From positions 1,897 to 65,896 of the forward strand of contig JBDTWD010000006.1 of NCBI GenBank assembly GCA_040006915.1: a DNA stretch of 64,000 nt, written 5' to 3'. The first letter of the stretch is position 1; each line of letters starts with the position of its first letter. A program made the position numbers and the translations under genes. Shown here piece by piece: positions 1 through 64,000 of this stretch. The notes beneath the pieces are model-generated. The model saw only the letters and a program-made list of their open reading frames with translations, was not told where the DNA came from and did not search any database. The DNA is from Candidatus Woesebacteria bacterium (GTDB lineage: Bacteria > Patescibacteriota > Microgenomatia > UBA1400 > UBA12028).

Positions 1-699
1 TCCGATCACTTCCCAGCGAGTGTCGCAGTTTCTGCTACCCAGCGGGCAGCCCGTTAAGTTATTTGTGTCACCCCAATCGTACTTTTGAATATGTACGATT
101 CGTTGCCAGGAGAATCCAATCACTTTGAGTGGTGTCTCGTGCGTTCTGGTGACGAAAAACACGATAGCCGCTACTGCCAGTAGAACAATTCCTATGAGGG
201 CGGGTATCTTCAGCCTATCCCAATCAAAGGATGGTTTAGATTCCGTCCAGGAATCATTGCGATTATACGCAAGTTGGGGTTCGGAATGTTCCTCCAAAGA
301 ATCTGGTGAGAAATGTCTCTCCGGCTGACCAAGAGGATGTGAATACCCAATCGGAGCTTGACGATACGACTCAGGTACCCTTAGGATACCTGTTGAATCG
401 GGTTGTAGGGGAGCTGCTTGATGCATTTGCTCACCACTTCCTTTTTCTGCCCCACAATGGGTGCAGAAGTTTGCGCCGATTGGATTCAAAACCATGCAAG
501 ACCCACATTTCCAGTCTGGGCCATCCTTGAGCGCCCGCAATGTGTCTGGATCGGTGACTGGAACCCGCAAATTTGCGGGTAAATACCAATCAGACTCCCC
601 CCGGCAAGCATATCCGCAATTCGGGCAGCACTTTAAATCACCACGCAACCCCTTTGTTCCACAGCCTCTACAATCCCAATACTCCCATACAGTCGTCAT
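1..699 (-). CDS. zinc-ribbon domain membrane protein (3' end runs past window start)
   Basis: Minus-strand ORF absent from the supplied track because it has no in-window stop. ATG at 699 is preceded by a GGGGAA SD-like run. Translation MTTVWEYWDCRGCG..CCPNCGY..CGSCM..CTHCG gives four CxxC pairs, followed by a hydrophobic helix IPALIGIVLLAVAAIVFFV. Confidence 0.55.
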   Translation of the reverse strand, partial: MTTVWEYWDCRGCGTKGLRGDLKCCPNCGYACRGESDWYLPANLRVPVTDPDTLRALKDGPDWKCGSCMVLNPIGANFCTHCGAEKGSGEQMHQAAPLQPDSTGILRVPESYRQAPIGYSHPLGQPERHFSPDSLEEHSEPQLAYNRNDSWTESKPSFDWDRLKIPALIGIVLLAVAAIVFFVTRTHETPLKVIGFSWQRIVHIQKYDWGDTNNLTGCPLGSRNCDTRWEVIG

Positions 700-949
700 T
701 TCCCCATTCCCTTTCGATTAAATGCTTAAAATTGAGCGATGGTGCTCAGACAAGGGCCACAAAAGCCACTCTCTAAGCACCACCACCTCAAGAAACAGTA
801 AAATTGTAAAAGAGCGACTGTCTATAGACCAAAAAACCCACCGTAATGGCAGGCATTCAATCGATAAACGACTCCAGATAGAAAAACCACCTGAAGATCA
901 TCTATTATATCAAAAAGGGAAGGATAATCAATATTATAGGCTTCATAGC

Positions 950-1597
950 CTATTTCGTCTCATTGTCTAGACTTCTCCAGAGAATGCGGGCAGCAAACGT
1001 GCGGTATGGTGACCATTTCTGGCTTAACTCGAGGAGTTTAAGTTCATCAGGCTCAGTTTCTAAGGAATAGAGTTTTTGAATAGCTCGCTTTAATCCTAAG
1101 TCCCCTGTCGAGAATATATCAGGCCTGGCTAGTCCAAACATCAAAAACATCTCTGCAGTCCAGCGCCCTATCCCTTTGACTTTAACCAGCTCCGTTATCA
1201 CTTCTTCATCTGGGAGAGTATCCAAGTGTTCCAGATCTATTTCCTTGTCAACCACCTTTTGAGCTAAATCTTTAATGTACTTAATTTTTGCCCAAGAGAG
1301 ACCTTGATCCCGCATTAGTTGATCCGGGACTTTCAGCACTTTTGTAGGAGATAGTGAGGGTTCAGGTTGCCCTTTAGCCCACTCTTTTCCTTCTGGAAAG
1401 AGATGAACAAAGCGAGTCCAAATGACATCAGCTACCTTGGTTGAGAGCTGTTGGGAGATGATGGAGGCAGCCAATTCTGTAAAATGATCAGCACTATTCC
1501 CTTTTTTGGTGACCGGGGGGATTTCTCCGATCTTTTGTAAGGCAGCAAATAAGATCGAGTCGACGGTTTGAAAATGGGAGTCAATTTTTTTTGACAT
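950..1597 (-). CDS. alkA: DNA-3-methyladenine glycosylase II / HhH-GPD family (AlkA-like)
   Basis: 215 aa. HhH-GPD signature VKGIGRWTAEMFLMFGLARPDIF with a Gly/Pro-rich loop and Asp. Confidence 0.75.
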   Translation of the reverse strand: MSKKIDSHFQTVDSILFAALQKIGEIPPVTKKGNSADHFTELAASIISQQLSTKVADVIWTRFVHLFPEGKEWAKGQPEPSLSPTKVLKVPDQLMRDQGLSWAKIKYIKDLAQKVVDKEIDLEHLDTLPDEEVITELVKVKGIGRWTAEMFLMFGLARPDIFSTGDLGLKRAIQKLYSLETEPDELKLLELSQKWSPYRTFAARILWRSLDNETK

Positions 1598-1611
1598 AGA
1601 AAAAGATTTTC

Positions 1612-2010
1612 CTAGTGTCTGATCCGGTCGTCCAAGGTGCGTTTGAACAAAATCACGCCATTACGAATGTTTGTCTCTAACTCTGCAAAAGTGGGACTTT
1701 TCTTCATTCGCGAGAGATCATCTTGGGTATAGATCATAATATGAATTTGATTGGCATTTGTTCCAATCTGAAATCCCAAACTGTGAATCACTTCCTCGAC
1801 TTTCTCTTTTTCGTTTACGTTTGGATTATCTCGAATGATGACGCACAAATCGATATCACGAGGTGTGGGGCTTTCGACAGCCGAGCCCAAGAGAATTACC
1901 TCATCCACTTGCTCAACTGAGCCCAAGAACTTCCCCATTTCCACAGCTTTTTCTTTTGGTGAAAGAGCATGGAGTCTTTTTTCATCGGTACTTTCATAGG
2001 AGATATTCAT
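1612..2010 (-). CDS. minimal nucleotidyltransferase (MNT/Pol-beta superfamily)
   Basis: 132 aa. hG[GS] and DxD motif: LLGSAVESPTPRDIDLCVI. No HEPN partner gene adjacent. Confidence 0.6.
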   Translation of the reverse strand: MNISYESTDEKRLHALSPKEKAVEMGKFLGSVEQVDEVILLGSAVESPTPRDIDLCVIIRDNPNVNEKEKVEEVIHSLGFQIGTNANQIHIMIYTQDDLSRMKKSPTFAELETNIRNGVILFKRTLDDRIRH

Positions 2011-2044
2011 ACCTGTAGTATACCTCGGGAGAGCAAGAACTGTT

Positions 2045-3574
2045 CTACGAGAGAAGTGACTGTCCTGTCATGCATGGGGGCTTGTCTAAATTGAGAAGAT
2101 CAAGAACAGTTGGAGCAATATCTTTTAAGCCTCCACCTCTCACAAGCTTTGGATGGTAGGTCTTATGGATAAAGATACAGGGAACGGGATTCGTGGTATG
2201 AGAGGTATGAGGCTCACCAGTCACTGGATCAACCATTTGCTCTGCATTCCCATGATCGGCAATCACAACTAAGGCTCCGTCACGCTTCAGAACAGCATCC
2301 ACTAAGCGTCCCAGTTGTGTATCTACTGTTTCCACGGCAATTTTAATGGCAGCAGGTTTGGCGGTATGCCCAACCATATCAGGGTTGGCAAAGTTTAAGA
2401 ACACAAAGTCGACAGAATCTAAACGTTTGATTGCCTCATCACAAATTTCCTTGGCTTTCATTTCTGGAGCTTCATCATGCGTTTTGATATCTTTGCGACT
2501 GGGCACCAACACGTGTTCTTCTCCCTCGTGTGGATCTTGTCTGCCTCCGTTCACAAAGTATGTCACGTGCGGAAACTTCTCGGTCTCGGCGATATGAGCC
2601 TGCTTCAACCCATTCGCAGCAATCACAGATCCGACTGTTTGTTCAATTTTCTCCGGTTCATACGCAACAATGGATTCGATATCTCTATCATATTTGGTCA
2701 TGGTGACAAAACACAGGTTTTTGTCTTTCAAAACCGCAATAATTTTCTTGGAAAGTTGTTTCGCTCGATCCGGGCGAAAGTTAGTGAAAATAATGGCATC
2801 GTTTTGATTGACCGTGGCAGGTTTACCGTCTTCACGCAAAAAAACCTGCGGTTCTAACAATTCATCAAAGACCTCTTGAGAATACCACTCTTTGATTTTC
2901 GCTGAAGGCTTGTTGGTAGCATCATAGATAAACGCGGCTTTCCCATCAAAGATGGCATGATATGCCTTGTCCGTTCGATCCCAGTTGGTATCTCGATCCA
3001 TAGAAAAATAGCGACCGATAATTGTGGCAATATGCACTCCTTTGATTCCGGCAATATGTTTCTCTAGTCTCTCCAAAGAATTTTGTCCGCCAGTTCGCGA
3101 TGAATCACGACCATCCATAAAACAGTGCAGCACAATAGTACTAATCCCTTTCGCTCCTGCGGCATTGATCATTTCAATGAAATGATCTTCGTGGCTATGG
3201 ACTCCACCAGGAGAGAGAAGACCCATGATATGCAGAGTACTGTTGTGTGTTTTGACATGTAAAAAGGCTTGACCGAATGCCGGATTTTTGGCAAACTTTC
3301 CTTCTTTGGCATCTTTACTGATACGCACCAAATCTTGATAGAGAACACATCCTGCTCCAATGGTTGTATGTCCTACTTCCGAGTTGCCCATCTGCCCCAC
3401 TGGCAAACCCACCGCTTCACCAGAGGCCTCTAAGGTCGTAAAAGGGTATGTTGTGGAAAACATGTCATAGTTGGGAGTATTGGCAATCGAGATCCCATTA
3501 TATTCTCCAGGATCGGTAATTCCCCACCCATCTAAGATAACGAGCGCTAACGGACCAGATACTTGTTTGGACAT
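2045..3574 (-). CDS. gpmI: 2,3-bisphosphoglycerate-independent phosphoglycerate mutase
   Basis: 509 aa. N-terminus LALVILDGWGI, metal-binding ADHGNAE, overall iPGM architecture. Confidence 0.9.
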   Translation of the reverse strand: MSKQVSGPLALVILDGWGITDPGEYNGISIANTPNYDMFSTTYPFTTLEASGEAVGLPVGQMGNSEVGHTTIGAGCVLYQDLVRISKDAKEGKFAKNPAFGQAFLHVKTHNSTLHIMGLLSPGGVHSHEDHFIEMINAAGAKGISTIVLHCFMDGRDSSRTGGQNSLERLEKHIAGIKGVHIATIIGRYFSMDRDTNWDRTDKAYHAIFDGKAAFIYDATNKPSAKIKEWYSQEVFDELLEPQVFLREDGKPATVNQNDAIIFTNFRPDRAKQLSKKIIAVLKDKNLCFVTMTKYDRDIESIVAYEPEKIEQTVGSVIAANGLKQAHIAETEKFPHVTYFVNGGRQDPHEGEEHVLVPSRKDIKTHDEAPEMKAKEICDEAIKRLDSVDFVFLNFANPDMVGHTAKPAAIKIAVETVDTQLGRLVDAVLKRDGALVVIADHGNAEQMVDPVTGEPHTSHTTNPVPCIFIHKTYHPKLVRGGGLKDIAPTVLDLLNLDKPPCMTGQSLLS

Positions 3575-3579
3575 AGAGT

Positions 3580-4062
3580 TTATTGGGACAATACGGCTGA
3601 CAATTTTTCGATTATATGCTCACGAGAAAAGAACTGAATTGTAGTCAACCCTGCTCCTTGTGCCGCTTTCACATTTTCAATCGTGTCATCGACAAAGACA
3701 ATATTCTCAGGAAGAACTTCAATCTTTTTTGCTAAGTCCAGATAATTCTCAGGATTACGCTTGGACCAACCAAAATCTTCTGCGGAGAAAATATTCTTAT
3801 CAAATGTTTGTTCTAATCTTGGAAAGATAGCCGGATCATTTTGAATGATTTCACTGGTATATAGACAGAGCTTCACCGTATTTTTCTTGGTTTCCAGCCA
3901 GTCTAAAAGCGTGTTATCTAAAGTGAAGTGATCAAAAAACAAAAACGGTGCTTTGGTCTTCACATCTTTGTACAAATCATTCAATTTCCCCGCATACTGT
4001 GGATCTTTGGGATACAACAAGACTCTTGAGAAATCAAAAATGACGGTGGTAATTTTTGCCAT
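3580..4062 (-). CDS. HAD-superfamily hydrolase
   Basis: 160 aa. Motif I VIFDFSRVL and motif IV VFVDDTIENV. Sits between gpmI and eno in the same orientation. Confidence 0.55.
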   Translation of the reverse strand: MAKITTVIFDFSRVLLYPKDPQYAGKLNDLYKDVKTKAPFLFFDHFTLDNTLLDWLETKKNTVKLCLYTSEIIQNDPAIFPRLEQTFDKNIFSAEDFGWSKRNPENYLDLAKKIEVLPENIVFVDDTIENVKAAQGAGLTTIQFFSREHIIEKLSAVLSQ

Positions 4063-4067
4063 ATGCT

Positions 4068-5357
4068 TTACCGAATAAATACTTTTTTCCCTGGATATAT
4101 TGCCTTATCTCCTAATTCTTCTTCTATTCGCAACAACTGGTTATATTTGGCCATTCGATCGCTACGAGACATTGATCCAGTTTTAATTTGCCCGGTTGAA
4201 AGACCAACAACAAAATCAGCAATGGTTGAATCTTCAGTCTCACCTGAGCGGTGCGAAACAATGGCGGTATAGCCATTTTTACGTGCTAAATCAATTGCGT
4301 CAACAGTCTCTGTAACTGTGCCAATTTGATTGAGTTTGATAAGAATTGAATTATCTACTTTCTCAGTGATTCCGCGCTGTAATCGCTCAACATTGGTCAC
4401 GAACAAATCATCGCCAACCAGTTGAACTGTTGCCCCTAATTTAGCAGTCAGTTTGGCATAATCCCCCCAGGCATCTTGGTCCAAGCCATCTTCAATGGAG
4501 ACAATTGGATAGGCTTTCACCCATTCCTCATACATCGCAATCAATTCATCTGGTGTCACCGTTTTGTTTTCGCTGGCCAAAATATATTTGCCATCTTTGT
4601 AGAGTTCACTCGAAGCTACATCTAAAGCAATAAAAATATCAGTTCCCAAAGTGTAGCCACTGGCTTTGACAGCCTCCACTAGTTGTTCGAGTGGAGCGCG
4701 GTTACTTCCTAAACTTGGAGCAAATCCACCTTCATCGCCAACTGTTGTCGAAAAGCCTTGTGTGTGTAAATTCTTCTTTAATGCCATGAAAATTTCGGCA
4801 GCCATATCCATCGCTTGGCGAAAGGATGTTGCGCCCGCTGGAACAATCATAAATTCCTGGAAGTCAGATGATTTCTCTGCATGCTTTCCTCCATTTAACA
4901 CATTGATCATGGGAACAGGCATCCAGTATTCGGCGGGGACGGTTGAAGAGAGACTGCGAAAATATGCATACAGTGGTTGCTTTGTACTGACGGCAATCGC
5001 TTTAGAGAGAGCCATTGAGACACCCAAAATCGCATTGGCTCCCACTTTCCCTTTATTCGGAGTGCCATCAACTTCAATCATCTTTTGATCGACGATTCGC
5101 TGGTTAGCTTCCATCCCTTTTAAAGCTGGAAGTATAAGCTCCGTTACATTGGCAACAGCCTTTCGTACTCCCTTGCCTCCCATGCGTTTTTCTCCTACAT
5201 CACGGAGCTCTACTGCCTCATAAATCCCGGTGGATGCCCCTGATGGAACAGCAGCTCGTCCAAAGGAACCGTCCTCTAATGTAAGATCGACCTCGATAGT
5301 TGGGGTTCCTCTAGAATCAAAAATCTCCCGAGCATGAATAGAAGCAATAGTCGACAT
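4068..5357 (-). CDS. eno: enolase (phosphopyruvate hydratase)
   Basis: Canonical N-terminus [25 protein letters not shown] and SHRSGETED motif. Start moved to the internal Met at 5357; the ORF continues to 5405. Confidence 0.92.
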
Positions 5358-5436
5358 ATGAAAAACTCCTACAGAATGTATATACAGGTGTAGGATATCA
5401 CTCAAGTGGAGGAGTTTCTAGAAGTACAATAGAACA

Positions 5437-5871
5437 CTATTCTTCATCACGATCTGTATGTAAACGCCGAATAATTTCATTGTCTGAAAGAGTAGTACAC
5501 GTATCTGTAGACATTCTTTTGGTAGAGGGCACCCGAGCTCTTCGGAGCTCTCGTACTTTATTACGCAGGCCTGTTTGATTTTTAATCCAGATTCGTCCAT
5601 CTTGTTCACCGATCAGATACGGACCTACGGTATTCATATGTCCTTTGACTTGAGACTCGGTAATTCTCAATTTATCAGCAATCTCTCTGGCCGTCATTCC
5701 TTCGGAAAAAAGCAGAACTTGTTCTAATTGCTGTAACTGCTCTTCTTGTAGCTTCTCCGCTTTTTTCTTTGGAGTATCTGGGCTGCTTGGAACAACGATC
5801 GTTTTCTTCTGATTCTGACGATTCTGTACTATATCCAGAATGGATGGCCTACCTGATTCTTTTGAGGGCAT
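5437..5871 (-). CDS. LuxR/GerE-type HTH DNA-binding protein
   Basis: 144 aa. Segment LFSEGMTAREIADKLRITESQVKGHMNTV resembles a LuxR-type HTH (sigma-70 region 4 fold). Lies upstream of the glycolytic operon. Confidence 0.4.
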   Translation of the reverse strand: MPSKESGRPSILDIVQNRQNQKKTIVVPSSPDTPKKKAEKLQEEQLQQLEQVLLFSEGMTAREIADKLRITESQVKGHMNTVGPYLIGEQDGRIWIKNQTGLRNKVRELRRARVPSTKRMSTDTCTTLSDNEIIRRLHTDRDEE

Positions 5872-5882
5872 AGATATAAATG

Positions 5883-6314
5883 TTAAGTTCTTTTTAAGCC
5901 AGGCAATTCCCGTAATTTAAATGATTGAGGACCCTTTTCTTTGAAAATACCGGTATGCCAATAGAGTAATACGTCATGTAAAACATCAAAAATTCTTACA
6001 GCGGCGCTGTCAGGTGTCATGGGAGCATCATGAAAGTTTTCGTCTTCATCATCTTTATCTATATGTTTCAAACTATTAAACACATTCGCCGCTAGTTGCA
6101 GTTCTTCGAAAGAAAACAATATCAAGAAATCGTTCTGTAACCAGGTAGATATCTCTTCTAATTTTCCTAGCTGAAGTAACCGATAGTATTGCACTCCAGG
6201 GTTCCCCTGCGAATCCCATAGAGACCAGATGATAAATGACATTACATTCTCACGGGTAATCGGATCAAATGGATGGTGATCCCATTCTTTGTAGTTCGCT
6301 TGAAACTCCCCCAT
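5883..6314 (-). CDS. hypothetical protein
   Basis: ORF trimmed to the Met at 6314 to avoid overlapping the RND gene; starts MGEFQANYKEWDHHPF. No recognised motif. Confidence 0.35.
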   Translation of the reverse strand: MGEFQANYKEWDHHPFDPITRENVMSFIIWSLWDSQGNPGVQYYRLLQLGKLEEISTWLQNDFLILFSFEELQLAANVFNSLKHIDKDDEDENFHDAPMTPDSAAVRIFDVLHDVLLYWHTGIFKEKGPQSFKLRELPGLKRT

Positions 6315-6319
6315 AGTAT

Positions 6320-9300
6320 TTATTTCTCTTCTGGTTTCATCCAAGAATAGTATAGGACCGGGATAAAGAGCAACATGATGGTACTGGCAACCAGGAGCCC
6401 TGAAATGATCGCTCCGCCAAGTCCACGCCACAATGGGTCCGCAAGGGTGATCGGAAGCAAACCAAACACCGTACACAGCTTGGTTAGAATAATCGGCTCC
6501 ATACGTGAGGCTCCGGCGTCAGCAATAGACTCTTCAAAAGACATTCCTTCTTTACGATTTAAGTTAATCTTGTCGACGATAAACATGGAGTTGGTCACGA
6601 CAATTCCAAATAATGACAGAATTCCAATCATTGATGGGAACGAGAGTGGTGTTCCCGTTAAAGCATAGGCTAAGAATACTGAGGAGACAGCCAAGGGGAT
6701 AACGATCAACACAATCAAAGCTTGTCGGAAAGATCCAAACTGTACCACCATAGTAATCAAAATCAGAATTGCTGATAACACCATGGCTTGTAAAATCGAT
6801 TGAATTGACTTGGTATTCTCTTCATTCACTCCGCCAGTTTTCCATTCATATCCAGTTGGAAGATTTAAAGTCTTGGCAAAATCTTCTAACTTCTTGTTTT
6901 CAGTGGTGATCGAAAAACCAGGACGAACTGCGGCGGCTACTGAGATCGTACGTTGGAAGTTCTCCCGACTAATACTCGTTGGACTAACTTTAGGTACGAA
7001 AGTTCCGATCGAGAGCAGAGATATTGATTTCCCTGATGGATTGGTTACAGACAACTGCGATAGGTTTTCCACATTCGCCGTTCCCGTATCCATCCGTAAA
7101 ACGATATCGGTCTTTTGATTGTCACCCGGTTCCAATGCAATGGAATCAAGGGTAAAACCGCTAGCAAAGGTACGCAAGGCAAATCCTAAGGTATCTGGAG
7201 TTAAACCATTCTCAGCCAGTTTCGTACTATCAGGGATAAACACCAGCTTACTGGTTCCCTCTTTGATAGATTTATTTACGTTTGTGACATCGTTATTGGC
7301 TTTAAGGAACGTCTCAATCTTGTCAGCTTGCGTATTTAGCTGTGAGAGGTCATTTCCAAGCAACTTGATTTGAAGATCACTTCCGGCAGGTGGTCCACCA
7401 GAGTCCTCAATGACTGAAAGTGTTCCTTGGGTATAGCTGGCAAAATCCGTACGCAATTGTTCGGCAATTTCATACGACGGCACTTTTCGTTTCTCTTTGT
7501 CTACGAGTCGCACTGAAAAATATGCTAGGTTATTAGAATTGCTTGAGCCTCCACCAAATCCAGCGGCTCCACCTCTACCAACTTCAGCCGTCACAAATTC
7601 AGTCTCTGGAGTTTGTCGCAGTTTTTCCAAAATAGGTTCTGCTTGTTTGGCCGTATCAGTCAAAGTTGTACCTGCAGGTAGCTCTAATTGCACAAACACT
7701 TCATCTTGGTTAGTTTTCGGGAAGAATTCATTCTTCACAAACCCCATCGGGAGAAGCGCAAAACAAAAGATGGAATAAATGATCACAGCAGCCATCACTT
7801 TACGTCGACTTGATTTCTTTGACAGAATTTTCAAGATTGTTCGTTTGTACCAAGCCGCAAACGGCTCTACATCAATAATTCCTTGTGAAGAGAGACGGCT
7901 CAGGAATGCAGATGCTTTCGAGAACTTTCCTTTCTTTTGGATTCGCGCTCGAAGCTCAGCAAAGCGAGTTCGTAAACTTGGGAGCACACGTAAAAATACC
8001 AAAGTCAACACAACGTAGACAATCAAGATGAGTGGGAAGATTAAGCTTTGCGACGCAAGAGCAAAGATTACTCCTAATGCCGCTAGCCAACCCAGTACCT
8101 TTAACAATGTCGTTACGCGTTTTGGTAGCACCGGTTTTAACAAAATGATCATCAATGGCAAAGTAATTAAGACTGCAATTGCCGTAGAGGAGATCATGGT
8201 CACAGTCACGACGACTGGAATTGGCTTGATAAATTCACCAATGATTCCAGAGGTCAGTAGCAATGGAACGAATGACCAAATGGTTGTAATCGTTGTTGAC
8301 CAAATCGGAATAATGGTATCTTTCCAGACAAGAAGTCCAGTCTCCACAGGGGTAAATTTATTTGCTCGATAATAGAGTGACATGGCACTGACAACCACGA
8401 TCGTGTCATCAACTAAGAGGCCTAAAGCTAGTAAGAACGAGAAGAGTGACAAGAAGTTAATCGACATGCCAAACATTCGCATGAAAAAGAAAGCTGACAG
8501 AAAGGTCAAGGGTACAGTCAGAGATGAAATCAAGGACTGACGCAATCCCAAGAACAACAGGAGAACCCCCATCACTAATAAGATAGTGGTGCGGAATTCT
8601 TTTAAGAGATCACTAAACTGTTTCGTAATCTCTTCACTGGTATTCATCAAGGTTATGATTTGATAATCAGCACCATTGTCTTTTAAGAATGCATCTGTCA
8701 CTTCTTTAACTTGGGCACCAGCTTCATCAATATTGGAACCACTGGTTTTATAGACATAAAAGGTTACGGCTGGTTGCGCCGGACTATCTCGCTTGGCTAC
8801 ATAGGAAATTTGCTGTCCTGATTTGGAGCGCTCCTGTACGGTTGCCACATCTGAAAGAGCGACCACTTTCCCATTAACACTGATTTGTAAGGCTCTGATA
8901 TCGCTCATGTTTTCAACCGTTGGATCAATAGTCAAAGAAAAGGTGTTTCGCCCAGTTTCGACCACTCCAGCAGGATAGGAACTTCTGGCTTTTTTAATCG
9001 CTTGAGAGAGTGTAAATGGATTTAATCCATATTCAGCAAGCTTACTGGGACTGGCTTCTACCACTACTTCCTGAGTATCAAAACCAGTAGTGTTTACACG
9101 GTCCACTTTTGAGAGATCATCAATCTTGTCGTGTAGGTCTTTAGCAGCTCGCATCAAGTCTGGGAAGCTTTTTTTACTTACCAACGCGAATGTCCAGACT
9201 GGCTGATCTTCAAAATCAAGTGCGTTAACCTGTGGATCCAGGGCATCGGTAGGCAGATCGTTGACACCATCAACTGCTGATTGGGTGTCGTCTTTCGCTT

Positions 9301-9676
9301 TGTCCCTGTCAACTTTGGACAAAAACTGAATAGTGATGGCTGAGACATTGTCAGTTGAAGTCGAAGAGATCGTATCAACATCTTTTAATGAACGCAGTTT
9401 ATCTTCAATAGGGATCGTCACCAGACTCTCGACGTCTGCAGGGCCGGCACCAGGCATTACAGTCACAACTGTCACAATAGGAATTTTCACCTCGGGATTT
9501 AAGCGCTTAGGCAATTGCGTGTAGGCAATCGTTCCCAAAAGAGCGATTGTCAAAAGAAGTAACAGCACCACACGGATGTTGGTGACATATTTTGCCACCA
9601 CACCTGTCAGCATCTTTGGATCAAAGGTCAGACGCTCTAAGTAGGACTTATGTGATTCTGGTTTTTGTGTAGGCAT
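6320..9676 (-). CDS. RND-family efflux transporter permease (AcrB/SwrC-like)
   Basis: 1118 aa. 12-TM plus large-loop architecture. N-terminus LERLTFDPKMLTGVVAKYVTNIRVVLLLLLTIALLG is typical of the AcrB family. Confidence 0.8.
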   Translation of the reverse strand: MPTQKPESHKSYLERLTFDPKMLTGVVAKYVTNIRVVLLLLLTIALLGTIAYTQLPKRLNPEVKIPIVTVVTVMPGAGPADVESLVTIPIEDKLRSLKDVDTISSTSTDNVSAITIQFLSKVDRDKAKDDTQSAVDGVNDLPTDALDPQVNALDFEDQPVWTFALVSKKSFPDLMRAAKDLHDKIDDLSKVDRVNTTGFDTQEVVVEASPSKLAEYGLNPFTLSQAIKKARSSYPAGVVETGRNTFSLTIDPTVENMSDIRALQISVNGKVVALSDVATVQERSKSGQQISYVAKRDSPAQPAVTFYVYKTSGSNIDEAGAQVKEVTDAFLKDNGADYQIITLMNTSEEITKQFSDLLKEFRTTILLVMGVLLLFLGLRQSLISSLTVPLTFLSAFFFMRMFGMSINFLSLFSFLLALGLLVDDTIVVVSAMSLYYRANKFTPVETGLLVWKDTIIPIWSTTITTIWSFVPLLLTSGIIGEFIKPIPVVVTVTMISSTAIAVLITLPLMIILLKPVLPKRVTTLLKVLGWLAALGVIFALASQSLIFPLILIVYVVLTLVFLRVLPSLRTRFAELRARIQKKGKFSKASAFLSRLSSQGIIDVEPFAAWYKRTILKILSKKSSRRKVMAAVIIYSIFCFALLPMGFVKNEFFPKTNQDEVFVQLELPAGTTLTDTAKQAEPILEKLRQTPETEFVTAEVGRGGAAGFGGGSSNSNNLAYFSVRLVDKEKRKVPSYEIAEQLRTDFASYTQGTLSVIEDSGGPPAGSDLQIKLLGNDLSQLNTQADKIETFLKANNDVTNVNKSIKEGTSKLVFIPDSTKLAENGLTPDTLGFALRTFASGFTLDSIALEPGDNQKTDIVLRMDTGTANVENLSQLSVTNPSGKSISLLSIGTFVPKVSPTSISRENFQRTISVAAAVRPGFSITTENKKLEDFAKTLNLPTGYEWKTGGVNEENTKSIQSILQAMVLSAILILITMVVQFGSFRQALIVLIVIPLAVSSVFLAYALTGTPLSFPSMIGILSLFGIVVTNSMFIVDKINLNRKEGMSFEESIADAGASRMEPIILTKLCTVFGLLPITLADPLWRGLGGAIISGLLVASTIMLLFIPVLYYSWMKPEEK

Positions 9677-9681
9677 ACCAA

Positions 9682-11109
9682 TTACTCAGTACGGATATGA
9701 TCACCCTCTTGCACACTACGGGAAGTAATAACCGTGTCACTTGAAGCTAATCCGGAGTTAACTTTGACGTAACTTCCTGAAACATTACCAACTGCGATTT
9801 CCTTGATTGCTGCTTTGTCTCCATCTTTAATGTAGACATAGGACTTATCTTGGGTTTGATAGACACTATCTAATGGAATATACAAATTATCCGTAACAAT
9901 CTTCTTACTCCCCATCGGGATATGGACTTCCAAATTCCCGGCATTCACCAGATCTGAAGCATATTGAGATGGAATCGCATACAGAACACTGTAGAGACTG
10001 CCCTCAGTCGCTTCAGTTGAGACAAAACGTGGATTCAACGATACTTTCTTGCCACCGATTAAGAAGTCACTGGTTTCAGTCGTAGAAATCAGTTTGGCGA
10101 TATCTCTTGGGACCAAGACCACTGCAGTGTTCTCTCCTTGGTCAGCCTTAATCGTCGCAATCACCGTTCCTGGTGAAACATTTTGTCCCACTTTGACATA
10201 GATTCGTTCCACCACTCCACTACATGGAGAGGCAGGATACATTAATCCTTCACTAACCTTGGCAAGTTTTAAATTCAATTCGGACAAATCATTAGCGAGT
10301 GTTAATCCTCTCGCTTGCAGATCAAGCTGACGGACAGTTAAATCACCACTTGCGGTTGCAATTTGAGCTGGCAAACGGTTTTCATCTGACTGATACTGCG
10401 CAACACGCAAACCAGAGCGCAACTGGTTTAATCCAGCTTGAGCTGCAGCTTTGCCTTGTTTGGCTCCAGCTATGGCTGCATCATTCGCGCCGTTTACGTT
10501 GGTAGTAGTTAACTGGGTAATTTGGGCATCTAAGGAATTAACGATATCCTGGTTTAAATCAATTAAACCTTGGGTATCTGACAATGATTGTCTGGTAATG
10601 TCACGCAGTTCTTCACCTTGCGTATTTCCTTTTCCAGCAAGATCTTTCTGTCGATTAATGATGTCCATCTGGAGATCAAAATTGGCGGTAGTTGAGTCAA
10701 AGCTCTTTTGGGCAATTTGACGACCGAGACTGGCAGCATTACCTCCCTGATAGTTCGTAGACAAAGATACTAGTGTTCCTCCTCGAGAAACTTTCTGGCC
10801 TTCGGTCAAATTCACTTTTTGCACAATTCCTGGAACTTGAGCGATTATAGAAATTACCCCAGATTTCTCAATTTTGGCTGCAAAGGTCATTTTTGGACTT
10901 TCTCCAAAGGAGTATGTTTCAATGAGTTTAGGCTCACTGGCCTTTTGTTCTGGTTTTGGAGCTGGTTTACGCAAGAAATTTCCCACCACAATCAGGACTA
11001 ACAGGAGTCCTAAGAGGATGAAAAACGAGCCAAATGGGCGTTTATCGATGAATGTAGTGACTTTTTTCCAACGATTTTGGAAACCGGTCTTGAGGGATTT
11101 CAATGTCAT
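9682..11109 (-). CDS. efflux RND periplasmic adaptor (membrane fusion protein, HlyD family)
   Basis: 475 aa. N-terminal TM anchor, long coiled-coil segments, biotin/lipoyl-like hairpin GVVERIYVKVGQNVSPGTVIATI. Immediately upstream of the RND gene. Confidence 0.7.
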   Translation of the reverse strand: MTLKSLKTGFQNRWKKVTTFIDKRPFGSFFILLGLLLVLIVVGNFLRKPAPKPEQKASEPKLIETYSFGESPKMTFAAKIEKSGVISIIAQVPGIVQKVNLTEGQKVSRGGTLVSLSTNYQGGNAASLGRQIAQKSFDSTTANFDLQMDIINRQKDLAGKGNTQGEELRDITRQSLSDTQGLIDLNQDIVNSLDAQITQLTTTNVNGANDAAIAGAKQGKAAAQAGLNQLRSGLRVAQYQSDENRLPAQIATASGDLTVRQLDLQARGLTLANDLSELNLKLAKVSEGLMYPASPCSGVVERIYVKVGQNVSPGTVIATIKADQGENTAVVLVPRDIAKLISTTETSDFLIGGKKVSLNPRFVSTEATEGSLYSVLYAIPSQYASDLVNAGNLEVHIPMGSKKIVTDNLYIPLDSVYQTQDKSYVYIKDGDKAAIKEIAVGNVSGSYVKVNSGLASSDTVITSRSVQEGDHIRTE

Positions 11110-11191
11110 ACCAACCTTTCGGTATTACTACGGTTCGAGTGAAGCATTATACCCTATAACCATACAAAAAGCGAACAGATGATAGAATCCT

Positions 11192-11542
11192 TTGAGTATG
11201 AGTGAAAAGTCTCCAATTCCACGCAATGCGTCCACATTTACCACGTATCTAATCGCTGCGATTGAGAAGGAGAAAGAGGGCTACCCTGTACTTCCTGTTG
11301 GGGTAAGTGGAGTGACGATACACGCATATTTTCTTCACATTATTCACGGGCGGATACAGAGCTATAACATTAAAAATCCAGATGTGAAAATTAAACCTCC
11401 CTACACAAAAAAGAAAATTGTGTTTCTCCTCGATTTACTCTCTCTTTTAGCAAAAGAGAAAAATCTCACTGCCCATCGCCTGGCCCAGACAGGATGTTCA
11501 TTGGCTCTTCTACAGAAACTGATCAAGGAGTTAGAATCCTAA
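11192..11542 (+). CDS. hypothetical protein
   Basis: 116 aa, divergent from the efflux operon; possible C-terminal HTH. No clear motif. Confidence 0.3.
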   Translation: MSMSEKSPIPRNASTFTTYLIAAIEKEKEGYPVLPVGVSGVTIHAYFLHIIHGRIQSYNIKNPDVKIKPPYTKKKIVFLLDLLSLLAKEKNLTAHRLAQTGCSLALLQKLIKELES

Positions 11543-11549
11543 AAAAGGA

Positions 11550-12260
11550 CTACAGTGTTTGTAATCTTTCTACGTCGCTCATGGTTCCCACGTCAAGAGT
11601 CTGACCTTGTGTCAAGTATGCAACTACCGGAATTTGTTTTGACAAGAACCAAGGGATAATCGACCCTGGGGCATCCATATTGCCTCCTTCTTGTTTGTAC
11701 TCAGGCAAACGAGCTAAAACTGCTTTAGGATAGTAATAGAATGGGATTGCGGCTAAATCACTCGGAGGGATTTGGGGTTTTTCCACAAAAGAGGTAATGT
11801 ACTCTCCTTCTACTACGGCACACCCCAAACGCCCAGCAATGAGAGTTGTATCCATTTTACGGACCACAGTAGCAAAACTGTTCTTGGCTTGCGCAAATGC
11901 AATGAAATCCTGAATAGAAAATTCGTAATATGTATCAGAAGGAATGACAAGGAGATCATCATTCCACCCGATTGTGCTTTCGAGGGCAAACAGCAAATCT
12001 CCCAGAGCTCCCAACCTATTGTCTGGATCTGTCGCTTTGTCATTAACGAGTACAAGTGCTTTGGACTCTTTGTCTATCCACTCTGCATATTGGGGATAAA
12101 ATTTAGCGTTCGTTATCAACGTAACTGGAATATTCTGGAGTTCACTCATTACTTTCCCTAAAAGGGTCGAATTTCCCGTGGGAATTAACCCTTTAGGAAG
12201 GGTTTCTCCGAATTCTTTGAGTCTCGTACCAAATCCTGCCGCCAAAATGAGTGCCTGCAT
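11550..12260 (-). CDS. sugar-phosphate nucleotidyltransferase (NTP-transferase family)
   Basis: 236 aa. N-terminal MQALILAAGFGTRL G-rich loop. Confidence 0.7.
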   Translation of the reverse strand: MQALILAAGFGTRLKEFGETLPKGLIPTGNSTLLGKVMSELQNIPVTLITNAKFYPQYAEWIDKESKALVLVNDKATDPDNRLGALGDLLFALESTIGWNDDLLVIPSDTYYEFSIQDFIAFAQAKNSFATVVRKMDTTLIAGRLGCAVVEGEYITSFVEKPQIPPSDLAAIPFYYYPKAVLARLPEYKQEGGNMDAPGSIIPWFLSKQIPVVAYLTQGQTLDVGTMSDVERLQTL

Positions 12261-12290
12261 GAGAGGAAGTATACCGTACTACGAGAGCTT

Positions 12291-12791
12291 TCAGGTAGTT
12301 TTAGTTTTCCCGATTTGTTCTAATCTTGGGACTAACTCATCAGTAGGAATTTTCGAGCAATCAATTTTCTCTTTATCACTAATAAGTAACCCTTCAAGAA
12401 TCCATCGAGCTTTACGCGCATCTCCCTTTGGTAAGGGCCCAATTTTGATGGCCTGATGGGGAAGCAAACGGTCGACTACAACGAGAGTTGCAAATAAGAA
12501 TGCTTCTTGGACCACAATTGTCATGATGTCTTTAATCATAATACTTTGCGTCGTTCGAGTGGAAAGAAAATAGCGTTTGGAAATGGTGATCTTATTGCGA
12601 TCAACTGTTAACACATCCGGGAACAAATCCAGAGGAAAGACCGTTGTACTGACAAACAGGGCTTTGTCATCCAAATAAGCCAAATCATCTAACTTCTTGG
12701 CCGATGATTGCGCTTTTGTTGACTGGGCCTGTTCGTCCCGGGCAGTTGCCATCATGGCTGTAGGGAGTAGAATGCGAGCATTATCTGGCAT
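12291..12791 (-). CDS. hypothetical protein
   Basis: 166 aa, no recognised motif. Confidence 0.35.
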   Translation of the reverse strand: MPDNARILLPTAMMATARDEQAQSTKAQSSAKKLDDLAYLDDKALFVSTTVFPLDLFPDVLTVDRNKITISKRYFLSTRTTQSIMIKDIMTIVVQEAFLFATLVVVDRLLPHQAIKIGPLPKGDARKARWILEGLLISDKEKIDCSKIPTDELVPRLEQIGKTKTT

Positions 12792-12885
12792 GATCTAACA
12801 ATAGAGCTTCTTGGGAGTGGCTTTGATAAGAGAGTTGTAAGAAAACCAACAGTGCTCTTATCGACGAGTACAATTAAATATAGAT

Positions 12886-13581
12886 ATGAGTGTTACCTCT
12901 ACAATAGTTGTTATCGAAGATGAACCGTCATTACTTGAGTACTTACAAGATGTACTCGTGAATGAACGATATACCGTACATCCTATCAGTAAGGGGTCAC
13001 AGGCCTTACCGCTGATTGAAGCCACGAATCCTAACTTGGTTCTCCTTGACCTCACTTTACCAGACGTCAGTGGCGAAACAGTTTGCTTGGAGATTAAGAA
13101 ACTGTTTCCACGGCTTCCAATTATCATTTTAACTGCCAAAGATGAGCCCAGAGATATTGTCACTGGCCTTGGACTAGGAGCAGATGATTATGTGACAAAA
13201 CCCTTTAACACTGATGAATTACTGGCCCGCATTAAAACGAGACTCCGAGATCCACAGACCGAACCGGTATTACGGATTGCTGACTTGCAACTGAATACTG
13301 AGACCTTTGAAGCCAAACGTGGCAGTACCATAATTCCTTTAACGCACACAGAATATACTTTGCTTCATTATCTTTTGTTAAACAAAAACCGCGTCTTAAC
13401 CCGTGACATGATTCTGTCTAGCGTCTGGTCACTGACCCCAGACATTGAAAGTCGAGTAGTTGACGTCTATATCGGATACTTACGCAAGAAAATTGATAAA
13501 GATTATAGTAAAAAACTAATTCATTCAATGCGCGGATTCGGTTATTCCTTGCGCGATGAGATGAATGAATCAATGACATAA
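12886..13581 (+). CDS. OmpR/PhoB-family response regulator
   Basis: 231 aa. Receiver VVIEDEP..LLDLTLPDVSG..YVTKPF plus winged-helix C-terminus LTHTEYTLLHYLLLNKNRVLTRDMI. Confidence 0.85.
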   Translation: MSVTSTIVVIEDEPSLLEYLQDVLVNERYTVHPISKGSQALPLIEATNPNLVLLDLTLPDVSGETVCLEIKKLFPRLPIIILTAKDEPRDIVTGLGLGADDYVTKPFNTDELLARIKTRLRDPQTEPVLRIADLQLNTETFEAKRGSTIIPLTHTEYTLLHYLLLNKNRVLTRDMILSSVWSLTPDIESRVVDVYIGYLRKKIDKDYSKKLIHSMRGFGYSLRDEMNESMT

Positions 13582-13913
13582 ACCAAGGAATCCAAAGAAA
13601 AAGGTTTGGCTAAATACGAATCAGCCTTCGAGGCTTTAGCTTTTTGAGACAAGCTTTGATCGGCTGAGATAAGAATCACAGGTAGATCTTTATACTCAGA
13701 TGAACTTTTTAATTTCTTGGCAATCTGATCCCCTTGTTCCCCATCCAATCCAATATCCAACACTACTGCATCTGGCTTATGTTTTGAGATCTTTTTCCAG
13801 AAGGCTTTGGCACCAGCAAATCCAATCGGAATATAGTCATGCTCTTCTAGGGCTAACTGAAGAACTTCCAAAAGCGATGCGTCGTCATCGACGATATAAA
13901 TGAGTTGGCTCAT
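13542..13913 (-). CDS. stand-alone response-regulator receiver domain (CheY-like)
   Basis: Start set at MSQLIYIVDDD. Motifs DAVVLDIGLDGEQG and YLAKPF. Its 3' end overlaps the convergent OmpR-type regulator by about 40 bp. Confidence 0.7.
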   Translation of the reverse strand: MSQLIYIVDDDASLLEVLQLALEEHDYIPIGFAGAKAFWKKISKHKPDAVVLDIGLDGEQGDQIAKKLKSSSEYKDLPVILISADQSLSQKAKASKADSYLAKPFSLDSLVYVIDSFISSRKE

Positions 13914-13995
13914 AGTATGTGCAGAAAAAACCGCTTCCATTTGTGTAGTATCAAGTACTTGGATGAAAGATCGACGAGAACTCCGTAAGAGTTTT

Positions 13996-15438
13996 TCATA
14001 CAGATTCTTCCTGGGTAAGAGGCAGCTCAACGGTGAAGGTAGATCCTTTTTTGTAGGCACTCTCTACCTGAATCGTGCCACGGTAATGGCGCATTACTTG
14101 GCGCGCTAAATATAAACCAAGCCCGGAACCTTTAGCTGTACCCTCCCGTGCATGCCGTCCTCTGAAGAATGGATTGAATAATTTGGCCTGCTCTCGTTTT
14201 GGAATTCCAATCCCGTGATCACGGATAGAAAGCCGTACGAAGGTTCCTTCCACTTCGCGAGCAATTTCTACTGGCTCACTTACGGGTGAATACTTAATCG
14301 CATTCGTAATCAGGTTACTGATTACTTGTCCAAATCGATGCTTGTCGACTTTTACGTTGCTTTTTGTTTCTCCTGAAACCTCAAAAACTTCATGAGGTAA
14401 GGTTTTTTGCAACTCGAAAACAGTTTCAGTTACTAACTGATCAAAAGAAATAACCTCATCATGAAAAGGCAACTTTCCTGACCCAAGATAAATGGCATCT
14501 AACATTCCGTTAATTAAACCGGTGAGCAAATCCGTTTTCTCGTTGATGTGCTGAAGATAGCGACTGATTCTGGCATCCTCAGTTGGAGCAATGATTTTAA
14601 TTAACAGCTGCGTAAAGGCTTTAATCACTGCTAAAGGAGTTTTGAGTTCATGACCAACCAAAGCTAAGAAGCGATCTCGCTCCCGCTGTTCTAAAATTCG
14701 GGCAGTAGTGTCACGAAAAATGATGAGACTTTTCCCTGGTAAGAATTTCGAAAAGATTGACATTTCTACAAATAATTCATCGCCATTAGCGTGAGAGAAA
14801 TTCAGTGGAGCTAACTTCACGCTAGAACGCTTGGCACTTTGGAACAATTTATGAAAAGCAGTCTTTCCTTCTTTGGGAAAAAGCGTGAACACGTTCTCAC
14901 CAATAATCGAATTCTTTTTAAAAAAGGCCAAGGCGACAGGGTTTGCTTCTTCAATGATTCCGTCTTTGTTCAAAATAAGCTTTGAATCATGACTCACTTC
15001 AAAAATCAGCTTGTATCGAGCCTCATTTTCAATGAAACTATTTTTTTCCCTTAAAGCAATTGCTGCATCTAAAAACGAGACTACATAGGCTTTAGTCCCA
15101 TTTTCATCTTGGATTGGATTGATTGAATATTCGATCCAGCATGGAACATGATCTCTCCAGAAAATATCGAAATGCCGCATCACTTGAACATTACTCTGAA
15201 TGAGTTGAGTAAATGGACAAGCTCCCTGTGCATGCGTACGATCTTTGCGAGGGGCTTTATGGACGACCGCATGAATTGAGGTCCCAATAAGCTTCTCAAC
15301 GGGGAGATGGAAAAAATCCTGGGCTCCCTCATTGGCAAACTGAATGACTCCGTGTTCATCTAAAAAGAAGACACTTGCAGAAGCGTGTAGCAGTGAAAGT
15401 TTTGCAAATCGGTCGGCCCATTCCATACGAGCTATCAT
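13996..15438 (-). CDS. PAS-domain sensor histidine kinase
   Basis: 480 aa. H-box HELKTPLAVI, N/G boxes NLITNAIKYS and GSGLGL, PAS-like N-terminal region. Confidence 0.8.
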   Translation of the reverse strand: MIARMEWADRFAKLSLLHASASVFFLDEHGVIQFANEGAQDFFHLPVEKLIGTSIHAVVHKAPRKDRTHAQGACPFTQLIQSNVQVMRHFDIFWRDHVPCWIEYSINPIQDENGTKAYVVSFLDAAIALREKNSFIENEARYKLIFEVSHDSKLILNKDGIIEEANPVALAFFKKNSIIGENVFTLFPKEGKTAFHKLFQSAKRSSVKLAPLNFSHANGDELFVEMSIFSKFLPGKSLIIFRDTTARILEQRERDRFLALVGHELKTPLAVIKAFTQLLIKIIAPTEDARISRYLQHINEKTDLLTGLINGMLDAIYLGSGKLPFHDEVISFDQLVTETVFELQKTLPHEVFEVSGETKSNVKVDKHRFGQVISNLITNAIKYSPVSEPVEIAREVEGTFVRLSIRDHGIGIPKREQAKLFNPFFRGRHAREGTAKGSGLGLYLARQVMRHYRGTIQVESAYKKGSTFTVELPLTQEESV

Positions 15439-15540
15439 ACCGCATCAAGAGTATTCTTACTTTTCTCTTACGATTCGCACTCTTTCTTACCGAAAACTAC
15501 ATGCGATCATATTCTTATATTTAATATAAAGGAGGAGTAT

Positions 15541-15798
15541 ATGGGTTTACTTGCATGGTTGATCTTAGGATTACTAGCTGGTTGGATTGCGTCTATGGTA
15601 ATGAAAACCGATGCTCAACAAGGAGCTGTCATGGATTTGATCTTAGGAGTGGTAGGGGCAATGGTTGGAGGAGTGGTAATGAACCTGTTTGGCTCCGCTG
15701 GTGTAACCGGGTTTAACCTATACAGCCTCTTAGTCGCTACTCTTGGTGCTGTTATCCTTATTTGGTTGGGGAGAATGTTTAATCGAAACTCGATGTAG
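15541..15798 (+). CDS. GlsB/YeaQ/YmgE-family stress-response membrane protein
   Basis: 85 aa. Gly-rich two-TM pattern [23 protein letters not shown]. Strong AAAGGAGG SD upstream. Confidence 0.8.
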
Positions 15799-15943
15799 AT
15801 CTAGAGCGAACGTATCACGTTCTTACAGAGTGATCGATTGTAGTGTTATAGTAAATAATAATCCTTGGTTCAATCTCATCGATCCAAAGTCAGTATCTTT
15901 GTATATCCGTACAATTTGTGGGAGAAACGGGGAAAAAAGCAAA

Positions 15944-16315
15944 ATGAAGCTCAACTCACTCACTCCAGAAGAAAAACATGTGATTGAAGACAAAGGAACC
16001 GAAGCCCCTTTCACAGGTGAATACGACGACTTTTGGCTTGAAGGCACCTACAACTGCAGACGCTGTAACTCCCCACTGTACGAATCCACTGCCAAGTTTC
16101 ACTCAGGTTGTGGGTGGCCGTCGTTTGATCAGGAAATTCCTGGACAAGTGAAACGAATTCCTGATCCAGATGGATCTCGCATTGAGATTGAGTGTGCCAC
16201 CTGTGGCGCACACTTGGGACATGTTTTTATTGGGGAACACATGACAGATAAAAACACTCGTCATTGTGTCAATTCGCTATCAATGAAATTTGTTGCAAAG
16301 GAGAAAAAAGTATGA
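15944..16315 (+). CDS. msrB: peptide-methionine (R)-S-oxide reductase
   Basis: CxxC..CxxC zinc site (CRRC..CATC) and catalytic-region [17 protein letters not shown]. Start at the internal Met MKLNSL. Confidence 0.85.
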
Positions 16316-16845
16316 CAGAGGTTGCAACAGTAGCAGGCGGGTGTTTTTGGTGTACTGAGGCCGTTTTTAAACGCTTAAAAGGGGTAACCAAAGTGACACC
16401 AGGATATTCAGGTGGAAAAATGGATGATCCTGATTACGATCATGTTTCCATGGGAACAACTGGACATGCCGAAGCGATTCAACTGGAATTTGATCCTGAT
16501 GTTATCAGCTTTGACACCATTCTTGATGTGTTCTTTGCCACACATGATCCAACAACATTAAATGCGCAAGGGAATGATGTGGGAACTCAATATCGTTCGG
16601 TGATTTTTTATCACAACGAAGAGCAAAAAAAATTAGCAGAATCGAAAATGAAACCAGGGTATGTTACGCAAATTACGCGCTTCGAAAAATTTTATGACGC
16701 AGAGAGCTATCACAAAGATTATTACGACAAAAATAAAGACAGCAATCCATATTGTACAGTTGTCATTGATCCAAAAGTGAAAAAACTGCTACAAAAGTTT
16801 TCAGAAGAGATCAAACCAGAATATCTTTCACCCGTTGTGCAATAG
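16312..16845 (+). CDS. msrA: peptide-methionine (S)-S-oxide reductase
   Basis: GCFWC active site within [23 protein letters not shown] overlap with the msrB stop. Confidence 0.88.
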
Positions 16846-17752
16846 CCTCACTGGTTAATCCATACTTTGTGTATAGTTCTTGTGGAGTTCCAGATTCACC
16901 AAAGCTGTCTTGCATTCCCATGCGATGGACAGGAACAGGATATTCTTGTGAGAGTAATTCACACACACTGCTTCCCATCCCTCCCATGATTTGATGGTCT
17001 TCAATCGTAACCACTCTTTTGGTTTTCTTTACTGAAGTGAGAATCGTTTCTGAATCTAAAGGTTTTATCGTATGGTTATTAACTACTTCAGCATGGATTC
17101 CTTCTTTTTCCAAGACTCTAGCAGCTTTGAGGACCTCAGCCAATAAGGGGCCGCATCCAATAATGGTTACGTCACTTCCCTGTCGCAAAACATTTGCTTT
17201 TCCAATCGTAAATATGGATTCTGTAGTCACAATACTAGGGCTTTTTTCTCGGGTTAAGCGTACGTAACAGGGACCACTATACTGTGCGATCGCCAATGTT
17301 GCTTTCTTTGACTCACCACTATCTGCAGGAACCACGACAGTTAAATTAGGAAGCACTCTGGTAATGGCAATGTCTTCCAATCCTTGATGGGTAGCCCCAT
17401 CAGCTCCTACAGAAAGTCCTGTATGCCCACCGATAATTTTGACATTAGCTTGTGAATAACACACGGACACGCGCAGTTGATCCCAGTTTCTTCCAGGAGA
17501 AAATACAGCATAACTGCAGACAAAAGGAATTTTTCCGGAATGAGCGAGTCCGGCTGCAATTCCCATCATATTCTGTTCAGCAACTCCACATTCAATAAAA
17601 CGAGTGGGAAATTCCTTGGCAAAAGCAGTCAGCTTTAGTGAATCTTTTAAATCTGCCGTGAGCACCACAACACGCTCATCCGCACGTGCTGCTTCTACAA
17701 TTCCTTCTCCAAACCCGTCTCTGGTTGCGTATTCTTTTGGTTCCTCACTCAT
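16811..17752 (-). CDS. transketolase, C-terminal subunit (split transketolase)
   Basis: 313 aa, pyrimidine-binding plus C-terminal domains. Adjacent to the N-terminal subunit gene. Confidence 0.85.
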   Translation of the reverse strand: MSEEPKEYATRDGFGEGIVEAARADERVVVLTADLKDSLKLTAFAKEFPTRFIECGVAEQNMMGIAAGLAHSGKIPFVCSYAVFSPGRNWDQLRVSVCYSQANVKIIGGHTGLSVGADGATHQGLEDIAITRVLPNLTVVVPADSGESKKATLAIAQYSGPCYVRLTREKSPSIVTTESIFTIGKANVLRQGSDVTIIGCGPLLAEVLKAARVLEKEGIHAEVVNNHTIKPLDSETILTSVKKTKRVVTIEDHQIMGGMGSSVCELLSQEYPVPVHRMGMQDSFGESGTPQELYTKYGLTSEAIAQRVKDILV

Positions 17753-18587
17753 ACTGAATTCTTCCTTTCAATGTTCTCAGTTCCTCTAGCGCCATTTGAG
17801 CTTCTTGTGGATTTGGCGTTTTCCCATGCCACTCTGGTTTCCCTTCCATGAAATCCACTCCTTTTCCTGGTATGGTGTGAGCAATAATACACACTGGTTT
17901 TTCATAAATTGCGGTTGCTTCACTACAAGCATCGATAACACGTTCAATGTTATGTCCATCAACTTCCAATACATGCCAGTTAAAGGCTTCATATTTAGCC
18001 TTGAGTGATTCAAGAGGCATGATGTCTTCAGTAAAGCCATCAATTTGAATGTTGTTACGATCAATGATCGTCGTTAAGTTTGCCAGTCTTTCTTTCCCTG
18101 CAAATAAGATTGCTTCCCAGGTTTGGCCTTCATTATGTTCACCATCACTCATGGCACAATATACTTGGTATTTTTTTTGATCCAAGATTCCAGCTAGCGC
18201 CATCCCAATCGCTTGTGAAATTCCTTGACCTAAAGGGCCAGCAGAGACTTCAACTCCAGGTAAATCCACTTTGCTGGGATGACCTTGTAATCTCGTCCCT
18301 AACTTTCGTAAGGTGAGTAATTCTTCAGTTGGGAAATATCCAGACTCGGCCAAAGTCGCATAGAGAACTGGACAAATATGACCATTAGAAAGTACCAGTC
18401 GATCGCGATCCTCCCAGGTTGGGTTGTTCGGATCGTGTCGCAAGACAGAAAAATATAAAGCTGTGAATACATCCGCCATTCCTAAAGGCCCGGCTGAATG
18501 ACCACTGCCCGCTTCCAAAAGCATGCGAATGATATCCTCACGGATTGCTTCTGCTTTTTGTTCTAATTGTTGGATGGAAAAGTCCAT
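17745..18587 (-). CDS. transketolase, N-terminal (TPP-binding) subunit
   Basis: MDFSIQQLEQKAEAIREDIIRML..SGHSAGPLG TPP-binding motif. Start set at MDFS to avoid overlap with the HD gene. Confidence 0.85.
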   Translation of the reverse strand: MDFSIQQLEQKAEAIREDIIRMLLEAGSGHSAGPLGMADVFTALYFSVLRHDPNNPTWEDRDRLVLSNGHICPVLYATLAESGYFPTEELLTLRKLGTRLQGHPSKVDLPGVEVSAGPLGQGISQAIGMALAGILDQKKYQVYCAMSDGEHNEGQTWEAILFAGKERLANLTTIIDRNNIQIDGFTEDIMPLESLKAKYEAFNWHVLEVDGHNIERVIDACSEATAIYEKPVCIIAHTIPGKGVDFMEGKPEWHGKTPNPQEAQMALEELRTLKGRIQYE

Positions 18588-18606
18588 GCATTCATCATAG
18601 CCCACT

Positions 18607-19416
18607 TTAGCCTTGGAAAAAATCTTTAAATAATTGCTTTCCTTTGCCTTTATCAATATAAATTTTTATTTCCAGATGCTTTTCAATTCCTGATCCCATG
18701 ACTTTCTTCTTTAACAATTCATCTACCTGAAAAATTCCGGCGGTGTGATTCATACTGATATCCACCTGCACTGGAGTCTTTCTTCCTGGTTTGATCTCAA
18801 TCGCATCAATAGCCATCGCAGACACTGAATGGATATCAAGTTTCCCTTCTTCATACGGAAAACGAGTGCGCCCTTCACTCATATCCAAGGCATCTGCAAC
18901 TCGAACGATTCCAGCCTCGACAGTTAATGGTTGTCCATCTTTTCGATGGCTGATAATGGCATGCAAAACTTCTGAAGTCAGGATAGTACGTTCGGGGACA
19001 GGGAGAAAAGAGAGAATCTCACGCAATAATGTATTGACTAAGAACAAACTATATTCCTCGTGACCCGACCGATGCACAGACATTCCTAAATCATGTAAAA
19101 GACTCGCCAGCAGAATCACCACTTCGGCATGGTCACTTGAGAGTCCATAATCTTTGCAAATGGAAAACTTAACTTCTTTTTTCTCAAAGATTCGAGCTAT
19201 TTGTAATGCATTTTGAGCAACGATTTGAAAATGCAAAATCCCATGATCCGTCATAGAGAGGCGTTTGATAGCAGTAACATTGGTAATCTTCCATAACGTC
19301 TTAATTTCCTCATTGGTATTGATAAGAGTGAGCACTTTTTCCAAGAGGACATTGCCATTTATCGGAATTTCGATTATCTTAGGTTGAGAAGACTGAGGCG
19401 GAAGTGACGCTGACAT
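18607..19416 (-). CDS. HD-domain phosphohydrolase
   Basis: 269 aa. HD motif LLHDLG with upstream H residues in HGILHFQIVAQNAL. Confidence 0.65.
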   Translation of the reverse strand: MSASLPPQSSQPKIIEIPINGNVLLEKVLTLINTNEEIKTLWKITNVTAIKRLSMTDHGILHFQIVAQNALQIARIFEKKEVKFSICKDYGLSSDHAEVVILLASLLHDLGMSVHRSGHEEYSLFLVNTLLREILSFLPVPERTILTSEVLHAIISHRKDGQPLTVEAGIVRVADALDMSEGRTRFPYEEGKLDIHSVSAMAIDAIEIKPGRKTPVQVDISMNHTAGIFQVDELLKKKVMGSGIEKHLEIKIYIDKGKGKQLFKDFFQG

Positions 19417-19475
19417 TAGATCCCATATTACCTAACCTACTTACAAAAGAAAAGCCACCAGTTTTCAACTCACTT

Positions 19476-19859
19476 ATGAACCTTCCTTTTGATGTCAAAC
19501 GCGTATCAGGTAAAGGGTTAGCATTATTTGCTAACAGAAACATTAAAGAAGGCGAAATTATTGAAGAATGTCCAATTCTGCCTCTTACCCCCACAGAGCG
19601 CAAACATAGTGAAAAAACGATTTTAAATCACTACATCTATCCGTGGCGCAGTACTCGCAGTGCTGCCGTCGTTTTTGGGTATGGCTCAATTTACAACCAC
19701 TCCTTTACTCCAAATGCTGACTGGAAACAGAATTTTAAAACCTCTCGCATGGTGTATCGAGCGCTCCGTGATATCAAAGCTGGTGAAGAGCTAACCGTTA
19801 ACTATAACGGGGAGCCTGATGATGACACAGAAATCGAATGGTTTGAAGTCAAAGACTAA
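19476..19859 (+). CDS. SET-domain protein (putative protein-lysine methyltransferase)
   Basis: SET signatures GKGLALFANRNIKEGEII and YNHSFTPNADW..ELTVNY. Start could be 19404. Confidence 0.65.
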   Translation: MNLPFDVKRVSGKGLALFANRNIKEGEIIEECPILPLTPTERKHSEKTILNHYIYPWRSTRSAAVVFGYGSIYNHSFTPNADWKQNFKTSRMVYRALRDIKAGEELTVNYNGEPDDDTEIEWFEVKD

Positions 19860-19861
19860 CT

Positions 19862-20221
19862 TTAAAATCCTTGCAGTTGATTCATTTGGATTGAAACTTG
19901 TTCGTTAATCTGGCTGACATAATCGAGTGCGATTTTAGTAGTGATAATAAAAGACAAAACGGTCAAAACCATCGCTACAATTCCAATGAGTTTTGATTTT
20001 TGATCTGGTTGCTTCAAATATTTTATTCCCCAAACAATGCCCATTGGGGGCAACACAATACTTCCAAGGTACAATAATGCTTGGCGCATAACCGTGGTTG
20101 CTGGAGGAACTTCTTTTATCTTCTTGCCACAGTTGGCACAGAAATAATCAGTGGATTTAATCGGCTGATGACACTGCGGACACAAAAATGCTGGAGAAGT
20201 GGGAAGCGCAACTTGTTCCAT
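19862..20221 (-). CDS. zinc-ribbon membrane protein
   Basis: 119 aa. CPQCHQ..CANCGKK zinc ribbon followed by two TM helices. Confidence 0.5.
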   Translation of the reverse strand: MEQVALPTSPAFLCPQCHQPIKSTDYFCANCGKKIKEVPPATTVMRQALLYLGSIVLPPMGIVWGIKYLKQPDQKSKLIGIVAMVLTVLSFIITTKIALDYVSQINEQVSIQMNQLQGF

Positions 20222-20281
20222 GCAGCCATCATCTCATATATTTGCTATACTTTTTTAAGCATCATCAATAGAAAGGATTAT

Positions 20282-20713
20282 ATGGCGACTACAAAACTTC
20301 CCGAAATCACAGGTATGACTCTGGTACTCTCAACGCTTGTACTTTTTGTTAGTAACGCCATTGTTCTCTACTTTGCGCAAATGTTCTTCCCCCATGCAAT
20401 TGTCTTAGGCACTCATGCGTTAAGTTTCTGGTGGGCAATCTTTATGAGTATGGGCAAACTCTCATTATTGGGAGCTGCGGTAATGCCATTTGTCGGAAAA
20501 TATGAAAATATGCGCCATAGAATCTTCTCCCCGATGGAATGGTCAGTACTGTATTTTGTTGTAAACTTTATTGGTCTGTGGATCATCAGCAGGTTCTCAG
20601 AACAATTTGGTCTGGGAGTGACATCCTGGATAGTAATTGCCGCTCTAGCACTAGTCTTAGATATCGTCCAAGGTGTAGTGATGATGGCCTACGGCAAAAT
20701 GCTCAAGAAATAA
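20282..20713 (+). CDS. hypothetical multi-pass membrane protein
   Basis: Start at MATTKLPEITG with AAAGGATT SD upstream; four hydrophobic helices. Confidence 0.45.
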   Translation: MATTKLPEITGMTLVLSTLVLFVSNAIVLYFAQMFFPHAIVLGTHALSFWWAIFMSMGKLSLLGAAVMPFVGKYENMRHRIFSPMEWSVLYFVVNFIGLWIISRFSEQFGLGVTSWIVIAALALVLDIVQGVVMMAYGKMLKK

Positions 20714-20716
20714 ATT

Positions 20717-21364
20717 CTATAGAGGGATTTTCTTCCAGCCAGATGCAGATACAATGAGATGATCAAGAAGTTTAATTCCTAAAATTTCTCCGGCTGCTTT
20801 CATACGCTGAGTAAAGAGTAGATCCTCTTTTGAGGGTTCTAGCATTCCAGACGGATGATTATGAACTATAATAATGCTAGCAACTGGTAACTCTAATACT
20901 AAACCGAATACTTCTCTGGGCAAAAGACTAGCTCGGTTTAATGTTCCTACTGCGACGATCTCCTTTTTAAGTAACTCTCCTTGAGCGTTCAGATAAAAAC
21001 ACAATAGCATTTCCCGTTTTTCATGGAGTATTTCATACGAGTGCGCAAAAATATCTTTTGCTGAATTCATTGGCATCTTTTCTGAAGAAGACAATCGTCT
21101 CCCCAGTTCCAAAGCCGCGATGACTTGTGCACATTTACTTGGACCTATTCCCTGTTCTAATAATTCTTCTTTACTTACACGTTGTTGTTTACGGAGAATT
21201 TTTGAAATCTGGGTTGCCAGTACAGAGACTGACTTCGTTTTCATCCCAGTGACAAGAATGACACAAAGCAGTTCTTCGAGATTGAGAATTTCGGGTCCTC
21301 TTTCTAACAGCCGTTCACGAGGGCGCAAAGAAAGCGGAACCAATCGCATTCGACGCATGGACAT
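20717..21364 (-). CDS. radC: RadC-like JAB-domain protein (UPF0758)
   Basis: 215 aa. JAMM motif HNHPSG..EPS.ED and N-terminal RPRERLLERGPE. Confidence 0.8.
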   Translation of the reverse strand: MSMRRMRLVPLSLRPRERLLERGPEILNLEELLCVILVTGMKTKSVSVLATQISKILRKQQRVSKEELLEQGIGPSKCAQVIAALELGRRLSSSEKMPMNSAKDIFAHSYEILHEKREMLLCFYLNAQGELLKKEIVAVGTLNRASLLPREVFGLVLELPVASIIIVHNHPSGMLEPSKEDLLFTQRMKAAGEILGIKLLDHLIVSASGWKKIPL

Positions 21365-21372
21365 AGTATATG

Positions 21373-21744
21373 CTAGAGACTTGTATGTGGTGAAAGCAGA
21401 AATTTGATTTGGTTCTTTACGTCTTCTGGGCTGTAGTCAAGAGGGCTGATCATTTTGTCCCATGAATGCAAGTACTCTTGATACTGCTCCCCTTCACTAG
21501 CGAGTATGAGAAAAGGAATCGTATTCCAAAGATGTTTTTCTTTTCGTACTTTCAAAAAAACCTCAACTACCAGACAGTTATCATCTCCATCAATCACCAC
21601 TATTTTAAATTCTTCAGCTGTTAAGAGTAAGATAGCATTGGCAATTGTTTCCGTCGGGACCACCTCAGTTGGAATCGATAAAAACACTTCATGATACAAT
21701 TGGCGTGAACTTAGGCTAGGGATGACGAGGAGTATTTTTTCCAT
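21373..21744 (-). CDS. hypothetical protein (possible degenerate receiver-like domain)
   Basis: 123 aa. Weak receiver-like pattern IVVIDGDD; low confidence. Confidence 0.3.
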   Translation of the reverse strand: MEKILLVIPSLSSRQLYHEVFLSIPTEVVPTETIANAILLLTAEEFKIVVIDGDDNCLVVEVFLKVRKEKHLWNTIPFLILASEGEQYQEYLHSWDKMISPLDYSPEDVKNQIKFLLSPHTSL

Positions 21745-21790
21745 TGTAGATATATAAAATTCTACTCAAAATAGAAATACTCTGTCAAGC

Positions 21791-22093
21791 ATGAAAAATG
21801 CTCTATTAAATATGTCTACCACCATTGTCAGCAAACGAATCAAAGAAGCACGCAAAAAAATCCAGATTACTCAAGAAGAACTAGCTAGTGCCATTGGTAT
21901 TTCTGATAAATCAATCTCCGCGTACGAATCAGATCGTATCGAGCCTCCACTACAAGTATTGGAGAAAATTGCCGCAGCTACCAAACAACCGTTGCGATTT
22001 TTTATTGAAGACACAATTGAATCCGCGATTCTTTCTAAACTTGCCGATGTAGAAACTCAATTAAAAGAAATACAAGCACTACTGAAAGAATGA
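21791..22093 (+). CDS. XRE-family HTH transcriptional regulator
   Basis: 100 aa. Cro/C1 HTH ITQEELASAIGISDKSISAYESDR. Confidence 0.7.
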   Translation: MKNALLNMSTTIVSKRIKEARKKIQITQEELASAIGISDKSISAYESDRIEPPLQVLEKIAAATKQPLRFFIEDTIESAILSKLADVETQLKEIQALLKE

Positions 22094-22316
22094 TAGAAAA
22101 TTCTTATTGTAGATAATTTCAATCGAATACGTTTTGCTCCCAGATTCATGTAGGAAAAGTTGTTGCTCGTAAAATTTGTATAGGTAGTGAACAACAGATA
22201 GGTATCCATTACATTGTTCTCATTACGGTTACACAAAAAAGAAACGTGCAATCGATATATATTGATGAGCTAGATCGAGATAGACACTATACGACCGAGC
22301 TGTTATAGTCCTTCCC

Positions 22317-24203
22317 ATGAGACGCCTGTTACTTCTTGCAGCATTCCTGTATTTGTTCTTAGCCCCTTTAACGTATCATAATGATAATAAGCTGGTTTTG
22401 TTCTGGGCTTCTCAAGATAACGGAAAAGTCTGGGACATTTGGAAATACGGTGAAACCAATCTTCCTCCAGAACGACAATTTAATTATCCACCACTGCATT
22501 TTTATTTAGCCAAACTTCAGTATGCGTTTGCCGTTCCTTTAGGAGGCTCTGGATATACCGAGTGGCTTTCAAGCTCAGATCCAACGGATCCACAGCGAGT
22601 CGAACTTCCCCGGTATATGTTGGCAACCAAATTCGTTTTGATTCTGGCAGGGATTGCCAGCGGCTATCTTGTGTATCTGCTTTCAAAACAAAATGGGTTC
22701 TCAGAAAAAAGAGCCAAATTCGCAGCTGCCTTATGGCTGTTTAACCCCATCACTATCTATAGCATTCCTATGATGGGACAAAATGATGTGCTCGCTATCG
22801 TGTTTTTCTTGTTTGGATGGTGGCTTTTAGCCAAGCGTCCAGGTTTGACTGGAGTGATTGTCGGGCTGGCTGCCTCCATAAAAGTGTATCCTCTTCTTTG
22901 GCTTGCTTTCTTACTCCCCTCTGCTCCCAAACTCTCTCCAACAAAAAAAGTTGGCGTATTTCTCATTGCGATCGTGGTGTATGGACTTACTTTGTTCCCA
23001 TTCATCCATGATAGTACGTTTCGTAGCACAGTTTTAAATTCTGATGTGAATGATCGTTTTTTAACGCCGCAAATTGGGATTGGTTTTGAACAAGCTATTA
23101 ACATTATCCCTATTCTCTTAGGCATTCTGTTCCTCTCAACTCTGGAACGAAAAAAGAAAAAAGAAAGCTCATTTGGCTTTCAGGCCTTTGTGGTTATGAC
23201 AGCAAACCTGTTGCTTTTGGGCTTTACTCATTTTCATCCACAGTGGTATACCTGGGTGGTGCCTTTTTGGGCAATTTGGACTGCGTCCTTAAAAGACCAC
23301 AAGAAAATTCTGTATTCTCTGCTTCTTGCATTAGCCGCCGGTATCTGTTGGTTTGCTGTCATCCTCTTGTTTCAAGAAAAATATTTGACGTTTGGAATGA
23401 TTTCCATTCTTAATCCAGCCTTATTTAATCTTCCTATCATTCACGATTTTCTGCTGACTCATAAAGTAAACGTCGGTAAGTTTGACAATCTTGCTCATTC
23501 AGGATTAGCCGGGATAGCGCTGATTGCCTTGTTCTCCTTGCATACCTCCTTTGGTGCTGACATTCATGATTTCGTTTTCCGTCCACTTCGTTTCTCGCTG
23601 CGCATTCCGAAACCCGTTCGTTTTGTTTTGGCTACATGCGCAATCGTTGGAACAACCTTTGCGGCGGTTTTAGTCTTGCAGCGTATTCCGATTGCACAAT
23701 CATCATCTATTCCCACCGTCGATTTGTATGAACAAATACGAGAGCCAGTTGTTATTGATCTTCCTGGTGAACGACCAAATCTCAGCCGCTTTGAAATATA
23801 CCTTCGCAATCCACAACTGCGAAACACAGAAGACTATACAATGACACTGTACGACAAGGGTGCACGGGTCATGCAGCAGCCATTCAGTGCGCATAACGTT
23901 GGTGATTTTACGACCATGCGCTTCGATCTTCCTATGCCACAACCTGATTCTTTGGGCAAAAACTACTCTCTGCATATTGATCCAGTTTCTACCCAAAGTG
24001 GTGTCCCTCATAATGATGATTACCTCTGGATTGGACACAAATCCGAAGGTGATAAAAAAACTGTCGCCACTGTGACCTACTATTCACCAGAATTGGCAGA
24101 GAATAGTATTCTCAAACGATCAATAGAAAAGATCCGAGCAATTTTCCAGCAGGTATGGGGATATGAAATCGGCATCTTTCTCATCCTGTTCCTGGCAATT
24201 TAG
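22317..24203 (+). CDS. polytopic membrane protein, GT-C-fold glycosyltransferase-like
   Basis: 628 aa with at least 12 predicted TM helices; architecture resembles GT39/DUF2029-type glycosyltransferases. Family assignment is tentative. Confidence 0.4.
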   Translation: MRRLLLLAAFLYLFLAPLTYHNDNKLVLFWASQDNGKVWDIWKYGETNLPPERQFNYPPLHFYLAKLQYAFAVPLGGSGYTEWLSSSDPTDPQRVELPRYMLATKFVLILAGIASGYLVYLLSKQNGFSEKRAKFAAALWLFNPITIYSIPMMGQNDVLAIVFFLFGWWLLAKRPGLTGVIVGLAASIKVYPLLWLAFLLPSAPKLSPTKKVGVFLIAIVVYGLTLFPFIHDSTFRSTVLNSDVNDRFLTPQIGIGFEQAINIIPILLGILFLSTLERKKKKESSFGFQAFVVMTANLLLLGFTHFHPQWYTWVVPFWAIWTASLKDHKKILYSLLLALAAGICWFAVILLFQEKYLTFGMISILNPALFNLPIIHDFLLTHKVNVGKFDNLAHSGLAGIALIALFSLHTSFGADIHDFVFRPLRFSLRIPKPVRFVLATCAIVGTTFAAVLVLQRIPIAQSSSIPTVDLYEQIREPVVIDLPGERPNLSRFEIYLRNPQLRNTEDYTMTLYDKGARVMQQPFSAHNVGDFTTMRFDLPMPQPDSLGKNYSLHIDPVSTQSGVPHNDDYLWIGHKSEGDKKTVATVTYYSPELAENSILKRSIEKIRAIFQQVWGYEIGIFLILFLAI

Positions 24204-24310
24204 GTTTCTTCATCGGCTCTTATTGTAGTAATTATTACAATACATCCATTTTTATAACAAATTGAGATAAATTATGTATACACTTTAAATTGTGGTATTT
24301 TTCCAGTTCT

Positions 24311-25417
24311 ATGCCGAACCGAGAACACAATCCACTCTTTCAAACTTTGCAGTCACTGGTTGCTATTCCCTCAGAATATCCCAATGAACACAACGTCACG
24401 CAATTTTTGCTCGCTTGGTTAGATGAACATCATTTTGGTACAGTTACTACCCAAGAAGTAGCTCCTGGACGAAACAATATTCTTATCACCCGTGGCTCGG
24501 GTGATAAAGCTATTTTATTTTACGGACATGTTGATACGGTCAGAGTGGTCGATGGATGGACCCACAATCCTTTTGAATTACACCCTGATGGAGATCGTTT
24601 GTATGGATTAGGAGCATACGATATGAAGGGAGGAATCGCTGCCTTTCTAAGAGCTTGCCAAGAAAGTGATACCTATATCAAAATCATGTTGGTCGTCGAT
24701 GAAGAAGATCTATCTCGTGGGGCCTGGCATATGGTTCATCACTCTCCGAGCTTTTTTACAGACGTTGAGTTGGCCATTTCAGCGGAACCAAACTTTGGCC
24801 TAGGACTCCATGGCATTACGACCGGACGCACCGGCAGAGTAGTGTATGACCTCAATGCAGCAGGACAATCAGCCCATCTTACCCGCTTAGAAGATGGAAT
24901 TGATTCCATTGCTAATCTTGCCAGCTTTATCTGCGCATTCTATACGCAAAGAGACCAACTACTATCTTCTGCGCAAAGTAAAGGTCTGGTTCGTATGCTT
25001 CATGCTGAAGCAGCTGGAATGAGTGTATGCGATGAAGCTCAAGCCCAAGTGGATCTCTTGTTAGCCAAACCCGATACAGTTGGAGGAATCTTGTCAAAAC
25101 TTCAAGAATTATCAACGACTGTGGAGGTCACATTGCATGCACGTCCGACTCCTTTTTTGGAAGGGTATCACTTCGATTCTTTCCCTCACCAGGATATAGT
25201 TGCTGACATCGTTCAAGAGACGACCGGACAGATGGCGACGTGGGAATTTCGAAGTTCCGTTGCTGATGACAATGTGATCGCCTCCTTAAGTATTCCAGTT
25301 ATCACCTGGGGACCAGATGGAGCAAATGCGCATGCATCCGATGAATGGGTGTCTTGGGAAAGCTTGAAGACACTGTCTCTCATGTATGAAAAGCTGTTAA
25401 AGCGAGTGAGGAAATAG
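24311..25417 (+). CDS. M20-family metallopeptidase (ArgE/DapE-like)
   Basis: Motifs YGHVDTV, DMKGG and MLVVDEEDLSRG. Confidence 0.75.
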   Translation: MPNREHNPLFQTLQSLVAIPSEYPNEHNVTQFLLAWLDEHHFGTVTTQEVAPGRNNILITRGSGDKAILFYGHVDTVRVVDGWTHNPFELHPDGDRLYGLGAYDMKGGIAAFLRACQESDTYIKIMLVVDEEDLSRGAWHMVHHSPSFFTDVELAISAEPNFGLGLHGITTGRTGRVVYDLNAAGQSAHLTRLEDGIDSIANLASFICAFYTQRDQLLSSAQSKGLVRMLHAEAAGMSVCDEAQAQVDLLLAKPDTVGGILSKLQELSTTVEVTLHARPTPFLEGYHFDSFPHQDIVADIVQETTGQMATWEFRSSVADDNVIASLSIPVITWGPDGANAHASDEWVSWESLKTLSLMYEKLLKRVRK

Positions 25418-25465
25418 AGCGAGGTTCTCTTGACACCAAAACTCATGGGTATACGATGAATAGAT

Positions 25466-25681
25466 ATGATGCAAAGAAATATGTGGGAATGGATTATTTT
25501 GTTCGCTCTCTTGGAGTTTGCCTTCAAAGGATTTGCGTTATGGAGAGCAGCACAGCGAAAAGAAAAATGGTGGTTTATTGCTTTGTTCGTTATTAACTCA
25601 CTGGGGATCCTTCCCGGAATTTATTTGCTTTCTCATCCAGAAGAACGAAAGATCAAAGTCGTAAAGAATAAGCGAAAATAA
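25466..25681 (+). CDS. small two-TM membrane protein
   Basis: 71 aa. A possible TTGACA-N16-TACGAT promoter sits upstream. Confidence 0.4.
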   Translation: MMQRNMWEWIILFALLEFAFKGFALWRAAQRKEKWWFIALFVINSLGILPGIYLLSHPEERKIKVVKNKRK

Positions 25682-25682
25682 T

Positions 25683-25985
25683 TTAAGGCTGCCACTGAGA
25701 TCTGGGCAGAAATACTTTATCTCCTTTAAAAATCACTCCTTCATTTTGAAGCATGTCTTTTTTCTTCAGTAATCCACCAACTGCAGAATATCCTGTTAAG
25801 CTTCCGTCAGCCGAAACGACTCTGTGGCATGGCGTCGCGGGCGCATCAGGGTTGGTTCGCATACACATTCCTACCGCACGAGCAGCTTTTGGACTGCCTG
25901 CTAGCTTGGCAAGCTGACCATAGGTCACCACTTTCCCTTTGGGGATCTTTCGAGTCAACTCATAGACTTTTTCGCGAAATGACAT
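25683..25985 (-). CDS. methylated-DNA-protein-cysteine methyltransferase DNA-binding/active-site domain (Ogt-like)
   Basis: 100 aa. Active site PCHRVV, HTH YGQLAKLAG. Confidence 0.75.
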   Translation of the reverse strand: MSFREKVYELTRKIPKGKVVTYGQLAKLAGSPKAARAVGMCMRTNPDAPATPCHRVVSADGSLTGYSAVGGLLKKKDMLQNEGVIFKGDKVFLPRSQWQP

Positions 25986-26020
25986 AGCAGGATACTACCA
26001 TCCAAATATTGGAAAAGGAA

Positions 26021-27370
26021 CTAGAATTCAACTTCTTGATGAAGAATCGGCATAGTAATATCTTCGAGGTGAAGCTGTGCCTTAATCTTCTCTGCCAGTG
26101 CACTTCGGGGCCCATCTTCTCCGTGGGTTAAGAATACCTTCTTCACTTGTTTAATATGTGAGAGCCACTCAAGCAGTTGTCCTTGATCCGCATGTGAGCT
26201 CATAACTTGCGTGCTATTGATGGTCGCCCGCACTGACACCACTTCTCCATCAATCGTGATCTCTTTTTTCCCTTCAAGTAGCTCTCGTCCATGAGTTCCC
26301 TCTCCTTGGTATCCAACGATCAGAAGACGAGTCGAGGGAATAGGTAAATAGTGGGCGGCGTGTCCTAGAATCCGTCCGCCTGACATCATACCGCTACCCG
26401 CAATAATCACTTGTGGTCGGGTTTCCCCTTCTACAGCTTCACTTCCTCTTCTATCCATAATCATTTGCAGTCCCATAAATGAAAATGGATCTCCAGAGAG
26501 CATATCGTTTTTTATGTGAGCGTTGAAATTCTCTGGATAGTTTTCATAAATATCAGTGGCTTTACTCGCCATCGGACTGTCCATGACAATTGGAGTTTCA
26601 AGTTTTACTTTTCCTTCTTTCTTCAGATGCATGATTGTGTGGAGCAACTCTTGGGTTCGCTCCAAAGAAAAAGCTGGAATGAGAAGTGTCCCTCCCGCAG
26701 TCTCAATTGCCTTGATCTCGGACATAATAATATCCGCGGGCACTCCTTCCGGATGTAATCGATCACCGTAAGTGGATTCCATCACCACAGCATCACTACT
26801 CTCTACCATTTCGGTGGGTTCCAACAAATCTTCAGGAGAATTCCCTAAATCACCGCTAAAAACTATTTTTCGGATTCCTGAATTTGGATGCGCATCTTCA
26901 ATCTCCAAACTTGCCGATCCCATGATATGACCGGCATCACGAAAGGTAACCGTGAATTCCCCTATTTGCACGGGAACGCGGTAATCAGTGGTCTTAAATC
27001 GAGAAAAGGTTTGTTCTGCTAAATCTTTGTCATACAGAATGACTTTGTCATCTTGTTTAGCAATCTTGGCACTATCTAGGAGTGATAATTCGGTCAGATC
27101 TTGGGTTGGCCTGGTCATCCAGATATCACCCGCAAACCCATGTGAAAGAAGAATTGGCAATCTACCACAATGGTCTAAGTGTGCATGCGTGAGAATTGCA
27201 GCACTTAAGGTGCTGCAATCATATTCAAATGGATCATAGTTTAATTTCTCAATTGCCGGTATCCCTTGAAACATCCCTAAATCAATTAGAACCGATTGTC
27301 CTGATCCTGAGGTCAGTACATAGGATGATCCGGTCACAGTTCCGCTGGCGCCAAGGAATTTTATTTTCAT
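26021..27370 (-). CDS. MBL-fold beta-CASP ribonuclease
   Basis: 449 aa. HAHLDHCG motif 2, beta-CASP architecture. Confidence 0.8.
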   Translation of the reverse strand: MKIKFLGASGTVTGSSYVLTSGSGQSVLIDLGMFQGIPAIEKLNYDPFEYDCSTLSAAILTHAHLDHCGRLPILLSHGFAGDIWMTRPTQDLTELSLLDSAKIAKQDDKVILYDKDLAEQTFSRFKTTDYRVPVQIGEFTVTFRDAGHIMGSASLEIEDAHPNSGIRKIVFSGDLGNSPEDLLEPTEMVESSDAVVMESTYGDRLHPEGVPADIIMSEIKAIETAGGTLLIPAFSLERTQELLHTIMHLKKEGKVKLETPIVMDSPMASKATDIYENYPENFNAHIKNDMLSGDPFSFMGLQMIMDRRGSEAVEGETRPQVIIAGSGMMSGGRILGHAAHYLPIPSTRLLIVGYQGEGTHGRELLEGKKEITIDGEVVSVRATINSTQVMSSHADQGQLLEWLSHIKQVKKVFLTHGEDGPRSALAEKIKAQLHLEDITMPILHQEVEF

Positions 27371-27382
27371 GGAGAAAGCTGT

Positions 27383-27646
27383 TTATAAATACACCTTATC
27401 AATATAGCACCACACGAATTCCTCGCCAGGTGTAACAGATTTGATAATCGGATGACTAGTTTCTTTGAAGTGTTTCGTAGCGTGTTTGTTTTTCGAATTG
27501 TCACAACATCCCACATGACCACAGGTCAAACACTGGCGCAGAGAAACCCAAGTATCGCCAATGAGCACACATTCTGTACAGACACTGGTATCGGTAGGAG
27601 CAAACTGCTTGATTTGATCTTGATGGGTACAAACTTCTGAATCCAT
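27383..27646 (-). CDS. UBP-type zinc-finger (Znf-UBP) domain protein
   Basis: 87 aa. C/H pattern CTHQ..CTEC..CLTCGHVGCC..HATKH matches the Znf-UBP fold. Confidence 0.6.
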   Translation of the reverse strand: MDSEVCTHQDQIKQFAPTDTSVCTECVLIGDTWVSLRQCLTCGHVGCCDNSKNKHATKHFKETSHPIIKSVTPGEEFVWCYIDKVYL

Positions 27647-27656
27647 ACGACATCGC

Positions 27657-27986
27657 TTACATTGTGGGTAAACTTTTTGTTGCCGGTCCTTTCAAGACTT
27701 TTCCACTTAAAGAAAATCGCGAGCCATGACAAGGACAGTCCCAAGTTTTTTCTGTCCCATTCCATCCGACAATACAACCCAAATGGGTACAGACTGCCGA
27801 TAGCTTAACTACTTCTCCCTTGTCATTTTTATACGCAGCAACTTTCTTTCCGTCGACTTCAACAATTGCCCCTTGTCCTGGTTGTAATTGCTCGAGCGTC
27901 GTTGTCGGTTGTTCCATATGTCCTTTTAAGAAATTCCTTGGGTACAGTATCCCTTGCCAAACCTTTGTTTTCAAAGAAACTGCCAT
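27657..27986 (-). CDS. Rieske [2Fe-2S] domain protein
   Basis: CTHLGC and CPCHGS boxes. The ORF extends to 28016, but that start would overlap the upstream small gene. Confidence 0.75.
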   Translation of the reverse strand: MAVSLKTKVWQGILYPRNFLKGHMEQPTTTLEQLQPGQGAIVEVDGKKVAAYKNDKGEVVKLSAVCTHLGCIVGWNGTEKTWDCPCHGSRFSLSGKVLKGPATKSLPTM

Positions 27987-27993
27987 ACTTTTT

Positions 27994-28197
27994 TTATTGT
28001 CCTGATTGCTTGACATTTACATCAATGGAACTCGGCACGTTTATCTGTGGGGTTCCAACTTGCATTCGTTGCAAAGCTGGCAATCCGTACGCAAAGAACA
28101 AAAATCCTATAACTGCCAAAACGACTAAGACAATGATCATTCCCATGGGTCCACTCGAATTCCCTGAATTTGGCGGATTGTTTACGATGGTAGTCAT
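27994..28197 (-). CDS. small membrane protein
   Basis: 67 aa, one TM. AAGGAG SD 8 nt upstream of the ATG. Confidence 0.45.
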   Translation of the reverse strand: MTTIVNNPPNSGNSSGPMGMIIVLVVLAVIGFLFFAYGLPALQRMQVGTPQINVPSSIDVNVKQSGQ

Positions 28198-28239
28198 ACG
28201 ACATCTCCTTTGTTTTCGTTACTATTTGGTAACAGTGTA

Positions 28240-28923
28240 TCACCTCTTTTTGGCTATCGCCAATACATCGGTTCCACTATGGAAAGGTTTTTCTTCAAGT
28301 ACCTCAAAGCCCGCGGTCTCAAGTAAATCCTGAAGGGAAGCGGAGGAAAACTTATGAACTGGTACCGATCCAGAGTGAGAGGCTACTAATAATTCAAATC
28401 CTATTTTCTGAATTGTTTCTTCCACCAGTTCTCCCTCCTGAAGCGAAGCTGACGAGAACTGATCCTCTTCTTCTCTCGTTCCGTTGGTGGTGAGAATTAA
28501 AACCCCTTCAGGTTTTAACATTGCGCACATTTTTCGTAATACGCGTGGGACGGCCGTATTACTGATGTGCTGAATGATATGACTAGATAGCACGCAATCA
28601 GCTATATCTTGAACGGATACATCTTCTATTGGTCGATTCAGGAATTCGACTTTGTCATTCAAATTCAAATAGTCGACCGTTTGTTTGGCTTTTCCAATTC
28701 GCTCACCATCAGGCTCAATGGCAATAATTTTTTCAAAGTAGGGAGCAAATTCGGGAATAAGTCGACCAAAGCCGCAGCCTGCATCCACCAACACTTTTCC
28801 ATCTTTAATATAACTCCTCGCATACTCCAAAATCGCAGCCTCATCCTCTGCCCAAGAATCTTCTCTTTGGACAAAAGTTGCAGTGATGGCATCATCTCTA
28901 TCTGGATAGGAAAAGGTACTCAT
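28240..28923 (-). CDS. class I SAM-dependent methyltransferase
   Basis: Motif I VLVDAGCGFGRL. Confidence 0.75.
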   Translation of the reverse strand: MSTFSYPDRDDAITATFVQREDSWAEDEAAILEYARSYIKDGKVLVDAGCGFGRLIPEFAPYFEKIIAIEPDGERIGKAKQTVDYLNLNDKVEFLNRPIEDVSVQDIADCVLSSHIIQHISNTAVPRVLRKMCAMLKPEGVLILTTNGTREEEDQFSSASLQEGELVEETIQKIGFELLVASHSGSVPVHKFSSASLQDLLETAGFEVLEEKPFHSGTDVLAIAKKR

Positions 28924-28942
28924 GGGATGATCTTACACCTAA

Positions 28943-29500
28943 TCAAGCATTTTCTATGGTACTTACAATTTTCTTCCAGAATTCTCGCGTTGGTTCAACA
29001 AGAGATTTTCTGGGCAGTTTGGTCGACTCGATAGCAATCCAAGCTTTTCCGTTGGCTCTCTTATCAAAGCTGACGATCACTCTTCCTACGTCAGCTGAGT
29101 ATCGCAGCTGTGCTCGCTTGGTTTTTGATGGAATCCGAACGAGCTTTTTGGACACAACTACGTCTGACACTAAAATCTTCTCCCATTTCTTCTGCAGACT
29201 CTCAACTGTTCCAGGAACAGTCTTCGTCACGGCGACCATAAAACCATCTGCTTGTTCATTTATTTTTCGTATTCCTCTGGCTCGTTCGTACTCGACTGTT
29301 ATCATCTGGGCCCACCAACCTCCATTCGTAACAACGTTGACTCTCTCTTTCTTTTTTAAATATTTTTCTTGGATGAGTTTGGCAATCTCAATATGAGGAT
29401 GCTGTGAAGCTTTTTTTGTATCCAAAATCGAAAACCACTCTTTCCAATTCTTCCCTGTTGCCTTGATCACTGCGTCATCACCAATTTGAGGAGTACTCAT
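28943..29500 (-). CDS. hypothetical protein (DUF4287-like N-terminus)
   Basis: Start set at MSTPQIGDD; segment ATGKNWKEWFSILD..WWAQMITVEYE. Family assignment uncertain. Confidence 0.4.
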   Translation of the reverse strand: MSTPQIGDDAVIKATGKNWKEWFSILDTKKASQHPHIEIAKLIQEKYLKKKERVNVVTNGGWWAQMITVEYERARGIRKINEQADGFMVAVTKTVPGTVESLQKKWEKILVSDVVVSKKLVRIPSKTKRAQLRYSADVGRVIVSFDKRANGKAWIAIESTKLPRKSLVEPTREFWKKIVSTIENA

Positions 29501-29504
29501 AAAG

Positions 29505-29942
29505 TTATACCTCCAAATATGTCTGTACGAGCTTTTGTATATTCTCATGTTCTGGTTTCCAAAACTGCCACACCGATTGTGCCCATTCCATAATCTTCTC
29601 TGCTTTTTGCTCATCAGGAACTAAAAGCACATCAGCCACACTGAATAATATTCTTCCAGATGGTGTAACAAACCGTGGCCAGTCTTTCGTTTGCTTCGCT
29701 AGTTTCATATGCGCTTGCTGGACTTCCTTTCCAGAGTAATTACGTTCTAACAGAAGATACTGTCCCATCAAGGCAAAAGCAGTTCGAATTGGTTTATGGA
29801 AACTTTCGTTATGAGAGGCTGCGTAGGCATCTACAACCACTTGATGAATGAAGAAATCGTCATGGAGAGATAAAGTATACGCAGATAACTCATAACAAGA
29901 GTCTTGGCAATCATTGGCGCCACACTCAGAACAAATAGACAT
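29505..29942 (-). CDS. hypothetical Cys-rich protein
   Basis: Start at MSICSECGANDCQDSC; putative metal-binding cysteines. Confidence 0.4.
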   Translation of the reverse strand: MSICSECGANDCQDSCYELSAYTLSLHDDFFIHQVVVDAYAASHNESFHKPIRTAFALMGQYLLLERNYSGKEVQQAHMKLAKQTKDWPRFVTPSGRILFSVADVLLVPDEQKAEKIMEWAQSVWQFWKPEHENIQKLVQTYLEV

Positions 29943-29946
29943 ATAG

Positions 29947-30723
29947 CTATGATAGCAAAGTGAACAGCGACTGCCACCACGGAGCACTCGAGCGAAAATG
30001 TGGATGATCACTTTCTACTACTTTGATGATCACATCAACAATTCCTGCCACTGAAGCCACTTCAACTAGATGAAACCGTCGTTCTTCATCTCGCTTTAGT
30101 TTGGCTTTGAGATGCGAGAAATATGAATGCTCACCCATCCATACGAATTTTTTCTCCATCATTTTTTGATTAAACCCAGTGTGATATGCCCCTGGTTCGA
30201 CAAGGGCAACATGTAAATCTTTTGAAAGCAGGTGAAGCTCTTGGGAAAGCATCTTGGCACCACTAGAGACAGCATGTTTGCTCATACTGTAGGGGCCAAA
30301 AAAAGGAGAGGTTGTCCGACCGAGCAGAGAACTTATAAACACAATCGTCCCCTGTTTCTTGGGTACCATTCTTTTAAGTACCTCTTGGGTTATGGCAAAG
30401 GTAGAAAACACATTCACTTCAAAATTGTCTTTGATTTTATCAATCGCCACTTCTGCCAGTGAGCCTGTCTCTCCCATACCAGCACAATTAATCAGCACAT
30501 CGATGTCAAGATTACGGACTTTTTCTCGATCTTTTTGCTTGGTAATGTCTAACACAAAAGACTCAATCGAGAGCGCTTGTAACTCCTGAGATTGTTTTTC
30601 ATGATGCGTCGTTGCTATTACATGATGGCCGCGCGACTGAAGTCGTAAAGCCGTCTCTTTCCCTATTCCGCTTCCGGCACCAGTAATCAATATGGTTTTT
30701 GACGTAGATATCACTGCTCCCAT
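29947..30723 (-). CDS. SDR-family oxidoreductase
   Basis: TGAGSGIG Rossmann motif; Y/K catalytic region. Confidence 0.8.
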   Translation of the reverse strand: MGAVISTSKTILITGAGSGIGKETALRLQSRGHHVIATTHHEKQSQELQALSIESFVLDITKQKDREKVRNLDIDVLINCAGMGETGSLAEVAIDKIKDNFEVNVFSTFAITQEVLKRMVPKKQGTIVFISSLLGRTTSPFFGPYSMSKHAVSSGAKMLSQELHLLSKDLHVALVEPGAYHTGFNQKMMEKKFVWMGEHSYFSHLKAKLKRDEERRFHLVEVASVAGIVDVIIKVVESDHPHFRSSAPWWQSLFTLLS

Positions 30724-31067
30724 GGAGTCATAAGTTGAAAGTAGTTACCATCTGGATCCTCTAAAGTTGCAATCCAAGCACCACCCATCTCATACGGTTC
30801 TTTGACAACAGTAGCTCCAAGAGCTTTGATGCGAGCAAATTCTTCTTTCACTTCTTTGGTTTCTAAATTAAACATCATTCGGGATGGATCTTTCGATTTT
30901 CCTTTGACTTCAGAATGAGCTCCAACACCAAAAAAAGTACTTCCTACTGTCCATCCCGCCCAGTCTCCATCGGTCATATCTGGCTTTTTCTCAAAGACTT
31001 TTTCATAAAAATCTGCCATTACTTTTGGTTGGGCACTTCCCACCATAATTGAATTCAAATTCAACAT
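30711..31067 (-). CDS. VOC/glyoxalase-family protein
   Basis: 118 aa, glyoxalase/bleomycin-resistance fold pattern. Confidence 0.7.
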   Translation of the reverse strand: MLNLNSIMVGSAQPKVMADFYEKVFEKKPDMTDGDWAGWTVGSTFFGVGAHSEVKGKSKDPSRMMFNLETKEVKEEFARIKALGATVVKEPYEMGGAWIATLEDPDGNYFQLMTPWEQ

Positions 31068-31083
31068 ATTTTCCTCCTTATTT

Positions 31084-31521
31084 TTACACCCACAACGCCA
31101 GAATTGATCCCATCACCAAAAAGGTGATCAAATTATATCCGTTGTTCAACAGCCACAATCTTACACTTTTTCCCTCAAAAAGCACGGAGCTCAATGTGAT
31201 AGGTGCTACAAATCCCAGCCAATTCCAAAATCCAGTTTGCAAACCAGCACTCAGTCCACTTTCATGCAAATACGCTGAAGCAAAAGTGAGGACATGGGAC
31301 ATAATAAAAGCCATTAACAAAGAACCGACAAACATTATTCCATACGATTTTGCCATGTTTTTTTTCATTCCTGCAGCAACATCTGCCTTGCTCCACCCCA
31401 TCTCTTTAATCCACATTTTTCCAAACAAAGGCCCATACCACAAAAATCCAACGACCAGACTGCTGATAGCGGCAAAAACTACTGCCATATAATTAACCGG
31501 AACCATGACTGCGTTATCCAT
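31084..31521 (-). CDS. DUF1761 membrane protein
   Basis: FLWYGPLFGKMW motif; four TM helices. Confidence 0.6.
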   Translation of the reverse strand: MDNAVMVPVNYMAVVFAAISSLVVGFLWYGPLFGKMWIKEMGWSKADVAAGMKKNMAKSYGIMFVGSLLMAFIMSHVLTFASAYLHESGLSAGLQTGFWNWLGFVAPITLSSVLFEGKSVRLWLLNNGYNLITFLVMGSILALWV

Positions 31522-31552
31522 ATGACCTCCATTAAGTTGAATGTACGTACTT

Positions 31553-31855
31553 TCAGTGTAGCACTTCTAATATGAGAGTAATCGCATCAGTATCTTGAAT
31601 GTTTTCAGCCTTGCGAACAGCAGCTTTGATTGGTAAAAGAAATGTTCCTGTTTTTTTATCAGGAAAAATTGAGGTTTTCCAAATACTCTCACCAATGGTC
31701 ACTCGTACAGGAAGCGATCCCCACCCACGTTTTTCATGAGCAAAGTAAAAATCAATTTCTTTGGTTGTTTCTATTGGGATCGAAACAAAGTGCCAAGCCG
31801 TTTTTCCTGGATACAACCATACTTTTGCTGTTACTGTAAATATTCTTTGTATCAT
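31553..31855 (-). CDS. DUF1905 domain protein
   Basis: Pattern WHFVSIP..G..PVRVTIG. Confidence 0.6.
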   Translation of the reverse strand: MIQRIFTVTAKVWLYPGKTAWHFVSIPIETTKEIDFYFAHEKRGWGSLPVRVTIGESIWKTSIFPDKKTGTFLLPIKAAVRKAENIQDTDAITLILEVLH

Positions 31856-31913
31856 TTTCCGATCCTATACTGATTTTCAAAGTACCCATCGATAGATTAC
31901 AGTTATGGGTTGT

Positions 31914-33248
31914 TCAGTTCTCTGGTTTAATGTTGTAGTTTTGCTGAAACAAATTCTCTGGGTCGTATGATTTTTTGATTTTAGCTAGGCGTTCGTAGGT
32001 CGATTTGGGATATGTGCCTTCGATATCTGCTTGAGTTGCCACAGACAATAAGTTCGCGTATACGCCAGAGCCAAAGGCCTCGAGTTTTTGCCAGGGTTTC
32101 ATCGCAATCTCAATCATATCCGCAGTGGCCTCAGCGGGTACGAAAGTGGGACATACGAGTAAAACCTCACTATCTCGGTGTGGAAAGGCTGTAGCATCCG
32201 GAGCTACCCGATTCATTGCTCCACCAAGACTGCGGATTTGTAAAATTGGGACTGCGGTTTTACACATCGCAAGAATGGTCTCAATAACTTGATCACTAAA
32301 TTCCTTGATAAACACATTTTTGGCGATAACTTGTATACCCTGAGGGGGATGAGCATCTTCTAAGACGTCTGCATAGGTTTTTTCTTTGACCATTGGTTTC
32401 GCTGTCGTTCCAAACTTTGTCAGTGGCTCGATGGCCTTCATGGCAATAGCCTCATCACTCCCTGCATAACAACATAAGAGCATCACTGCTGGCGGATTCC
32501 CAGCCATAGAAGGAAAGACGACGATCATGCTGTTTAATTCTTCCGGTGCCGTGCGCATCGTATCGCGCCACCCCTTAAGCACTGGTTCCAAATCCGCTAG
32601 CCCATAAGCAATTGGGCCAGCAAATACTTTTGTCAGTTGATAGGTTTGGAATTCAAAGTACGTCACCACTCCAAAATTTCCTCCACCACCCCGAATTGCC
32701 CAAAATAAATCGGGATTTTCAGTACTACTAACTTTGAGGATTTCCCCTTTGGCAGTTATGACTTCAGCCGCTACTAAGTTGTCGATCGTTAGACCCACTT
32801 TACGTACCAGCCATCCGATCCCACCTCCCAGTGTTAATCCCCCCACCCCAACAGTTTTCGTATCTCCAGATGATAAGGTCAAGCCTTTGCCTTGTAGAGT
32901 TTCGGCCACTTGAATCCAGTTGGCACCTGATCCTACACGAACCAAATGTTTGTCTTCATTAACCACTTCGATACTATTCATTAACGTCATATCAATGACA
33001 ACTCCATCGGTATTGGTTCCAAAGCCAGGCCCACTGTGCCCACCACTGCGTACCGATAGCACAAGCTTGTTCTCACGTGCATAGGCGATCGCCATTACCA
33101 CATCTGCACTGTTTTTTGGCCGCAAAATGACCGCAGGAGTTCCTGTGTGCATAAACACGTTTGCGGCTTCTTTGTAGGCTGGATCAGCTGGTAAAACAAT
33201 TTCACCAGAGAAAGTAGATCGCAGCGTATCAAAATTGGGAAGATTCAT
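31914..33248 (-). CDS. FAD-linked oxidase (PCMH-type FAD-binding, BBE C-terminal domain)
   Basis: SGGHSGPG FAD motif; C-terminal YDPENLFQQNYNIKP BBE signature. Confidence 0.8.
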   Translation of the reverse strand: MNLPNFDTLRSTFSGEIVLPADPAYKEAANVFMHTGTPAVILRPKNSADVVMAIAYARENKLVLSVRSGGHSGPGFGTNTDGVVIDMTLMNSIEVVNEDKHLVRVGSGANWIQVAETLQGKGLTLSSGDTKTVGVGGLTLGGGIGWLVRKVGLTIDNLVAAEVITAKGEILKVSSTENPDLFWAIRGGGGNFGVVTYFEFQTYQLTKVFAGPIAYGLADLEPVLKGWRDTMRTAPEELNSMIVVFPSMAGNPPAVMLLCCYAGSDEAIAMKAIEPLTKFGTTAKPMVKEKTYADVLEDAHPPQGIQVIAKNVFIKEFSDQVIETILAMCKTAVPILQIRSLGGAMNRVAPDATAFPHRDSEVLLVCPTFVPAEATADMIEIAMKPWQKLEAFGSGVYANLLSVATQADIEGTYPKSTYERLAKIKKSYDPENLFQQNYNIKPEN

Positions 33249-33264
33249 ACAATGTTCCTTTCAA

Positions 33265-33783
33265 CTATTTTGACTTATTCTTTCCTTCTACCAATAACCC
33301 TTCAATATCAAGCTGTCCACTGGTAAAAGCCATATGACTTTCGCTATCTACCGGCCATTCTTTTTGTGGTCGATCCCAGTATAACTCCAGTCCATTGTCA
33401 TCCGGATCACGCAAATACAATGCTTCGTGTGTTCCATGATCATTCACTCCCTCCATTGGCCATTTAGCATTGACTAATCTATGCAACGCATCTCCTAAAG
33501 CAGCTCTGGTCGGATAGCGAATCGCAACATGATATAAACCCGTTGTTCCTGGCGGTGGAGGTGTTCCTCCTTCTGATTCCCAGGTATTAAAAGCCAGATG
33601 ATGATGATACCCACCCGAAGACAAAAACAGTGCGGTTGGCATTCGGGCAACGACATCAAAGCCTAAAATCCCTACATAAAAATCAAAGATACGTTTCAAA
33701 TCCGCTGTTTTTAAATGCACGTGCCCAATATCAACTCCGGGACCAATAGGATTATTGCTTCGCTCGATAGGTTTGATATGCAT
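33265..33783 (-). CDS. VOC-family protein (catechol-dioxygenase-like fold)
   Basis: HVHLKTADL..GLYHVAIRY..HEALYLRDPDDNGLELY; start set at MHIKPI. Confidence 0.65.
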   Translation of the reverse strand: MHIKPIERSNNPIGPGVDIGHVHLKTADLKRIFDFYVGILGFDVVARMPTALFLSSGGYHHHLAFNTWESEGGTPPPPGTTGLYHVAIRYPTRAALGDALHRLVNAKWPMEGVNDHGTHEALYLRDPDDNGLELYWDRPQKEWPVDSESHMAFTSGQLDIEGLLVEGKNKSK

Positions 33784-33842
33784 ATGAGCAGTATACCAAA
33801 ATACTCCTTGAACCGAGATCACTTTTCCTGAATACTATATAG

Positions 33843-34355
33843 GTGACTAGAAAGAAACAAAAAACTTCATCGCTTCCTTTATTGTTTATCATTTTGATTG
33901 TCATTGCCACAATCGCTACCGCCAAAGTCTTCCATACGCTTTCTATACAACCTTCAGCTACACCTGTTCCAGAAATCGCTATCCCCTTTGATTTTAGTAG
34001 TCAAAAAACTGGACAAACGACGGGTATTATTACCCATCAGACTGTGAATGCCTCACAAACTCGCGCTGGGGCGATCTTGGTCGATGATTCGAGTGGCTCT
34101 GGCACGTTTTACTCAGTAATTGGTGTGATGCAGACCAATGGAACGGAAGTCTACTCTCAACCAATTTTGATCGGTGATCGAGTACAAATTGTATCACTCA
34201 TGGTTAATGATCCAGGTGCCCATGATAACGGACTTATTACTGTGACGTATCTAGACCGAGCAAAGAACGCTCCAATGACTACCCAACCTACTAAGAAAAT
34301 GATCATTCAATATGCATTTGAAGACAACGGAAATTTAATCCCTGTCAAACAATAA
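33843..34355 (+). CDS. hypothetical secreted / membrane-anchored protein
   Basis: 170 aa with N-terminal signal-anchor LLFIILIVIATIATA. Confidence 0.4.
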   Translation: MTRKKQKTSSLPLLFIILIVIATIATAKVFHTLSIQPSATPVPEIAIPFDFSSQKTGQTTGIITHQTVNASQTRAGAILVDDSSGSGTFYSVIGVMQTNGTEVYSQPILIGDRVQIVSLMVNDPGAHDNGLITVTYLDRAKNAPMTTQPTKKMIIQYAFEDNGNLIPVKQ

Positions 34356-34370
34356 AAAAAGGAGTTCATC

Positions 34371-35762
34371 ATGAAAGGCTCTACTACTTCAAAATATATT
34401 ATCGTTTCTTTACTGGTGTTAGTCGTGATACTAGCCGGCATATCTGGAGCGTTGTTTCATGAGAAGAAAAGTACCGCAGCTATACGTGGAGCATTTGATA
34501 TCAATGGCATAATTCCTGAGGGCGCGTCGGTAGATGTGGTTGCAACCAGAGCAGATGGAAGCGGAACTCCAGTTCGATTCGCCTCGGGCAACGCCCCTCT
34601 TGATTCCGATGTTTGGCAATATAGTGGGGCTCAAGGAGGACAGTCATATACCATCCAAGCAACCCTACTGGTAAACGGTCAAGAAGTGACAAAATCAAAT
34701 CCAATCACGGTCACAGCTCCTGCCAATAATGAAACCTTAACGCTCAATGTCGAGTCTGCTACTAAGAACACTAAAGCCACAATTACTGGAGACATCGTCA
34801 TCAATGGATACATTCCTTCCGGAGCCACCGTAACCATTCAAGGCAGGACTCTCGGCAGTCAAAAATATACGTCAGTGGCCACTGGTTTGAGTGCCACTGC
34901 TCGCCAAGTTATGAGTTATGCGACCGCGATATCTGGTACCACCTATGAGGTCCAAGGACTCTTATATAACGGCAGTACACAAATTGGTTCGTCAGATACA
35001 GTCGTTGTAACAGCCCCTGCTGCTCACGAAGTTCTCACCATTAATTCAACTGCTGTGGCTCCCGCAACTCCAACGCCACAACCAACTAAGTCTCCAACAA
35101 GCCAAGTCTCGGTGACACCAGCCCCAACGACCATGCCAACTAAGCCAGCTGTCATTTCTGGAAGTATCGATTTTAATGGAATTGCTCCTCCAAATTCACG
35201 CATCGTGATTTTGCAAAAGGTTCACACCAGTCAAAATTATCAAGGAGCTTTAGATAATATTAACCCTGCTGATGGAACAACATGGACTTGGACAAATCCA
35301 ACTGCTTCCACTTGGTATGATATGGTAGCTGTTCTCAAGCAACGACAAAGTGATGGAACAGATAAAGATCTGTCTACGTCTGCCAATGTCGCGGTCGCAG
35401 CTCCGGCAACAAAAATCATCTTTACCTTAAATTCCAGTTTTGGATTGAATGCTCCGAACGGACAAATTAATACCAACTGTGGTAACAAATCTGGAAACAC
35501 ATGGAATGCGACCTTGACGTTTGATCCTATGATAAATGCAGGTTCCTACTGGTACCAAGTCGGTAGCAGCAATGGTGGAACAGACACGGCCAGTGCGACT
35601 ACAAACGCAGATGGAGTCAAACCATTAACGATTCAGATTGGACTTCAGAATGGAACGACTTACTATGTGCGGTATGCCTACGGCATTATGCAGAATCTTG
35701 GAGCCGGAAGCCGCCAATTTTCACCATTCTCATCAGAACATCAAATAAAGTGTGGTTCGTGA
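34371..35762 (+). CDS. cell-surface protein with three tandem ~95-aa repeats
   Basis: 463 aa. N-terminal TM anchor. Repeats begin FDINGIIPEGA / GDIVINGYIPSGA / GSIDFNGIAPPNS and each ends ..VTAPA..E.LT.N. A Pro/Thr-rich linker lies between them. Confidence 0.5.
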   Translation: MKGSTTSKYIIVSLLVLVVILAGISGALFHEKKSTAAIRGAFDINGIIPEGASVDVVATRADGSGTPVRFASGNAPLDSDVWQYSGAQGGQSYTIQATLLVNGQEVTKSNPITVTAPANNETLTLNVESATKNTKATITGDIVINGYIPSGATVTIQGRTLGSQKYTSVATGLSATARQVMSYATAISGTTYEVQGLLYNGSTQIGSSDTVVVTAPAAHEVLTINSTAVAPATPTPQPTKSPTSQVSVTPAPTTMPTKPAVISGSIDFNGIAPPNSRIVILQKVHTSQNYQGALDNINPADGTTWTWTNPTASTWYDMVAVLKQRQSDGTDKDLSTSANVAVAAPATKIIFTLNSSFGLNAPNGQINTNCGNKSGNTWNATLTFDPMINAGSYWYQVGSSNGGTDTASATTNADGVKPLTIQIGLQNGTTYYVRYAYGIMQNLGAGSRQFSPFSSEHQIKCGS

Positions 35763-35788
35763 GGTTTCTGTTCTCCCCCATGCCTATG

Positions 35789-35817
35789 TTGCTTTTTTGC
35801 GAAGCTGATCCTATAAT
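35789..35817 (+). promoter_or_regulatory. sigma70-like promoter (TTGCTT-17 bp-TATAAT)
   Basis: -35 TTGCTT at 35789-35794, -10 TATAAT at 35812-35817; upstream of the XRE HTH gene. Confidence 0.4.
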
Positions 35818-35831
35818 CGGACGTTCTGTCT

Positions 35832-36083
35832 ATGAAAAAATTATTTGGAATACAGCTACGGGACGAACGAAAAAAACAAGGTCTCACAGTCCAAATGATC
35901 TCTGAAGCATGTGGTGTTTCTCGTAGTTACATTACTTTGATTGAAAACGGTAAGAGACTCCCAGGGAAAAAGATTCTTCCGAAAATCGCAGTCGCACTTC
36001 ATCTCAAAACAACGATAGTCTTAAACTGGTACCTCGAACATATTAGTGAAAAGATGCAAAACGATCTTAAAATTTCTGAATAG
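35832..36083 (+). CDS. XRE-family HTH transcriptional regulator
   Basis: HTH LTVQMISEACGVSRSYITLIENGKR. Confidence 0.7.
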   Translation: MKKLFGIQLRDERKKQGLTVQMISEACGVSRSYITLIENGKRLPGKKILPKIAVALHLKTTIVLNWYLEHISEKMQNDLKISE

Positions 36084-36531
36084 TTTTTAAAGCTTCATCA
36101 ATTAAAAACACTTGATTGCTACGCAAGAGCGGTAAATTATCTTTACTAAAAAAACCATATTCAGATATCTCCTCCGAAGCCTTAAAGTCCCCACCGATAA
36201 ACACTCCCACATAACAGACATCCAATCTGGCTACCTCTCGATCTGTACGAGTTTTTAGTTGTTCATCCGCACTGACTACAAAATTTGATTCCTCTTTGAT
36301 CTCACGTTCAATAGCTTCCCTTGGATGTTCACCAGCTTTCATATATCCACCTGGGAGACTCCAGGAGTGAGCGCGGTAGGTGTGTTTAAATAATAGAATT
36401 TCGTTTTTTTCGTTAAAGATCACTCCAGTCACCCCAACCAGGAACTGATCTTGAAAAAACCGCATCACAAACAGCTGAATTCCTTTAGGTAAATGTAATG
36501 CTTTCCAGAGTTTTGCAAGAAAAGTTTTCAC
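36067..36531 (-). CDS. NUDIX hydrolase
   Basis: Nudix box GGYMKAGEHPREAIEREIKEESN. Confidence 0.8.
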   Translation of the reverse strand: MKTFLAKLWKALHLPKGIQLFVMRFFQDQFLVGVTGVIFNEKNEILLFKHTYRAHSWSLPGGYMKAGEHPREAIEREIKEESNFVVSADEQLKTRTDREVARLDVCYVGVFIGGDFKASEEISEYGFFSKDNLPLLRSNQVFLIDEALKTIQKF

Positions 36532-36872
36532 AGTGCATTAGAATCAATAGGAACAACGCCAGATTTTCGTTTAAGTCTCTCATTTTCCAGTTCTAATTGA
36601 TGGACTCTTTTAGTCAATTCCACTACTTCATTCTTCTTCTTTTTAATAACATTCTCTTTTCCATGAATCGTTAAAGACGTCGAAATATCATGGACAACGT
36701 ACAAAATGTACGAAAACACTAATCCAGTCACAAGCGATCCAACAATCACATAAAAGAGTGGAATATCGGTAAAGATATATGGCCCCACATGCAAAGACAC
36801 TAACATTAGATTTGATTGCGACAGATAGGCAAGCAGTGATCCGACGATGAGTAGTAAGATAAGAATCAACAT
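36528..36872 (-). CDS. LapA-family (DUF1049) membrane protein with coiled-coil tail
   Basis: Two TM helices then KKKKNEVVELTKRVHQLELENERLKRK. Confidence 0.5.
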   Translation of the reverse strand: MLILILLLIVGSLLAYLSQSNLMLVSLHVGPYIFTDIPLFYVIVGSLVTGLVFSYILYVVHDISTSLTIHGKENVIKKKKNEVVELTKRVHQLELENERLKRKSGVVPIDSNAL

Positions 36873-36875
36873 AGA

Positions 36876-37115
36876 TTAAAGTAATCTACTTACAAACAGT
36901 ACTAATAGTGATCCTGCTACAGCGACGGCAAACGACATCATGTTAAAACCAGTCACACCCACTCCAAAGAAATGTTGACCTAAATATCCTCCAACAATCG
37001 CTCCGATAATTCCCAACACAATGGAACCAACAATACCGCCCATAGAACTGGGTGATAAGAAATTAGCAATACTTCCGGCGATCAATCCAAACACAATCCA
37101 GTATAAGAAACTCAT
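36876..37115 (-). CDS. GlsB/YeaQ/YmgE-family membrane protein (second paralogue)
   Basis: Gly-rich pattern matching the 15541 paralogue. Confidence 0.8.
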   Translation of the reverse strand: MSFLYWIVFGLIAGSIANFLSPSSMGGIVGSIVLGIIGAIVGGYLGQHFFGVGVTGFNMMSFAVAVAGSLLVLFVSRLL

Positions 37116-37362
37116 ATTTTTTAGTACTCCTTACCTTTAACAATAGCACACATGTATTACACTATAGTATAAATAGGTAAGATTAAGGTAAGCGCAATCA
37201 AGAAAGGTTCTCTATAAAAAGAATTGACAGTGCCACACTTAAAAAGCTATAGACGAAAAATAAAGCATAATACTGTTACATATTTGTTACATTTTTCACA
37301 TGATTTTATTGCAGCTGTCTCTCTACGATAAAGGTAGTATTTCTTAATTTAAAAGCCTCTTT

Positions 37363-37989
37363 ATGTTTTCCCTCAAAAAAGTTTTTCTCTCTCTTATCAC
37401 ATTATCCTCATTTTTTGTCGCAGCTACTCCTGCCTTGGCTGCCAGTCCTGATGGATTTGGACCTTGGGCTGACAAGGTGGTTTCTACCCAGCAAGGATTG
37501 ATGAAAAATGGCCAACCAGTTCCGGCAATTAGAAGTAGCGCACAATCGGCACTAGGGGTGGCAGAAAATGATACGGTTGAAGGACATTTTTATTCCCTGG
37601 GTCTTGGCGGGAAAATTACGTTAGGATTTAAAAATGGAATGAGAAATGGTGTCATCGTGGTTGAAGCGACAAATCCAAACTATCCACTCGAAAAAGCCAC
37701 AGTTGAGGTTTCACCGGATAAAGAACACTGGTTTACAGCTGGTACCGTGACGCAAGATGGACAAGTCACCGTTCCTCAAACTGCTGGCTGTGTTCATTAT
37801 GTGAGACTGACCGATGTGAGTAACGCAGCCGATTTTGGCGACGGAACCGCCGATGGGTATGATGTCGATGGCGTCAAAGGAACAGGTGAACGCTGTTCTA
37901 TCAGGGAACGTCACAATCCAAAAAACCACAATAGCTTCTGTGGCTCGTACTCTGCCAAGAAAGAACAAGAAATCGACAATGGAGACTAA
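37363..37989 (+). CDS. secreted hypothetical protein
   Basis: Signal peptide FFVAATPALAASP. Confidence 0.45.
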   Translation: MFSLKKVFLSLITLSSFFVAATPALAASPDGFGPWADKVVSTQQGLMKNGQPVPAIRSSAQSALGVAENDTVEGHFYSLGLGGKITLGFKNGMRNGVIVVEATNPNYPLEKATVEVSPDKEHWFTAGTVTQDGQVTVPQTAGCVHYVRLTDVSNAADFGDGTADGYDVDGVKGTGERCSIRERHNPKNHNSFCGSYSAKKEQEIDNGD

Positions 37990-38098
37990 GGTTTCATGAT
38001 TCACGCGGCTGATTGCTTGATAATCAGTTGCACAGGGAAGGAAAACCCAAGGAAGGTTACTGTCCAAGAATTGATCAGGCGATACAGGTTAGAGAAGA

Positions 38099-38485
38099 CT
38101 ACTTCGTTTTCAGCTTCCCACCCACCCAAACGCTCGGGAAAGATAACACGGCTAGTGCCACTGGATACCAGTTAGGCCCCAAAGCCTGTTGAAGATTTGT
38201 CATCACGCCGAGGATTGCAAATAGCGTTCCAATACTGGCAAGAATGGTGACGTGTTTCATCGGCTTGTTCGGAGAAAGTTTTGCGGTAATGTATCCACCC
38301 GCTACTGTATATATCGTTCGATACGTAAGGGCGAGCAACAACATCCAAGTAATGAAAAGTCCTTTTTCTGGAGATGGAAAAATACCCGCTCCTTCAAGGA
38401 GCATATCAGTAAGCACACTCAAAACTGCAACAGTTAGGAATCCGACAACGATTGCCCCAATACTTTTAAAAATCGTTTTTGGCAT
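38099..38485 (-). CDS. hypothetical four-TM membrane protein
   Basis: 128 aa, hydrophobic. Confidence 0.4.
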   Translation of the reverse strand: MPKTIFKSIGAIVVGFLTVAVLSVLTDMLLEGAGIFPSPEKGLFITWMLLLALTYRTIYTVAGGYITAKLSPNKPMKHVTILASIGTLFAILGVMTNLQQALGPNWYPVALAVLSFPSVWVGGKLKTK

Positions 38486-38489
38486 AAAT

Positions 38490-38664
38490 TTATAGCTTTA
38501 AGAAAGCTAATACGTTATACACAACAATAGCTGGCCAGACGATCGCTTTGAATACTCCCATAACACCGATCATAAAGGTGGGAGCTTGTTGCACAAAATA
38601 GACGAGTGCTCCGATAAAACCTAATCCGTAGACGGCGTTCATGCTGTGGTTGTGCTTCATCATA
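38490..38664 (-). CDS. small membrane protein (58 aa; below the ORF-track size cutoff)
   Basis: MMKHNHSMNAVYGLGFIGALVYFV..; its stop lies 5 nt upstream of the next gene. Confidence 0.3.
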
Positions 38665-38672
38665 TCTTTCTA

Positions 38673-38897
38673 CTATACCTTTTTTTGCTTATCAAAAGAA
38701 GTCGTTTTAAACGGTTCTCCTTTTTGATCATAAGTAGTCCACTCACCGACTTGTTTACCATTCTCAAAATATCCCGACCGCATTTTGGTTCCATCAGTTC
38801 GAAACCACTCCCAATATCCCACACATACCTCACCATCCATATCTCCTTTTGCCCAAACGCTGCCATCCTTATGGTATTCAATATGTGGTTTTTGCAT
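38673..38897 (-). CDS. MORN-like repeat protein (YwqK-type)
   Basis: 74 aa with repeated G..G.W..Y..G motifs. Confidence 0.4.
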   Translation of the reverse strand: MQKPHIEYHKDGSVWAKGDMDGEVCVGYWEWFRTDGTKMRSGYFENGKQVGEWTTYDQKGEPFKTTSFDKQKKV

Positions 38898-38900
38898 ACC

Positions 38901-39290
38901 TTATTCCCCACCCTCTAAGACTGACAAAATATTCCCCGCTGGATCCGTAAACCAAGCAATGTCAGGCCCTTTCTTCGCAGCTTTCCCACGCACGATTCCT
39001 TTGGCGTCGGCTGGCATTCCCTCATAACGCTCAAAATGTATCCCATTCTTCGTTAATTCATCAACAGCTATATCAATATCATCAACTTCGAAATTTAAAA
39101 TTGTGAAGGTCGCTGGTCGATGATTTTCTTTAGGATACACAAACACCTTACTGCCACCAGGTAAATGAAGATATAAGCCCATCCCTGCTTCTTCCTCCAC
39201 TCGAAGTCCCATAATTTCGGTGTAAAATACTTTCGCTTTGGCTACATCGTTGACTGAAAAACCGCTAAAGACGTCTTTAACTGCAAACAT
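38901..39290 (-). CDS. VOC/glyoxalase-family protein
   Basis: 129 aa, glyoxalase fold pattern. Confidence 0.7.
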
Positions 39291-39312
39291 AGGTTTCCTC
39301 CTTTGTTATTCG

Positions 39313-40164
39313 TTAGTGATGGACCTGCAGATCATGCTTTTTGTCATCTCTCCACATTTGTTTGACGCGAATTCCCATAATGATTTTCATCAGCCATGGT
39401 AAGTGGTTATTAATGGTGACGGTCAAATCCAGTAATGGTTGTAATCTAGCAATATATACGACTCGTTTAGGATGTTTTAAACACTCTATAACATCATGGG
39501 CTACGCGCTCTTTAGTAACTCCAGTTAAAGTATCATAAGGATAATTAATTCCTTGATGCCTCGACGCTTTGGCATTAAAAAGCGTATTCACTGCGGATGG
39601 ATGAATGCGACTAACTCGAATCCCCCAAGGAGCGAGCTCATGACGAATCGCATCATTTAATCCTTCAACGGCGTACTTTGTACTGGAATAAATGGTGAGC
39701 GGGGGAATAGGAACTAAACTCGCGTAGGAAGCAAAGTTAATAATGTGACCACTATGCTGGGATTTCATGGTGGGGACAACTTGTGAGATAAGTTGTGCCA
39801 TGGCAATAATATTGACCTGATATTGCTCAGCAATTTCTTCTGCAGTATTCTCTTCTATCCAATCGTAGTATCCCATCCCAGCGACATTGACTAGGATATC
39901 AATCCGACCAAACGTTTCTAGAGTTTTCCCTACCACATTAGCTATTTGCTTGGCCTCTTTCAAATCAGTTTTGACAACCAGAGCTTGTCCACCACTTTTG
40001 CGGATTTGAGTTGCGACTTCTTCTAAGATTGTTTCACGTCTAGCCACCAATACGACGTTGGCTCCTTCTTTTCCCAATAACAAGGCAATCTCTTTTCCAC
40101 TTCCATCAGAAGCACCAGTGACGATCGCGACTTTATTTGCAAGCATATTTTGATTTGTAGACAC
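39313..40164 (-). CDS. SDR-family oxidoreductase
   Basis: VTGASDGSG Rossmann motif; YSSTK catalytic Y/K. Confidence 0.8.
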   Translation of the reverse strand: MSTNQNMLANKVAIVTGASDGSGKEIALLLGKEGANVVLVARRETILEEVATQIRKSGGQALVVKTDLKEAKQIANVVGKTLETFGRIDILVNVAGMGYYDWIEENTAEEIAEQYQVNIIAMAQLISQVVPTMKSQHSGHIINFASYASLVPIPPLTIYSSTKYAVEGLNDAIRHELAPWGIRVSRIHPSAVNTLFNAKASRHQGINYPYDTLTGVTKERVAHDVIECLKHPKRVVYIARLQPLLDLTVTINNHLPWLMKIIMGIRVKQMWRDDKKHDLQVHH

Positions 40165-40247
40165 ACTTTATCCTTGCACGATTATAGAACCTGCGCAAGA
40201 TGTGGGAAGATATCTCGTGCACTTTCATCCTAAAGTCCAGATAAGCT

Positions 40248-40607
40248 TTACTCTTTTCCTTTTTTACTATTTTCTTTCACTCTGAAAGCCACAATTTTGC
40301 TGATCAAATCAAACGGAATTGGTTTATCCAGAGGAAATTGCAAAGTTCCTTTTCCTGTTTCATACGGCTCTAACTCTTTTTTAAATGCTTCAATACCTGA
40401 GGGGGCTGGATAAAATCCGATATGATTTTTAAATCCTCCAAAGTGTACAAGATTCCCGTTGAGTTTAAAGGTGGCAAGCCCATACGCGATTGCCTCCGTA
40501 GCTTCTGGAGCACCCTTCTTAATTGTCTGTCTTATTTTTTCTAAAAGAACTTGGGTTTCCTTTGGATAACTCTGTATGTATTCATCTATTGAATTGTAGT
40601 TTTTCAT
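40248..40607 (-). CDS. DUF1801 (YdhG-like) protein
   Basis: Family pattern in IDEYIQSYPKETQ..LEKIRQTI. Confidence 0.65.
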   Translation of the reverse strand: MKNYNSIDEYIQSYPKETQVLLEKIRQTIKKGAPEATEAIAYGLATFKLNGNLVHFGGFKNHIGFYPAPSGIEAFKKELEPYETGKGTLQFPLDKPIPFDLISKIVAFRVKENSKKGKE

Positions 40608-40819
40608 ATATGTAACTTCGACTACAAACGTTTCGTTTCCCTCTTTCCATTGTTATACGTATATTCATCTTTCAGTATACTATTCTTCAAACTGAAGAGC
40701 TCATACAAATACGGGACTATCGGATCAGCATCAAATCAATACAACCCTTCTCTGGAGAAGACCTCAAATCTATAGTGGCGTGAATGATTTTGCGGTCTTT
40801 TGACGACTAATTAGGCACC

Positions 40820-41548
40820 ATGAAAAATATACACACCATCACCTCAACCGAATGGCTTACCTACTTTCAAAAGAACACCAGAAACTTGCTTCGTATTCCT
40901 TGGGAGAGTCCATATAAGCTAACTCCGGAGGAAAAAGAGCGAGTGATCGCCTCTGTCCAGCAATTTGAACTCGGGGAGAATGCAGAAGGAAAAACTTTCA
41001 AACGTAAAGCGCTCCCCTTTGCAAAACAACATGACCCTATTTACATGGATGCTTTAGATTTGTTTATCAAAGAGGAACAGCGACACAGTGCGACTCTCAG
41101 GAGATTTTTACAGAAAACCGAACAACCCACTTTAGAGAACCATTGGGTAGATAGTGTCTTTCGTCGTTTACGAAAGCTTTTGGATATTGAAGTTGAAGTG
41201 CTCGTACTACTGACCGCTGAAATCATCGCTATGGTCTACTATGGGCGCTTAAAAGCGGCAACCGATTCACCTGTGCTCCAAACCATCTGTGAACAAATTC
41301 TCTTGGATGAAACCCAACACATTAATTTTCAATCAACTGCCCTCTACAAAATCCGTCGGAATATTTGGTGGATCAGACGACAAGTTTCTCCACTGGTTCA
41401 TGCAACACTTCTCGCTGGAACAGCATGTCTAGTATGGTGGCAACACAACTCGGTGCTTTCGAGTGGAAACTTTTCCTTCCGCAGATTTCTGTATGAAGTC
41501 TATTTAGTGTTTAACAAAAGTCATATGGTTAGTTCTGGAAGAGCGTAG
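40820..41548 (+). CDS. ferritin-like diiron-fold protein
   Basis: Two E..EXXH-like pairs: EEQRH and DETQH. Confidence 0.45.
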   Translation: MKNIHTITSTEWLTYFQKNTRNLLRIPWESPYKLTPEEKERVIASVQQFELGENAEGKTFKRKALPFAKQHDPIYMDALDLFIKEEQRHSATLRRFLQKTEQPTLENHWVDSVFRRLRKLLDIEVEVLVLLTAEIIAMVYYGRLKAATDSPVLQTICEQILLDETQHINFQSTALYKIRRNIWWIRRQVSPLVHATLLAGTACLVWWQHNSVLSSGNFSFRRFLYEVYLVFNKSHMVSSGRA

Positions 41549-41587
41549 GACATCTATTTGATTTGGTTTTTGCTATACTTCCCTGAT

Positions 41588-42628
41588 ATGTCTACTGAAG
41601 AAATGTTGGAAGAAGCAAACCTCCGTTTTAGTTCCGATACCAAAAAAGGATATAGCCGAAAGATTCAGGGAGAATCTCATCTATACTTTGATACGACTGG
41701 ACAAAAAATCACCGACGAAAAAGTCATCGAACGAATTAACAGTCTCGCTATCCCTCCTGCTTGGAAAGAGGTGTGGATCTGTCCAAATAAAAATGGATAT
41801 TTGCAAGCCACTGGCTTTGATAGTAAGGGCAGAAAACAATATCGCTATCATCCACTCTGGGTAGAACTCTCCCAACAAAAAAAGTTTGAGCACATGATCC
41901 TATTTGCCCAAACCCTTCCCAAAATCCGTAACCACATCAAGAAAGTAATGGACGAGAGAGGACTCTCACGAGAAAAAGTTCTGGCTACGGTCATTTGGCT
42001 GCTTGAGAACACTTTGATTCGTGTAGGAAACGAAGAATATGAAGAAGAAAATAAATCATACGGATTAACCACCCTAAAGAATCGGCATGTCGATATTACC
42101 AAAAAAGAGGAAATTCACTTTGCCTTCAAAGGCAAAAGTGGTGTGTATCACAATGTGCATGTGAAAAGTAGAAAAGTGGCCAAGATTATTAAACAGTGTC
42201 AGGAGTTACCAGGCCAAGATTTGTTTGAATATAAAGACGAGAACGGTGATATGCAGGTGGTTTCCTCCCAACACGTAAATGACTATTTACGAGAAATCAC
42301 CAATGAAGATATTAGTGCCAAAAATTTTCGCACTTGGGCAGGCACGATGCTTGCTGCCAAGATGCTAACCAAAACCGGACTCCCCGAGACGGACTCAGCT
42401 ACGAAAAAAAACATTACCAAAGTGGTTAAGAAAGTCTCCCAGCATTTACGCAATCTCCCATCTACTTGTAGAAAATACTATATTCACCCCTCGGTTTTTG
42501 ATGCGTATGCACACGGATATACCTTGTCCAATTTACAAACACATAAAAAGTTTCAAACTTTTGAACGAGTGAAGAGTTTAAATGAAACTGAAAATGGCAT
42601 TATCGGATTGTTGTATTTGTTTGAATAA
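41588..42628 (+). CDS. DNA topoisomerase IB (poxvirus/bacterial type)
   Basis: IRVGNEEY..NKSYGLTTL, catalytic R/K/R/H residues, SAKNFRTWAG, and active-site Tyr context RKYYIHP. ORF could start at 41558. Confidence 0.65.
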   Translation: MSTEEMLEEANLRFSSDTKKGYSRKIQGESHLYFDTTGQKITDEKVIERINSLAIPPAWKEVWICPNKNGYLQATGFDSKGRKQYRYHPLWVELSQQKKFEHMILFAQTLPKIRNHIKKVMDERGLSREKVLATVIWLLENTLIRVGNEEYEEENKSYGLTTLKNRHVDITKKEEIHFAFKGKSGVYHNVHVKSRKVAKIIKQCQELPGQDLFEYKDENGDMQVVSSQHVNDYLREITNEDISAKNFRTWAGTMLAAKMLTKTGLPETDSATKKNITKVVKKVSQHLRNLPSTCRKYYIHPSVFDAYAHGYTLSNLQTHKKFQTFERVKSLNETENGIIGLLYLFE

Positions 42629-42637
42629 GGGGGAAAC

Positions 42638-43339
42638 CTACTCCGAGCTTTTATATAATTTATAAAAAATCAAGAGGTGCTGGATTAGTAGTACCGTTAT
42701 AAACCACCAAAAACCGGCGATATACCCTGCCACAACATCTGTAAAATAATGGACTCCCAAATAAACCCTACTAAAACCAATCATTCCTACCAGCACTACA
42801 GCAACGATCGACATCAGGATTGTTAGACTTTTTTTATGAAAAAAATGATACGAAAAGTATACAAGCAATGCATAGAAAATAAACGAATTCATCGCATGAC
42901 CGGAAGGGAAACTATATGAGTGTTCGACAACCAACGGAGAAATATTTGGACGTGGTCGTTGATACAAAAGTTTAAATGTATTGTTTAGGATCAATCCCAT
43001 GAGTAAAACTAAACAAAACAATACTGCCTCTATGCGGTGTTTTTTCATTAAAAAGATAACACTCACCAATCCTGCCAACGCTAAACAAATATTATCACCG
43101 AATGAAGAAACAAACTCCATGAACGAGGTCATACTTGGGGTCCTCAGAGAGAATACAAGCATCGATATTTTCATATCGATTTGAGCAAAATCCGTTTCTG
43201 CAATTTCTCGAGCAAAATAGACAAAAAGTAGAAGAGAACATACGCATAACCCTACAGCCAAAATAATCTTACCTGTCGCAATAAATGCTCGAGTTGAGCT
43301 TAATGAAAATGTCGATATCTGTTGTAGAAATGTAAGCAT
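42638..43339 (-). CDS. PAP2-family membrane phosphatase
   Basis: Motifs SFPSGHA and SRVYLGVHYFTDV. Confidence 0.75.
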   Translation of the reverse strand: MLTFLQQISTFSLSSTRAFIATGKIILAVGLCVCSLLLFVYFAREIAETDFAQIDMKISMLVFSLRTPSMTSFMEFVSSFGDNICLALAGLVSVIFLMKKHRIEAVLFCLVLLMGLILNNTFKLLYQRPRPNISPLVVEHSYSFPSGHAMNSFIFYALLVYFSYHFFHKKSLTILMSIVAVVLVGMIGFSRVYLGVHYFTDVVAGYIAGFWWFITVLLIQHLLIFYKLYKSSE

Positions 43340-43360
43340 TTTGGAAACAATGGACCGATA

Positions 43361-44041
43361 TTAATGACAGGAAAATATGTCCGTTGGAATTCCGATGATT
43401 GTCCCGAGATTCCAACCATCGTGACGAGCTAAGAATAAATGTCCACAGACACTGGTCCCACGAGCCCCTCCTAAAGAGATAACTTTTTCATAGTCCGCAA
43501 CTGCTTGTTGTCTGTCAATCTCAAAATAATAATTGTGAATGTCACCTCTATTCATAAGCGCTTGAATATAATTAGGATTTAAAATAATTGCTTGATCTAA
43601 ATCCGGTAAAGCCTGAGCATAGTTTCGCATCCGCATGAAAGTATAGGCTCGATTATTGTAGGCTTGAGGATAATTTGGGTTAAGCGAAATAGCCATCGTA
43701 TAGTCATCAATTGCTTTCCCACAATCTCCTGTATCGTAGTCATAATTCCCCTGAGCAAAATAATCCATTGCGGTTTTTAATTCTGCGGGAGGATACGAAG
43801 TTGTCGCGTGATACGTACCACATTGGAGATCAGGAGCTCGTGATCCTCTATACATCGCCACAACCAGCAAACTTATCAGAATCAATGCGATGACCATCGC
43901 AACTATGAAAGCTTTTTGCTTTGCATCTTTGCGTTTTTTGTCTCGATTCAGATATCGAAATGAGAAGTAATAGGCCAGCTTTGCCATGATAGCAATGAAA
44001 AAAAGAAAGATCAGAAGCTTCATATCTCTAAATTGTAGCAC
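43361..44041 (-). CDS. TPR-repeat protein with N-terminal TM anchor
   Basis: Repeats AISLNPNYPQAYNNRAY and AIILNPNYIQALMNRG. Confidence 0.65.
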   Translation of the reverse strand: MLQFRDMKLLIFLFFIAIMAKLAYYFSFRYLNRDKKRKDAKQKAFIVAMVIALILISLLVVAMYRGSRAPDLQCGTYHATTSYPPAELKTAMDYFAQGNYDYDTGDCGKAIDDYTMAISLNPNYPQAYNNRAYTFMRMRNYAQALPDLDQAIILNPNYIQALMNRGDIHNYYFEIDRQQAVADYEKVISLGGARGTSVCGHLFLARHDGWNLGTIIGIPTDIFSCH

Positions 44042-44054
44042 TCATGAAGATATG

Positions 44055-44513
44055 TCAATCGACCTCGATATCAAAATTATACGCATCAATTTCACTGGTG
44101 CGTAGAGTTCGGTAGAAAGCAATAGCTCCGCTATCAACTTTGTCGGCTTGAACAAAGATCACATACGCTCCACGCTCTCTGGCAATGTTTTTTAAGGTCT
44201 CAAAGAGTTTGGTCGCCACACCTCGGCGCTGATAGGCAGCCGAAACGGCTAGATCATAGACGTAGAGCTCACGACGTTTCTGCTCAAACTTTTGGAGCTC
44301 ATAGGCCACCAAACCACCGATAACCTGTCCTTCCTCGTTTTCAGCCACCAAAACCAGATGTGAGGTATCACGAAGAAAATCTTCAAGATACTTTTCATCA
44401 GGAACGGCACCCTGATATGAAGATTCATCCTCAAAGACCTGAGCGAATAATTTGAGCAGATCATGAAAAAGTCGAATATCCTGTGGTGCGAGTTGTGTAT
44501 ATGTATAGTTCAT
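44055..44513 (-). CDS. GNAT-family N-acetyltransferase
   Basis: Motif A YQRRGVATKLF. Confidence 0.8.
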   Translation of the reverse strand: MNYTYTQLAPQDIRLFHDLLKLFAQVFEDESSYQGAVPDEKYLEDFLRDTSHLVLVAENEEGQVIGGLVAYELQKFEQKRRELYVYDLAVSAAYQRRGVATKLFETLKNIARERGAYVIFVQADKVDSGAIAFYRTLRTSEIDAYNFDIEVD

Positions 44514-44514
44514 C

Positions 44515-44748
44515 TTATTCTTTCCGTAACTCGCTTAAAGTATAGTCCCACTCCTCAAGTTTTTCTTTCAGAGCGGTTCTGGTATCATCGATCGCTTTGT
44601 TGTAGATGCTTGGGCCAATGTTTTGAAGGCAAAAATCCAAGATGTCATTAGCGGCAATGACTCCAACTTCTTCATTCCGTTCATCCAAAAAATATGCCGT
44701 TATCTCTTTGAGGGCTTTTTCTCTATCTTCTTTGGAAAGGAGGTCGTT
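44515..44748 (-). CDS. DUF2164 protein
   Basis: Family pattern ITAYFLDERNEEVGVIAANDILDF; start could be 44802. Confidence 0.5.
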   Translation of the reverse strand, partial: NDLLSKEDREKALKEITAYFLDERNEEVGVIAANDILDFCLQNIGPSIYNKAIDDTRTALKEKLEEWDYTLSELRKE

Positions 44749-44808
44749 CATAAAAGGAATAGTAAATACCTTAGGGTGAATATGGAATATCTTTTTGTTC
44801 ACTAAATA

Positions 44809-45222
44809 CTAAGCCTTTTTCCCTGTAATGTTGACCAACCAGTGAATGCCGACCTTATCAGTCAACATACCGAAGGTATCACCCCATGGAGCTTGTACGA
44901 GTGGTTGTTCAATAGTGGCTCCAACTGATAGTTTCTCCCAGTATCCTTTAAGTAAGGACTCATCATCTCCACTTAAAGACATACTCACATTTGTTCCCGG
45001 CTTATACTCCATGTGGTTTGGAGTATCCGAAGCCATAAATACAATATCGTTGTCTCCCGTAAGCATTGCATGCATGATTTTATTCTCTTCACTAGGATCA
45101 ACAGGAGCACCACCGTCTTTAAAGGTGGACAGATCAAGTTTGCCACCAAAGACAGTTTTATAAAATTCCATTGCTTCACGGGCGTTGTCTTTAAAGTTAA
45201 TGTATGGGTTTAATCGTGTCAT
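44809..45222 (-). CDS. VOC-family protein (PhnB-like)
   Basis: MTRLNPYINF..AMEFYKTVFGG..GDTFGMLTDKVGIHW. Confidence 0.7.
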   Translation of the reverse strand: MTRLNPYINFKDNAREAMEFYKTVFGGKLDLSTFKDGGAPVDPSEENKIMHAMLTGDNDIVFMASDTPNHMEYKPGTNVSMSLSGDDESLLKGYWEKLSVGATIEQPLVQAPWGDTFGMLTDKVGIHWLVNITGKKA

Positions 45223-45432
45223 ATAGTTCCCTTTCAAGGTATCTGGTATGAGACTAGTATAACAAAAGGTTAAAAAACATTCACGTCATTAGGTTTCACT
45301 GCCAGCTGTCGACCAGAGAAAAGTTGGTTCAAAATCTAAACCTGAATAAATCATATTTCCAGAGCAGATATATCATCTTACAATTTTGAAGCTCAACACC
45401 GTTCCGAAACACTGTATTACGATATTTATATA

Positions 45433-45461
45433 TTGACAAACGATAAATAATAGGATAATAT
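45433..45461 (+). promoter_or_regulatory. sigma70 promoter (TTGACA-17 bp-TAATAT)
   Basis: Near-consensus -35 at 45433-45438 and -10 at 45456-45461, 32 nt upstream of the DUF2975 gene ATG. Confidence 0.5.
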
Positions 45462-45493
45462 ATAGAAATCACTCTATAAATGAGGGTCTTTAT

Positions 45494-45970
45494 ATGAAAC
45501 GTGGTTCAACAATATTCTTAAAGACAGTGCTCTGTCTTATCGCTGTCGGCACACTAGCTGGGATGCTCTGGTTTCCTCAAACTGAAGGAAGAGCTGCAAA
45601 CCTAGATCTCATCAGTATTTATGCTGACCCGATTATTATCTATATGTATATTGCTTCAATTCCATTTTTTGTTGGATTATATCAAGCATTCAAATTATTA
45701 AACTTCATTGATGCTAATAAAGCCTTTTCCCAAGGGGCCGTCAATACACTTAGGAATATGAAACTTGCTTCTCTTGTTCTTATCGGTTTTATTGTATTAG
45801 GACTGTTTTACATCCGTTTCTTTGCGCATGGTGACGACCCAGCAGGCCCAACAATGCTCGGATTTATTGTATCTTTCGCGGTCGCTGTTATTGCAACAGC
45901 AGCTGCTGTTTTTGAAAAACTTTTCCAAAATGCCGTCGATATGAAATCAGAAAACGACTTAACAGTCTAA
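45494..45970 (+). CDS. DUF2975 membrane protein
   Basis: Four TM helices. Immediately followed by a YozG-type HTH gene, the usual pairing for this family. Confidence 0.55.
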   Translation: MKRGSTIFLKTVLCLIAVGTLAGMLWFPQTEGRAANLDLISIYADPIIIYMYIASIPFFVGLYQAFKLLNFIDANKAFSQGAVNTLRNMKLASLVLIGFIVLGLFYIRFFAHGDDPAGPTMLGFIVSFAVAVIATAAAVFEKLFQNAVDMKSENDLTV

Positions 45971-45979
45971 AGGAATTAT

Positions 45980-46180
45980 ATGGCAATCGTAATCAACATC
46001 GATGTGATGCTCGCCAAACGGAAAATGAGCGTCACCGAACTTACCGAAAAGGTTGGCATTACTATGGCAAATCTTTCTATCTTAAAAAATGGAAAGGCAA
46101 AAGCCATTCGTTTCTCAACCTTAGAGGCGATTTGTAAAGCTTTAGCTTGTCAGCCTGGAGATATTTTGGAATATAAATAA
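45980..46180 (+). CDS. XRE-family HTH regulator (YozG-like)
   Basis: MAIVINIDVMLAKRKMSVTELTEKVGITMANLSILKNGKAKAIRFSTLEAICKAL. Confidence 0.75.
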   Translation: MAIVINIDVMLAKRKMSVTELTEKVGITMANLSILKNGKAKAIRFSTLEAICKALACQPGDILEYK

Positions 46181-46253
46181 TTCTATTCATTTTTTTAAGA
46201 ACCTGTTTTATTTCCCTCTACAATGATAAGATTTTCTAAAGGAGATAAGAAAT

Positions 46254-46490
46254 ATGAAAACAATGACATGTAAACAAATGGGTGGACCGTGCGACGTTGC
46301 AATGCATGGAAATACTGCCGATGACGTAATAAAGGCTGGAGAGCAACATATTAACGAGATGGTAGCCAAGGGAGATGAGTCTCATCAGACAGCGGCCCAA
46401 AGAATGGCAGATATGCGTCAAAATCCGGCATCAGGTATGGAATGGTATCAAAAGACACAAGCTGATTTTGCCGCCCTTCCAGAAGACTGA
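46254..46490 (+). CDS. DUF1059 protein
   Basis: CKQMGGPCDV..HGNTADDV..EH pattern. Confidence 0.6.
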   Translation: MKTMTCKQMGGPCDVAMHGNTADDVIKAGEQHINEMVAKGDESHQTAAQRMADMRQNPASGMEWYQKTQADFAALPED

Positions 46491-46494
46491 ACTA

Positions 46495-47061
46495 TCAGGA
46501 AGATTCTTCTTTCGCTATTTTATTCAGTATATTTAGCAATTTAGTTGTCGTATTCCAATTGCGGATCGTCATGGAATTATACATTGGTGTGCCAACGATT
46601 TTACCTAATCGGCTTTTGGTACGCAAAGAACCGAGCCTCTGGGAGTAGATGACTCCATTCCCTGGCCAAACTTTGTCGACTCCTTCTCGGGGATCAAAAA
46701 CTGACATAGCTTGAGCAGAATCAATATCCATGAGAAAAATGGTATCGCTGTAATATTTTTCTGGCTGATTCCCAAAGCCTTTCGGTCGTTTATCGACAAT
46801 GGCTTGGAGCTGTTTGGTCGTCAAGGTTAATACTTTGATGATCGAGCTATCCAGCTTAAACCTTTTTGGCAAACTTCTTTCAATCTGTTGACTTACTGTT
46901 TTTGCATCAAGTTTTGATTGCACGATCACGTTTCCGCTTTGAATATAGGTCAGAACATTCACAAAACCCTGTTCTTCCAAGAACAGCTTAAGCTGCGCCA
47001 TTGGCATTTTATTTTTACCACCAACATTTATGCCACGTAGAAGTATCAAATAAGTATTCAT
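46495..47061 (-). CDS. DUF1697 protein
   Basis: LILLRGINVGGKNK N-terminus. Confidence 0.7.
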   Translation of the reverse strand: MNTYLILLRGINVGGKNKMPMAQLKLFLEEQGFVNVLTYIQSGNVIVQSKLDAKTVSQQIERSLPKRFKLDSSIIKVLTLTTKQLQAIVDKRPKGFGNQPEKYYSDTIFLMDIDSAQAMSVFDPREGVDKVWPGNGVIYSQRLGSLRTKSRLGKIVGTPMYNSMTIRNWNTTTKLLNILNKIAKEESS

Positions 47062-47139
47062 TTCTTTCCATTATACTTGAAAAAATTGCAAGAAAAAGAA
47101 TTTCAGAAATCCTAGCGCAATTCTGTTCTCTCTGAAACC

Positions 47140-47622
47140 CTAGCCAGCAAATGCCTTTTCTAGGTCAGAAATAATCAACTTTTTCATAGGCATGAAAACT
47201 TCAAAAACTCGTTTGCGTTGCTCCTCAGATCCCTTTAACATTTCTGCTAGAACTTTGGGAACAATTTGCCAAGACAAACCATATTTATCTTGTAGCCAAC
47301 CACATTGTTCAGATGCTGGAACCGCTGATAATTTTCCCCAATAGTAGTCAATCTCTTCTTGATCTTTACACTCTACCGAAAAGGAAATTGAGGGGTTGAA
47401 ACTAAATTCTGGTCCAGCGTTGATCGCAATAAAGCGTGTGCCTAAAAGTTCAAAATCAATTGTCAGTAGATCACCTTTTTTATGACCAGTAACTTCTGGA
47501 GATACATCACTATAATAATCTTTACTTAAGATTTTGGCGTCTTTAAAAACAGACAGATAGAAATCAATTGCTTCTTGAGCATTATTGTTGAACCAAAGAT
47601 TAGGGGTAATTTGCTGTGACAT
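47140..47622 (-). CDS. VOC-family protein (PhnB-like)
   Basis: TPNLWFNNNAQEAIDFY..YGLSWQIVP. Confidence 0.7.
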   Translation of the reverse strand: MSQQITPNLWFNNNAQEAIDFYLSVFKDAKILSKDYYSDVSPEVTGHKKGDLLTIDFELLGTRFIAINAGPEFSFNPSISFSVECKDQEEIDYYWGKLSAVPASEQCGWLQDKYGLSWQIVPKVLAEMLKGSEEQRKRVFEVFMPMKKLIISDLEKAFAG

Positions 47623-47783
47623 ATTTTTACATTATCCTTCCTGAATACTATAGTATTACATCATAAATAAATATGTTGTTTGAAATGAATATACTTTACT
47701 ATAAAGCTCCCAGTACTAAACAACTTTAAATATTTGGTATGGAATTGATGTGAAAATCTAACTCAAATCAGAAATAGTTACTA

Positions 47784-48104
47784 CTACTCGGCATGAGAGT
47801 TTTTCCGTCGTTTGTTGAGCACTGCTTGAACCGAAGGACTGATTGGCTTATCTGTGCGATGAATACAGCCCAACCAGCAACATGGCCGGCGTTTCCCCTC
47901 TTTAAGTTCCTTGATCAGCCTCTCGCTATGCTCCTTTCTCGTTTCCGCTTTCTTGACGAACGTGACCCAGCAAATCCATTCATTGCGCGCCAAAGGCGTC
48001 AGATCCTCCCAAGCTGCATGGGCTTTCGGGTCAGCTGTTAAAGCTTCCCGCACATCCGTCGGAACTTTATGCACCACTCCGCTTGAAATGACTGTATTGG
48101 CCAT
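47784..48104 (-). CDS. YdeI/OmpD-associated family protein
   Basis: Family pattern AWEDLTPLARNEWICWV. Confidence 0.6.
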   Translation of the reverse strand: MANTVISSGVVHKVPTDVREALTADPKAHAAWEDLTPLARNEWICWVTFVKKAETRKEHSERLIKELKEGKRRPCCWLGCIHRTDKPISPSVQAVLNKRRKNSHAE

Positions 48105-48108
48105 ATAC

Positions 48109-48459
48109 TTATTTCCTCAGAATCTTCTCCATAGCTTTTCCTTTTGCTAACTCATCGATCAGTTTATCTAAATAACGAATTTCTCGCATCGTGGGCTCGG
48201 TGATATCTTCTACTCTAACACCACAAATTACCCCTGTAATCAGAGTCCTGGAGGGGTTCAGCCGAGGAGCTTTCGCAAAGAAGGTTTCAAAGTCTGTCTG
48301 TTTTTCTAGTTGTACTTCAAATTCTTTTTGCGTAAATCCCGTTAACCAACATATTATCTCATCGACTTCCTTTTGGGTTCGTCCTTTTTTCTCGGCTTTC
48401 GCGACATAATACGGGTAGACACTTGCAACGCTCGCGGTATAAATTCGATGTTTGAGCAT
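48109..48459 (-). CDS. DUF2200 protein
   Basis: Family pattern [31 protein letters not shown]. Confidence 0.6.
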
Positions 48460-48490
48460 GCTGAAATTGTAGCAGAAGTCAGGACTTGTT

Positions 48491-48919
48491 TTAGCTATTC
48501 TTCTTTTTCATGTACTGAAACGAAGTCTGTATGAGTTTTTCTAAAACCGTTTGGTCTACGTCAGAAAGTTTGTTGATATACAAACATCCACCCATACCAC
48601 TACTTGTTGTATGCTTACCCAATTTTTCTAGCAGGACAGTACTGTCATTATTACCGTGCATAATATAGAGTGTAAGATTTTGTTTTCGTGGAGAGAATCC
48701 CACTAGAAACCAATCTCCTTCCTGTGCACTTTTTTCTGATTTATAATGATATTTCCCAAAGCCCACGATACTTGTTCCCCACATCACTGGCCTTTCTCCT
48801 GTAACTTTCTTAAACATCTCCAGAAGAGCTAAGCCGTCCTTCTTTTTTTCCTCTGGTTTAATAGTATCGAGAAAATCTTTAGGATTTTGGTTTGTAATGA
48901 GTGTTTTTGGTGCTGCCAT
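48491..48919 (-). CDS. DUF1801 (YdhG-like) protein, second paralogue
   Basis: Family pattern; 142 aa. Confidence 0.65.
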
Positions 48920-48992
48920 AGAGAAATTATATCAGATTTGATATTTATCTTGGAAATGACTGATTATCAAAAACTATTCCGTCGAGTAGTTA

Positions 48993-49205
48993 TCATTTAG
49001 ACTCTTCTTCATGCATTTTATGAATAAAGTTCACTCTATGTTTTTTGGTTAATAGTTTAATTGCGTATGTTTCCAGCTCCTGATTAGATGATGTTACTTT
49101 AAATGCATTTTCCCAATAGTTCACTTCAAGATCAATGGTATTCCCTTGCTCGTCAACTGCGATATAGCTTGCCTTGTTTAAGTAAAACTGTGTAATTCTG
49201 TTCAT
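48993..49205 (-). CDS. hypothetical small protein
   Basis: 70 aa, no motif. Confidence 0.3.
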   Translation of the reverse strand: MNRITQFYLNKASYIAVDEQGNTIDLEVNYWENAFKVTSSNQELETYAIKLLTKKHRVNFIHKMHEEESK

Positions 49206-49224
49206 ATTGTTTCCTTATAGAAAT

Positions 49225-49246
49225 AAAAAAGCCCCCGGTTGGGAGC
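49225..49246 (-). terminator. rho-independent terminator (minus strand)
   Basis: Minus-strand sequence GCTCCC-AACC-GGGGGC followed by TTTTTT. Confidence 0.45.
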
Positions 49247-49259
49247 CTATTCAAAATAC

Positions 49260-49288
49260 AAAAAATGCTCCCGTTAAGTAAAGGAGCT
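49260..49288 (-). terminator. second tandem rho-independent terminator (minus strand)
   Basis: Minus-strand GCTCC-11 nt loop-GGGAGC followed by ATTTTTT. Confidence 0.4.
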
Positions 49289-49496
49289 GCAACAAGTATT
49301 CTTTTGGATGTTGAATTTCATGGCACTATGATATCCCTAATGTTAGAAACAAACAACAACAAAGTAGGTGAAGTATTAAAAAGAGGTCTGAGCATAAACT
49401 GCACCACCTAATAGAAAATGTCAGAACCTATTTATTACCTCAGGAATTAGGTTTCCTTGAAGATTTTGGACTGGGAACAATGTTTGAAAGACTATT

Positions 49497-49925
49497 TCAT
49501 TTCGCAGGCGAAAATTCAATGATCCACTCAATACCGTATTTATCTCGAAACATACCCGCATATGAGCCCCATGGACTGTCTCCTGTAGATCCTTCAACTT
49601 CTCCTCCAGCCGAAAGGCCAGAGAATAATCTATCCACCTCTTCTTTACTTTCTGTACTTACCAAAATTTTGCTTCGATTTTCATGTTCATTTACTCGCCC
49701 CAAAACTTCCGGAACATCATTGGCGATCAGCATAGTGCTGTTACCAATTGGTAAAGCAATATACATTATTTTATTTTCTTCTTTTTCTGGCACGGGAAAT
49801 TCATCGGTTGCGATATCTTTGAAACGCACCACTTTCGCAAAATCTCCACCAAAAACAGATTTATAAAACGTAAATGCCTCTTGCGCATTACCGTTGAAGT
49901 TAATCCAAGTATTTATTGTAGCCAT
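49497..49925 (-). CDS. VOC-family protein (PhnB-like)
   Basis: MATINTWINFNGNAQEAFTFYKSVFGG..RDKYGIEWII. Confidence 0.7.
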   Translation of the reverse strand: MATINTWINFNGNAQEAFTFYKSVFGGDFAKVVRFKDIATDEFPVPEKEENKIMYIALPIGNSTMLIANDVPEVLGRVNEHENRSKILVSTESKEEVDRLFSGLSAGGEVEGSTGDSPWGSYAGMFRDKYGIEWIIEFSPAK

Positions 49926-49951
49926 ACAGTAAGTATAACGAATTTATGTAT

Positions 49952-50143
49952 TTAGTACGCTTTTGTCGCGCCGTTTTTTAATGCTTTTTCAGCATTGTCT
50001 TTAGACATCATTGCACAGACAACGGTTCCGCACTTCTCATGCTTCCCTTTGGCCATGAAACCACCTTTTTTAGTTTGGTGAATCTCTGGTGCTGACAATT
50101 CAACGCCTTTTTCCTTACATTTAACGCAATATCCTGTAACCAT
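49952..50143 (-). CDS. small zinc-ribbon-like protein
   Basis: 63 aa; CVKCK..C..C pattern. Confidence 0.4.
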   Translation of the reverse strand: MVTGYCVKCKEKGVELSAPEIHQTKKGGFMAKGKHEKCGTVVCAMMSKDNAEKALKNGATKAY

Positions 50144-50318
50144 ATCTGTCTCCCTTTAAATTAATTGTAAATTATAGATCTTGTTGCATTATACCGCATT
50201 TTAGGGTGATCCATACCTTAAAGGTAAGAAAGTACGAACTTGTAAACAATTACAGGAGCTTTCACCTCTAGCAACTTCGGAACATTCCGCAAAAAACCCA
50301 TGACTGTGGTTTGTATCT

Positions 50319-50592
50319 GCTCCCCGACTAGGACTCGAACCTAGAACCTTTTCGTTACAAGTGCCCTCTCATTACTGTGAGGCTTGGACTATCTCATATT
50401 CCTTTACAGGAACCCAGGTATATAGTCTCTACACATTTACCACATATTTTTTATGATACGTGGATTTAGCTCGGGATTGACCTCTCTTTTAGGAGAGGCG
50501 TCTTCCGAATTAGCCTGGTTTTTCAATCCGTATTACTACGGAAAGCTGCCGTTATTCAACAGCGAATTGCTCTACCATTGAGCTATCGGGGA
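50319..50592 (-). tRNA. tRNA-Asn(GUU) split by a 202-nt group I intron
   Basis: Exon 1 (50592-50559) is TCCCCGA-TA-GCTC-AATGGTA-GAGC-A-ATTCG-CTGT. Exon 2 (50356-50319) is TAA-CGAAA-AGGTT-CTAGG-TTCGAGT-CCTAG-TCGGGGA-G. The 7-bp acceptor stem pairs perfectly, the T-loop is TTCGAGT, and the discriminator is G73. The spliced anticodon loop is CUGUUAA. No CCA is encoded. Confidence 0.8.
50357..50558 (-). ncRNA. group I self-splicing intron (tRNA anticodon-loop type)
   Basis: P1 pairs exon GCUGU with IGS GCAGC, with a U.G wobble at the 5' splice site. P2 is CCGUA-GUAA-UACGG. P3 is CCAGG/CCUGG. P5 is CCUCUC/GAGAGG. The R-like element GUAGAGACUAUAUACC and S-like element GAGAUAGUCC form P7 (GACUAU/AUAGUC). 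P8 is UCCU/AGGG, P9 is CCUC/GAGG, and the intron ends in omega-G (..CACUUG). Confidence 0.75.
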
Positions 50593-50611
50593 TTGTGAAA
50601 GAACAAAGGTG

Positions 50612-50620
50612 ATTGTACCA
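50612..50620 (-). promoter_or_regulatory. extended -10 promoter element (TGgTACAAT) for the tRNA
   Basis: Minus-strand TGGTACAAT lies about 23 nt upstream of the tRNA 5' end; no good -35. Confidence 0.35.
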
Positions 50621-50644
50621 AAGGTTTTCTTGAGAAGAAAGAGC

Positions 50645-50890
50645 TTAAGTTCTGGAGATCACAATCTCGTCTCCATCGTCCTGATATGGGAGTGGACACT
50701 CATTTTGTGTCAGATTGAGATTAATACAATGATTTACACATCCAGGAGTACTCTTCAATAAATCGCAGACCTGAATCTCTGCTCCATCTCCAACGATCAA
50801 ATCAGGAAAACCAAAAACTGCCCAAGTACCAAGCCCGGTAATAATGGTGGTCTTTCGCCGATGATCGCATTTTGCTTCTTGCTCAGGCAT
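50645..50890 (-). CDS. hypothetical Cys-rich small protein
   Basis: 81 aa with six Cys; possible metal-binding. Confidence 0.35.
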   Translation of the reverse strand: MPEQEAKCDHRRKTTIITGLGTWAVFGFPDLIVGDGAEIQVCDLLKSTPGCVNHCINLNLTQNECPLPYQDDGDEIVISRT

Positions 50891-50935
50891 GGAACCACTA
50901 TAGGTTTAAGAACGATTCCTTGTCAAGAGAGATGC

Positions 50936-51016
50936 CTAGAATAGTTTTCCAATAATCCAGAAAATGAACAAAAGTCCGAGTGGGACACCGAGAATCCAGA
51001 GTACAATATATTTCAT
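50936..51016 (-). CDS. possible 26-aa single-TM micropeptide
   Basis: MKYIVLWILGVPLGLLFIFWIIGKLF with AAAGGAA SD 6-7 nt upstream. Confidence 0.3.
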   Translation of the reverse strand: MKYIVLWILGVPLGLLFIFWIIGKLF

Positions 51017-51095
51017 ATTTTCCTTTCTCTCTGTATAGATAAGGTAAGTGTAAGCCGCAGTAGTAAGAAGTCCGTAAGAGGAATAGAAACTTTTT

Positions 51096-52265
51096 ATGTG
51101 GAATCCCATCCCGACTATCATTCCTCCAGGACTGCTTCAAAAACTGAAGAAAGAACAGGACGAACTGCGTGCGCAGATCATTCTCTCCAAGCCACCCTAT
51201 CCAATTCACATCATTTCTGGCTGTGACAGTGCGTTGATCGGTGATGATATTTTTTCCGTCTTTGTCACCTTCTCCTATCCAGACTTAAAAGAACTCGAAA
51301 TAGTCACCAAACGCTCTCCTCTCCCACTTCCTTATATCCCTGGGTTTTTAGCCTTCCGGGAGATTCCCAATCTTCTCTTGGCATATACCAAGCTCAAAAC
51401 CAAACCAGACCTCATCATGGTCGACGGCCAAGGGATCATGCACCCTAGACGTATGGGTATTGCAACTCATCTGGGGATTAAGCTTCAGGTTCCAACCATA
51501 GGCGTCGGTAAAAGCAAACTATTTGGAACATATAGTGAACCTGACCTTGCGCCAGGCTCTTTCACTTCTGTCACCCATAAAGAAGAAGTCTTAGGAATTG
51601 CGTTGCGCTCTAAACTGCGCAGTAACCCCCTGTTTATCTCTCCCGGATACTTATGTGACATCGAAACTGCGAAAAATCTCGTCCTCGCTACCTTACGTGG
51701 ATATCGCCTGCCCGAACCCACACGGCTTGCGGACAAGTATTCTAAAATCTTAAAACCCGCCCAGTCTCTAGAAGAAAAAGCACGTACAATGAATCAAATG
51801 ATCAAACCGAATACTCCAGCACCAGACTTCTCCCTTCCCGATCAGGATGACACTATTCGAACACTATCTGACTATAAAGGGAAATGGCTCGTAGTCTATT
51901 TTTATCCGAAGGATGATACGCCCGGATGCACCAAGGAGGCCTGTTCGTTTCGCGACAATTCACACAAACTGTTAAAGCGCGAGGTGGCTGTCGTCGGAGT
52001 CTCGAAAGACAGTGTCAAATCTCATAAAAAATTTGTTGATAAATATTCCCTTCCCTTTACGTTGCTTTCTGATCCAGAAAAAGTGATGATCCACGCCTAT
52101 GGAGCTTGGGGCACAAAGAAATTTATGGGACGAGAATATGATGGCATTTTGCGTACGACTTTTTTAATTGATCCCACAGGCATCGTCAAAAAAGTGTACG
52201 AGAACGTAAAACCCGATGAGCATGCGATCGCTATCCTTCAAGATATTGAAGCTCTTTCCGTGTAG
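51096..52265 (+). CDS. nfi: endonuclease V fused in-frame to peroxiredoxin Bcp/PrxQ
   Basis: Residues 1-230 are EndoV-like (DSALIGDD..YIPGFLAFREIPNLL..MVDGQGIMHPRR..GVGKSKL). Residues about 250-389 are Bcp-like (APDFSLPDQDD..WLVVYFYPKDDTPGCTKEAC). No stop codon separates them. An internal Met (MNQMIKPN) could also initiate Bcp on its own. Confidence 0.75.
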   Translation: MWNPIPTIIPPGLLQKLKKEQDELRAQIILSKPPYPIHIISGCDSALIGDDIFSVFVTFSYPDLKELEIVTKRSPLPLPYIPGFLAFREIPNLLLAYTKLKTKPDLIMVDGQGIMHPRRMGIATHLGIKLQVPTIGVGKSKLFGTYSEPDLAPGSFTSVTHKEEVLGIALRSKLRSNPLFISPGYLCDIETAKNLVLATLRGYRLPEPTRLADKYSKILKPAQSLEEKARTMNQMIKPNTPAPDFSLPDQDDTIRTLSDYKGKWLVVYFYPKDDTPGCTKEACSFRDNSHKLLKREVAVVGVSKDSVKSHKKFVDKYSLPFTLLSDPEKVMIHAYGAWGTKKFMGREYDGILRTTFLIDPTGIVKKVYENVKPDEHAIAILQDIEALSV

Positions 52266-52281
52266 AATAACTCCTATCGGT

Positions 52282-55200
52282 ATGAAAAATGTACGAGCAG
52301 CATTGACTTGGATCGATCACAATCTTCTTCTCTTGTGTTGTTTTTTTCTGTTGGCTTTTATCCCCCTGTATCCCAAGATTCCCTTGTTTGATGCGCTGCC
52401 TGGGTACATTGTCAAAGTTAGAGTAGAAGACTTCCTGGTTGTCTTTACCGGCCTTGTATGGCTGATCGGAGTAATTCGTAAACGCATCGAATGGAACATT
52501 AGCTATTTCTGGTTTGTGGCCCTCTACGCAATTGCCGGACTACTCTCCATTGCTCTGGGTGCTACCCTTTTAAATACGATCCCCGTGCAACTGCTCCATA
52601 TTGGCAAAAGTGGTCTCACTTGGGCTCGATACTTAGAATACTTTTCACTACTTTTCTTCTTCTTTTCTGCCATCAAAACCAAACGTCATATCGCCATCAC
52701 TATCATAATTTGCATGCTCACTCTTCTGGGTGTCGTCGGTTATGGTATCGGACAAAAATACGCACACTTTCCCGTATACTCCACGATGAATCGCGAATAC
52801 AGCAAGGGAGAGAAATTGTATTTGCAGGCAGGCGCCAAACCTCAATCAACCTTTGCTGGCCACTACGATCTCGCTGCATATCTAGTCATCATCTTACCGA
52901 TTCTTTTCTCTTTAGCATTAGGAAAAATGCGCCAGAAATTTACTGTGAAGAATTGGGGTATCGCCATTGTCATCATGGGAGTACACCTTACTGGCCTCTT
53001 CATGTTGGTACTGACTGCTTCTGCTACAGCTTTAGGCGGATATGGGATTGCGATGATTATAGTGGCACTGTTTCATCTCTGGCGTCTTCCGACCCTCAAA
53101 ACCAGACTTGCCTGGGGAGCTATTGCTCTTCTGCTAGCATTTATCGGACTGGCTGGTGTCTGGTTTATCGCTCCAGCAACCACCAAAGAGAAAGCCGTAG
53201 GACTACTGTTTGGAAAATCATCATCTGATATCCCAACTGACTTACTCGGTGACGGGTATGAGGACAAGCGCGTCGGCACTGCACAGCCAGATGGGACGAT
53301 CAAATATACGATTGTGCGTCAAAAAAGTACCTGGTCAGCCAACGCCTTAAAGTATGGGATCTCCATGGGAATCCGACTTGATACTTTATGGCCGCAAGCA
53401 CTCTTAGGGCTAGCTCGCAGTCCTTTAAGTGGGAGTGGCTATGGAACTCTAGCAATGCTTGATACTCAAGGATTTACAGAAGCAGATAGTACAGACAATA
53501 ATTTCTTGCGGACTTTAGGAGAGACAGGACTGGTTGGCTTCATTCTCTTCTATGGCATTATTTTTTCAGTCGCTCTAGCGACTTTTAAAGCCGGAAAGAA
53601 ATCACAAGATGAAACAACGAGCGGGTTGTCCATTGGATTATTTGGGGCGGTAATTGGCCTTTGTATCACTGCAATTTATTTAGATGTTTTTGCTGCATCC
53701 AAAGTTGCTTTTACGTTTTGGGCACTCACTGGCGTAGTATTACGCGCAATCTATATTCAGTATCCTGCCGTACTCATAGCTCCTGTGCAAAAATTCCGAA
53801 CCCATTTCTTCCGTCATTGGCCACTCTATGTAATCATCGTTTTGGCATTTTTCTTGCTACATCAAAATCCATTCTTACAACACACACCTACCAAAGATAT
53901 TGAGAACATGACAGCAGGTCTACAAAACCTCACCGCTGCTAAATGTCTTAATTCCGTTGGCAGTTTAAGTCTGTGTCGCAACTCAGGATTGGTATCTGCC
54001 TCACATCTTTCGTTCTACGCACTACTCCTCTCACTACTCTTACGACTCACCCCAGTATACGGAGTCTTTGCATATCTGAATCTGATGCTGATTGTGCTTT
54101 CTCTCATTGTTACATATCTATTGATACGTAAACGCGTCTCCAGACAAAGCACGATCGTAATTTTACTGTTTGGAGTTGGCTCTACGAGTCTGCATCAGTT
54201 GACTCAATCACCACTTCCTGAACTTTCATTCTGGCTACTGGTATTGTATCCATTGCTTGCCTTGGGACTCACTTTTGTCCTCAAATATAAACCGCTTCGA
54301 ATCATCGTAAGCATATTCAGTATCCTTTTGATTGTAATGGCCTTTGTGCACACTGATTTCTTACTTCGATTTCAAAACCGTGTTCCTAACTTTGCAACCG
54401 AGTCTATCCAAGTTGCCAATAACTCAATTGCCAAATCTATAGCCAAACCTGCGTATTTAATGAGTAGCTTAAATCCATACTTTGCGGATTTATATACACT
54501 ACCCAATTACACACTTTTGCCACTCTCAAGCCACCAACAGTATGCCGATCATCCGAGAAACATCTGGGAACAAACCAAGTCACCAAATGAACTAGTTGAA
54601 ACCAGCAATCTATTCGTCAGTGACTACCAAGCTCAAACAGGACAGCCCTACAATGCTGATTTTGAAACTGTGAAAAAAGCTTTTGATACTCACTATGTGA
54701 GACTAGGATGCAATGAACTCTGTAATATTTATAAGCTGACCAGTCCAAAACCCATCGTATCAGCTGACCCATTGGCTGTTTTTACCAACACCAGAATGGC
54801 AGTGCAAAAACTACCGACGACCTATCAATTTGCAGTGGTACCAAATGATTTTGACCCCAATCTACAGGACTCAACTATTTTCTATACCACAGCAACGTTT
54901 ACGAAGCGTCTGCTACCACTCCAAAACCAAAAAGAAAATTTCATGGTCCTCACTGGTGATGCGGTTCATAAACCGGAGAAAGTGCACGCAAACTTTACAC
55001 AGGCTTTTGCTTTCGCTACCGATTTTCCGATTTTATACGCACAAGGAAACGAAAAACTCCAACCCATTAAATATTTTGACGGAGAATTCCAAAGTTTCTT
55101 TACCCCGACAGAATACTTTATCCTTCTTGATATCCAACCCGACTCTCATATCGGTGACGACGAAAAGCTTCGCTTGTATGATGCCTTTTTACAGATTGAG

Positions 55201-55509
55201 AAACTGCCAAACATTCAATCAGTGTTCATCATTTCTCATGACTTAAACTGGCAGAATACCAGTGATCCAGAGAATGCGATGCATGCCATTGAAAAGAAAT
55301 TGGCAGCCTTCCCAAATCTTCACACTTATATCCTGACTGCAAACCATAGGAACAATTTAATGAAAGCGGAAAGCTGGTATGAAACCAAGACCAGTAGAAA
55401 CGTAACGTATGCAGCAGCCTTAACGGCTGGCAATACACGAGACGTATCATTCCAGGTACAAGTGAATCCTAGAAACGTTGAGATTAATCCACTTCAATTG
55501 GGAGAATGA
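52282..55509 (+). CDS. large polytopic membrane protein with O-antigen ligase/polymerase (Wzy_C)-like N-terminal region and ~450-aa C-terminal soluble domain
   Basis: About 1076 aa. N-terminal TM bundle PLYPKIPLFDALPGYIVKVRVEDFLVVFTGLVWL is typical of the O-antigen ligase family. A second TM cluster follows, then a large C-terminal domain of unknown fold. Confidence 0.5.
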   Translation: MKNVRAALTWIDHNLLLLCCFFLLAFIPLYPKIPLFDALPGYIVKVRVEDFLVVFTGLVWLIGVIRKRIEWNISYFWFVALYAIAGLLSIALGATLLNTIPVQLLHIGKSGLTWARYLEYFSLLFFFFSAIKTKRHIAITIIICMLTLLGVVGYGIGQKYAHFPVYSTMNREYSKGEKLYLQAGAKPQSTFAGHYDLAAYLVIILPILFSLALGKMRQKFTVKNWGIAIVIMGVHLTGLFMLVLTASATALGGYGIAMIIVALFHLWRLPTLKTRLAWGAIALLLAFIGLAGVWFIAPATTKEKAVGLLFGKSSSDIPTDLLGDGYEDKRVGTAQPDGTIKYTIVRQKSTWSANALKYGISMGIRLDTLWPQALLGLARSPLSGSGYGTLAMLDTQGFTEADSTDNNFLRTLGETGLVGFILFYGIIFSVALATFKAGKKSQDETTSGLSIGLFGAVIGLCITAIYLDVFAASKVAFTFWALTGVVLRAIYIQYPAVLIAPVQKFRTHFFRHWPLYVIIVLAFFLLHQNPFLQHTPTKDIENMTAGLQNLTAAKCLNSVGSLSLCRNSGLVSASHLSFYALLLSLLLRLTPVYGVFAYLNLMLIVLSLIVTYLLIRKRVSRQSTIVILLFGVGSTSLHQLTQSPLPELSFWLLVLYPLLALGLTFVLKYKPLRIIVSIFSILLIVMAFVHTDFLLRFQNRVPNFATESIQVANNSIAKSIAKPAYLMSSLNPYFADLYTLPNYTLLPLSSHQQYADHPRNIWEQTKSPNELVETSNLFVSDYQAQTGQPYNADFETVKKAFDTHYVRLGCNELCNIYKLTSPKPIVSADPLAVFTNTRMAVQKLPTTYQFAVVPNDFDPNLQDSTIFYTTATFTKRLLPLQNQKENFMVLTGDAVHKPEKVHANFTQAFAFATDFPILYAQGNEKLQPIKYFDGEFQSFFTPTEYFILLDIQPDSHIGDDEKLRLYDAFLQIEKLPNIQSVFIISHDLNWQNTSDPENAMHAIEKKLAAFPNLHTYILTANHRNNLMKAESWYETKTSRNVTYAAALTAGNTRDVSFQVQVNPRNVEINPLQLGE

Positions 55510-55515
55510 TTTTTT

Positions 55516-56760
55516 TTAAGCGACGAAAGTTAAAGCCTTACCGACCTTACCAGCGCGACCAGTTCGGCCAATGCGATGGATATAGTCTTCGTAGGAGTTT
55601 GGTTCGTCATAATTGATCACGTGAGTGACATCATTGATATCCAAACCACGGGCAGCAACGTCGGTCGCTAACAGCGCTTTGACGCGTCCCCGTTTGAAGT
55701 CTTCGAGTGATCGTTGACGAGCCCCTTGGGTTTTGTTCCCGTGGATACTCGTGACCCGGAGGCCGCGATCAAGCAAGATCTCTTCTAGTTTGGAAATCCC
55801 ATGTTTGGTACGACCGAACACAATGGCTCGTTCGCAATCCTGTGAGAGTAACAACTGAGTCAAGACATCAATTTTGTTTCCACCTGGTGGAACCCGGATG
55901 ACGTCTTGATCAATATGTTCATTTGTTTCAGTGACTTTAACACTGATACGGACAGGATCTTGGAGGAAGGTACGCATAATCTCTTCCACGTCTTTGGTGA
56001 TTGTGGCACTAAAGCACAGTGAATGTCGTTCCTTTGGGAGTAACGAGATCAAGTACTGAATATCTTTACGGAATCCAATATCAAGCATACGGTCCACTTC
56101 ATCAAGAACGATGGTGGTGAACAGCTCAGGTTTTAATGAGCGACGTTCAATCAGATCTTTTAATCGACCTGGGGTACCGATAACGATATGTGGGTTTCGT
56201 GAGAGCGATTGCATTTGGGCAGAGACACTTAAGCCTCCGACACATAACACCATTCCCACTGGAAGACCACGGGACAGAGAGCGGCATTCTTCTTCGACTT
56301 GGACCGCAAGTTCCCGGGTAGGAACCACGATCAGAGCCCCCTCTTGGGGATTGTTCGCAATACGATGCAAGATCGGAAGCAAGAATGCAGCTGTCTTTCC
56401 AGTACCGGTGTTCGCCAGTCCGACGACGTCTTTTCCAAGCATTGCTGCTGGAATCGCTTGGTCTTGGATTGGAGTCGGCTCAGTGTATCCATGCTTGGTG
56501 ATGTTTGACATCAGTTGGGCATGAAGGTTGAAATCAGCAAACGTGTTCGTAATAGGGGTAGGTGCTACCTCTGGACGTTCAGTTGCGTGATTGACATACA
56601 ATGACGGATGAATGTATTTGGGTCGAGGTCCACCTTGTGAGCGGGGTCCGCGACTACCAAACGAAGATCTTCCTCCTGAGGACGGGCGACTATTATAGCC
56701 TCCACCATAAGAAGGACGACTGGAATATCCACGGGATTGTGGACGAGCGTTATATGACAT
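55516..56760 (-). CDS. DEAD-box ATP-dependent RNA helicase with N-terminal RGG/SYGG low-complexity tail
   Basis: Q-motif FADF..GYTEPTPIQ, Walk A ANTGTGKT, DEVD, SAT, and HRIGRTGRAG motifs. The first about 50 aa (MSYNARPQSRGYSSRPSYGGGYNSRPSSGGRSSFGSRGPRSQGGPRP) form the low-complexity tail. Confidence 0.85.
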   Translation of the reverse strand: MSYNARPQSRGYSSRPSYGGGYNSRPSSGGRSSFGSRGPRSQGGPRPKYIHPSLYVNHATERPEVAPTPITNTFADFNLHAQLMSNITKHGYTEPTPIQDQAIPAAMLGKDVVGLANTGTGKTAAFLLPILHRIANNPQEGALIVVPTRELAVQVEEECRSLSRGLPVGMVLCVGGLSVSAQMQSLSRNPHIVIGTPGRLKDLIERRSLKPELFTTIVLDEVDRMLDIGFRKDIQYLISLLPKERHSLCFSATITKDVEEIMRTFLQDPVRISVKVTETNEHIDQDVIRVPPGGNKIDVLTQLLLSQDCERAIVFGRTKHGISKLEEILLDRGLRVTSIHGNKTQGARQRSLEDFKRGRVKALLATDVAARGLDINDVTHVINYDEPNSYEDYIHRIGRTGRAGKVGKALTFVA

Positions 56761-56958
56761 ACATTTCCTCTATTCTTTCGAGGAAAATGACGCCATATAG
56801 GGCTCAAAATCCTCAGACCATCTCAGAGTTACTGAATGGAAAAAATAATACTACCTTAGGGAGAGAATCACATTGGCGTCTGTCTTTTTGACTGACGACT
56901 TCACTACCGAAGAGCTACAGTATAGCACGTATATCCTATAACACAAGGAGCGGCCCTC

Positions 56959-57195
56959 CTAATGAGCCAAAACCCAATTAATGACTTCCCTTGCTAAGCT
57001 TGGAGTAATGAGTCTTTCGGAATCTGTAAAATCTCGCGTTTTCCCGTTCTCGTCAAGTAAAGCCAGGAAATCAGCAGCCTTCCTTCGTGCCGAAAGATCG
57101 TTAAAAGCGAGCTCAACCTTCCCTTCTTCCCTTTGGAAAGCGTCGATTGGGCCTAACAGTCTCAAGTCATTCACTTCAGGATTTAAGAGAGACAT
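56959..57195 (-). CDS. hypothetical small protein
   Basis: 78 aa, no motif. Confidence 0.3.
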   Translation of the reverse strand: MSLLNPEVNDLRLLGPIDAFQREEGKVELAFNDLSARRKAADFLALLDENGKTRDFTDSERLITPSLAREVINWVLAH

Positions 57196-57312
57196 AGATT
57201 CCTTTCTCTAATTTTATCCACAATAGACCTTTTAAAGGCAAAAACAAGGTGAATTCAAAAAGGGCCAGAGATTGCTCTCTAGCCCTTGAGGTTTTTAAGT
57301 TACGCGCAAGCT

Positions 57313-59622
57313 TTAAAAGTCTCGCTGTCCACGGTATCCACCGTTACCACCGCGATCTCGTTCGCCATTGCCGAAGTCATGAGATCCACCGCCCCGTGAA
57401 GGGCCACGTCCTCCACCCCCCTGTGGCCTCCCACCCCGATCACCGCCTCTAAATCCGCCTCCTTGTGGTCGACCTCCTCTATCTCCGCCTTCTCGTGGTC
57501 CACCCCCCTGTGAGGCTTTGGCAGCTTCTTGCTCTTTGGTCAACATGGTGAGGTTGTAGCGACCTTGATCATCAACTTCAGTTAATCGTACGTGAACACT
57601 GTCACCTAAATGAGCAACATCGTTGGCATCAGCAATATAGTCTGGTCCCATTCTCGAGACATGGACTAACCCTTCACGTCCTGGCAAGAATTCAACGAAT
57701 ACGCCAAAGCTTTCGACTCTGGTAATGATTCCATCAAATTCTTCTCCTGGATCAACTGATCGCATCATGCCAGCAATCCATGAACGAGCTGCTTCAATCT
57801 TCTCGGCATCATCAGATGAGATATTTACGATTCCAACGTTGCGTTCTTCATCTTCGTCTACATCGACTTGAGCCCCCGTGGTCGCAATGATATTTTTGAT
57901 CACTTTGCCACCTGGTCCAATCAATTCACCTATACGCTCTTGTGGGATCTCCAATTGCACAATCTTTGGTGCATATTTCGAGAGTTCTTTACGTGGTTCA
58001 GGGATCGCGGCAAGCATCTTGTCCAAGATGAAGAGTCGGGCCTCACGAGCTTGTTTTAAAGCCTTATGCATGACTTCCATTGGGATACCTTTGATCTTGA
58101 TATCCATTTGCATCGCAGTCACCCCTTCGGTCGTTCCTGCAACTTTAAAGTCCATGTCTCCGACATGATCTTCTAACCCTTGGATATCAGACAAAATAGC
58201 GTACTTGCCTTTCCCATCGCTCATCAGACCCATAGCAATTCCTGCTACTGGTCGTTTGATTGGGACACCTGCAGCCATCAGTGACATGGTACTGCCACAG
58301 ACCGATGCTTGTGAGGTACTTCCATTACTACTCATAATTTCTGACACCACCTGGATGGTGTATGGGAAATCTTTTTGTGATGGGATCATTGGCAAAAGCG
58401 CTCGTTCTGCCAAGGCTCCATGTCCGACTTCTCGGCGCTTTGGGGCACCGAATCGACCCGTTTCACCTGATGCATACGGAGGCATGTTGTAGTGATGTAT
58501 GTAGTGGCGTTCCTCTTCACCTTCTGCATCTTCAATCAGTTGTCCCATTGATGGGGCACCTAACGTGGTGATGGTTAAAGCTTGAGTGGCACCGCGCTTG
58601 AACATGGCACTTCCATGGACACGTGGGAGCAAGTCAACTTCACAAGTAATGGGACGAATTTCAGTCAGCTTTCGATCATCAGGACGAATATCGTCTTCCA
58701 AGATCATGCGTCGACCTTCTTCTTTCATTAAGTTGTAGAAAGCGTGTTTGACATCAGCCTCGCGCTCTACAAAGTCTGGTTGCTCAATTAAAATCTTGGC
58801 AATCACTTCTTCCAATCCAGTTGGCTTTAAGTTTGCTTCTAGTTTCACCATTTTGATGAGTTCATCATGATGAGAAACACGGAAAGCATCTTGGAGCTCA
58901 GTTTGTTCTGGCTCTGGGATGAATTCAAATTTCTTTTTGCCGATATCTTTGACCATTTCTCCAATTTCGTTTGCCATCGTGGAGAGTTGGGCTTGTCCTT
59001 CATCAAAGGCTCGCAACATAATTTCTTCACTGACTTCATTGGCTCCAGCTTCAACCATTACAATCGCTTCAGCGTTTCCACAGAGGATCAAATCCATCTG
59101 ACTTTTGGCGCGGTCTTCATGAGTTGGATTGAAAACGAATGAATCAGTCTCACTCATGTATCCAATACGCAGACCAGCAACTGGTCCATCGAATGGAACG
59201 GTAGAGATTGATGCAGCAGCACAGGAAGCGACGAGCGCCACCATATCAGCATCATTTTGCATATCAACTGACAATACAGTGGCAATACATTGCACTTCAT
59301 TGGTCAGTCCTTCAGCAAACATTGGTCGCAAAGTACGATCAATGACACGACCTTTGAGAATCATTTCATCAGTTGGTCTACCATCTCGTTTGACCCAACG
59401 ACTACCTTTAATACGTCCACCCGCATACAGTTTTTCTGCATACTCAACGGACAACGGAAAATACCCTAAGCTGGCTGGTTTTCCTAACGCAAAGGTAACG
59501 TGCACGACAGTCTCACCACAAGTGGCAAGAATCGCAGCATCGACTTGTTCGGAAAATCGTCCGACTTCGAGGGTTATGGTTTTATCACCGACATGAATGT
59601 CTTTGGTGTAGAACTTTGACAT
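57313..59622 (-). CDS. pnp: polyribonucleotide nucleotidyltransferase with C-terminal RGG-rich tail
   Basis: Start at MSKFYTKDIHVGD. Two RNase PH domains, KH (IGPGGKVIKNI), S1 (GIITRVESFGVFVEF), then about 60 aa of GGDRGGRPQGGGFRGGDRGGRPQGGGGRG. Confidence 0.9.
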   Translation of the reverse strand: MSKFYTKDIHVGDKTITLEVGRFSEQVDAAILATCGETVVHVTFALGKPASLGYFPLSVEYAEKLYAGGRIKGSRWVKRDGRPTDEMILKGRVIDRTLRPMFAEGLTNEVQCIATVLSVDMQNDADMVALVASCAAASISTVPFDGPVAGLRIGYMSETDSFVFNPTHEDRAKSQMDLILCGNAEAIVMVEAGANEVSEEIMLRAFDEGQAQLSTMANEIGEMVKDIGKKKFEFIPEPEQTELQDAFRVSHHDELIKMVKLEANLKPTGLEEVIAKILIEQPDFVEREADVKHAFYNLMKEEGRRMILEDDIRPDDRKLTEIRPITCEVDLLPRVHGSAMFKRGATQALTITTLGAPSMGQLIEDAEGEEERHYIHHYNMPPYASGETGRFGAPKRREVGHGALAERALLPMIPSQKDFPYTIQVVSEIMSSNGSTSQASVCGSTMSLMAAGVPIKRPVAGIAMGLMSDGKGKYAILSDIQGLEDHVGDMDFKVAGTTEGVTAMQMDIKIKGIPMEVMHKALKQAREARLFILDKMLAAIPEPRKELSKYAPKIVQLEIPQERIGELIGPGGKVIKNIIATTGAQVDVDEDEERNVGIVNISSDDAEKIEAARSWIAGMMRSVDPGEEFDGIITRVESFGVFVEFLPGREGLVHVSRMGPDYIADANDVAHLGDSVHVRLTEVDDQGRYNLTMLTKEQEAAKASQGGGPREGGDRGGRPQGGGFRGGDRGGRPQGGGGRGPSRGGGSHDFGNGERDRGGNGGYRGQRDF

Positions 59623-59779
59623 ATACGTGTATATTGCAGTCTGACTAAATCCCAGACTGTTCCTTATATAAATAATGTATAAAACAAAACAATGTGTTTT
59701 TTGGAAGAGAATGAAGAGTTCAATCGTACACGTCACTTTGGACGTACATGAGCGAAATCTTTATTCCCTTGTAAACACT

Positions 59780-60052
59780 TTAAATTCTCTTTCCGTTTCT
59801 CAGCAGATACATACTCGCAGCATTTCCAATATGCCCGGTTTCTTCAATTTCAACTTCGTAGTCCTTAACGGGATATCTCCCATCCGCCAATGCTCGTAGA
59901 GTCAAATTCCCTTTATTCCCTGCCGGAACTATTATTGGAATCGCTCTTTCTCCATTTGTCGGAATGTAGTGAATTTTGAAACGATCTTTCTCTCTTCCTC
60001 CTGAATGTTTTAATATTTCAACTGACTCAATCTGATGTACTTTTAATGCCAT
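59780..60052 (-). CDS. hypothetical protein
   Basis: 90 aa, inserted between rpsO and pnp; no motif recognised. Confidence 0.35.
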   Translation of the reverse strand: MALKVHQIESVEILKHSGGREKDRFKIHYIPTNGERAIPIIVPAGNKGNLTLRALADGRYPVKDYEVEIEETGHIGNAASMYLLRNGKRI

Positions 60053-60142
60053 ATATAAAAATATATCACAAACACTTTACGACCTTCCTATGTGAGACCC
60101 AGATTCTTTGCTCTACCTGACCGCTTCAGTTATAGTATTTTT

Positions 60143-60742
60143 TTATTGCCCTGTATATTCTTTCTTAATTGTAACAGTCATTGAACTTATAGCCGCAAAA
60201 CTTTTATTGATTCTGCCACAAATAAGATGATTTTGTAGGAGAACACTCTCCTGTATTACAATCCTAATCTCTGTTAATAACTTCTCTGCATTATCAGCAT
60301 TAGGAATTCTTAATTGCCCTTTTAACACAGCTTGGATAAGGAATGTTTCGCTATTTCCTCGAAGAGCGCGAGCAAGTGCTTCTACAGCATAGGGAACAAA
60401 ATCTTTATTTTTAGACGGAACACTTAAAAGAACTCGTCTTAACTCCTGTTGTAGTTTTTCTGCTAATTGATCCCGTTCTACAGGTTTTTCCTCAACCTTT
60501 AGAGGTTGTGGTGGTTGAATAACGTCCGATTCTACTTTTCCTCTACGATGTTGAAGATGACCTGGAAAAACCGCTTGTCGCCGTCTTTGTCTTCCAAACT
60601 TTCCTCCGGCTTTTGCAAAAGCTCCTCCATGTTCGCCACGTTCTCTTGGGTTTCCCAACGGATCATCGGTCGCCGAATCTGCATCTCCAACAGGAAGACT
60701 TTTACTCTCGCTTGCAATAATAGGGCCGAATTCTCTAGGCAT
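60143..60742 (-). CDS. hypothetical protein with Arg/Gly-rich N-terminal half
   Basis: 199 aa. The N-terminal region GGAFAKAGGKFGRQRRRQ is low-complexity; the C-terminal roughly 100 aa look like a folded helical domain. Confidence 0.35.
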   Translation of the reverse strand: MPREFGPIIASESKSLPVGDADSATDDPLGNPRERGEHGGAFAKAGGKFGRQRRRQAVFPGHLQHRRGKVESDVIQPPQPLKVEEKPVERDQLAEKLQQELRRVLLSVPSKNKDFVPYAVEALARALRGNSETFLIQAVLKGQLRIPNADNAEKLLTEIRIVIQESVLLQNHLICGRINKSFAAISSMTVTIKKEYTGQ

Positions 60743-60746
60743 ACTA

Positions 60747-61016
60747 CTATTTACTTAAGTTCAATTTTGCCAAAACTTCTTTGGCACGTTTCTCATCCTT
60801 ACGGACCAAGAAATTGACCAAGCGACGTCGTTTGGCAACCATTTTTAAGAGTCCTTTACGGGAATGATTATCTTTCTTGTGTTTCTTCAAGTGCTCTGTC
60901 AAATCATTAACCTGATAAGTCAAAAGTGCAATTTGCACCTCTGGTGATCCGGTGTCGCCTTCTTTGGTGGCGAAGTCGGTCATGATTTTTTGTTTGGCTG
61001 TTTTATCGAGAGCCAT
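60747..61016 (-). CDS. rpsO: 30S ribosomal protein S15
   Basis: 89 aa. [31 protein letters not shown] is the canonical S15 sequence. Confidence 0.9.
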
Positions 61017-61138
61017 ATGGTGTATCCTCCCTTGCTATCCGAGTAAAAAACCCAAGATAGAAAGTATCACTAACTATATAAGACCCATAGTATACCAGAG
61101 GCGAAGAGGATATTCAAATGGCACTCCTCGTTAGAACC

Positions 61139-61429
61139 TTAATCTTCCATTTTTTCATTTTCATTCGCTCGAAGATACGCAGGGTCTTTCTTTCCGTAAT
61201 AGAGGCTTCCATCCACTATATCTATATAAAAAGGATCTCCAATATTCAGATTGTCCCACATGTCATTCCAAAAACCAACAATTCCTGGAACCAAAGGAAT
61301 GAGTAAATCCTGGCTAGAACCCTCAAACACTAATCGAACAGTCATCTCTTCCATTTCCATTCCAGCAATAATATTTTTGCCAACAAATGGTCGATAGGCT
61401 TCGAACTTCTTAAGAATATCAACAGGCAT
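61139..61429 (-). CDS. hypothetical protein
   Basis: 96 aa, no motif. Confidence 0.35.
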   Translation of the reverse strand: MPVDILKKFEAYRPFVGKNIIAGMEMEEMTVRLVFEGSSQDLLIPLVPGIVGFWNDMWDNLNIGDPFYIDIVDGSLYYGKKDPAYLRANENEKMED

Positions 61430-61431
61430 AG

Positions 61432-62376
61432 TTATCCTTTCAATTCACCAGTAGCAGAATATCCGGCAGGCATGGTTCCCCCCGCTTGAGCGGTTTTGGA
61501 TAAGGCTGCAGCGAATGGGTTGTTGTTCGCAGGCACTGGTGTAGAAGCAGGGGCTGAGGAATTTCCACTTACTACTGGCTGTGTTGCACTGTTCCCTAGA
61601 AATGGCATTTGATTGGGACTCAAAGTCCCCTGTTGCCCAACTGGTTGACGCTTGCCACCAGCACGCAGAAGAGCGGCTACGGTCTCAAATGTATCAGCAC
61701 TGACGGTTGGACTATTCAAGCTTTGGGTAATGGAATCAAGGCCATACAAGAAATTTGAAGCACTATCATTCTCCAAAGGGAGATCTAGCTGCACACATAC
61801 ATTGGCTACCATCTCAGCCAAACTACTCATCCCGCTGGCATCAGCATGAAACTGGGCATAAGTTCCAACTGGAAACAAGGTAAAGGCAATAGTAAATGAT
61901 CCTTCGATCACATTGCGTTCTTCTTCATAGAAAGAACCGATATCAGTGTATCCATTCACTCCAATCAAAAAGGTCGCATCCGCTTCAACCCCAGCATAGT
62001 CAAATGCGACTGTGGCTGGATCTAACGCACTCACTCCCGTCTTTGGCGCAATCACTAAATTAAATCGCTTACCGTCATCACTAATGGTGTAGCTGACTTT
62101 TTCGACTTTGTCTTCATTATAGTCAAATGACACGACTAAATTTCGGTTGCCAATCTTTTTCTTCACTTCATCAACGCCGACTAATCTTGAAAATTCCACT
62201 CGCATGTCAGCCGGACAGGCAATTTGGACATCAATTCCTTTTTTGCGTAGCACTAAAAATAACCCCAGGGCGGAGGCCGCGGAGTCAATATTGGGAGTAC
62301 TACTCATTAAAATAAGCGCTTTATGGATTGAAGAAATCTTTTCTTTTAGTGAATCAAGCGAAGGAACGGACTTCAT
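61432..62376 (-). CDS. DHH-superfamily-like protein with degenerate catalytic motifs
   Basis: NrnA-like length and layout (N-terminal alpha/beta domain, later GG-containing region), but the DHH motif position reads SST/NID. Start set at MKSVPS (AGGA 9 nt upstream); the ORF extends to 62412. Confidence 0.4.
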   Translation of the reverse strand: MKSVPSLDSLKEKISSIHKALILMSSTPNIDSAASALGLFLVLRKKGIDVQIACPADMRVEFSRLVGVDEVKKKIGNRNLVVSFDYNEDKVEKVSYTISDDGKRFNLVIAPKTGVSALDPATVAFDYAGVEADATFLIGVNGYTDIGSFYEEERNVIEGSFTIAFTLFPVGTYAQFHADASGMSSLAEMVANVCVQLDLPLENDSASNFLYGLDSITQSLNSPTVSADTFETVAALLRAGGKRQPVGQQGTLSPNQMPFLGNSATQPVVSGNSSAPASTPVPANNNPFAAALSKTAQAGGTMPAGYSATGELKG

Positions 62377-62425
62377 TGTGGTTGATCCTAACACAGTAGA
62401 GAAAAGATGCAAGAGAAAAGAACAA

Positions 62426-62453
62426 GGCCAGGTACGTACAAGACGTCCTGGCC
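62426..62453 (-). terminator. GC-rich hairpin (GGCCAGG-14 nt-CCTGGCC), candidate terminator/attenuator
   Basis: Perfect 7-bp GC stem. On the minus strand it is followed by a T-rich tract (TTGTTCTTTTCTCTTGCATCTTTTCTC) ahead of the downstream gene start. Confidence 0.35.
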
Positions 62454-62743
62454 GATGTTATGGAAATGAGGAGGTGAAACTTCTACCAAGCTTGGTTATT
62501 AAATGCTGCCATTAGGCAAACACTCACGAACCCCACTACGATGAAGCCCATTATCACTATTAATATCTCCACTAGACCTTCTCCTTTTGCATATATGTCC
62601 CTGCTATCGCAAACGACAGCAAGACAGATTAGTGTTTCCACACACTATTATAGGCCATATTTGAGCTTTTTTCAAGTATTGAGGGGGGATAAAGGGAAGG
62701 AGTACCCCTGTACCTTAAGCACAGGGATACTCCAACAACACAA

Positions 62744-63118
62744 CTATGGAGATGAATAACACACCACCGTATATCTTGACCCCACACGGATATGAATTCG
62801 ATCCTCGTCTCTGGTAAAAAACACAGCGGTATCACCATGACGAGCAACGACCGGAAAATCCGAAAACACTGTCCGTTTAGGGGCGCTACTCGCTACCCAC
62901 CTCTCCAAGTCCCAGTCGTACCTGTAAGTATTACCCTCAGGTCCATAGACAAGGACATATGCATCGGTTCCTGAGGAACCAATGCCGAAAATAGACTGTT
63001 GCCCACACTCATCGAATGGAGACGTCAACAGCGAGATGAGTATTACTACTGCTGCCGCCAGCCCTACGAGGGCTACTACTACCCATAGAATCTTGGGATT
63101 CTTCAGATGAGTCACCAT
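62744..63118 (-). CDS. hypothetical membrane-anchored protein
   Basis: 124 aa with N-terminal TM helix ILWVVVALVGLAAAVVILISLL. Confidence 0.4.
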   Translation of the reverse strand: MVTHLKNPKILWVVVALVGLAAAVVILISLLTSPFDECGQQSIFGIGSSGTDAYVLVYGPEGNTYRYDWDLERWVASSAPKRTVFSDFPVVARHGDTAVFFTRDEDRIHIRVGSRYTVVCYSSP

Positions 63119-63310
63119 CTATCTACCTCTTTCTGTTGTGTTGGAAAAGGACTGTGGCCACAGAAATCAGATGCTTACATCTGCTCTCCATGATCACAAA
63201 TACGAGAGCTAGTATATCCCTAGAACCGTCAAAATTCAATACTATAGGATAAAACAGAGCGGCCCGATGTATAGTCGGACCGCCTATATTCTTCGTTTTG
63301 TACTATCTAT

Positions 63311-64000
63311 CTAGATTGGGCATGCCCCACTGGCACACTTTAAGCTATCCAGATCAATATCTTCTTTCAGATCGTCATCCTCTTGGATTTCATTGACTAC
63401 TTTCATGAAATCAACACTGGTGACTGGCTGCTCTGGCTGATATTCATACGCTGAAGCATCAGTCTGTGGCATCACGGAACAGCATTTCACTTGCGACTGA
63501 TACATCCGTACCATCTTGGAAAAATCTTTGAAATTCACTTTCTTGGGATCGTACTTTAAGGTATAACTGACTTGGTTACCGGTATCTTCCAAAGGCTCTC
63601 CGCTTTCATCCACACCTTGGATCCAATACTTCTCCAACAAAATCAGCCACTTGTACTGCTCTTCTGGCTTGGCTTCAGCTGCAGTAATTAAGGCTCCATC
63701 CATTCCTAACTTACAAATCTCAGGTTGAGTTGGAAAGCCAATGACCGTGGTTCCTGAGTATGATTTCAGTTCCTTGGTAGGATATCCCATCTTTTTATAT
63801 TTTTTGACCAATGGATCATCATTTCGAAACTGTACCCAGCGAATGTATTCGCGCATCGATGGTAAGTGAGCCCCTTCAGTCAAACCAAAGAGTTTACTGG
63901 TGGTCCCAGCTGGCTTGATAGTGGTATTGGTATGTGGAGTAGTCACTCCCATGTGCTTACTATATGTTGCGGCTTCCTCCACCACTGCCCGCTTAAATCG
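63311..64000 (-). CDS. nrdJ: adenosylcobalamin-dependent (class II) ribonucleotide reductase, C-terminal part (5' end beyond window)
   Basis: C-terminal redox tail ..CASGACPI* and upstream region typical of NrdJ; the ORF is open to the window edge. Confidence 0.6.
   Translation of the reverse strand, partial: RFKRAVVEEAATYSKHMGVTTPHTNTTIKPAGTTSKLFGLTEGAHLPSMREYIRWVQFRNDDPLVKKYKKMGYPTKELKSYSGTTVIGFPTQPEICKLGMDGALITAAEAKPEEQYKWLILLEKYWIQGVDESGEPLEDTGNQVSYTLKYDPKKVNFKDFSKMVRMYQSQVKCCSVMPQTDASAYEYQPEQPVTSVDFMKVVNEIQEDDDLKEDIDLDSLKCASGACPI

Follow-up and report, generated by a model that had tools for sequence, protein, structure and literature searches.

The question raised by this locus is whether two tRNA halves that lie apart on the minus strand form a single gene, and what kind of sequence separates them. 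In the window (the whole 64-kb stretch of DNA analysed here), ARAGORN finds 0 tRNAs in the raw sequence. We consider it very probable (about 0.93) that the gene is a tRNA-Asn(GUU) split between U35 and U36 by a compact, ORF-less group I intron of 201 nt that belongs to the known 35/36 family. The parts of the gene are as follows.

50592-50559, minus strand: tRNA-Asn exon 1, 34 nt, tRNA positions 1-35, ending C32 U33 G34 U35; 3' end AUUCGCUGU; full sequence TCCCCGATAGCTCAATGGTAGAGCAATTCGCTGT
50558-50358, minus strand: ORF-less group I intron of 201 nt (Rfam RF00028, covariation)
50357-50320, minus strand: tRNA-Asn exon 2, 38 nt, positions 36-73, U36 A37 A38 ... discriminator G73; 5' start UAACGAAA; full sequence TAACGAAAAGGTTCTAGGTTCGAGTCCTAGTCGGGGAG

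A previous reading of the locus from its letters and open reading frames (the sequence-only reading) had proposed a tRNA-Asn(GUU) host gene interrupted at 35/36, and had suggested submitting the intron-deleted sequence to a tRNA finder. Run with ARAGORN, that sequence gives a canonical 73-nt tRNA-Asn(GTT) cloverleaf. The U-1.G pair in P1 and the terminal G of the intron are both obtained only with the 35/36 boundary, and the insertion is therefore assigned to this site, as had been proposed; the intron length given in that reading, 202 nt, has to be corrected to 201 nt.

Relatives were reached through homologues of the PNPase encoded in the window. One of them, L122 (Logan SRR28640819; PNPase 85% identical), carries an uninterrupted tRNA-Asn(GTT) gene at L122:14339-14411 that is identical to the predicted spliced product at 72 of 72 positions, exon 1 matching its 5' part exactly; the exon assignment and the identity of the host gene are thus confirmed by a natural sequence. 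Another, L124 (GCA_018060955.1; PNPase 83% identical), also has an uninterrupted tRNA-Asn(GTT), at L124:18358-18432. In both contigs the gene follows PNPase at a distance of a few kb and is oriented as in the window; L123 (PNPase 94% identical) stops short of the tRNA locus and was left out. The 3' CCA is not encoded at the window tRNA-Asn, where G73 is followed by CAG (50317-50320), unlike the L124 orthologue, which encodes CCA (L124:18430-18432).

The window is part of a bacterial chromosome, with genes for PNPase, a DEAD-box helicase, endonuclease V/AhpC, an AcrB-type transporter, iPGM and a PAS histidine kinase. The PNPase is 100% identical to a protein from a Candidatus Woesebacteria MAG, and the next named matches come from Cerribacteria, Pacebacteria, Woesebacteria and the 'Patescibacteria group'; judging by these named matches, the host is a member of the Patescibacteria, class Microgenomatia.

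Fold and conservation of the intron

The Rfam covariance model of group I introns (Intron_gpI, RF00028), a match to which the sequence-only reading had named as a check of its proposal, aligns over its full length (1-253) to 50568-50365 on the minus strand with 71.2 bits (gathering score 50; E 4.4e-16), and no other Rfam family attains its gathering score in the 64-kb window. At -64.6 kcal/mol, the MFE lies well below that of shuffles, -44.7 +/- 4.3 (z = -4.6), and the unconstrained MFE fold yields P1, P2, P3, P4, P5, P6, P8 and P9. The structural elements are listed below, with the intron numbered 1-201, 5' to 3' on the minus strand.

50545-50563, minus strand: P1, exon GCUGU (G31-U35) and intron UG (U1-G2) paired with CGGCAGC (intron 8-14)
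50527-50542, minus strand: P2 hairpin UCCGUA-GUAA-UACGGA (intron 17-32); changes on both sides at 6/6 pairs; in the MFE fold
50514-50518, minus strand: P3 5' strand CCAGG (intron 41-45); partner 50414-50418; 3/5 pairs covary, 100% of cells paired
50471-50508, minus strand: P4 UCGGAA/UCCCGA around P5 (P4 is intron 51-56 with 83-88), nearly invariant; Rfam alignment and MFE agree
inside 50471-50508, minus strand: P5 hairpin GCCUCUC-CUAAAA-GAGAGGU (intron 60-79); covaries; Rfam alignment and MFE agree
50440-50463, minus strand: P6 hairpin CCACGUAU-CAUAAAAA-AUAUGUGG (intron 96-119); changes on both sides at 8/8 pairs; in the MFE fold
50422-50429, minus strand: P7 5' strand GAGACUAU with a bulged A (intron 130-137); invariant in 11/11 homologues; pairs with 50386-50392
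50414-50418, minus strand: P3 3' strand CCUGG (intron 141-145), after the 3-nt J7/3 (AUA)
50399-50412, minus strand: P8 hairpin UUCCU-GUAA-AGGAA (intron 147-160); changes on both sides at 5/5 pairs; in the MFE fold
50386-50392, minus strand: P7 3' strand AUAGUCC, the S element (intron 167-173); part of the GAGATAGTCCRAGCC motif
50365-50382, minus strand: P9 hairpin CCUCACA-GUAA-UGAGAGG (intron 177-194); 4/7 pairs covary; one A.A mismatch
50358, minus strand: terminal guanosine (omega-G), G201, at the 3' splice site

The wobble pair U35.G10 of P1 sits at the 5' splice site, as the sequence-only reading had claimed, and all 11 homologues have the P1 pairs C-4:G, U-3:A, G-2:C and U-1.G unchanged. 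The 5' strand of P7 is the R element conserved in group I cores and includes the G:C pair presumed to bind guanosine. The GAGATAGTCCRAGCC motif is common to all of the at least 120 loci found by the pattern scan described below, and omega-G is present in 108 of the 108 resolved loci among the matches listed, the search pattern itself having demanded a G there. The single A.C mismatch in P4 (A55/C84) is probably tolerated, because the same mismatch occurs in L114, a compact relative. Since J7/3 consists of AUA only, the window copy has no P7.1/P7.2. On inspection of the sequence, the 3' exon showed no convincing complementarity to the guide that would form a P10. ORFs that overlap the intron are at most 42 aa long, the longest (42 aa) lying on the opposite strand, in agreement with the claim that it carries no homing endonuclease ORF.

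Most of the helices had been read correctly before, namely P1, P2, P3, P5 and P7 together with the terminal G. Two entries need amendment: P8, given as UCCU/AGGG, is UUCCU/AGGAA, and P9, given as CCUC/GAGG, exists as a helix, but its pairing reads CCUCACA/UGAGAGG with the A.A mismatch. P4 (UCGGAA/UCCCGA) and P6 (CCACGUAU/AUAUGUGG) were missing from that helix list and are present.

To the Rfam score and the conserved core, which support the group I identity proposed earlier, covariation adds further evidence. In a MAFFT alignment of the window copy with 8 compact relatives and 2 published Microgenomatia tRNA-Asp introns, pairing is kept in 93% of the pair cells, a share that falls to 35-49% when the partners are slid, and none of 500 shuffles attains the observed values. 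Changes on both sides occur in 32 of the 58 pairs: every pair of P2, P6 and P8 covaries, as do three of the five in the long-range P3, and no change is seen in P7 or in most of P4. The peripheral helices stay paired through compensatory changes, which points to selection on the fold; the overall pattern is that of a ribozyme whose fold is selected.

A described family and its distribution

The statement of the sequence-only reading that it knew of no described tRNA-Asn intron, or of insertion at 35/36, is superseded by the literature. Williams 2020 (bioRxiv 10.1101/2020.01.27.920355) enlarges the set of tRNA intron classes in bacteria from 4 to 21, and according to PMC13011429 its list includes a tRNA-Asn 35/36 class, 'Asn.4Ug'. 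Nakagawa et al. [quoted passage not shown] Two family members were shown there to undergo GTP-started self-splicing in vitro, with the ligated tRNA sequenced, and an omega-G to C mutation abolished exon ligation. By covariance-model classes, 25 of 28 introns at 35/36 were assigned to IA and no Patescibacteria tRNA intron to IC, and among the complete genomes endonuclease-bearing IA introns at 35/36 were found only in Patescibacteria (PMC13011429).

Over aligned columns, the window intron is 67-78% identical to the published family members and has the core motifs in common with them. The most similar is the validated 196-nt Microgenomatia tRNA-Asp intron (78% identity, 185 aligned columns), which has the same compact architecture with J7/3 = AUA; identity to the published Microgenomatia tRNA-Asn intron is 71%, and to the validated Saccharimonadia tRNA-Asn intron 68%. 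The window copy is nearer to the published Microgenomatia tRNA-Asp introns than to the published tRNA-Asn intron of that class. It agrees with the Patescibacteria introns of Nakagawa et al. in phylum, tRNA and site, in the CUGU/GCAG guide pairing with its U.G, in the core motifs and terminal G, and in the lack of an ORF, which is the prevalent condition among them; its contig lies outside their 95 complete genomes. The window intron is of a kind already known, and the phylum of its host is the one in which this described family is commonest.

To chart the family, a species-representative genome collection was scanned with a pattern consisting of the P7'/P9 motif and the T-arm, with position 36 left free, which matched at least 120 loci in more than 100 species genomes. 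Both exons could be resolved in 108 of the matches listed, and all 108 are tRNA-Asn(GTT) genes split at 35/36. Record titles among the matches listed name Nitrospirota, Aminicenantes/Acidobacteriota, Elusimicrobiota, Methylomirabilota/Rokubacteria, Deltaproteobacteria, Binatia, Omnitrophota, WOR-3, Bipolaricaulota, Patescibacteria and others. The family of tRNA-Asn/Asp 35/36 introns is enriched in Patescibacteria and present in many other phyla. The same pattern gave 0 matches in viral contigs, and a phage collection contained no match for the tRNA region (blastn) or the surrounding 20 kb (megablast); the intron is chromosomal and not visibly phage-borne. In L101, an Aminicenantes MAG, two pattern matches lie within ~1.4 kb on the same strand, which suggests two tandem intron-bearing tRNA-Asn genes.

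The closest locus among the matches listed, L118, is 82% identical to the window over the whole 273-nt pre-tRNA and syntenic with it, with EndoV, AhpC and the DEAD helicase showing 65-84% amino acid identity. In the window, a 389-aa ORF (51096-52265, plus strand) combines an endonuclease V domain (23-214) and an AhpC/TSA peroxiredoxin domain (239-366) in one chain, whereas in L118 the two domains are unfused and ~1.2 kb apart.

Intron lengths among the matches listed fall into three groups, ~181-234, ~241-351 and ~460-570 nt. In 94 of the 108 resolved loci among the matches listed, a 40-50-nt insert separates P7 from P3', making the P7-to-P7' module ~80-85 nt long, against 35 nt in the window; the other 14, the window included, have a compact segment of 32-41 nt without P7.1/P7.2 (window 50358-50558, L019, L037, L039, L046, L060, L062, L078, L086, L089, L093, L103, L114 and L118). 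All 14 compact copies come either from records with Patescibacteria titles or from 'binchicken' MAGs whose exons match Patescibacteria copies. The window intron therefore looks like a trimmed derivative, and such trimming may run parallel to genome reduction.

Several 'binchicken' TPA MAGs (L039, L046, L062, L078, L081, L114 and L118) are titled Pseudomonadales or Gammaproteobacteria, and their tRNA-Asn exons and introns match those of Collierbacteria, Gottesmanbacteria or the window lineage. Among the 'binchicken' titles as a whole, which also include Eubacteriales, the matches are to copies from Collierbacteria, Gottesmanbacteria or Aminicenantes. The deposited names look wrong by this comparison and were excluded from the taxonomy.

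Long introns of ~500-565 nt (L003, L017, L028, L034, L040, L041, L063, L074, L092 and L104) contain, close to their 5' end, an HNH endonuclease-like ORF of 105-166 aa that bears the motif CxxC...HH...CANCHREVH; titles of these loci include Nitrospira, Deltaproteobacteria, Elusimicrobia and others. A Pfam search with three of the ORFs returned one sub-threshold HNH match (E 0.002) and no match for the other two, and it is mainly by the motif that the products look like endonucleases. The window copy differs from these ~550-nt members in having no ORF, and its lack of an endonuclease ORF also sets it apart from the class of mobile, endonuclease-bearing group I introns.

With regard to subgroup, the tRNA-Asn introns of Nitrospirota and Bipolaricaulota (Table S5 of PMC13011429, labelled IA1) interrupt the same tRNA at the same site and share GCAGCUU, GAGACUA, GAGAUAGUCCRAGCC and ...CUUG|UAAC with the window; they are 248-347 nt long and have the ~40-50-nt P7-P3' insert of the P7.1/P7.2 type, an IA1 feature that is absent in the window copy. 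The classical IC3 introns of bacterial tRNAs (Anabaena/Nostoc tRNA-Leu(UAA) at 34/35, Azoarcus tRNA-Ile at 36/37, tRNA-fMet at 33/34 and tRNA-Arg(CCU) at 36/37) are likewise small ORF-less ribozymes of the anticodon loop with a P1-P9 layout, a short J7/3 and a guanosine-initiated mechanism, the last applying to the window intron by analogy; they differ from it in tRNA, insertion site and sequence family. The Azoarcus intron, at ~205 nt, is similar in size to that of the window. We assign the window intron to no subgroup: its short J7/3 and size resemble IC3, a label that was considered, but in sequence it is related to the Asn/Asp introns published as IA.

Splicing and alternative explanations

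The tRNA gene is preceded by a promoter-like element:

50612-50620, minus strand: extended -10 element TGGTACAAT, ending 19 nt ahead of the tRNA

A simple sigma-70 scan did not flag this element. The consensus TGnTAnAAT also precedes the tRNA, with the same spacing, in L118, L086, L114, L093, L060 and L037 (6 of the 8 compact relatives) and in both intron-less contigs, L122 and L124, and because of this recurrence the tRNA-Asn gene probably has its own promoter. A sigma-70-like site at 50897-50926 on the minus strand (TTGACA, 18-nt spacer, TATAGT; 11/12 matches to consensus) lies upstream of an 81-aa ORF (50645-50890, minus strand) that directly precedes the tRNA, and read-through transcription into the tRNA, besides initiation at its own extended -10, is possible.

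Group I introns are spliced by an established two-step, guanosine-initiated mechanism. Here, the gene would be transcribed from its own extended -10 promoter. As the sequence shows, the end of exon 1 in the precursor and the internal guide pair as P1, where the position of U35.G10 marks the 5' splice site. Sequence conservation and covariation show the core, P3 to P8, which folds with P7 as the presumed guanosine site. By homology and established group I chemistry, an external guanosine would attack after U35, and G201 would replace it in the P7 guanosine site, so that the 3'-OH of U35 could attack after G201, ligate the exons to give the anticodon loop CUGUUAA and release the intron. We infer that the window intron is self-splicing, because an intron 78% identical to it splices in vitro.

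An improbable alternative is that the element is a true group I intron that is inefficient alone and, after the loss of P7.1/P7.2, needs a protein helper, such as a chaperone or maturase. The window intron is one of the 14 in 108 resolved loci among the matches listed that have no 40-50-nt P7-P3' insert, which is what such dependence would build on. Loss of peripheral elements often reduces the stability of group I folds. Against this stands the 196-nt tRNA-Asp intron, equally compact and with the same J7/3, which self-spliced without protein in vitro (PMC13011429).

Still less probable, to the point of being very unlikely, is that the intron is a catalytically dead relic and the split tRNA-Asn a pseudogene, with another gene supplying tRNA-Asn. 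All core elements are intact and identical to those of homologues from other genera, compensatory changes keep the peripheral helices paired, as expected of selection on the fold, and the exons match a functional-looking intron-less gene at all 72 positions; nor does ARAGORN find any other tRNA in the 64-kb window. The mismatch in P4 would fit decay, and the intron-less tRNA-Asn genes of L122 and L124 indicate that the intron-less state is viable in the lineage.

That the exons are joined at other boundaries to give another product, for example tRNA-Thr, is scarcely credible: ARAGORN in intron mode (-i) does report a tRNA-Thr(AGT) with a 184-nt intron, and two-base-shift ambiguities and mis-calls as Thr(UGU) at 33/34 are published for the family (PMC13011429), but the 'tRNA' of the ARAGORN model is 90 nt long and has an additional, aberrant arm, boundaries moved to 33/34 or 36/37 leave the intron ending in U and lose the U.G of P1, and the 35/36 product is that of a natural intron-less tRNA-Asn gene.

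Intron gain and loss, and consequences for annotation

Intron presence varies among close relatives in the Woesebacteria-like lineage: the orthologous tRNA-Asn gene that follows PNPase carries the intron in the window and in L118 and is continuous in L122. Together with the greater similarity of the window intron to published tRNA-Asp introns of Microgenomatia than to a further tRNA-Asn intron of that class, this presence and absence among orthologues is the basis for a tentative and, in our view, rather doubtful suggestion that the ORF-less 201-nt ribozyme is still moving, through recent gain or precise loss and by hopping between tRNA-Asn and tRNA-Asp. The tetranucleotide CUGU at positions 32-35 is common to the two tRNAs. 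Possible routes of such mobility are reverse splicing and an HNH endonuclease supplied in trans.

The value of the locus is mainly practical, as the default tRNA finder misses the gene (ARAGORN reports none, and its intron mode mis-calls a tRNA-Thr). Without intron-aware annotation the genome would seem to have no tRNA-Asn, and completeness estimates would be affected for the worse; that intron-unaware annotation hides such tRNAs is a point already made by Nakagawa et al. (PMC13011429). The copy adds one compact member to a described family and opens no new question, and the window, paired with its intron-less L122 orthologue, is convenient for the study of tRNA intron gain and loss in Patescibacteria. 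If the window gene is the sole tRNA-Asn gene of its host, the decoding of all Asn codons would need ribozyme activity.

Follow-up and report, generated by a model that had tools for sequence, protein, structure and literature searches.

Lineage-conserved disordered tails on a DEAD-box helicase and a polynucleotide phosphorylase of Candidatus Woesebacteria: most likely separate RNA-binding appendages

A DEAD-box RNA helicase and a polynucleotide phosphorylase (PNPase) are encoded by neighbouring genes in a 64,000-nucleotide stretch of Candidatus Woesebacteria DNA (the window), and each enzyme carries a genuine, in-frame and conserved terminal tail that is no artefact. An earlier note on this DNA had proposed a module common to both enzymes in a degradosome-like assembly without an RNase E or RNase Y scaffold; most likely, however, the tails are two separate appendages of a known kind that grab RNA. 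With a probability of roughly 0.6, they represent two independently evolved, lineage-conserved disordered RNA-binding appendages on otherwise ordinary RNA enzymes that are chance neighbours in a sub-clade. The tails appear independent because their classes differ, same-genome pairs show no k-mer excess, synteny is not kept and a terminator follows pnp.

The helicase gene (55516..56760, minus strand; 414 aa) encodes Pfam DEAD (aa 96-261) and Helicase_C (aa 296-404) domains, and its product matches an NCBI 'Candidatus Woesebacteria' protein at 100% identity. The nearest solved structure for the core is CshA (5ivl, E = 1e-87), matched from aa 72 onward, and the top NCBIfam match is likewise CshA (396 bits), with every equivalog cut-off above the score obtained. 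Motif II (56092..56103, minus strand) reads DEVD in place of DEAD; D220-E221-V222-D223 is invariant in alignment A1, and DEVD is found in 119/119 close homologues. Only 10 residues follow motif VI, so that a C-terminal extension is absent and there is no room for a region like that of CshA, which serves in dimerisation and RNA binding.

The protein begins with MSYNARPQSRGYSSRPSYGGGYNSRPSSGGRSSFGSRGPRSQGGPRP, and its ATG has a ribosome-binding site, AGAGGA, 5-10 nt upstream, in an untranslated stretch (56761..56958, minus strand) that matches no Rfam family. The first ~43 residues (56632..56760, minus strand) form an R/S/G/Y/P-rich disordered region with a net charge of about +8; in the AlphaFold2 model pLDDT is below 50 at aa 1-37 and order sets in at about aa 44-51. 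S, G, R, P and Y make up 40 of the first 47 residues, as against 25% in the 59 other genes of the window (binomial P = 7e-18), and none of the 47 is acidic. The N-terminal tail that the earlier note had reported is confirmed, although its estimate of roughly 50 aa holds for a disordered part only to about aa 43, beyond which a conserved, predicted-ordered motif begins. The tail contains no RGG triplet and just two RG, and is not of the RGG class; the claim of RGG/FGG tails on both enzymes therefore fails, PNPase alone having a true RGG/DRGG tail. The view that a basic N-terminal extension is unusual among bacterial DEAD-box proteins is borne out, although P. aeruginosa Type II RhlB offers a published precedent (PMC13462270).

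Alignment and pLDDT define a conserved, predicted-ordered element at aa 44-73 (GPRPKYIHPSLYVNHA...; 56542..56631, minus strand), which follows the disordered region and precedes the Q-motif region. AlphaFold2 gives it a pLDDT of 69-90 and a helix at aa 52-55; Y55 is kept without exception across 107 sequences, and the motif Y-I-x-P-S-x-Y-V-N is seen again in distant family representatives with an N-terminal extension. The element lies outside every bacterial solved structure. Of the best 150 clusters at 50% identity, 83 are extended by 44-344 aa at the N-terminus and by no more than 12 aa at the C-terminus. From about rank 95 the ordinary, C-tailed type dominates, with a median C-extension of 188 aa and an R/G/S content similar to that of the N-extensions. 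The helicase is a member of a large Patescibacteria family with an N-terminal extension. It is this family, with its N-terminal basic disordered region, Y-I-x-P-S-x-Y-V-N element, lack of a C-extension and DEVD motif, that does look novel.

The pnp gene (57313..59622, minus strand; 769 aa) starts at the ATG at 59622, the mechanical open reading frame extending to 59736, and an NCBI homologue (P0121) of 769 aa covers 100% of the protein. Pfam recognizes two RNase_PH domains, KH (aa 555-616) and S1 (aa 625-688), and the match to the NCBIfam equivalog PRK11824 scores 851 bits (cut-off 471) over aa 7-694. After S1 comes an acidic linker (aa 695-707; 57502..57540, minus strand) with a predicted helix at aa 696-706 and the consensus T-P/K-E-Q-E; every PNPase homologue has this linker ahead of the basic tail. 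The C-terminal RGG/DRGG tail itself (aa 708-769; 57316..57501, minus strand) is delimited by pLDDT, homologues and composition. All 62 of its residues have pLDDT below 50, in keeping with the repeat tail of about 60 aa described earlier. In both enzymes the core next to the low-pLDDT tail is predicted well. G or R accounts for 41 of the last 64 residues of the protein against a background of 10.5% (P = 8e-25). The tail is of the GGDRGG/FRGG type, with five RGG triplets, and GGDRGGRPQGGG is present twice, as a weak period-30 tandem repeat (57441-57504). It is the sole stretch with at least 50% R+G over 30 aa in all six frames of the 64-kb window, and it falls outside all PNPase models and all solved structures.

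Absence of the tails from close relatives had been named as grounds for rejecting the proposal; they are present in 120/120 of the closest PNPase homologues (47-137 aa) and in 113/119 helicase homologues (at least 20 aa), and all named matches are Patescibacteria. Species-level genomes supply 41 complete PNPases of Patescibacteria type; every one has a net-positive tail, and 29/41 reach at least 45% R+G. The sequence and length of the low-complexity parts change fast while the composition stays. A reading of the tails as non-functional, whether through an assembly or frameshift artefact, miscalled starts or stops, or the neutral expansion of slippage-prone G-rich DNA, could draw on the weak tandem repeat in PNPase and on the length of its tail, which varies (59-89 aa) between relatives as close as 92-94% core identity. 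It is close to refuted, however, by the same architecture in hundreds of independent assemblies (NCBI, JGI, ENA, Logan), by composition maintained down to 57-60% core identity and by mixed glycine codons, which speak against a simple microsatellite; in the helicase, no in-frame Met lies between M1, with its ribosome-binding site, and M84, which is inside the core.

The suggestion that the tails are lineage-specific applies to the helicase architecture (83/150 clusters) but not to the PNPase tail, since a G/R-rich tail is present in 7/7 Chloroflexota loci and others are catalogued in further phyla. In a survey of 2435 ORFs of at least 60 aa, from 44 Patescibacteria-type loci and the window, R/G-rich stretches are essentially confined to PNPase and the helicase, and RNase Y and RNase J of the same loci have none. 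This specificity is provisional, because the sample (~0.9 Mb) consists mostly of pnp neighbourhoods and not of whole proteomes.

The two genes are same-strand neighbours, as the earlier note had it, but 552 nt separate them, and this interval holds a terminator hairpin and a small ORF. The intrinsic-terminator-like hairpin (57260..57287, minus strand) lies 26 nt past the pnp stop and has a 12-bp stem with six G-C pairs, followed by TTTGAATT. The 78-aa ORF (56959..57195, minus strand) has no Pfam match, and its sole tblastn match is in L001, an identical Logan contig, with 0/80 in the related loci; it is not conserved and is probably not part of the feature. Upstream of pnp lies its usual partner, rpsO (ribosomal protein S15; Pfam Ribosomal_S15; 60747..61016, minus strand), which tblastn detects in 70 related loci and which ends ~220 nt ahead of pnp in close relatives. 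Adjacency of helicase and pnp recurs in 3/43 other Patescibacteria-type loci around pnp (L002, L003 and L021, the last with the helicase upstream of rpsO-pnp), in L085, and on one 6-kb contig that holds the helicase-PNPase pair P0006 and P0131. The linkage is local and limited to a sub-clade.

The tails could alternatively be a matched pair that joins PNPase and the helicase on RNA in a degradosome-like complex or condensate, in which the multivalent disordered regions would belong to the two enzymes and not to a scaffold of RNase E or RNase Y. We consider this unlikely, though it has several points in its favour: both regions are arginine-rich and disordered, and are the only such ones in the sampled Patescibacteria DNA; the genes adjoin in the window, L002, L003 and L085, and on the 6-kb contig; RhlB and PNPase associate directly in E. 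coli (Liou et al. 2002, as cited in PMC13462270); Caulobacter condensates stimulate PNPase (PMC10412687); and an identical 12-mer, GGRPQGGGFRGG, occurs in both tails of L002 (30/36 nt identical). However, ~38/43 other Patescibacteria-type pnp loci lack the adjacency, the helicase lying elsewhere in unrelated neighbourhoods, and pnp has its own terminator. The tail classes also differ. Helicase tails have R20/S17/G16, 0.9% acidic residues, a net charge per residue of +0.22 and a median of 0 RGG, as against G34/R19/D7/E5, +0.09 and a median of 6 RGG in PNPase tails, and same-genome pairs (n = 12) show no k-mer excess over cross-genome pairs (p = 0.11-0.33). With these differences and adjacency in few loci, the idea of a shared module is not supported. 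Furthermore, PNPase tails occur in phyla where this N-extended helicase family is not seen. Related genomes also weaken the assumption that such a degradosome would have neither RNase E nor RNase Y as its scaffold: RNase Y exceeds its NCBIfam equivalog cut-off (526 bits versus 454) in L039 (Woesebacteria) and L034 (Patescibacteria-type), ~4 kb upstream of rpsO-pnp, and RNase J is encoded in five Patescibacteria-type loci, so that a conventional scaffold is available in related genomes.

If the tails are separate appendages, RNA binding, stimulation of activity and any condensation would follow by analogy with studied proteins. The Patescibacteria PNPase combines a standard body (two RNase PH domains, KH and S1) with a short acidic linker and an RGG/DRGG tail of 50-130 aa. 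As PNPase is a trimer, three tails would emanate from the KH/S1 face, where RNA enters. They most likely add non-specific, multivalent RNA affinity, by which the enzyme would capture structured RNA as well as 3' ends and have more substrate close at hand. In the helicase family the auxiliary basic disordered region has been relocated to the N-terminus and a C-terminal extension is absent, the Y-I-x-P-S-x-Y-V-N element being predicted as ordered and packed against the core. Most likely the disordered region holds the non-specific core on RNA, stimulates ATPase and unwinding, and permits RNA-dependent clustering, as with the C-terminal tails of RhlE and DeaD and the N-terminal regions of Type II RhlB, Ded1/DDX3 and DDX4. 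That the tails are instead protein-docking or regulatory elements is distinctly improbable. On such an account the Y-I-x-P-S-x-Y-V-N motif or the cationic region might bind the ribosome, RNase Y or RNase J, or the PNPase linker and RGG tail might auto-regulate the KH/S1 RNA gate. The invariant Tyr, kept in a short motif across very divergent helicases, and the conserved linker are consistent with it, but AlphaFold2 places the motif in the folded core and not in a free linear motif, and the quick turnover of sequence and length at constant composition better fits non-specific electrostatic RNA binding.

Several known systems resemble parts of this arrangement. P. aeruginosa Type II RhlB has a disordered N-terminal region that increases its RNA binding, ATPase and unwinding and causes it to phase-separate in an RNA-dependent manner (PMC13462270). 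RhlB is thus another bacterial DEAD-box helicase with an N-terminal auxiliary region (P/R/K-rich), but of a different subfamily (the window helicase scores 242-292 bits against NCBIfam RhlB models with cut-offs of 564-732); it also works with an RNase E scaffold, and the window family differs in its ordered element, DEVD motif and missing C-terminal extension. The core is closest to CshA, RhlE and DeaD, whose extensions are similar in R/G/S composition but sit at the opposite end, with equivalog cut-offs above the scores; C-terminal disordered regions define the function of RhlE1 and RhlE2 (PMC11260450).

G/R-rich PNPase tails are already known, from Chloroflexota and the catalogued phyla. In prokaryotic low-complexity regions, arginine is enriched 10.4-fold in PNPases and 6.8-fold in helicases, which the authors of the catalogue read as RNA binding, and aspartate 2.9-fold in PNPases (PMC6821194). 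Examples from that statistical catalogue, which has no functional test or Patescibacteria focus, share enzyme, end and kind of composition with the present tail: ENA ABF40996 ('GDRPDRGPRPHGGGGGAGRGGRGRRPGG...'), ACO32008 and Salegentibacter aa 721-750 ('RGRDNRGSRDNRGRDDRRG...'). What sets the Patescibacteria tail apart from the catalogued cases is its near-universal presence in one lineage and its regular GGDRGG/FRGG type. Degradosomes and BR-bodies use the same enzyme classes, PNPase and DEAD-box helicase, and are RNase E based, RNase Y based in Firmicutes, or RNase J-RhpA in H. pylori (PMC3592473); in Caulobacter, condensation enhances PNPase activity (PMC10412687). There the scaffold RNase bears the disordered regions and docking sites.

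The unit GGDRGG(F/Y)RGG is nearly the same as the repeat in the eukaryotic FET proteins FUS, EWS and TAF15. The likeness is an analogy only, the present tail being on a bacterial phosphorolytic exonuclease, and we know of no arginine methylation system in the Woesebacteria case. RGG domains of these and other proteins promote condensation, and their specificity in RNA binding is degenerate (reviewed in PMC9718894). The helicase in turn recalls eukaryotic DDX4/Vasa, DDX3X/Ded1 and LAF-1, in which an N-terminal R/G-rich disordered region and a short ordered flank precede the core, although its own core is nearer bacterial CshA. Homology of the flanks is unproven: the family profile aligns I-x-P-S-K-Y-V-N with Vasa IHFSKYNN and DDX3X INFEKYDD, but the likeness of the motif, taken by itself, is not significant (0.6 and -1.8 bits; 262 and 871 of 2000 shuffles equal it). 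The spacing from the motif to a conserved Phe is the same 19 residues in this alignment (counted by hand), and Foldseek alignments extend over 385-404 columns for Vasa and DDX3 versus ~344 for CshA.

Against a reading as independent appendages, the sole R/G-tailed proteins in the ~0.9 Mb sampled are encoded by neighbouring genes in at least five relatives, which leaves room for a functional link.

The pnp product (57313-59622, minus strand; 769 aa from the ATG at 59622) has a complete PNPase body of two RNase PH domains, a KH domain and an S1 domain (Pfam), and it belongs to the corresponding NCBIfam families (PRK11824, 851 bits against a cut-off of 471; TIGR03591, 847 bits against 525). Solved PNPase structures match aa 5-709. 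The AlphaFold2 model, based on an alignment of 89 homologues, has a confident core (mean pLDDT 87) and a tail, aa 708-769, with pLDDT below 50. The last 64 residues are 64% glycine and arginine against a background of 10.5% (P = 8e-25), and two copies of GGDRGGRPQGGG are found in the tail. Nowhere else in the six reading frames of the window do R and G together reach 50% over 30 residues. RGG/RG-motif domains, as Thandapani and colleagues reportedly defined them in 2013, are di- or tri-RGG, with repeated RGG/RG situated 0-4 residues apart in a disordered region. The PNPase tail is such a domain, with five RGG triplets, seven RG, pLDDT below 50 and the unit RGGDRGG, in which the RGG spacing is 1. 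All of the best 120 homologues (58-100% identity) possess a tail of 47-137 aa behind S1, composed of units of the GGDRGG, FRGG and RPPFRGG types; pooled, the tails contain G 34%, R 19%, D 7% and E 5%, with a median of six RGG. When the tail alone was searched against a database of 5.8 billion proteins, none of the 399 candidates scored, probably because of the correction for low complexity.

The distribution of the PNPase tail was surveyed with one genome per species, which returned 80 pnp loci. Complete PNPases of the Patescibacteria type have a net-positive tail in 41 of 41 cases, 29 of them with at least 45% R+G, so that the tail is nearly universal in Patescibacteria. An R/G-rich tail of 34-123 aa also exists in all seven PNPases from Chloroflexota, and an R/P-rich tail in three of the 29 remaining ones (Clostridia-type); the others stop after a median of 13 residues with a high content of K and E. 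In a survey of low-complexity regions in prokaryotes, those of PNPases are enriched 10.4-fold in arginine and 2.9-fold in aspartate and those of helicases 6.8-fold in arginine, and its supplement includes G/R-rich C-terminal stretches of PNPases from other phyla (PMC6821194). Given the Chloroflexota loci and this survey, the PNPase tail is a widespread and already catalogued feature. Many PNPases that are 70-92% identical to the Woesebacteria protein and carry the same tail come from records titled 'uncultured Pseudomonadales bacterium' (loci L002, L005, L006, L008, L009 and others); these titles look mislabelled.

The helicase (55516-56760, minus strand; 414 aa) has RecA1 and RecA2 domains (Pfam DEAD, E = 1e-45; Helicase_C, E = 1e-32), and the Q motif and motifs I, III and VI can be read in its translation as GYTEPTPIQ, ANTGTGKT, SAT and HRIGRTGRAG, as in the DEAD-box proteins of SF2. 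Motif II is DEVD (56092-56103, minus strand), not DEAD, and is invariant in 119 of 119 close homologues. Because DEVD keeps the acidic residues of DEAD, and because accepted members of the family include motif II variants such as DECD, it is a variant and does not exclude the protein from the DEAD-box family. The closest solved core is that of CshA (5ivl), the degradosome helicase of Firmicutes, and membership in CshA was judged by the NCBIfam equivalog score and the C-terminal extension. The CshA equivalog is the best helicase equivalog, at 396 bits against a cut-off of 646 and covering only aa 74-413; the chain stops 10 residues past motif VI, lacking a C-terminal extension, and on both grounds the protein is not assigned to CshA. 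The same holds for RhlE, RhlB, DbpA, SrmB or DeaD/CsdA, whose equivalogs give 242-341 bits against cut-offs of 507-989. All of the equivalog matches, none of which reaches its cut-off, begin at aa 69-74.

Upstream of this core, 85% of the first 47 residues of the helicase are S, G, R, P or Y against a background of 25% (P = 7e-18), and none is acidic. The AlphaFold2 model, from 107 homologues, gives a mean pLDDT of 88 for the core and values below 50 for aa 1-37. An N-terminal tail of at least 20 aa is found in 113 of 119 homologues (57-80% identity), all of which end in ...AGKxGKALTFV; the pooled tails contain R 20%, S 17%, G 16% and only 0.9% acidic residues, with a net charge per residue of +0.22. 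The earlier note had described RGG/GY-rich tails on both enzymes. The observation of two tails is confirmed by the biased composition and by pLDDT values below 50, and the tails are real: their absence from relatives, which the note named as a refutation, is not what the homologues show. The RGG character, on the other hand, is confined to PNPase. The helicase tail has no RGG, like the family median, and two RG that are far apart, which does not amount to RGG/RG repeats at 0-4 residues; it is a cationic disordered R/S/G/aromatic region instead of an RGG domain. Its low-complexity part, which had been put at roughly 50 aa, extends from aa 1 to about 43. From about aa 44 it is followed by a conserved element, GPRPKYIHPSLYVNHA, which is not of low complexity and is predicted to be ordered; Y55 within it is invariant across 107 sequences.

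A profile of the helicase family was searched against 1.84 billion cluster representatives, and the best 150 were examined. In 83 of them the N-terminus is extended by 44-344 aa (median 103; S 18%, G 16%, R 16%) and the core is followed by at most 12 residues. From about rank 95 onward the ordinary bacterial type dominates, in which the N-terminus does not exceed 30 aa and the C-terminus is extended by a median of 188 aa (R 16%, G 12%). Motif II reads DE[V/F/M]D in 58 of 82 representatives of the N-terminal type versus 5 of 40 with a C-terminal tail. In effect, the basic disordered region of this family has changed ends, from C-terminal to N-terminal. What looks new about the family is the combination of a disordered region at the N-terminus, an ordered motif that is conserved, the lack of a C-terminal extension and a motif II that departs from the canonical form. 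It would provide annotators with a recognisable helicase subfamily of Patescibacteria. In three members of the family, P0257 (685 aa), P0320 (638 aa) and P0339 (634 aa), the disordered N-terminal extension reaches about 290-344 aa and almost matches the catalytic core in length.

A basic tail at the N-terminus is also borne by eukaryotic DDX3 and DDX4. The family profile aligns the N-terminal motif of the helicase onto the flanks IHFSKYNN of Vasa and INFEKYDD of DDX3X, the only two proteins for which the profile alignment runs through the flank element. The spacing from the motif to a conserved Phe, counted by hand from this alignment, is identical in the helicase family, Vasa and DDX3X, and Foldseek alignments of the helicase are longer to Vasa/DDX3 than to CshA. 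Because the motif scored alone against the Vasa/DDX3X flank is no better than shuffled controls, possible homology of the two flanks is treated as a lead only.

The window is part of a contig from a metagenome-assembled genome of Candidatus Woesebacteria (Patescibacteria/CPR). NCBI entries under that name match both proteins at 100% identity, and all organism-named homologue matches of either one are from Patescibacteria. In both families the sequence and length of the tail change fast while its composition is retained, as expected of functional disordered regions. Among 2435 ORFs of at least 60 aa from 44 Patescibacteria-type loci and the window, a sample biased to pnp neighbourhoods, PNPase and the helicase account for essentially all R/G-rich stretches; the remaining matches comprise a structured DnaJ-like loop and some spurious ORFs. 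Within this pnp-biased sample, such tails are thus no general compositional habit of the proteome.

The genes lie on the minus strand in the order rpsO (60747-61016), a 199-aa ORF with an R/G-rich patch (60143-60742), a 90-aa ORF (59780-60052), pnp, a strong terminator-like hairpin with a 12-bp stem (57260-57287), a 78-aa ORF and the helicase gene. The two enzymes, said to be adjacent, are indeed encoded by neighbours, but 552 nt separate them. The 78-, 90- and 199-aa ORFs were dropped as possible partners because they have no Pfam or NCBIfam match and no homologue in 80 related loci. The gap between rpsO and pnp (59623-60746, minus strand) is 1124 nt, whereas L002 and other close relatives have about 220 nt, and with its two ORFs it may be a strain-specific insertion. 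An Rfam scan of 55000-61500 revealed no known RNA element upstream of the helicase gene. Apart from a chance match on the terminator, its sole result was a ribosomal S15 leader below threshold, located upstream of rpsO (60960-61086, minus strand; 22.7 bits, gathering score 39.5, E = 0.054). On the other side of the helicase gene, a convergent gene (52216-55509, plus strand) encodes a 1097-aa multi-pass membrane protein with a weak match to Wzy_C (O-antigen ligase) and ends 7 nt from the helicase stop codon.

The two tails had been proposed to represent a shared module. They fall into different composition classes, R/S/G with almost no acid in the helicase and G/R/D/E with RGG in PNPase, and in 12 same-genome pairs of tails the numbers of shared 3-, 4- and 5-mers are not above those of permuted pairings (p = 0.33, 0.11 and 0.13). 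Co-evolution or gene conversion between the tails is thus rejected as a general pattern. In L002, an identical 12-mer, GGRPQGGGFRGG, is present in both tails with 30 of 36 bases identical, the six differences being nearly all synonymous and at third positions; because the same helicase tail also matches the PNPase of the window, the 12-mer is not genome-specific. Judged by composition and k-mers, the two tails do not appear to be one module. Among 43 other Patescibacteria-type pnp loci, the helicase gene is within 10 kb of pnp in three (L002, L003 and L021, in the last of which it is upstream); it is also adjacent in L085. It was not found near pnp in the other roughly 38 loci, including L004-L007, whose PNPases are 79-83% identical, and elsewhere it is surrounded by unrelated genes. 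The linkage of the two genes is only local, and a conserved helicase-pnp operon is rejected because of this rarity and of pnp's own terminator.

It had further been proposed that a degradosome in this lineage does not rely on an RNase E or RNase Y scaffold. This premise is weakened by two related loci, L039 (titled Woesebacteria) and L034, which encode an RNase Y homologue about 4 kb upstream of rpsO-pnp and RNase J about 5 kb downstream of pnp (L034, 4833-6566 and about 15022-16656; L039, 4264-5940 and about 16377-17617). The L039 RNase Y passes the NCBIfam equivalog TIGR03319 (526 bits against 454), and that of L034 is 69% identical to it. RNase J is also encoded in L012, L037 and L040. Judging from L034 and L039, a scaffold RNase is probably not missing, at least in this lineage, and neither RNase Y nor RNase J has an R/G tail in the Patescibacteria-type loci scanned. 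The arrangement in L034 and L039 constitutes an RNA-decay gene cluster around rpsO-pnp. The RNase Y match in both begins at profile position 38, the N-terminal segment of the model being replaced by a P/A/Q-rich start, and the L039 RNase J appears frameshifted. RNase J was not found within the 64-kb window, where the only beta-CASP protein (26021-27370, minus strand; 449 aa, metallo-beta-lactamase/beta-CASP/RMMBL) was rejected as a candidate because it resembles aCPSF1/Cas14. Its best matches are the models of archaeal aCPSF1 and type VII CRISPR Cas14, both below cut-off, and it may be an RNA-processing nuclease.

We consider it probable, at roughly 60%, that each tail serves as an auxiliary appendage for non-specific RNA binding. 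Three RGG tails per PNPase trimer would adjoin the KH/S1 ring and may increase the capture of RNA, possibly of structured substrates, and the cationic N-terminal region of the helicase would keep the core attached to RNA and stimulate its activity. Tethering and stimulation have been shown for the N-terminal disordered region of RhlB from P. aeruginosa (PMC13462270) and for the C-terminal regions of RhlE (PMC11260450). For both proteins, RNA-dependent clustering would be plausible; what the analysis showed of the tails is their disorder, composition and multivalency.

An assembly of helicase and PNPase mediated by the tails is unlikely: the two genes are neighbours here, but the genomic signal of a degradosome, conserved linkage or co-evolution, is lacking, since adjacency is rare, the tails do not co-vary and a terminator stands between the genes. 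A role of the tails in protein docking or auto-regulation seems somewhat less likely again. That they are artefacts is very improbable in view of their retention among close homologues. Beyond binding by each tail, a larger scheme can be conceived for Patescibacteria, with their tiny cells and reduced genomes, although we hold it to be slightly less probable even than docking or auto-regulation. Multivalent disordered regions that organise RNA decay would have moved from the scaffold RNase to 'client' enzymes. The PNPase trimer with its RGG tails, the helicase, DDX3/DDX4-like and disordered at its N-terminus, and RNA would together condense into decay bodies resembling BR-bodies; with a Y-I-x-P-S-x-Y-V-N flank and DE[V/F/M]D as motif II, the helicases of this family might then be bacterial counterparts, or even relatives, of those in eukaryotic germ and stress granules.

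Full-text literature searches found no paper describing the tails of PNPase or helicase in Patescibacteria. DEAD-box helicases with disordered tails are a well-established phenomenon and G/R-rich ends of PNPases are catalogued, so nothing is overturned. If the tails work as RNA-binding appendages, they would represent a phylum-scale natural case of bacterial RNA enzymes tuned by disordered arginine-rich appendages. In PNPase, a universal exonuclease carries an RGG tail, which is best known from the RNA-binding proteins of eukaryotes, and in the helicase family the basic tail is N-terminal, like those of DDX3 and DDX4. Researchers of condensates and RNA decay would gain a simple pair for tests with deletion constructs.

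The E. coli degradosome includes enolase. In the window, the enolase gene (4068-5405) adjoins that of cofactor-independent phosphoglycerate mutase (2045-3574; together 2045-5405, minus strand), 50 kb away from pnp and with no sign of linkage to it. Just upstream of rpsO, a 326-aa protein with a weak DHH-family match is encoded (61432-62412, minus strand). This protein, too, ends in a low-complexity tail, in which Q, P, A, S and N abound; it is conserved at this position in 15 Patescibacteria-type loci and could be a nanoRNase-like enzyme clustered with pnp.
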